A stretch of DNA of 49,166 bases, filler included, from Bipalium vagum (taxonomy: Eukaryota), in assembly GCA_037834085.1 (NCBI GenBank). It is 2 parts of 2 records of this genome, joined end to end, with 100 filler letters (N's around TTAATTAATTAA, not from the genome) between each part and the next. Parts side by side here need not be neighbours in the genome. Positions count along the whole stretch, not along the records: positions 1 to 30,845 come from JBBMKC010263122.1; 1 more part is not named here. One strand, 5' to 3'. Numbering within the stretch: position 1 is the stretch's first letter; each line of letters opens with the position of its first letter. The notes below the pieces were generated by a model, which was given only the letters and a program-made list of their open reading frames with translations, made no database searches and was not told where the DNA came from. A program made the position numbers and the translations under genes. Positions 1 to 49,166 of the stretch are shown one piece after another.

Positions 1-1289
1 ATCAGAAATAGATATTAAAATTTTTCGATTATTTTTACAATTATTTGTATTTAATCCAAAAATTTTAGTTAAACATTCTGATTATTATAATAATTCTTGT
101 TTTAATGAAATTATTTTCACTCAATGTTTAATTACATAATTATCATTAACGTTAATAACGTTACTGAAAGTTCTTTGTCATGTCTGAAGATATTGCAATA
201 ACTACCATTTATATTTAAATTAAAGGCTTGTGATTAAAAATAATTTTACTGGGAAAATTAAATTAATAATTAATATATTTTATTTTGTCCAATAATAAAA
301 ATTAAATTGAAAGAATATCAAAAGAATTTCCGTTACATTCTATTTCTTTTATTTTATAATCACTTGCTACATTTCCTTTGTTTTTGGGTTTCTTTTTGTT
401 GAAATAAATATCTTCCGACATTTTCCTCGTATTCATGGAAAAACTATGATAAATAATTTTAAATATAAATTAAATATTATTATTTTAAATTTAATAAAAA
501 AAATAATGTATCACTTTATCAAATATTTGATCAATTTTATTTAGATTATTAATTCATTTTATTCCTTCTTCTTGTGGTGAATTTGAATTATAAATAAGCT
601 GATATCGCGTACTAATTCAAATTTCAATGACGTAATATTCAATACAAATATGGAACCCAAGGTCGCCTAAGAAATAAAAAAAAAGAAAAGAGTTATTTTT
701 AGATTATTTAAAAAATTGCACTGTTCCCAAAAATATTATTGAAGAGTTTGGTACGATCATGAAAAATTTTGATAATAATTATGAATGACAGATTTGAGTC
801 ATTATTGGTTAGGGAAAGAAAGATATTAAATATTAATATGCAAACCGGAAAGTGTAAAAATCAATAATCTTTAATCAATAAATTATATTATTTTAGATTT
901 ATTAAATATATTTTTAAGAAATTATTATTTATCAAACATATTTTCATTTAAAATAATAAAATAAGTAAAAAATTAATTGCTGTTTTTCCGACGATTGAAA
1001 AATTTAGGTCTCAATCAAAACTCGACTTGCATACAATTTTATAAAGAAGTTGATACCTTAAGAAACGTTATATTGTAAAGATGTCATGATTTATATAAAT
1101 TTATTGCTTCTACGTTAAGGTCAATTTGTGATATTGAATTATAATAGTAGGTTTTGTATATAATCTGTGTATTTAAAGCTTAAAAATATTTGAACCAACA
1201 AAAATCCGGGCAATTTGGCTGTAGTCATCCACATAATAGTTAAGTTTGTCTTTATAAATCAATTCATATATATTTGAAAAAATCAATAT

Positions 1290-1720
1290 TCATTAATATT
1301 CGATCAATAGAATTCAGAATTGGAAAACAGAAATATAATCTTGCAAATATATGGAAAATACAAATCTCAGTATCCGAGCAATTTCAAAAGCCCTAAAAAA
1401 TACCAAAATCAACGTCAGTGATGTCATACAAAGGTTCAAGGAGATATTAACTAAGAACAGGAAGAGTGATAGTGGTAGCTCGCAAGGCCAAAACGAGGCT
1501 CAACAAGTATTTAAATATTTTGCAAAATTCAGAAATTGTAAACAAGGTCTATCGCTCAAAAATTAAATAATTCGAAGTCTTTTTTGCAGAGAGCAAAAAG
1601 GAAAAGCAATTTAGGAAAATTCAAAGCAAAAAAGATTGTGATGTGAAGAAAAATCAAAAACTATTTAATCAATTATTAACAAAGTGAAAATGTGTTGTCC
1701 TGGACGAGACGAAACATATC
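1290..1720 (+). mobile_element. Decayed Tc1/mariner-superfamily (DD37E-like) transposase, N-terminal part
   Basis: ORF 1351-1566 is HTH-like (SIRAISKALK..VSDVIQRFKE..RKSDSGS). Downstream ..RDETY resembles the CILMDDETY first-Asp motif of DD37E elements. Interrupted by stops. Confidence 0.55.
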
Positions 1721-1932
1721 TTTAAAAATTTTAAATTTTAACATGTGATATTATTTTTATGTAATATACATTATCAGTGTTTCATGTAATGTTAAACTAT
1801 ATTTATTTATTAGTGATTAATTTTGTCATTTTGTTTTTATAAACTAGTTTAAGTGTCAAGATTTTGATTTGGTCACCTTTAATTATGAAAAATTACTAAT
1901 TCAGATTAAAAATTTTATAAAATATAAATAAC

Positions 1933-2015
1933 ATAAATAAATAAATAATATAAATAAATAATATAAATAAATAATATAAATAAATAATATAAATAAATAA
2001 TATAAATAAATAATA
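1933..2015. repeat. AT-only tandem repeat, about 13-bp unit (TAAATAAATAATA)n
   Basis: About 5-6 visible copies. Confidence 0.8.
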
Positions 2016-2347
2016 TCATATTTTTATTTATAATTTGTTGTCTTAATTGATTCGTATATCGTTTTATTTTTCGATCCTTCAAAAATCTTTACTTTGTTTT
2101 ATATATCTGTTATGATATTAAATATCCATAATTTTTATATAATGGGATAAATTTCTGAGAGTTTAGGGTTGACCAGAAGTGGCATAAAAGGGATAATAAT
2201 CATTTTTCCTGCCAAATCCGTTTTAATTGCCCCAGGCTCTTGAAATGATAAACGATTTTTTACAGAAAATATCACATTTCAGATGATTGATAATTTTAGC
2301 GAATTTTACGAATGAGTTTAAAAATTAAAAGTGGAAATATTTATAAA

Positions 2348-2700
2348 TATCTGGTTGGCAAGGAAGTTCGTGTGCTTTATAAAGAAAAGATAAAATCAAA
2401 ATACTTTATTGACAAAAAAATTTAATTAATGATCTTTCTCATTCTTTCCACCAAATTCATTATGCCAAATTAGTAGAATTTCTGTTAGAATCAATGTGAG
2501 ATGGGCATCCAGGGCGGGATGCATCATTCATATCAAATTCTCTACAACTGAATTTGGCAAACCATTTTTGATATGCTCGAATTGATAAGATATCATCACC
2601 ATATACTTTACACATCTTCCTGTTCATGCGAGATTCGCTTACCTCTTTAAAATTAATATAATATTTAAAAATAATTTAATACTTTCCTTTGTCAAAATGA
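2348..2700 (-). mobile_element. Truncated mariner remnant with one TIR
   Basis: TIR-like TATCTGGTTGGC at 2348, the same start as the TIR at 4663. Minus strand reads VYGDDILSIRAYQKWFAKF..DASRPGCP, a mariner HTH region. Confidence 0.65.
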
Positions 2701-2994
2701 AACAATAAAATATGACGAAAATGCAGTTTTTTTATCTTGCACAATAATATTTTAATTATCGTGTAAAACTGTTATATTATTTAAACAACACTGAATGATT
2801 AATTTAGGAAATTTGATTTATAAATTTCAATTTTAAAAGCTTTCTTACAAATATTATTATACATATTATATTATTATTAAATAATATTATTATATTAAAT
2901 TAATATTTAGAGATTTTCAAAGTACTGTTAATAATTATAATTTTTTATATTTTGTTGAAGGTAAAATAATAAGGTTAAAAACACTTTTATTTAC

Positions 2995-3192
2995 CTCCAA
3001 TAAGCATGGTACATATGGAAAATATTTTTTCCGAATTTGTATTTGGAGAAACATTCCCAAACCCTACACTTGTTAGGCTGCTACACGTGAAGTAGAGAGA
3101 GCTGACATAGATCGTGATGTTTGACGGGCCTCCAGCATTAAAGTTTGGTGAGTATGGACTCTCCATTTTTTCAGCCAGTTCGTGTAGCCAAT
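2995..3192 (-). CDS. elk: Elk (Kv12/KCNH3,4,8-like) K+ channel exon: turret, pore helix, GFG filter and start of S6
   Basis: cttacAG|AT...GGAG|GTaaat, 198 nt, phase 1/1. Translates (N)[65 protein letters not shown]. The ORF track shows a different frame here. Confidence 0.95.
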
Positions 3193-3439
3193 CTGTAAGA
3201 CAAATTCATTAAAAGATTGATAAAAATAAAGATTTCCTTGTTGTACATGACAGATCTTCAATGTTCAATGTATAACACATTTCCTTTCCATTATATAAAA
3301 ACTGTCAATAATGAAAAGTGGTCGATTACAAACTGTGATAACTTTTAAATATGTTGCTCTAATACCATTATTTTTATAAATTACATTGTTTATGTCTCAT
3401 GTTATCTAAATAATCTTTGATTTTGTAGATCAATAATTG

Positions 3440-3895
3440 TTAGCCACAAAAATAGGTAAACAAATTGAAGTGAGAAAGAAAATTTTGTCCAATTAAAATG
3501 GAAATACAGCTACCTCGTATTCAACAATCGCTAAAAATGTCTGAGTTGCAAAATAAACCGTTCAAAAATTATTTCAAGCTACAAGAAGACTTGCTTTTGA
3601 ACGGAGAACAGGTTCAGTTAAGAAAACAGGTTAAATTGATACAAGCAAGGTGATCAGTAGGTTTAAGAAAAATTCGTCTCTTTCATTATACGATGTATAT
3701 AAAAATGTAAATCATCTAAATCTAAATCTACAAAGTGAAGCAGAATAATATATTGAAGCCTTACAAAGTCACTGTTGTTCCTGATCGTGATGAACAAAAG
3801 AGTGAAATTTCTAAAACCTGTTCAAGAAAGCTTTATGAAAATTTTCTAATCAAAGTTGATTGTGTTATTATGGACGATGAGACTTTTCTACATTT
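3440..3895 (+). mobile_element. Decayed DD37E-like transposase fragment
   Basis: ORF 3735-4016 contains YKVTVVPDR..RKLYENFL.KVDCVIMDDETF, then runs into AT-rich sequence. Confidence 0.65.
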
Positions 3896-4662
3896 GGAAA
3901 AAAATTTAATTTTCATCAAAATTGTATCAACACTAAATCAAAAAATTTACATTAAATGGTTCCTTCAAAATGTCTATTGCATTTTATTAATAAGAATAAT
4001 TTTTTTACTTTGTTAAAAAATTTACGATTTTAATGAAAAGATTTAAGGTAGCAATAAAATGTTAAGACAATTTAATGATCTGTGATAATATTTACAAAAA
4101 GAATATTTGAAAAAAGAAATTGAAAAGTTGTTTCGGAATTCTGGAAATGTTTACTGGATAAGCACCGATGTCAACCCAATTAAATATAAAATAATAAAAT
4201 CATTACTGTTATTATACTTAAAACCAAGACCACCGGCGTTAATTTTTGCAAAATGTTTGTTTTAATCAAAAACCCAAACGTCACTTTAATTGAACTGACA
4301 TTAATTTTTTAAATCGATTTAACAAGATCACTATTTTTGTTACTGATGTAGTTAAATATTCTTCTAATTTTCATTAAAATTATACAAATATTTCTCTTCA
4401 CTTTATTTTTCCCTATAAAATCTTCTTTTCACTAAACGCAAGGAAAATACCAGAGATGATCATATTGGTCGTATATAAAAACGAGGTTTAGTTTTGTTTT
4501 AATGTATAGATTATAAATAAGAAAAGAAGGATTAAATGAGAGGTTGATATAGAAATAATGGATCTTGTTCTGGTACGTTTTGTAAGGTAATTACGAATTA
4601 AATTTTACTTAATATTATGCATTTCATTTTAATTTAATATTAATTAATATTTTCACTAAATA

Positions 4663-5691
4663 TATCTGGTTGGCTAATACGTTTTTAGACGTTTAACACA
4701 AAATTTATTGAAAAAATTATTGCGCGAAAAAATAAATTAACTCCAAGATGCAATCAACCTCATTCTCTATTACTTTCTGATAGATTTCTGGAAAACTTTA
4801 GATATCATTCTCCCAGAACTTTGGAGGTTGTGATTCGATAAAGTTCTCCATGTATTTTTTGATTTCATTCTTATCATGGAATTGTGTGTTACCAATAGAT
4901 CGTTGTATTTCTGCAAATATTGTGTTGGAAACAAAAATAAATCGGACAAAACGTATTTATTACCAAAACATTATCATCTAGTATTTATTGCCTGCAATAA
5001 TTATGTAAATTTATTTATAGATAAGTTGTTTAAATAAACCATATTTCAGCTCACATTTCAATATATAAAATTTCCGAGAAATCAAATATAAATTTGCAAT
5101 GACGAGCTCTTGTGAGCAGATTTGACAAATGGTTATGTGCATAAATTGTTTGCCTTCAGTCAAATAATGTGGGACCAATTTTCCAATCATACTGACTTTT
5201 CCAGGCTTGTGCAAATGACGATAAATGGTTTAATAAACACCATTAAACCTTTGAGCAAGTTCTATGGTTGCAATAGTGCGGTTTACTTCGATCATTGTTA
5301 AAAGGGCGTCATCATTAATCTGTGTACACAAATCACTAACAATTTTCTAACAGTACCACGCGGTTGACCTGTAAAGTCAAAATCTCAAGGACCGAAATGT
5401 TCGAATCTATTAAAGCACTTTGAGCGTTGATAGCATTCTCACCAAAAGCTGATATGTGCTGAATTTTGATGATTAGTACATGATAAGAATAAGCAGAACG
5501 TCTAGAGATAACTTCACCAATTGGGAATTGATTCTTATGTATTTTTATTAAATTGATATACTGTAAATAAAGTACCAAAGGTCGTCTATACTTATTCTCT
5601 AAAAAAATAAATTTTAAGATGTTCTTCTTTTAATTATGTTAAAATAATGATTGGTGTTAAAAAGTCTCAAAAAATATTAGCCAGCCTGATA
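4663..5691 (-). mobile_element. Internally deleted mariner with both TIRs, inside the Elk intron
   Basis: Left TATCTGGTTGGCTAATACGTTTTTAGAC vs reverse complement of right end TATCAGGCTGGCTAATATTTTTTGAGAC, flanked by TA. Degenerate GKLVPHYL (WVPHEL) and SQPPKFWEND..QKVIENE. Confidence 0.85.
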
Positions 5692-7348
5692 TATAAAATT
5701 AAAATCATTTATTTTAGGTGTTTTAATAGATTAATATTAATTCAATAAAGGACAATAAAAATGTAAACAAATGCAACTTTATAACAATAATAATAAAATA
5801 TTAAAACTTTAAAAATTAAAATAAATAAAATTAAAAATAAACTTAAAAGTTAATTACCAATAATAATTCAAAAGATAATAATAATGAGAAAAAATAATAA
5901 AAGAAAACAACATAATTTAAACTTATCGAACTTTTTGAACATCAAACAACATAATTGATTTTGGAAGCCTATAAATTCAATAATTGATCTTTTTGCCTTA
6001 GCCGAGTTTGTTAGTTTCATTCTCTTTTTTATTAATATTCTAAAAAACGCAAGTCAAGCAGTCAGATAAAAATGAAATCAGATAAAAGAAAATGAGGATA
6101 TGAGAATATAATAATTTATTTATTAATTTTATACCTTTGGTAGTCCATGATGTTCCAATGTTTTTATAATCAGGTCATTTAAATTCAAACGTTTCGAAAA
6201 GCTCAGAATTAATATTTAAAATTATTTTCCTAAGTTAAAAGTAATTATAAATATTATATTAAAAATTTTATTGCATTTTAATCATTAACAAATAATAAAT
6301 AATAAAAGTCTAATAATATTATCAATTAATTTTAATAATATTAAAATAAGTTTAAAAATTAAAGAAAATTAAATTTGGTAATAAATTATTAAATACCTCC
6401 ACAATATTTGATTAAATAAATATTAATTAAATATTTAACAAACATATAAAATATATATAAATTATATTTATATATAAATTTTATTTAAAATTATTAAAAT
6501 ATTATATTTATTTAAAAATATAAATTTACAAATTGTACGTTCAGAATTATTTATTTCTAACCAAATATATTTCTTTATCAAACATTTTGTTCAATGGGAA
6601 ATTGTAAAAGAATCATATAATAGATTTCCAGACTTTTTCCATAATTGACATTTTATACACCTAAGGGCTGGTAAGAATCTTCAGAGAATTAAATGTCAAT
6701 AATATTTTATTTATATTAATGATCTTAAAACTGAATTCTATAATGGACTGCAATTTAACTTGAGGAATCCTTTCAATACAACATATTGAAATATGATATT
6801 AACAAAACAACAAAAAGCGTCTTATGAGTTGAAAATATTCACATTTTATCAATGTTATCTATTTGCGGAAAATACAATTTATTTTCTATATGTATAAGGT
6901 GTAGTACATAATTGTAATACCATTTATATTTCAATAAATACAAATAATATTCTTCATATATAACATTTTTACACTAACCAGTGCATGTTTAATATGTAAT
7001 AAAATATTTCAAGGTCACTTTGGATATTCTGTTATAAATATCTTTTAAAAACAAGTAATGTATAATTATAAGACCACGTCATATATAATAATGGTTAAAT
7101 ATTGATTATATGGATTAGAAAATTTTAAAAATGCCATTATTAATCAAAGTGGATTTTGAAAAAAAATAAAATTATTCAAGAAAGGTTAAGAACATCGCAA
7201 GATTTCGAAAAGAGATAATCGTTCCTATAAGAAAATTTATAATTTCTTGAAAAATCAATGAAATTTAATGCTGCTAAGAAGCGCGAACTCAACAGAAAGC
7301 TGAATGCTCGTTCCGGACGCCTAATTTGTCAAGAAGTCAGTAACAAAG

Positions 7349-7615
7349 TCATCTAGTGTGGTAACATTGTTGAAAATCTAAACTTAGGAGTATCAAGTGG
7401 GAATGTGAATCGTGCCATAAAACATTGTTTGGGTTTCCGTTATTGAATCTATTGAAAGTTTTTCGGCTCCAGTTGACTCGAGCTACTTTTTGTTCATAAT
7501 TTAAAAGATGTGCGATCCAACAAGAAACTAACTTCCTCACATTCACACATAATGAGGTCTTTGAAATGCTCAATGAACACTGCATCTCACGATATGTTGC
7601 ATATCGATCTTCCAT
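7349..7615 (-). mobile_element. Mariner transposase fragment
   Basis: KLVSCWIAHLLNYEQKVARVNWSR resembles the K.CSRWIPH.LT..QK..RV.WC motif. Confidence 0.7.
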
Positions 7616-7954
7616 AAAAATAAATTAAATTAAATTTCCTCTATTAAAAAAAATGTAAACTGAACAAAAATTTTAATTATTTTAAATTTATATAATTTTT
7701 TCATGAAAACATAAAACTTTTCATAATAATATTTAAAAAGAGAATTGAGAGCGAATAATAATTCTTTTAACGAAGATCTCATACAAATTCTGAATTAAAT
7801 AAAAAAATCATAATGAAAATAATTTCAAAAATCAGATAAAAGATTTGACCGTTCCAATTTTTTACTTAAACCTAATTAATAATTAAAATCGCTCAAATAC
7901 ATATTTTTAATTATATCAAGAAATTTTAATTAAATTAAAAAAATATATTCATAC

Positions 7955-8156
7955 TGATATTTTTTGTGGAATTTCCCGTTAATTCCGCTTTTCCAATAAC
8001 ATACCATATGCAGGCCAGCCAGTGAGCGCAAAGGGCAAAAGCAGACATCAAAAGAGCCAGCAAGACGCTGCTATATTCTGCATAACGATCTATTTTTTGT
8101 AATAATCGGATCAGCCTCACAAGACGGGCTAACTTCATCATCTGGATCCTGGCTCC
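7955..8156 (-). CDS. elk: Elk K+ channel exon: S4 voltage sensor, S5 and start of turret
   Basis: tttatcAG|GGA...ATCA|GTatga, 202 nt, phase 0/1, splices in frame to 3192. Translates [75 protein letters not shown] and WYVIGK are Elk-type. Confidence 0.95.
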
Positions 8157-8535
8157 CTGATAAAAGGTGGATTGGTTTTTAAATTCATTTAAACAATTTT
8201 CGACAATTAAGAAGACAGAATGTTAAAAAATAATAATTTCCAAAAACCAAAATAGAGTCACAGATGAATGAGGTTAAAGGATAAAAACAAAAAAAAGGAT
8301 GATTTAATAATTTAGTAATTTTTTTGTTTAAAATAAGCATATCTTTTTATTTACAAAATGAAACAAATTACCAAAGACTGTCTACGTTCTTAATTCCGTT
8401 TTATTAATTTTAATTTTCACATGATTTAAAATTCAGTGATTGATAATAATAATAATAATAATAATAATATTAATATTAATATTACATGGGAATAAATATA
8501 AATAAATAAATATAAAAATAAATATAAAAATAAAT

Positions 8536-8666
8536 NNNNNNNNNNNNNNNNNNNNNNNNNNNNNNNNNNNNNNNNNNNNNNNNNNNNNNNNNNNNNNNNN
8601 NNNNNNNNNNNNNNNNNNNNNNNNNNNNNNNNNNNNNNNNNNNNNNNNNNNNNNNNNNNNNNNNNN
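8536..8666. other. Assembly gap (N run)
   Basis: 131 N flanked by AT low-complexity sequence. Confidence 0.99.
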
Positions 8667-8779
8667 ATTATTAAATTAAGTATTTCTGGATAAAGTTAGT
8701 TTTAGGAAAAATTATATAGAATGAGGAAATATATTATTATAAATCATTTTATTTAGATTACTTTTAAGCATAATAATAA

Positions 8780-9450
8780 AAAGATTATTTAGCTTTTAAG
8801 GCTTCTCCTTGCATATGAAGTCTCTTTGGTTTCTGTCTCTTATGAAAAATTATACGACTGTTTTTGCCATTTAAAAATTATGAAATAACATGAGGTCAAA
8901 TTTCAGGTATTTATTATCTTTATATCAGCACCTAAAAGTACTGGTACTTGCACCCTTAAGCGTTGTACTCTTTTATCATTGTCGAATTTACTGATCATTC
9001 CATTCATTTTCTAAAGCATAATGTATATGAAGGTCGACATATTTGCTGAATTGTGAATGCGTACAAATTCGTGTAGTGAGAAGTCGCTCCACCTTATTTG
9101 TGTCGGAAATAAATTCCACATAACACGAGTTTTTTTATTTTTAATATTATAGTAAAATAATAGGTTAATTCGTTAATAATAGAAAGTAGGAATATTTTAA
9201 TGCAATAAAAAACCTCGATCATACACATAGTTTATATTTACCACTCTGTCCTGAAGCTGTGAAAATGTATTCAGTGTCTACATATGATCTTAATTTAACT
9301 ATTTTTCCCCGAGCACTGATCACCGGCAAAACTGCAATGTGATGACAACCTACAGAGAACCGAAATCAGAATAAATAAATCAGGGTTTTAATAACTTGAT
9401 TTCTCCCTTCTTCGTGACACTTCAAAGCCGCCCTAGAGGCTTCATCTTCT
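8780..9450 (-). mobile_element. Decayed Tc4/Tc5(pogo)-like transposase remnant
   Basis: HIAVLPVISARGKI..YIFTASGQSGK resembles the HSYTIMPTISADG..V.ASKSGK motifs of this group. Confidence 0.4.
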
Positions 9451-9849
9451 CAAATCCCATTATTTTCATTATTATTAATTAAATTTAATTACATTTCATT
9501 TACTTTGTATTTAAATATTAATTTCAATTTTAATATTTACTTTATTTCATATGGGAAATATTAAAGAGAAAATACTCTTTGTATAATTCAGAATCGAAAT
9601 GCCCTTCTTGTTTTAAAATTAATAATATTATTCTTCATTTTCGCGTCCATGGTTGAAATATATATCATATAATATTTTTCAAGAAATATTTTATTTTTTG
9701 TTATTTTTTCTATTTTGATTATTTAAATCAGGCCTATGAAGATATTTGACCGACCCGTGACCGCATTCTAAATAACGATAATATTTTAATAAACAAAAAT
9801 TGTTTTAATATTCATTCAAATGCAATGTTTAAATTAACCAATGAATTCA

Positions 9850-10185
9850 AAGATATCAAAGTAGATGGCGAATGTCTAATTTTTCGAGATACTTGGACGA
9901 TTGATTATTTATTTATTGACAAAAATGGAGAGACAAAATGTTTTATTAACCTTGAAAAGATTGCTATAAATAAAGTGGAAAATATTATATGACCCACCAT
10001 TTCGAAAATTTTAAAAAACTTACTAGAGAATCAAGGAGAGATGAAGTCAGTAAGCTGAAATCAAAGTTTGAAAAGCAGACATCGTTTTTTATGAAGGAAA
10101 GAAGTGAATGTGAAACTAATACACGTACAAGCTATAAAGTGTCAAGACTTATCGCTGAAAAGATGAGACCGTTTATTTGTTTTAA
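9850..10185 (+). mobile_element. hAT (Buster/SPIN, GTF2IRD2/EPM2AIP1-like) transposase N-terminal fragment
   Basis: KVDGECLIFRDTWTIDYFFIDKNGETKC..THH..LKSKFEKQTSFF..RTSYKVSRLIAEKMRPF matches the degenerate zinc-finger region of SPIN-type transposases. Truncated. Confidence 0.8.
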
Positions 10186-11272
10186 TAACTGTGTAATTAT
10201 TTCATTCAACATGCTAATGTGAAGATGGTGGGTATTCAAGAGCGTGAGGGGTACGTTTTCTTTTAATAAATGTTTCAATATTTTATTTATTAAAAATGAA
10301 TGATGAAAAAATAGATGTTAAATATGTTAAGCAATTTGGGATAAATACGGTTTCGTTTCTATTATTGTATTATTAATTGTCTTCATCAAACTGAAACGAC
10401 TTCTCTGATGAAATTTAAAACGATGTCAATGGATCTTAAGAGAGTAAATGAGGTTTATCCGGTTCAGGCTTTATCAGATGAAAATAAACTGGTGTAAGAC
10501 AGAATCAGAATGATATGAATTCAGTTTCCATGGCTTACGTCGAGAGCGTCACATATTCTCATCCATTGGTCCCAGGGGGCGGTCTTGAGAAACGTCTGTT
10601 GGAAGTCGTAGCATCGTTTATTGGTTTAATATTTGATAAATGTCTCTCAATGTCTGATCCTACAAATTTGGAAAATTTACACTTTTTCCAATTTTATTCT
10701 TGGGGTTTACGAAAAACGTACTGAATTCTTTGGCCCAAATGATATTATGCAGTTAAAATATAATTATTTATTTTGTCAACTAAAGTAAATATTGATTGAG
10801 CTGTCTTAATTATTTAAACAAAAATTTTAGATTATTATTTAATTGTGTTATATAATAACTAATAATATTAAATTATAATATATATATCAAAGAATAAATT
10901 ATATATTTCCAGATGAATATTATTTTATATTATTTAATTATAACGGAAAACGATAGTTTAATTTTTAATATTTTTAAGCATTAATTTAATTACATGACAA
11001 AAGCTCTATCAATTTTCAATTAATAAAATTAGTTAAATATGTTATAATCATTTTTAAATTAAAGTTATAATTCTGGAAAATGTTCTGCTTCTACATAAAA
11101 AAATATGTACGGGCAATTATTTTTTATATTTTATAAATAAATAAAAATAAATAAAATAAATAAAAATTTTTTAATTTAATTGAAATAAAATTTTAAAAAA
11201 TAATTATATATATTGCATCTATAATTCATTTATCAATAATAAATAAAAAAAAATTAATTAATTAAATAATAA

Positions 11273-11408
11273 NNNNNNNNNNNNNNNNNNNNNNNNNNNN
11301 NNNNNNNNNNNNNNNNNNNNNNNNNNNNNNNNNNNNNNNNNNNNNNNNNNNNNNNNNNNNNNNNNNNNNNNNNNNNNNNNNNNNNNNNNNNNNNNNNNNN
11401 NNNNNNNN
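11273..11408. other. Assembly gap (N run)
   Basis: 136 N. Confidence 0.99.
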
Positions 11409-12339
11409 TATTAAAATTACCGTTATTGTTTAAATTGACATTTCACATTTTCAATTTCTTTCAAATGTTCTTTTAATCATTTTAATCATAATAAAGGAAA
11501 ATGTATTTTAATGATTTTATTATGCATTGTTTACCAAAAGGTTAATCTATATGTCACCATACGCCTTTTGCCTACCAGTATACCAATATCCTCAAAATTA
11601 GACACTTCATATTTTCATGAAACGAGAATATGTTAGGCTCCATGGCATTCTATAAATAACATTTTTATAAAAATTTTATTAAATTTAATAATTCATTTTT
11701 GCGGTACACATTGAAAAATGTCTCAATGAAATCGACAAGCCATCAGTTATATATTTGAAACCTTTAAAAAGAGAACAAAGTTTTGGACTTTTGTTTTTAA
11801 TATAGTTGAAATTAAAAGTGATTTGAAAGAGTTTTCTCATTATTTATAATAACTTCATTTAATATCTTAGAAAACATTTTATTTAAAATGTCTCCATGAT
11901 AAAATCAAGTAAAAAAATTGTGAGACCTATCTGTATTTCATAAAAGTTAGCATGAAGAAACATGTTTTTAAATAATACATTTGATTAGAAAAAACAAATA
12001 AATAAAAAAACTTTTTCCGGAATACTTTATTTAATTATACTTGTTCGCATTTAATCTTTTAAACGTGTTTGAGAATTTACAGCTGAAACAAACACGTGAT
12101 GATTACTTTAATTAAAATAACTAATTTTGACCAATAGTAATTCTGAGAATTTAAACTGACTTCTAATTTTTGAAATTTTATATTGTGCCTAATTTAAATT
12201 TTTAATTAATTGTAAATTTAATTTTAATATTTAATTTTGAATATATATTTAAAAATAATTTTTATTGAAATAAATAAAATAAAATAAATAAATAAAAATT
12301 GAAATAAAAATTAATTACAAGACCACAATATATCGATTT

Positions 12340-12760
12340 ATTATGAATGGAAAATTTGTCTAACTATTATTATTGTTTTAAAAAGACATTTAAATTCATA
12401 TCTTTAAAACAATGACTGATTTTGTTGATATTGCCTCTAAGAGAAGTAATGTAATATTTTCAAGGACAGCGCAAGACCACACAAATCGCTACGGAGTCCT
12501 CATAAATTGAATAACTTTAAATAGAACTATCTTACACACTCACCATATTTCTCAAGATTTGTTTTGATAAGTACAGATTTATTTTAATAACTACATCAAA
12601 TGAATTATATCGATTTAAATTAAGTCAATTAAATTAAACTATCCAGTCTTTTGAAACTTGTGAAGCCCCTATGTCTCTTTCTCTTCATCGAAATTCCAGA
12701 AATTCTACAAGGATGAAATTATGTAGGTGTCTCATGGTTGGTAGGTGGTGATTAAAAACA
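12340..12760 (+). mobile_element. Highly decayed mariner C-terminal remnant
   Basis: Traces of DNARPH (gacagcgcaagaccac) and PEFYKDEIM. Confidence 0.45.
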
Positions 12761-12904
12761 ATAAAAAAATATCAACCTAAAAAATGTTTATCTAAAAAAT
12801 CAATTTATAATTTAAATTAAACACAATTTTTAATTCGATAAAACAAACCAATAAACAATATGTATCTTAAATTTATTTAAATCTTTTATATTTCTATTCA
12901 TTTT

Positions 12905-12905
<1 letters not shown>

Positions 12906-12941
<36 letters not shown>
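12906..12941. repeat. (AAT)n microsatellite
   Basis: About 11 units. It produces the poly-Ile in ORF 12830-13036. Confidence 0.95.
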
Positions 12942-12942
<1 letters not shown>

Positions 12943-26849: not shown

Positions 26850-27775
26850 AAATTAACTCATAACACCTAAATAAAGATTTCGATCCTTTGGTTTGTATAA
26901 TTTCAAAGCACCTTTATTGATATTCGATATTGGTCCCAGTGATTATCTTTGAATATTTTTTTCAATTTCTGGAACAAAAAATGTACAATAGAATATAGCC
27001 AGAATTCTATGGGAGATGTTAAAGTATTTCTCAACGATATTCTCGAAGTACAGCTCTCGACAGATTTTACAAATGTGTTGGCACATTATCATGGTAAAGC
27101 AAAATTTGACGTTGAAATTTTCCCTAGAGTTGCTTTACAAGCACATCATAATGTTTTCGCAAAACTTCTTCGTAGTAGTACTTAACAGTAACTGTCCGCT
27201 GTCTCTCGAAAAAATTAACCAGGATTACAACTTCAGAATTCCATAAAATAGTGCATTATGAAACGCTTTTGGCACAAATCTTGTTTAGAATCATTAAAAT
27301 TGAATTATCCATATGATATACCCAAAGAATTGAGGTAACCTGGACTGATACTTGCATATTTTCTTAAACCATCGATTAGACAGCAACTACAATTTTCTCA
27401 GTCATTGCTGATGATGGTCATTCAGTTCGTTGTTCATCTTTTATGTCCTCTAGGTCTTTCTTAAATATGCTTACCCATTGAGAATTTTTTTTCCTTATCA
27501 TTTCGATAAACTTTTCTTAAAGGTTTGATGATATCTGATATTTTCCATCCGAGTTTCATTATCACATGGCATTCAAATTTCGATATTTTCATTTCCTAAA
27601 ATGATTAGCTTAAACAAATATATATTTTTATTTACGTTATATGTTAAATTGATTTTAATAAAATTCTATTTAATGTTATTAAGAAGTGTGATGAACACAA
27701 ACAAACTTTTTTAATTACTGTAATAATTTGTTAAAAGTCAGAATCATTCAATTAACTTTTTGATTCACTATCGTA
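26850..27775 (-). mobile_element. Decayed mariner
   Basis: MKLGWKISDIIK..KWVSIFKKD..DEQR (HTH) and HHDNVP (catalytic) traces. TIR-like end near 27775. Confidence 0.65.
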
Positions 27776-28116
27776 AGCGTTATTAATGAGACATTTCGAA
27801 GTGGTATAAATTTTATATTTCGAGTTTTTTGAGTAGTTTGCTCAATTGAGAATGAATGCAATTTTGTTAGTCATATTATTTAGAAGTAGGAGGATAAAAA
27901 ACAAAGTAAAAATCAATATTTGAAAAAATTATTTTAAGAAAAACCTTTTAAGAAAAAAACTTTTAAGAAAGTATTATGAGGAGAGAATTTAATATAAAAT
28001 TTTATAATGATAGAATATATAAATTCGTATTACAATTATTACTAAAACTCATACTATTAATGTTTTATGTTATATTCCGGAAGATTAGCTTAATGATAAT
28101 ATTAACCAGTATTCTG

Positions 28117-28132
28117 ATTATTATTATTATTA

Positions 28133-28177
<45 letters not shown>
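28117..28177. repeat. (ATT)n microsatellite
   Basis: About 20 units. It produces the poly-Ile in ORF 27976-28281. Confidence 0.95.
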
Positions 28178-28178
<1 letters not shown>

Positions 28179-29639
28179 ATATTTTATTTATCCAAAAGAT
28201 AATAATGAAAAAGTTCTTTTTTTATTTATAGAACTTATCAAACAAACAAAAATTAAAATTTTAAAGCTTGGCTCAAAATAGTTTGTTGTTTTGATTTAAT
28301 ATTACTTCTTTTCCCGTTTGATTAAATAAATCAATTTTTGTTTTTAACTAAAAAAAACTTATAAACAACTTTTTTCATTTTTAGAGGAACATCATTGTTT
28401 ACAAAAGTAAATGTTTTACAAAAGAATTGTTTCAATGAAGAAATAGTGATTTGTTTTTTCTTTTGACAAATTTGGTAGAGTAAATTTACTGGTTATATTT
28501 TATTTTATTTATTTTTTTAAAAAATATCAGCATTAAAAGGTAATTAATAGAAAATCAATTTATAATTTTATTGATTGAAATTCAATTTATTCCTGTTTTG
28601 TTTAATCGGGCTATTTAGAAATTGTAAGGTCATGAATTTTCTTAAACTTTCTAATAAATTTTTTATTATTTTTAATGAAATTGGTTATGTTAATATGTTA
28701 ATAAATTATTTTGACAAAAATTAATAACTTAATACCATAAAATAAAAATTAAAAGACTTACTTTATTTCACCTTTAAAATAATTATAATTTATTCCATTA
28801 AAACAAAATGGGCTAAACTGAATTTAATCAATTTTATTTACAATAATTACAAAATCTAATGATTATTTTATAATATAATGTAATTATGATATTTTTATCA
28901 ATTTTTGTCAATATTTCAAATATTATTATTACTAGAAAATTAACTAAACTAATTTAACTTTCAAGCCTTTCAATATTTTTTTTATTATTTTGTTATAATT
29001 AGAGTTTCATGTCACATTATTCTAAACGATATATTTGCAAATTATTTTTAAAGTTAAAACTCAGAAATTTTCAGTCAAAACTGAAAAGTAAATATTTAAC
29101 TGTTGCAAAAAAAATTGTTTAAGTTTACTGATAAAAGTCGAACTAAAGAAACTGAATGGAGAGCACCTGTGGAAAATATTTTACAATTTCCATTATGGAA
29201 TGATATTTGTAATCTAATTTTAACACTAATTTTAGACTTGTAACTTGATATTTGAGCTATTTTATGGATTTAATTTCAAATTCAATGAATTTAATTTAAT
29301 TCCCAAAAAATAGTAATGATAACAAATTTGATTTAGAATGACACAAGAAAAATGGTCAAATTAACATAAATTTTAAGACTTCAAATTATATTCGTAATGA
29401 TGGATGTTTCCCATTATTGCTTTCTTCGTTATATTTAGAATTTTAAAATCTTGGGATTTTTGGATTTCAAGTCTTAAAATAAATATTATATATAATTTTA
29501 TATCTATCCTAACGTATGGAAGTTAATATTGTTTTCTTGTTTTCTCATTTGTTTGTCAAATTTGCTAATCTTTGTCACAGTAGATTGTGTCATATGAAAT
29601 GTCCGATTTCATAGTAATTTAAAGTGTGTGTGTTACACA

Positions 29640-29653
29640 ATCACCATGGCAAC
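29640..29653. promoter_or_regulatory. Candidate RFX X-box in the Eag intron
   Basis: ATCACCATGGCAAC fits RTHNYYWTRRNRAC fully. A second site with one mismatch, GTTTTGATAGTAAC, lies at 29746-29759. Confidence 0.4.
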
Positions 29654-30062
29654 GAACAAAATAGGAGATTCAAAGTTTTTTTTATTATTACTAATTTTAT
29701 AGAAAAATATATTCATTTCTGATATTGGTAAAATCATAGACTGCGGTTTTGATAGTAACATGTAGTGTTTGGTAAACACTACACTTTAGGTCACTAAATT
29801 ATGTTTTGTTTAAATATTAATTTTTTACCTCGAGATCTGCCATAAGTAATAAAATACGTGAATTTCTGGAAAAAGAAATAATAAAAAATTATTTATTTAT
29901 TAATTTAATGATAAATAAAAACAGGTTAAATAATTAATATTAAACCTAATATTTAAACAAAAAATAATTTACTGACCTTAACTTCATGTTTGACTTTTAT
30001 TTATATTTATAATTTTATTTGTTATTTTTATAATTTAATAATATTTCAGCTCTGTTGTTTAG

Positions 30063-30241
30063 ATTCAAGCAAATTTGCAAGACTAGCCAGAACTGTCACT
30101 AAAAACCGATCCCTCATTCAACATATGTCAACTTCAAGTACCAGTTTGTCAAAAGTTGGAATAACCAATACCACAGACAAGAAACCCGTTCCAGATTATA
30201 TCAGATATGATGCAGAAAGTTATATAACTCAAACAAAAGAG
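30063..30241 (+). CDS. eag: Eag exon: post-PAS cytoplasmic linker
   Basis: gtttAG|AT...GAG|GTttta, phase 1/0, joins 19400 in frame. Translates (D)SSKFARLARTVTKNRSL..., resembling Eag SKFAKLARSVTRSR. The donor is weak, so the 3' boundary is less certain. Confidence 0.85.
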
Positions 30242-30283
30242 GTTTTACAATTTACAATAATTTGAAATGTAATATTATTTCAG

Positions 30284-30673
30284 AATATATCAGAAAAGTT
30301 GCCTTTATATCGCCAAGAGGCTCCGAAAACTCCTCCTCATATTATTTTACATTATTTGAATTTCAAAGCTGTATGGGACTGGATTATTTTTATTTTAACC
30401 GGATATACAGCAGTGATGGTGCCGTACAATGCTGCCTTTAAGAGTCGTAACATGGATGACATCGTTTTTCTTGTGGTTGACAGTATAGTTGATGTCGTTT
30501 TTTTTATCGATATTGTATTCAATTTTCATACGACATTTGTCGGACCCAATGGAGAAGTTATTTCAGATCCCAATGTCATTCGTATCAATTATTTAAAGGG
30601 GTGGTTTATAGTTGATCTTCTTTCATGTCTTCCCTACGATGTATTCAATGCATTTCAGCCTGAAACTACACAA
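30284..30673 (+). CDS. eag: Eag exon: S1-S3
   Basis: tttcAG|AAT...CAA|GTaatc, 390 nt, phase 0/0. Contains [73 protein letters not shown], diagnostic of the Eag subfamily. Confidence 0.96.
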
Positions 30674-30845
30674 GTAATCATTGTTTTATTTATAGAATCA
30701 AAATATTCAATTATTAATTATTTTAAATACCGTACATGATGTTCAATATTTAGGGTATCAAATTTAATCTGACTCCAAAATCTTAGGTGGTGCAAATCAA
30801 AACAATCAGTAAAGCAACACGTGTATTTATACCACACCAAAATAA

Positions 30846-30945
30846 NNNNNNNNNNNNNNNNNNNNNNNNNNNNNNNNNNNNNNNNNNNNTTAATTAATTA
30901 ANNNNNNNNNNNNNNNNNNNNNNNNNNNNNNNNNNNNNNNNNNNN
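30846..30945. other. Artificial 100-bp scaffold spacer N44-TTAATTAATTAA-N44
   Basis: Exactly symmetric. The 12-mer gives stop codons in all six frames. Confidence 0.9.
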
Positions 30946-32029
30946 ATTATTATTATTATAATTCTTATTATTATTATTATAATTCTTATTATTATTTTTT
31001 ATTATTATTATTTTATTTTAATAATTAGAACTATTAGAAGTATTTTATGAAGTTCAAAGAGTCAAATTTAAATCGTGTCGAACAAATGATTGTTACATAT
31101 ATTTGAAGTATAGTAAAATACTTATCCTATCGGATTACATTAAAATATATCTTTGATTTTACGAACGATGTAAATTTATCTTACAATGATGAAGAAAAAA
31201 TATATAAATAAATTTTAAATAAAAATGATAATATATAAAAATAATATTTCAAAAAAAGATTTAAATTTGAATAATAAAATTAAAAACTATTTTACCAAAT
31301 AATAATATTATATTATATATAATTTAATTTTAATTGGCTTACAATCAAATCCAGAAGTCAATTTTGAATGAATTTATTAAGTGATAAAACAAATAATATT
31401 TAAATCAATTTTCTCAGAACTGGAAATTCCTTTTTTAATTTTAAAAATAAGTTTACTTTCAAAATTTCATTTATACATAAAATTTATATATATTTTAAAA
31501 TATTAACCAATATAAATTAATTAAATTATTAACCACTCTTAAAGTTATAATAATTAATTTTTAAAATAATTACAATAATTCCTCAGGTCTGATTAGCCTC
31601 CTCATTAAAAAAAATTTTTAAACGCCTTTTGAAAATATATAATAATTCTTCATTAAATATTATAATTAATTATATTATATTTATTATTATTTCATAATTA
31701 TATTATATATTATTAATTTAATAGTATTATGATATGACATAAATAAACGAGGTATAATAAGGAAAAGAGAAATAGATCTTTTTAATTAAATAATCAACTT
31801 TAAAATTTTCACTTAATTAAAACAAAAGTGATATTTTTTTATGAGCCAGAAAATTATTTTCCCTTTTATAAAGAATGTGATTGTAAAAGTTCAATAAAAA
31901 GAATAAAGGAATAAATATGAAGGATGTAATAAGCCTTTATTTCTCTGAGGAAAAGGTGTTCCAAGATTTCGAGTTTTGGGATATGAAAAAAGTTGACCCA
32001 TTGGAAGTTATGCGGTTCAGAGATGTCAT

Positions 32030-32240
32030 CGTTAAAATGGCAAAGGAAGTAAAAGAACGCCTTTCCAGGTGTCTCAGGCTTGCAGGACCCACTTCAGTTT
32101 TATCTTTCACGATGAAATGTAAAATGTGAAAGGTTGCCGCCCAGCTCAGGTGCTCACACGACAGTGCATAAGCAGAGATTATCCGAAGAGCCCAACAATG
32201 AAACGACGAAGATGTAACGGGAAGAAAAATCAATTAATCA
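32030..32240 (+). mobile_element. Possible maT/DD37D-like transposase N-terminal remnant
   Basis: LRLAG..HDSA*AEIIRRAQQ*NDED resembles the N-termini of this group. Weak. Confidence 0.3.
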
Positions 32241-32903
32241 TAATTTTCATTTAAATGCCCATTTATTGTTTATGCCTTATCCACGGACAGAAATATCTCT
32301 CCCCAGGCCTTCCATTGAGAATCCATATGGTATTAATAGGCCAGTGAGACAATCTCAGTGTTTTTGTTTATTTATTTATTTCTGTGGAGGCTCTGTGTGG
32401 ACTTCCGTATTCGTAGGAGCTGTACTAAAATATTTCTCAACGAAATCAAGATTAATATTTTGATTAAACATCGTGGAGTAGAATAAGGAGGATATATACA
32501 ATTAATAAGATTAATGACCCCAATTATTTCCTTCTCCATTTCTGCCATTGTCTTTTGTTGGTTGCCATGCTAGAGAAAAATCGAAAAATCTGCGAAAATC
32601 TGCAAAAAGAACGATTTTTGTTCCCTTGAAAAATTGATATTTCTTTGACAAATTTTTTCTTTTTTTCAAAATATTTTTACGAGAAATACTTTTATTGGTA
32701 ACATAACCCTTTACCTCTTTTGTCTTTTCAAAATTTTTTTTGTGGTTTTGGAAACTCAATGGAACTACGTAGAAAACTGAAACAGGACTTCTTTGTTTAT
32801 CTGATAAGTCTTGGTGTAAGAAATCTAAAACAATTACTTTAGTCCTGTGATTTTCATTACTCTTCCGAAATCCGTACATTATTTGACTGCGAACAACGCA
32901 CTA

Positions 32904-34149
32904 TATGTTGTGTCAATAACATTCCAGGACTTTAGCTGTACACAAAATCAAAGGTGCATAAGACAACAACAAATCATATTTCATTAGTCAAAGTAGTCAC
33001 CATTGACTCGAATGCACTTGGTACATCTTTTATACAAAGTGGCAAAAATATTTTTGAAGTCCTCTATTGGTCTACCCTTTAGTTCGCTGTAACATTCAAC
33101 TGAATAACCTCAATATCATGAAACTTTCTTCCTTTTAGTTTTGGGAATAGGATGAAATCTGCTGGACCTAAATCCGGCGAATATGGTGGTTGGTTGATCA
33201 CCATAACTCCTTTTTCAGCCAGAAAACTCTTTACGATTATTGAGTTATGAGAAGATGCGTTATCATCCAGTAAACTACAGCTCCCTTTATTACTGTGCTG
33301 AGGTCTAATTCTGCGAATTCTTTTCGAAAGTCAAGACATCACTTCTCTGTAATAAACAGCCTTGACTGTTTTATCTCTAGATAGAAATTCTTTCTGAATG
33401 ACTTCATCAAAATCAAAAAACGTGATCAAGAAAGTTTTAATCTTCGAATTTTGGAGAGCTCTTTGAACACCATTGCATGCTCTGTTGTTTCGTTTCAAAA
33501 TCATATTGAAACAACTGATCACAAGTAACAATCTATGTGATAAAATTTGGATCAGTATGACAAACGATTTCTGCATCAATCAACTCTGCGTTGCCACTCG
33601 TCAGGAGTCAAACTGTGATGAACAAACCGTGAGTATTTTTTTCTTACATAAATCCTCCATCAGCATCTTCCGAATCGATTCTCTATTGATTCCAGTTTGA
33701 TTATCGAGTATCGGCTTCAACAATTTCTTTAATTTTGTCAATATTTTCATCTTTCCTGGAAATAGGTGGACTGCCACTTCTGTCATTATCAAAAAGAACA
33801 CCACGGCCTTCAGGAAAGCGAGAATATCATTCAAAGTCTCTATATCTTGATATTGTATTATTCCCATTCACGATTTTCAACATTTTGTAGATCTCCATAG
33901 GTGTTTTGCCTAATGTATTGCAAAATATGACATTCACTCTCTGTTCCATTCTGAAATTGAGACAATACCTAAAATTTTTGCAGATAAATTAAGCAAATTA
34001 CTCCAGATAAACCAATCGCTCGTTGAAATAAAATATTCAGAAATTTCAGTGAGCTGTGTCGTGTGCAGCCAATATAAACAACATTCCTTTTATAACTGTA
34101 TAATTCGTGTTATGATAATAGTCTTGGAACTTTATTGTCACACAATGTA
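32904..34149 (-). mobile_element. Full-length (about 1.25 kb) degenerate mariner, irritans-like
   Basis: TIRs TATGTTGTGTCAATAACATTCCAGGACT and reverse-complement TACATTGTGTGACAATAAAGTTCCAAGACT, TA flanks. MEQRVNVIFC..GKTP, FQYDFETKQQSMQW, LLDDNASSH, PPYSPDLGPADFILFPKLK, with stops and frameshifts. Confidence 0.92.
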
Positions 34150-34599
34150 TAATATAATACATAGATCTTCATCGGTAACTGTGTCATTACTGATAACCCT
34201 TGAATAGCAAATACGACCTATTGAAACACTGGATAATAAAGACACAAATAACAGGAAAATTCGGATATTAACCCTGGCTCCATACTTAATGGGTTGACTG
34301 AACAATTATTTATTTTATTAAAAAGCACTTCTTTATTAATTTCTTAAAAACCGGCGAAAGCTGTGCAAATTTTGCAGAAGACTAAAAAGATATTATTTTT
34401 CACATTTAACATATTTAATGAAACATATTTCACATGAAAATGGAATTCCTTGGCTTCCAAGATGGTACACAAAAGAGACACACCAGAGACAGTTTAATTT
34501 ACAGTGGAGATTCCTGGTGAAATTGAACTTTGGTTTAAATATATTTTCCTCTCATTATTTTGATTTCTTTTCCCTTTAATATCAGTCGAGAAAGCTCAA

Positions 34600-34980
34600 T
34601 AATAAATGAAGAATTAATTCGTTTTCAACAACTCTGATTGCCATGGATATCTTCTGTGAAATAGGGTTAGGGAAGCAATCTCTGTTTGTTTTCGATGTTG
34701 GAAAACATAATCATGGAAATGTTGAAAAACTTACAGAAAAATAATCAATGGCAAAACGGTAGGTACATTCCTCTTCCTGTCAACAATTTCTTTTGAAGAT
34801 ACTTTCAGAAATGCCATCTGATAATATTTTCGAGATTTTTTTTCATAAAAATATTTCATTTTCCTTACTCCGAGAGATTTCTACTGTTAGAACGGTTCTA
34901 AATATGAATGATTCCGCGGCAGTCTTTCCTTGTTTGAAATCATACGCCACACAAATGTGGATTTGGTATTTTTAAGCTTA
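34600..34980 (-). mobile_element. Mariner N-terminal remnant
   Basis: YDFKQGKTAAES motif typical of mariner N-termini. Confidence 0.5.
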
Positions 34981-36379
34981 TTTTCCAACTAAAAATGAAG
35001 AAATTAAAAATAATATTAATAAAATATTATAAATGAGACAAATTTATATAATAAAATTTAAAATGCGCGGTATTTGGTTGTTTATGCAATAATCGATGTT
35101 ATTCATTTAAACGCATATTTCTAACTTAATCAAATATAACGAATAGTAATTTAGTAATATTTATTTAAAATATTTTTATAACCATTTTAATAACTTGTCT
35201 CGAAGAAAATCTGTGAGAAATTTTTTCATGTTTTTATTAAAAGTTTTGAAGTTTAACAAATCAATCCTTTACAGTGATATAGACCATTATAGACCACATA
35301 CAACGAACCTATATCGAACCTATTCTGCAGCATGTGAATTCAATTGTAAAAAATATTCAGTGTAGGTGTGAGAAATGCTGGTTTTATTTGCATGGCGTTG
35401 TATTTCTAAAAGTTGTACGCAGAAATAAAAAATTAGAAATTTTGCATATCCCTAAACAAAATGTGATTTGTCAATAATTAAATATTTTGGTAAAACAACT
35501 TAAAATAGGCAATAACATAAAAAAATCATTAAGTATTTTAAAAATAATAATATTATGATAATTATTATGATGAAATAATAATATTATTTATCACAATAAT
35601 CAATTTTTAAATGGAAATAACGAAATAAAACATAGAGATTCACATCAAATTGTCTGTGATATTCTGAAACAGATCAAACAGTTCTGATCCATGCTGAACA
35701 TCACTGGATCAGAATTTGTCCAATGAAATGCCGTCAAGCGGATCAGCTTGATTCCATCGTCTGTTGAGGCAGTACAGACTCCGTCTGGCTTGTTGAAGCT
35801 ATTTACACCAGGAATTTTGTTCACAAGTCAAAATAAATTGCCAATGAAGAATATTTTGAGAATTTTGTTAATATGATATTTTCTCTTGACGACTTCGAAT
35901 GATAAAATGTTTGACTGAAGACAAATGACAAATATTTAGATTGACTTCGGATCAGAACTGTGATTATATCAAAAAGGGGTTAATAATCTTTGGAGTAGTT
36001 CTTTTTACTCAATCTATCATTTCTTTAATACTTTTCACTCAAACAGGACTTCAGGAGAATTTAAATCAGGTACTGTGGACGACTGATGCTTGTAGAAAGT
36101 ACAGCTCACCTCTAAACCCTTGTACATAAAAAAATGGAATTGTAAAAATCCATATTTTTTGTAGACCTTTTTGAAAATAAAACTTCTCTTAAACTAAATT
36201 ATTGTTTGACATTTGTTCTCTTAAGGTAATTCAGCCTTTATGTGGACAAATGAGTAAAGTCGTTTTTTAATAATTCGCATTCAATCAATTAATAAATTGT
36301 TTAAATATATCAAAGATTTTTGGCAATTTTATGAATTAAGTTTAATAAGTAAACATCTCTCGATTAATTTGATGATGAT

Positions 36380-37200
36380 TATGTAATAAAGATGTGGAGA
36401 ATACCGACTTAATGCCGAATGAAAACTGCAAACGAAATTGCATGATATACAAATGTAATTGTGATAAAACGGCACCAGAGACTGCAAGGTTAATTAAACA
36501 ATTTTATCATGATGCTGATGATGTCAGAAAAGATCTTCCCAGTTCAAAAACGAAAAATTTGATTTAGTTGACGCTTATAGATCTGGCAAGTCATCGATTG
36601 AGGACACTGACGTTATACAAGAATCGACTGAAAGAACTCATGGAAAACAATGATTGGAATTAATTCGCAATGTCACAATGAGTCAACACGGAAATAATTG
36701 GTCGACATTTAAAGAAGATAAAGAAAGAAAAGCAGGAATGTGGATGCCTCACGAACTTAACAATGGCGAAAAAAAGAAGTGTGTTTCCTTATGCAAAATA
36801 TTCAATTCCATGCAAGAAACATATGGAAACTGGTGACAAGATACGGGTTATGTAGGAAAATCTCAGTCATAAAATCTATGGGTTTCATCTTTTGAAAGAC
36901 ATACAATCGCTGAAAAACAAAATATTCAATGGAAAATTGTAACGTAAATGGTTTAGTGATCTACACTTATTGAAACAATAACTCCATAATTGTGCCCGGT
37001 TGAAATTATTGAAAAAATGTTTCCAGCTTGGTAAACAGGAATAAAGTCATTTCTTATTCATCAAGATAATGGACGACAGTATACAATATTAAATACAATC
37101 AAGTAAATTATTGACCTCCAATCTGGTGGGGCGTTGTGCTTTCTGGGTATCTTCTGCTCCTGACCATGCAACATTTTTTTTATGAAATTCTAAATAATGC
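36380..37200 (+). mobile_element. Decayed mariner transposase
   Basis: KAGMWMPHELNNGEKKKCVSLC and HQDNGR motifs. Confidence 0.75.
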
Positions 37201-37425
37201 CAGGAGAGTAACTTTTTCAACCTGTACCTATGATAAAACAAAAAATTTTTTATAATTGGTTATTATTATAAATTATATATTTTTAAGAAAACTTAAGCAA
37301 GAAATATAATACTCCCGATAATGGTATAAAACGCAAAAAAATGCAGTATAAAAATAATAATAGAGAACTCTGATATTTGAGATTGTTCGATAATAGGAAA
37401 TAGATTGGCTCTAATAATAATAATA

Positions 37426-38725
37426 TTAGGTTTTTGCAAAAGAAATTGCCATTTTAATAATACTCCACCGTTGTAGTCATTTTTTTTAAGAATATATTAA
37501 TTTATAAATATTAATCATTATATCAATTGAAAGCCTATATTTTGTTAAATATGGTAATGGTCTTAAATTTAGTTTAAATTACTTTTTAAATCATGTCAAG
37601 CAAGATGAGAAGTCGTAATTTTCTTATACAAATTTATTATTAATGATGCTTTCCGCACAGGTACAACTAATGAAAGAACAATTCAATGGTGGTTTTCTAA
37701 ATTCCATATCAGAGGTGAAAATATGCAAGATGAACTTTACCAATAGTATGAATTACGATCAACTAACACTGCAATCAAAACTGATCTACAGAAGAACTAC
37801 ATGTTGATCATACAATAGTAGTGCGCCATTTTAAAGTAATAGATAATGTAAAAAAATAGATTGATGGGTACGACAATAGGAAACGATTTGGTAGTTGGTT
37901 AGATCGTGGTAAAGCTCACGGCACATTGCTAAGCCGAATTCACCTTTCAAAAAAAAATGAAACTATTAAGTCGCAGAAATATTTCCAAGAAATCGATTAA
38001 AGGATTTCCAAGTTTCTACGTTTAAATCCTAAATTGTTCAACAGAAAAGAACAATTATTTTGCAAGACCACATATCACAAAAATGACGGTGCACAAGTTG
38101 CACAAATTTCGGTAAGAAATTCCACCTCATCTCCATTACATACCAGATCTAAAAGTGCTTATACTTACCGGATCTCTCGAGTTCTGAATATTATTTTTTC
38201 AAATATCTGGTCTTTTATATTCTAAAAGATAATTTCAAAAACCATAACGATGTCAAGACTGTCTTCAACGATTTCGTCGCCTCCAGAAAATCAGACGTTT
38301 ATTTGACTGGAATAAAAAACTTGTTTCACAATGGGAAAACCATTTTCAATCGAATGGTTGTTATTTTAATTAATGAAATTTTGTTACGTGTGTGTTTTAT
38401 CTTTTTAAAGCAATGGCCTCAACCTTTTTCAGCCTAACGCCCACTTTTGCTACACTCCCATCTGTAAAAAATCTATCGCCCATCCAAACTTTGAAAAACT
38501 TAAAATCCAAATAATGTTTATTGACAAAATAGAATGCAATGTCTACAACTACTATAGTAGTTGAAAGAGTTAATGAGACTTCTGTGCTTGATGTTCCGAT
38601 GCCAAGGACTTCTTCCTAACGCCACCCAATATTTCAAAATGCCCACTGTTTCATATCGCCCAGGCTGTAGGCCACTGTTTTAAAGTTTAATGTCGAAAAC
38701 GGCAATGTCTTTTGCACCAACCTCA
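37426..38725 (+). mobile_element. Cecropia-subfamily (Hsmar1-like TIR) mariner, internally deleted, with nested hAT MITE
   Basis: TIRs TTAGGTTTTTGCAAAAGAAATTGCC and reverse-complement TGAGGTTGGTGCAAAAGACATTGCC, TA flanks. GTTNERTIQWWFSKF and HPPYSPDL-like (PPHLHYIPDL) remnants. Confidence 0.85.
38411..38677. mobile_element. hAT (Buster/Charlie-type) MITE, 267 bp
   Basis: Perfect 8-bp TSD TTTTAAAG at 38403-38410 and 38678-38685. Ends CAATGGCCTCAACCT and reverse-complement CAGTGGCCTACAGCCT. Confidence 0.88.

Positions 38726-49166: not shown

Follow-up and report, generated by a model that had tools for sequence, protein, structure and literature searches.

Eag and Elk potassium channel exons on opposite strands of a Bipalium vagum scaffold: an apparent interleaving that rests on two assembly gaps

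Exons of two KCNH channel genes

The window (the whole 49,166 nt stretch of DNA analysed, from assembly GCA_037834085.1 of Bipalium vagum) carries exons of two KCNH potassium channel genes on opposite strands, on two contigs, A and C, that are separated by a third, contig B (Table 1). Three exons lie on the plus strand, the last two of them separated by an intron of 42 nt (GT..AG), and when spliced they specify 233 aa without a stop codon. The PAC exon matches Pfam PAS_9 with an E-value of 2e-4, which is under the curated cut-off, the PAS domain being seen only as its PAC end. The S1-S3 exon is 80–83% identical to five flatworm Eag references, and scores 237 bits against the Eag profile versus 127 and 100 bits for Elk and Erg. 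In trees, these exons fall within Eag (support 100/99) and within a flatworm Eag clade (100/98), and on such comparisons they belong to the Eag subfamily (Kv10). The intron positions that follow the PAS core and S3 are shared with this subfamily (Drosophila eag, KCNH1/KCNH5, Macrostomum P0002 and Cryptocotyle P0005). The window has only three internal Eag exons, and its introns are far longer than those of compact metagenome loci.

Table 1. Positions of the exons, introns, contigs, gaps and other features in the window.
Feature	Position	Strand	Length	Details
Contig A	1-8535			carries the Elk exons (minus strand)
Elk exon: turret, pore helix, GFG filter, start of S6	3192-2995	-	198 nt	phase 1 to phase 1
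Elk intron	3193-7954	-	4762 nt	GT..AG; T-rich on minus strand
Elk exon: S4, S4-S5 linker, S5	8156-7955	-	202 nt	phase 0 to phase 1
N gap 1	8536-8666		131 bases	joins contigs A and B; an AAT/AT low-complexity patch precedes it
Contig B	between N gap 1 and N gap 2		2.6 kb	
Conserved non-KCNH block	9331-9584	.		in contig B
N gap 2	11273-11408		136 bases	joins contigs B and C; a 94% AT patch precedes it
Contig C	11409-30845			carries the Eag exons (plus strand)
Eag exon: end of PAS (PAC) domain	19269-19400	+	132 nt	phase 1 to phase 1
Eag intron	19401-30062	+	10662 nt	GT..AG; holds transposon remnants
Eag exon: PAS-to-S1 linker	30063-30241	+	179 nt	phase 1 to phase 0
Eag exon: S1-S3	30284-30673	+	390 nt	phase 0 to phase 0
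Artificial spacer	30846-30945		100 bases	44 N, a 12-base palindrome, 44 N

The two minus-strand exons, when spliced, specify 133 aa, are free of stops, and include both the GFG potassium filter and a charged S4. The pore exon matches Pfam Ion_trans_2 (E-value 1e-10). The Elk profile is the top scorer for both exons, with a narrow margin over Erg in the case of the pore exon (81.5 versus 78.2 bits). Identity to KCNH8/KCNH4 over the S4-pore piece is 62%, and the piece is placed within the Elk clade (Kv12; KCNH3/4/8, Lineus P0243) with 99/99 support, on a long end branch (0.73) and in a comparison that holds no named flatworm Elk. By profile and tree, the minus-strand exons belong to the Elk subfamily; Erg was ruled out by the tree, and an origin as S4-S6 of the same Eag gene by an identity of 40–43% to flatworm Eag. 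The leftward direction of the Elk S4-pore exons and the rightward direction of the Eag PAS-S3 exons, both proposed in an earlier, sequence-only reading of this DNA, are borne out by splicing, profiles and trees.

The Elk exon at 7955-8156 is matched at about 90% in sequencing runs X2 and X4, and among the differences listed, 14 of 15 are at third codon positions (a hand count over 40 of 203 rows). This pattern of third-position changes indicates purifying selection on the exon, and rules out a dead Elk fragment. The conserved block of contig B matches one contig in each of the same two runs, at about 87% identity (9379-9584 in X2 and 9331-9575 in X4). It was rejected as a missing KCNH exon, as it gave no KCNH match by profiles or tblastn; it also gave no Rfam match, and an Rfam search of 8667-19268 returned a single match at chance level.

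Search for the remaining exons

Eag, Elk and combined profiles were run on all six-frame pieces of at least 8 aa (3724 pieces), together with tblastn searches (12 Eag, 14 Elk/Erg and a further 10 Elk/Erg queries) and a motif scan. The five KCNH exons were matched with E-values of 1e-80 to 4e-6, and the next best piece scored 8.3 bits. Neither Eag exons 1-2 nor the Eag S4-CNBHD exon, the Elk PAS and S1-S3 exons or the Elk C-terminal exon were found in the window by profiles, tblastn or motif scan. Sensitivity was gauged by spiking in pieces of held-out proteins. Eag 5' pieces were recovered in 62/77 cases at 20 aa and 62/62 at 35 aa, falling to only 38/82 at 15 aa, while recovery of Elk S1-S3 pieces was 77/83 at 20 aa and 71/71 at 35 aa, and that of Elk PAS pieces 48/48 at 20 aa. 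Most of the absent 5' exons, if present in the window, would have been detected. The lack of Eag and Elk 5' exons noted by eye in the sequence-only reading is accordingly upheld for the window, and the tblastn search with Eag and Elk proteins that it had proposed as a check gave no further exon of either gene in the window. No third gene was found by Pfam among 98 ORFs (selected largely for their length and GC content), which gave, besides KCNH, only transposase remnants and weak sub-threshold matches.

Assembly layout and contiguity

Within the assembly it is true that exons of two genes lie on opposite strands with the other exons of each gene not between them. If 1-30845 is contiguous DNA, the transcription units of Eag and Elk therefore overlap in antisense. 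The layout so confirmed is that of the assembly, not of the animal, and the apparent interleaving rests wholly on the two N gaps. Their positions, and that of the spacer at 30846, agree with those given in the sequence-only reading. At 131 and 136 bases, the gaps are unlike a fixed 100-base spacer and resemble read-pair estimates, an observation that counts against a false join; read-pair gap estimates are physical evidence and usually right.

The 100 bases to the left of N gaps 1 and 2 have AT contents of 93% and 94%; 1.9% of 968 windows reach 93%. Self-blastn gave a single inverted match of 35 bases and showed no duplicated contig ends, and when the six gap flanks were aligned locally, only low scores resulted (maximum 57). 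The palindrome within the spacer introduces stops in all six frames. This spacer is plainly artificial, which means that the scaffold went through some joining step in addition to gap estimation; a literature search for its source yielded mostly bacterial pseudo-chromosome and cloning papers, with no source named. The DNA past the spacer need not adjoin 1-30845 and says nothing on the layout, so the earlier argument that no Elk 5' exons occur up to 49166 falls away.

None of the six sequencing runs listed was of RNA, which says nothing on expression. Contigs of runs X1, X2, X4 and X6 were placed on 6500-11050, with repeats skipped. An 884-base contig of X1 equals 7583-8433 exactly and ends in the repeat before N gap 1; X1 shares 0.98 of words and may be the sample from which the assembly was made, in which case it is not independent. 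Among the contigs and joints listed (15 of 62 joints, and 32 rows of pieces out of a table with 1459 more; repeats skipped) none crosses N gap 1, a result without weight in either direction.

Base composition differs between the two outer contigs. Once exons and the flanks of splice sites had been masked, contig A showed a T-A skew of -0.048 and contig C one of +0.025 (p of 0.0004–0.0024 by one-sided block permutation), each contig being T-rich on the sense strand of its own gene only. A T-rich sense strand is also found in 24 of 34 Eag loci of other animals (median +0.02). The sign change counts against overlap, because nothing about two genes reading through both contigs would call for one. 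It is a small effect that was tested post hoc and calibrated on other animals with near-duplicate loci, and the contrast shrinks to -0.030 (A) against +0.025 (C) when AT-rich windows are removed.

A point added by the present analysis is that the two exon sets meet at one homologous intron: the Eag exons end, and the Elk exons begin, at the phase-0 S3/S4 intron. The bordering exon edges are 172 (Eag) and 379 (Elk) bases from contig ends, the junction of the Eag S3 exon to the Elk S4 exon is in frame with both sides in phase 0, and flipping contig C gives the exon order of a single colinear minus-strand KCNH gene. Such colinearity would fit a misjoin driven by homology and, with less likelihood, a chimera. 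It may also be by coincidence that the exon sets are complementary, because the S3/S4 intron is common to other Eag and Elk genes.

Interpretation of the arrangement

We lean, by a little more than an even chance, towards the view that these are real exons of two ordinary flatworm genes whose contigs were misjoined at one of the N gaps, the genes themselves probably not overlapping. Contig A would then lie inside an Elk gene with long introns that runs leftwards, and contig C inside an Eag gene, also with long introns, that runs rightwards. Breaks in the assembly may have arisen at AT-rich patches, and reads wrongly mapped to these patches could have led a scaffolder to link the three contigs; alternatively, a homology-guided step may have taken two paralogous contigs as successive pieces of a single KCNH gene. 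Either gene would yield a normal, subfamily-restricted tetrameric channel, with its other exons on other contigs. PMC3546802 names paralog confusion as an error mode of protein-guided scaffolding, and the SWiPS chimeras described there likewise adjoin contigs with complementary paralog exons; unlike them, the window has opposite strands and gap sizes that are not fixed. There are also pipelines in which regions conserved across related species guide the joining of contigs (PMC11225021). Against a false join, a random misjoin would seldom land on a paralog, a homology-guided one should leave both parts on one strand, and the introns seen here are already 4.8 and 10.7 kb, so that lengths of 20–40 kb would not be absurd.

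Real antiparallel interleaving, with A, B and C contiguous, we consider unlikely. It would require an Elk S3/S4 intron of at least 22 kb containing the Eag exons, and an Eag second intron of at least 19 kb containing the Elk exons, and the converging polymerases might interfere, which could favour one channel per cell or allele. The absent exons are missing at good search sensitivity, the gap sizes appear estimated rather than fixed, both genes are long-intron, the Elk exon is under purifying selection rather than dead, and paralog neighbours are accounted for no worse than by a random misjoin. Set against these points are the skew that changes sign between contigs A and C, and the absence of an antisense KCNH exon from all 80 Eag loci of other animals that were compared, a set with only 18 loci of 10 kb or more and with none demonstrably from a flatworm. 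No interleaved Eag/Elk arrangement was found described in the literature searched. If the scaffold is right, the locus resembles the embedded or divergent antiparallel overlapping pairs treated in PMC2330155, with introns shared on opposite strands; embedded antiparallel pairs are the rarest class of human overlaps in its Table 2 (16 of 749 pairs), and, unlike the pairs treated there, the partners here would be paralogs of one channel family. The overlap of transcription units proposed in the sequence-only reading thus keeps its sound logic and its correct Eag and Elk labels, but its premise of contiguity is unproven, and the skew, the AT patches and the spacer lean against it. Its suggestion of retained linkage is itself unlikely, and retained ancestral Eag-Elk linkage was rejected on the same 80 loci and on the nearly complete loss of ancestral synteny in flatworms that is reported in PMC11410931.

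An ordinary head-to-head pair, in which the genes are true neighbours and many kb with both 5' ends and promoters were lost at an understated gap, appears quite unlikely. In its favour, the genes are oriented as a divergent pair would be, the skew agrees on either side, paralog adjacency is explained without overlap, and the conserved non-KCNH block of contig B could be regulatory. However, gaps of this size are too small for Eag exon 2 (about 75 codons in many other animal loci) and cannot hold the Elk PAS and S1-S3 exons, and read-pair links are too short to span kilobases. Very unlikely, in our estimation, is a chimeric gene on the minus strand that combines Eag PAS-S3 with Elk S4-pore, contig C being misoriented or inverted, or an equivalent product of opposite-strand trans-splicing; such a product would combine most of an Eag voltage sensor with the S4 and pore of Elk. 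In its favour, the two exon sets complement each other without overlap and are in frame at phase 0, and flipped C gives one colinear gene. This has some likeness to trans-splicing of the mod(mdg4) type, in which exons lie on opposite strands and all come from one gene, but the exons here come from two subfamilies. None of 224 scorable proteins mixes subfamilies between S1-S3 and S4-pore (244 examined, 20 incomplete; judging by their names, none is from a triclad), an Eag-type S4-pore is present in the five flatworm Eag references, and the shared S3/S4 intron is ancestral. A chimera also requires two rare events and still leaves Eag exons 1-2 absent.

That Eag and Elk, which split before the cnidarian-bilaterian divergence, are truly interleaved on opposite strands over more than 30 kb in this flatworm lineage, where collision could select the channel or the in-frame S3/S4 junction could give a hybrid Eag/Elk channel, is rather doubtful. 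If the arrangement is an artefact, it is a caution that short-read drafts can set paralogous exons side by side, giving the look of a nested gene or a chimera. A real overlap would be a natural experiment in transcriptional interference for a pair of channel genes, in animals that otherwise keep little synteny. Eag and Elk subunits do not co-assemble across subfamilies, according to PMC9989356, and a hybrid Eag/Elk transcript, if one exists, would inform how subfamily-specific assembly and gating are encoded.

The Eag and Elk exons

Five KCNH exons were found (table below). All three introns have GT..AG borders (Eag, 10662 and 42 nt; Elk, 4762 nt), and the spliced frames are free of stops over 233 (Eag) and 133 (Elk) residues. 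The 42 nt intron (30242-30283) lies beside the 10.7 kb Eag intron. The nearest relatives of the Eag exon are flatworm proteins, and in a maximum-likelihood tree of 41 rows the S1-S3 exon falls inside the flatworm Eag clade (support 100/98). In a second such tree (42 rows) the S4-pore piece falls inside Elk (99/99) on a long end branch (0.73). References with <70% query coverage were excluded from both trees, and the Erg labels were assigned from sequence, apart from one protein named KCNH2-like. Region profiles matched the subfamily calls of the trees, the margin for the pore exon alone being narrow (Elk 81.5, Erg 78.2 bits). The sequence-only reading had the Elk exons pointing left and the Eag exons right, and splicing, open frames and trees bear this out; the two N gaps and artificial spacer that it named are also confirmed.

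Features of the window and their coordinates
Feature	Position	Strand	Details
Contig A	1-8535		
N gap 1	8536-8666		131 bases
Contig B	8667-11272		
N gap 2	11273-11408		136 bases
Contig C	11409-30845		
Spacer	30846-30945		100 bases: 44 N, 12-base six-frame-stop palindrome, 44 N
Contig D	30946-49166		
Elk exon	3192-2995	-	Pore; spliced translation, tree
Elk exon	8156-7955	-	S4-S5; spliced translation, tree
Eag exon	19269-19400	+	Spliced translation
Eag exon	30063-30241	+	Spliced translation
Eag exon	30284-30673	+	S1-S3; spliced translation, tree
Tc1/mariner-type transposase remnant	2463-2675		Passes curated Pfam cut-off
Tc1/mariner-type transposase remnant	24555-24761		
Tc1/mariner-type transposase remnant	33082-33330		
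Tc1/mariner-type transposase remnant	36379-36564		

The sequences KIDRYAEY in the Elk S4-S5 linker and VSPNTNSEK in the pore exon are both nearer to the Erg than to the Elk references compared, probably through convergence on the long branch. Contigs from two sequencing runs (X2 and X4) share ~90% identity with the S4-S5 exon; among the differences listed, 14/15 within the exon lie at third codon positions (hand count), and this sequence is thus under selection.

Other elements of the window

Window GC is ~26%. The Tc1/mariner-type remnants match Pfam HTH_48, HTH_23/HTH_SB and DDE_3, the first alone passing the curated cut-off. Block 9331-9584 of contig B is matched at ~87% by a single contig in each of X2 and X4, with depths similar to those over the Elk exon (154 vs 207; 8.3 vs 9-11). 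KCNH and Rfam searches of the block were negative and folding showed no clear hairpin; it may be a regulatory element or an exon that escaped recognition. The multi-copy element at 9735-10220 has broken frames, many diverged copies in runs X1 and X2 and no Pfam match; it resembles a hAT/GTF2IRD2-type transposase remnant. In contig D, 31887-32126 (+) and 48336-48908 are GC-richer with open frames but without significant Pfam matches, and may represent repeats or the exons of a further gene. C-over-G skew is marked at 11409-19268 (-0.113, interval -0.160 to -0.067) and absent from other segments.

Search for the missing 5' exons

No sixth KCNH exon was detected in the window by tblastn, profiles or motif scan, the top-scoring other piece in the profile search reaching 8.3 bits. 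Held-out controls recovered 62/77 Eag 5', 77/83 Elk S1-S3 and 48/48 Elk PAS pieces at 20 aa, and 62/62 and 71/71 of the first two at 35 aa; recovery at 15 aa was lower (38/82, 74/87 and 47/50), so micro-exons could escape. These searches uphold the earlier statement that the 5' exons of both genes are absent. It had extended this for Elk to 49166, and none was found there, but contig D lies behind the artificial spacer and contributes nothing on gene layout. Eag exon 2 is a single exon of ~75 codons in many other-animal loci and would exceed either gap at its stated size. Contiguity of contigs A-B-C therefore implies overlapping genes, and the earlier conditional claim of overlap, if the scaffold is right, is logically sound.

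Contiguity and gene layout

On balance, we favour a false join of contigs. The 100 bases left of the gaps are 93% (gap 1) and 94% (gap 2) AT, a level reached in 1.9% of 968 windows, making read mapping there ambiguous. After masking of exons, contigs A to D have T-A skews of -0.048, +0.014, +0.025 and -0.010, falling to -0.030 (A) vs +0.025 (C) without AT-rich windows; the C-A difference (one-sided block-permutation p 0.0004-0.0024) is a weak test, being small and chosen post hoc. Contigs A and C are each T-rich on the sense strand of their own gene, as are 24/34 other-animal Eag loci (those with at least 1 kb between exons among 80 retained from 125 related metagenome stretches; several are near-duplicates). 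Were each gene to extend across both contigs, no sign change would be expected. These signs lean against contiguity. In its favour, the gap sizes resemble estimates from read pairs, and such estimates tend to be correct; a misjoin made at random would also seldom hit on a paralog.

Both exon sets break off at one intron position (phase 0, between S3 and S4), where Eag coverage stops and Elk coverage starts, 172 (Eag) and 379 (Elk) bases from their contig ends; with contig C flipped, the exons line up as a single colinear KCNH gene on the minus strand. Eag loci of other animals share this intron, as two Elk open frames (P0258, P0292) apparently do, so an in-frame fit is expected; the complementary coverage alone is a coincidence needing explanation. 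It would fit paralogs joined under homology guidance, an error that the available text of PMC3546802 names for such scaffolding; pipelines that draw additional joins from sequence conserved between related species are also described (PMC11225021, whose accessible part mentions no spacer). The complementary sets would also fit a genuine chimera, Eag PAS-S3 with Elk S4-pore as one gene or a trans-spliced product, which we consider quite improbable: none of 224 scorable proteins (244 examined) was of mixed subfamily. Eag, Erg and Elk were already distinct in the cnidarian-bilaterian ancestor, and each assembles only within its own subfamily (available text of PMC9989356).

Real interleaving, each gene's exons lying within the other's intron, is unlikely. 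Among the 80 metagenome Eag loci, of which 18 reach 10 kb and flatworm origin is shown for none, no minus-strand KCNH match occurred, and embedded antiparallel genes make up 16/749 human overlapping pairs (PMC2330155, Table 2, in the portion available). Among the papers listed in literature searches that covered few subscription papers, none described Eag and Elk genes that overlap or form a chimera. A divergent pair, true head-to-head neighbours whose 5' ends were lost with DNA missing at a gap, is rather more doubtful, and other explanations are very improbable. Retained linkage, proposed earlier, is unlikely, since ancestral linkage is reported as almost wholly lost in planarians and other flatworms (PMC11410931, available part). 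The five exons are real, and represent two ordinary channel genes in fragments.
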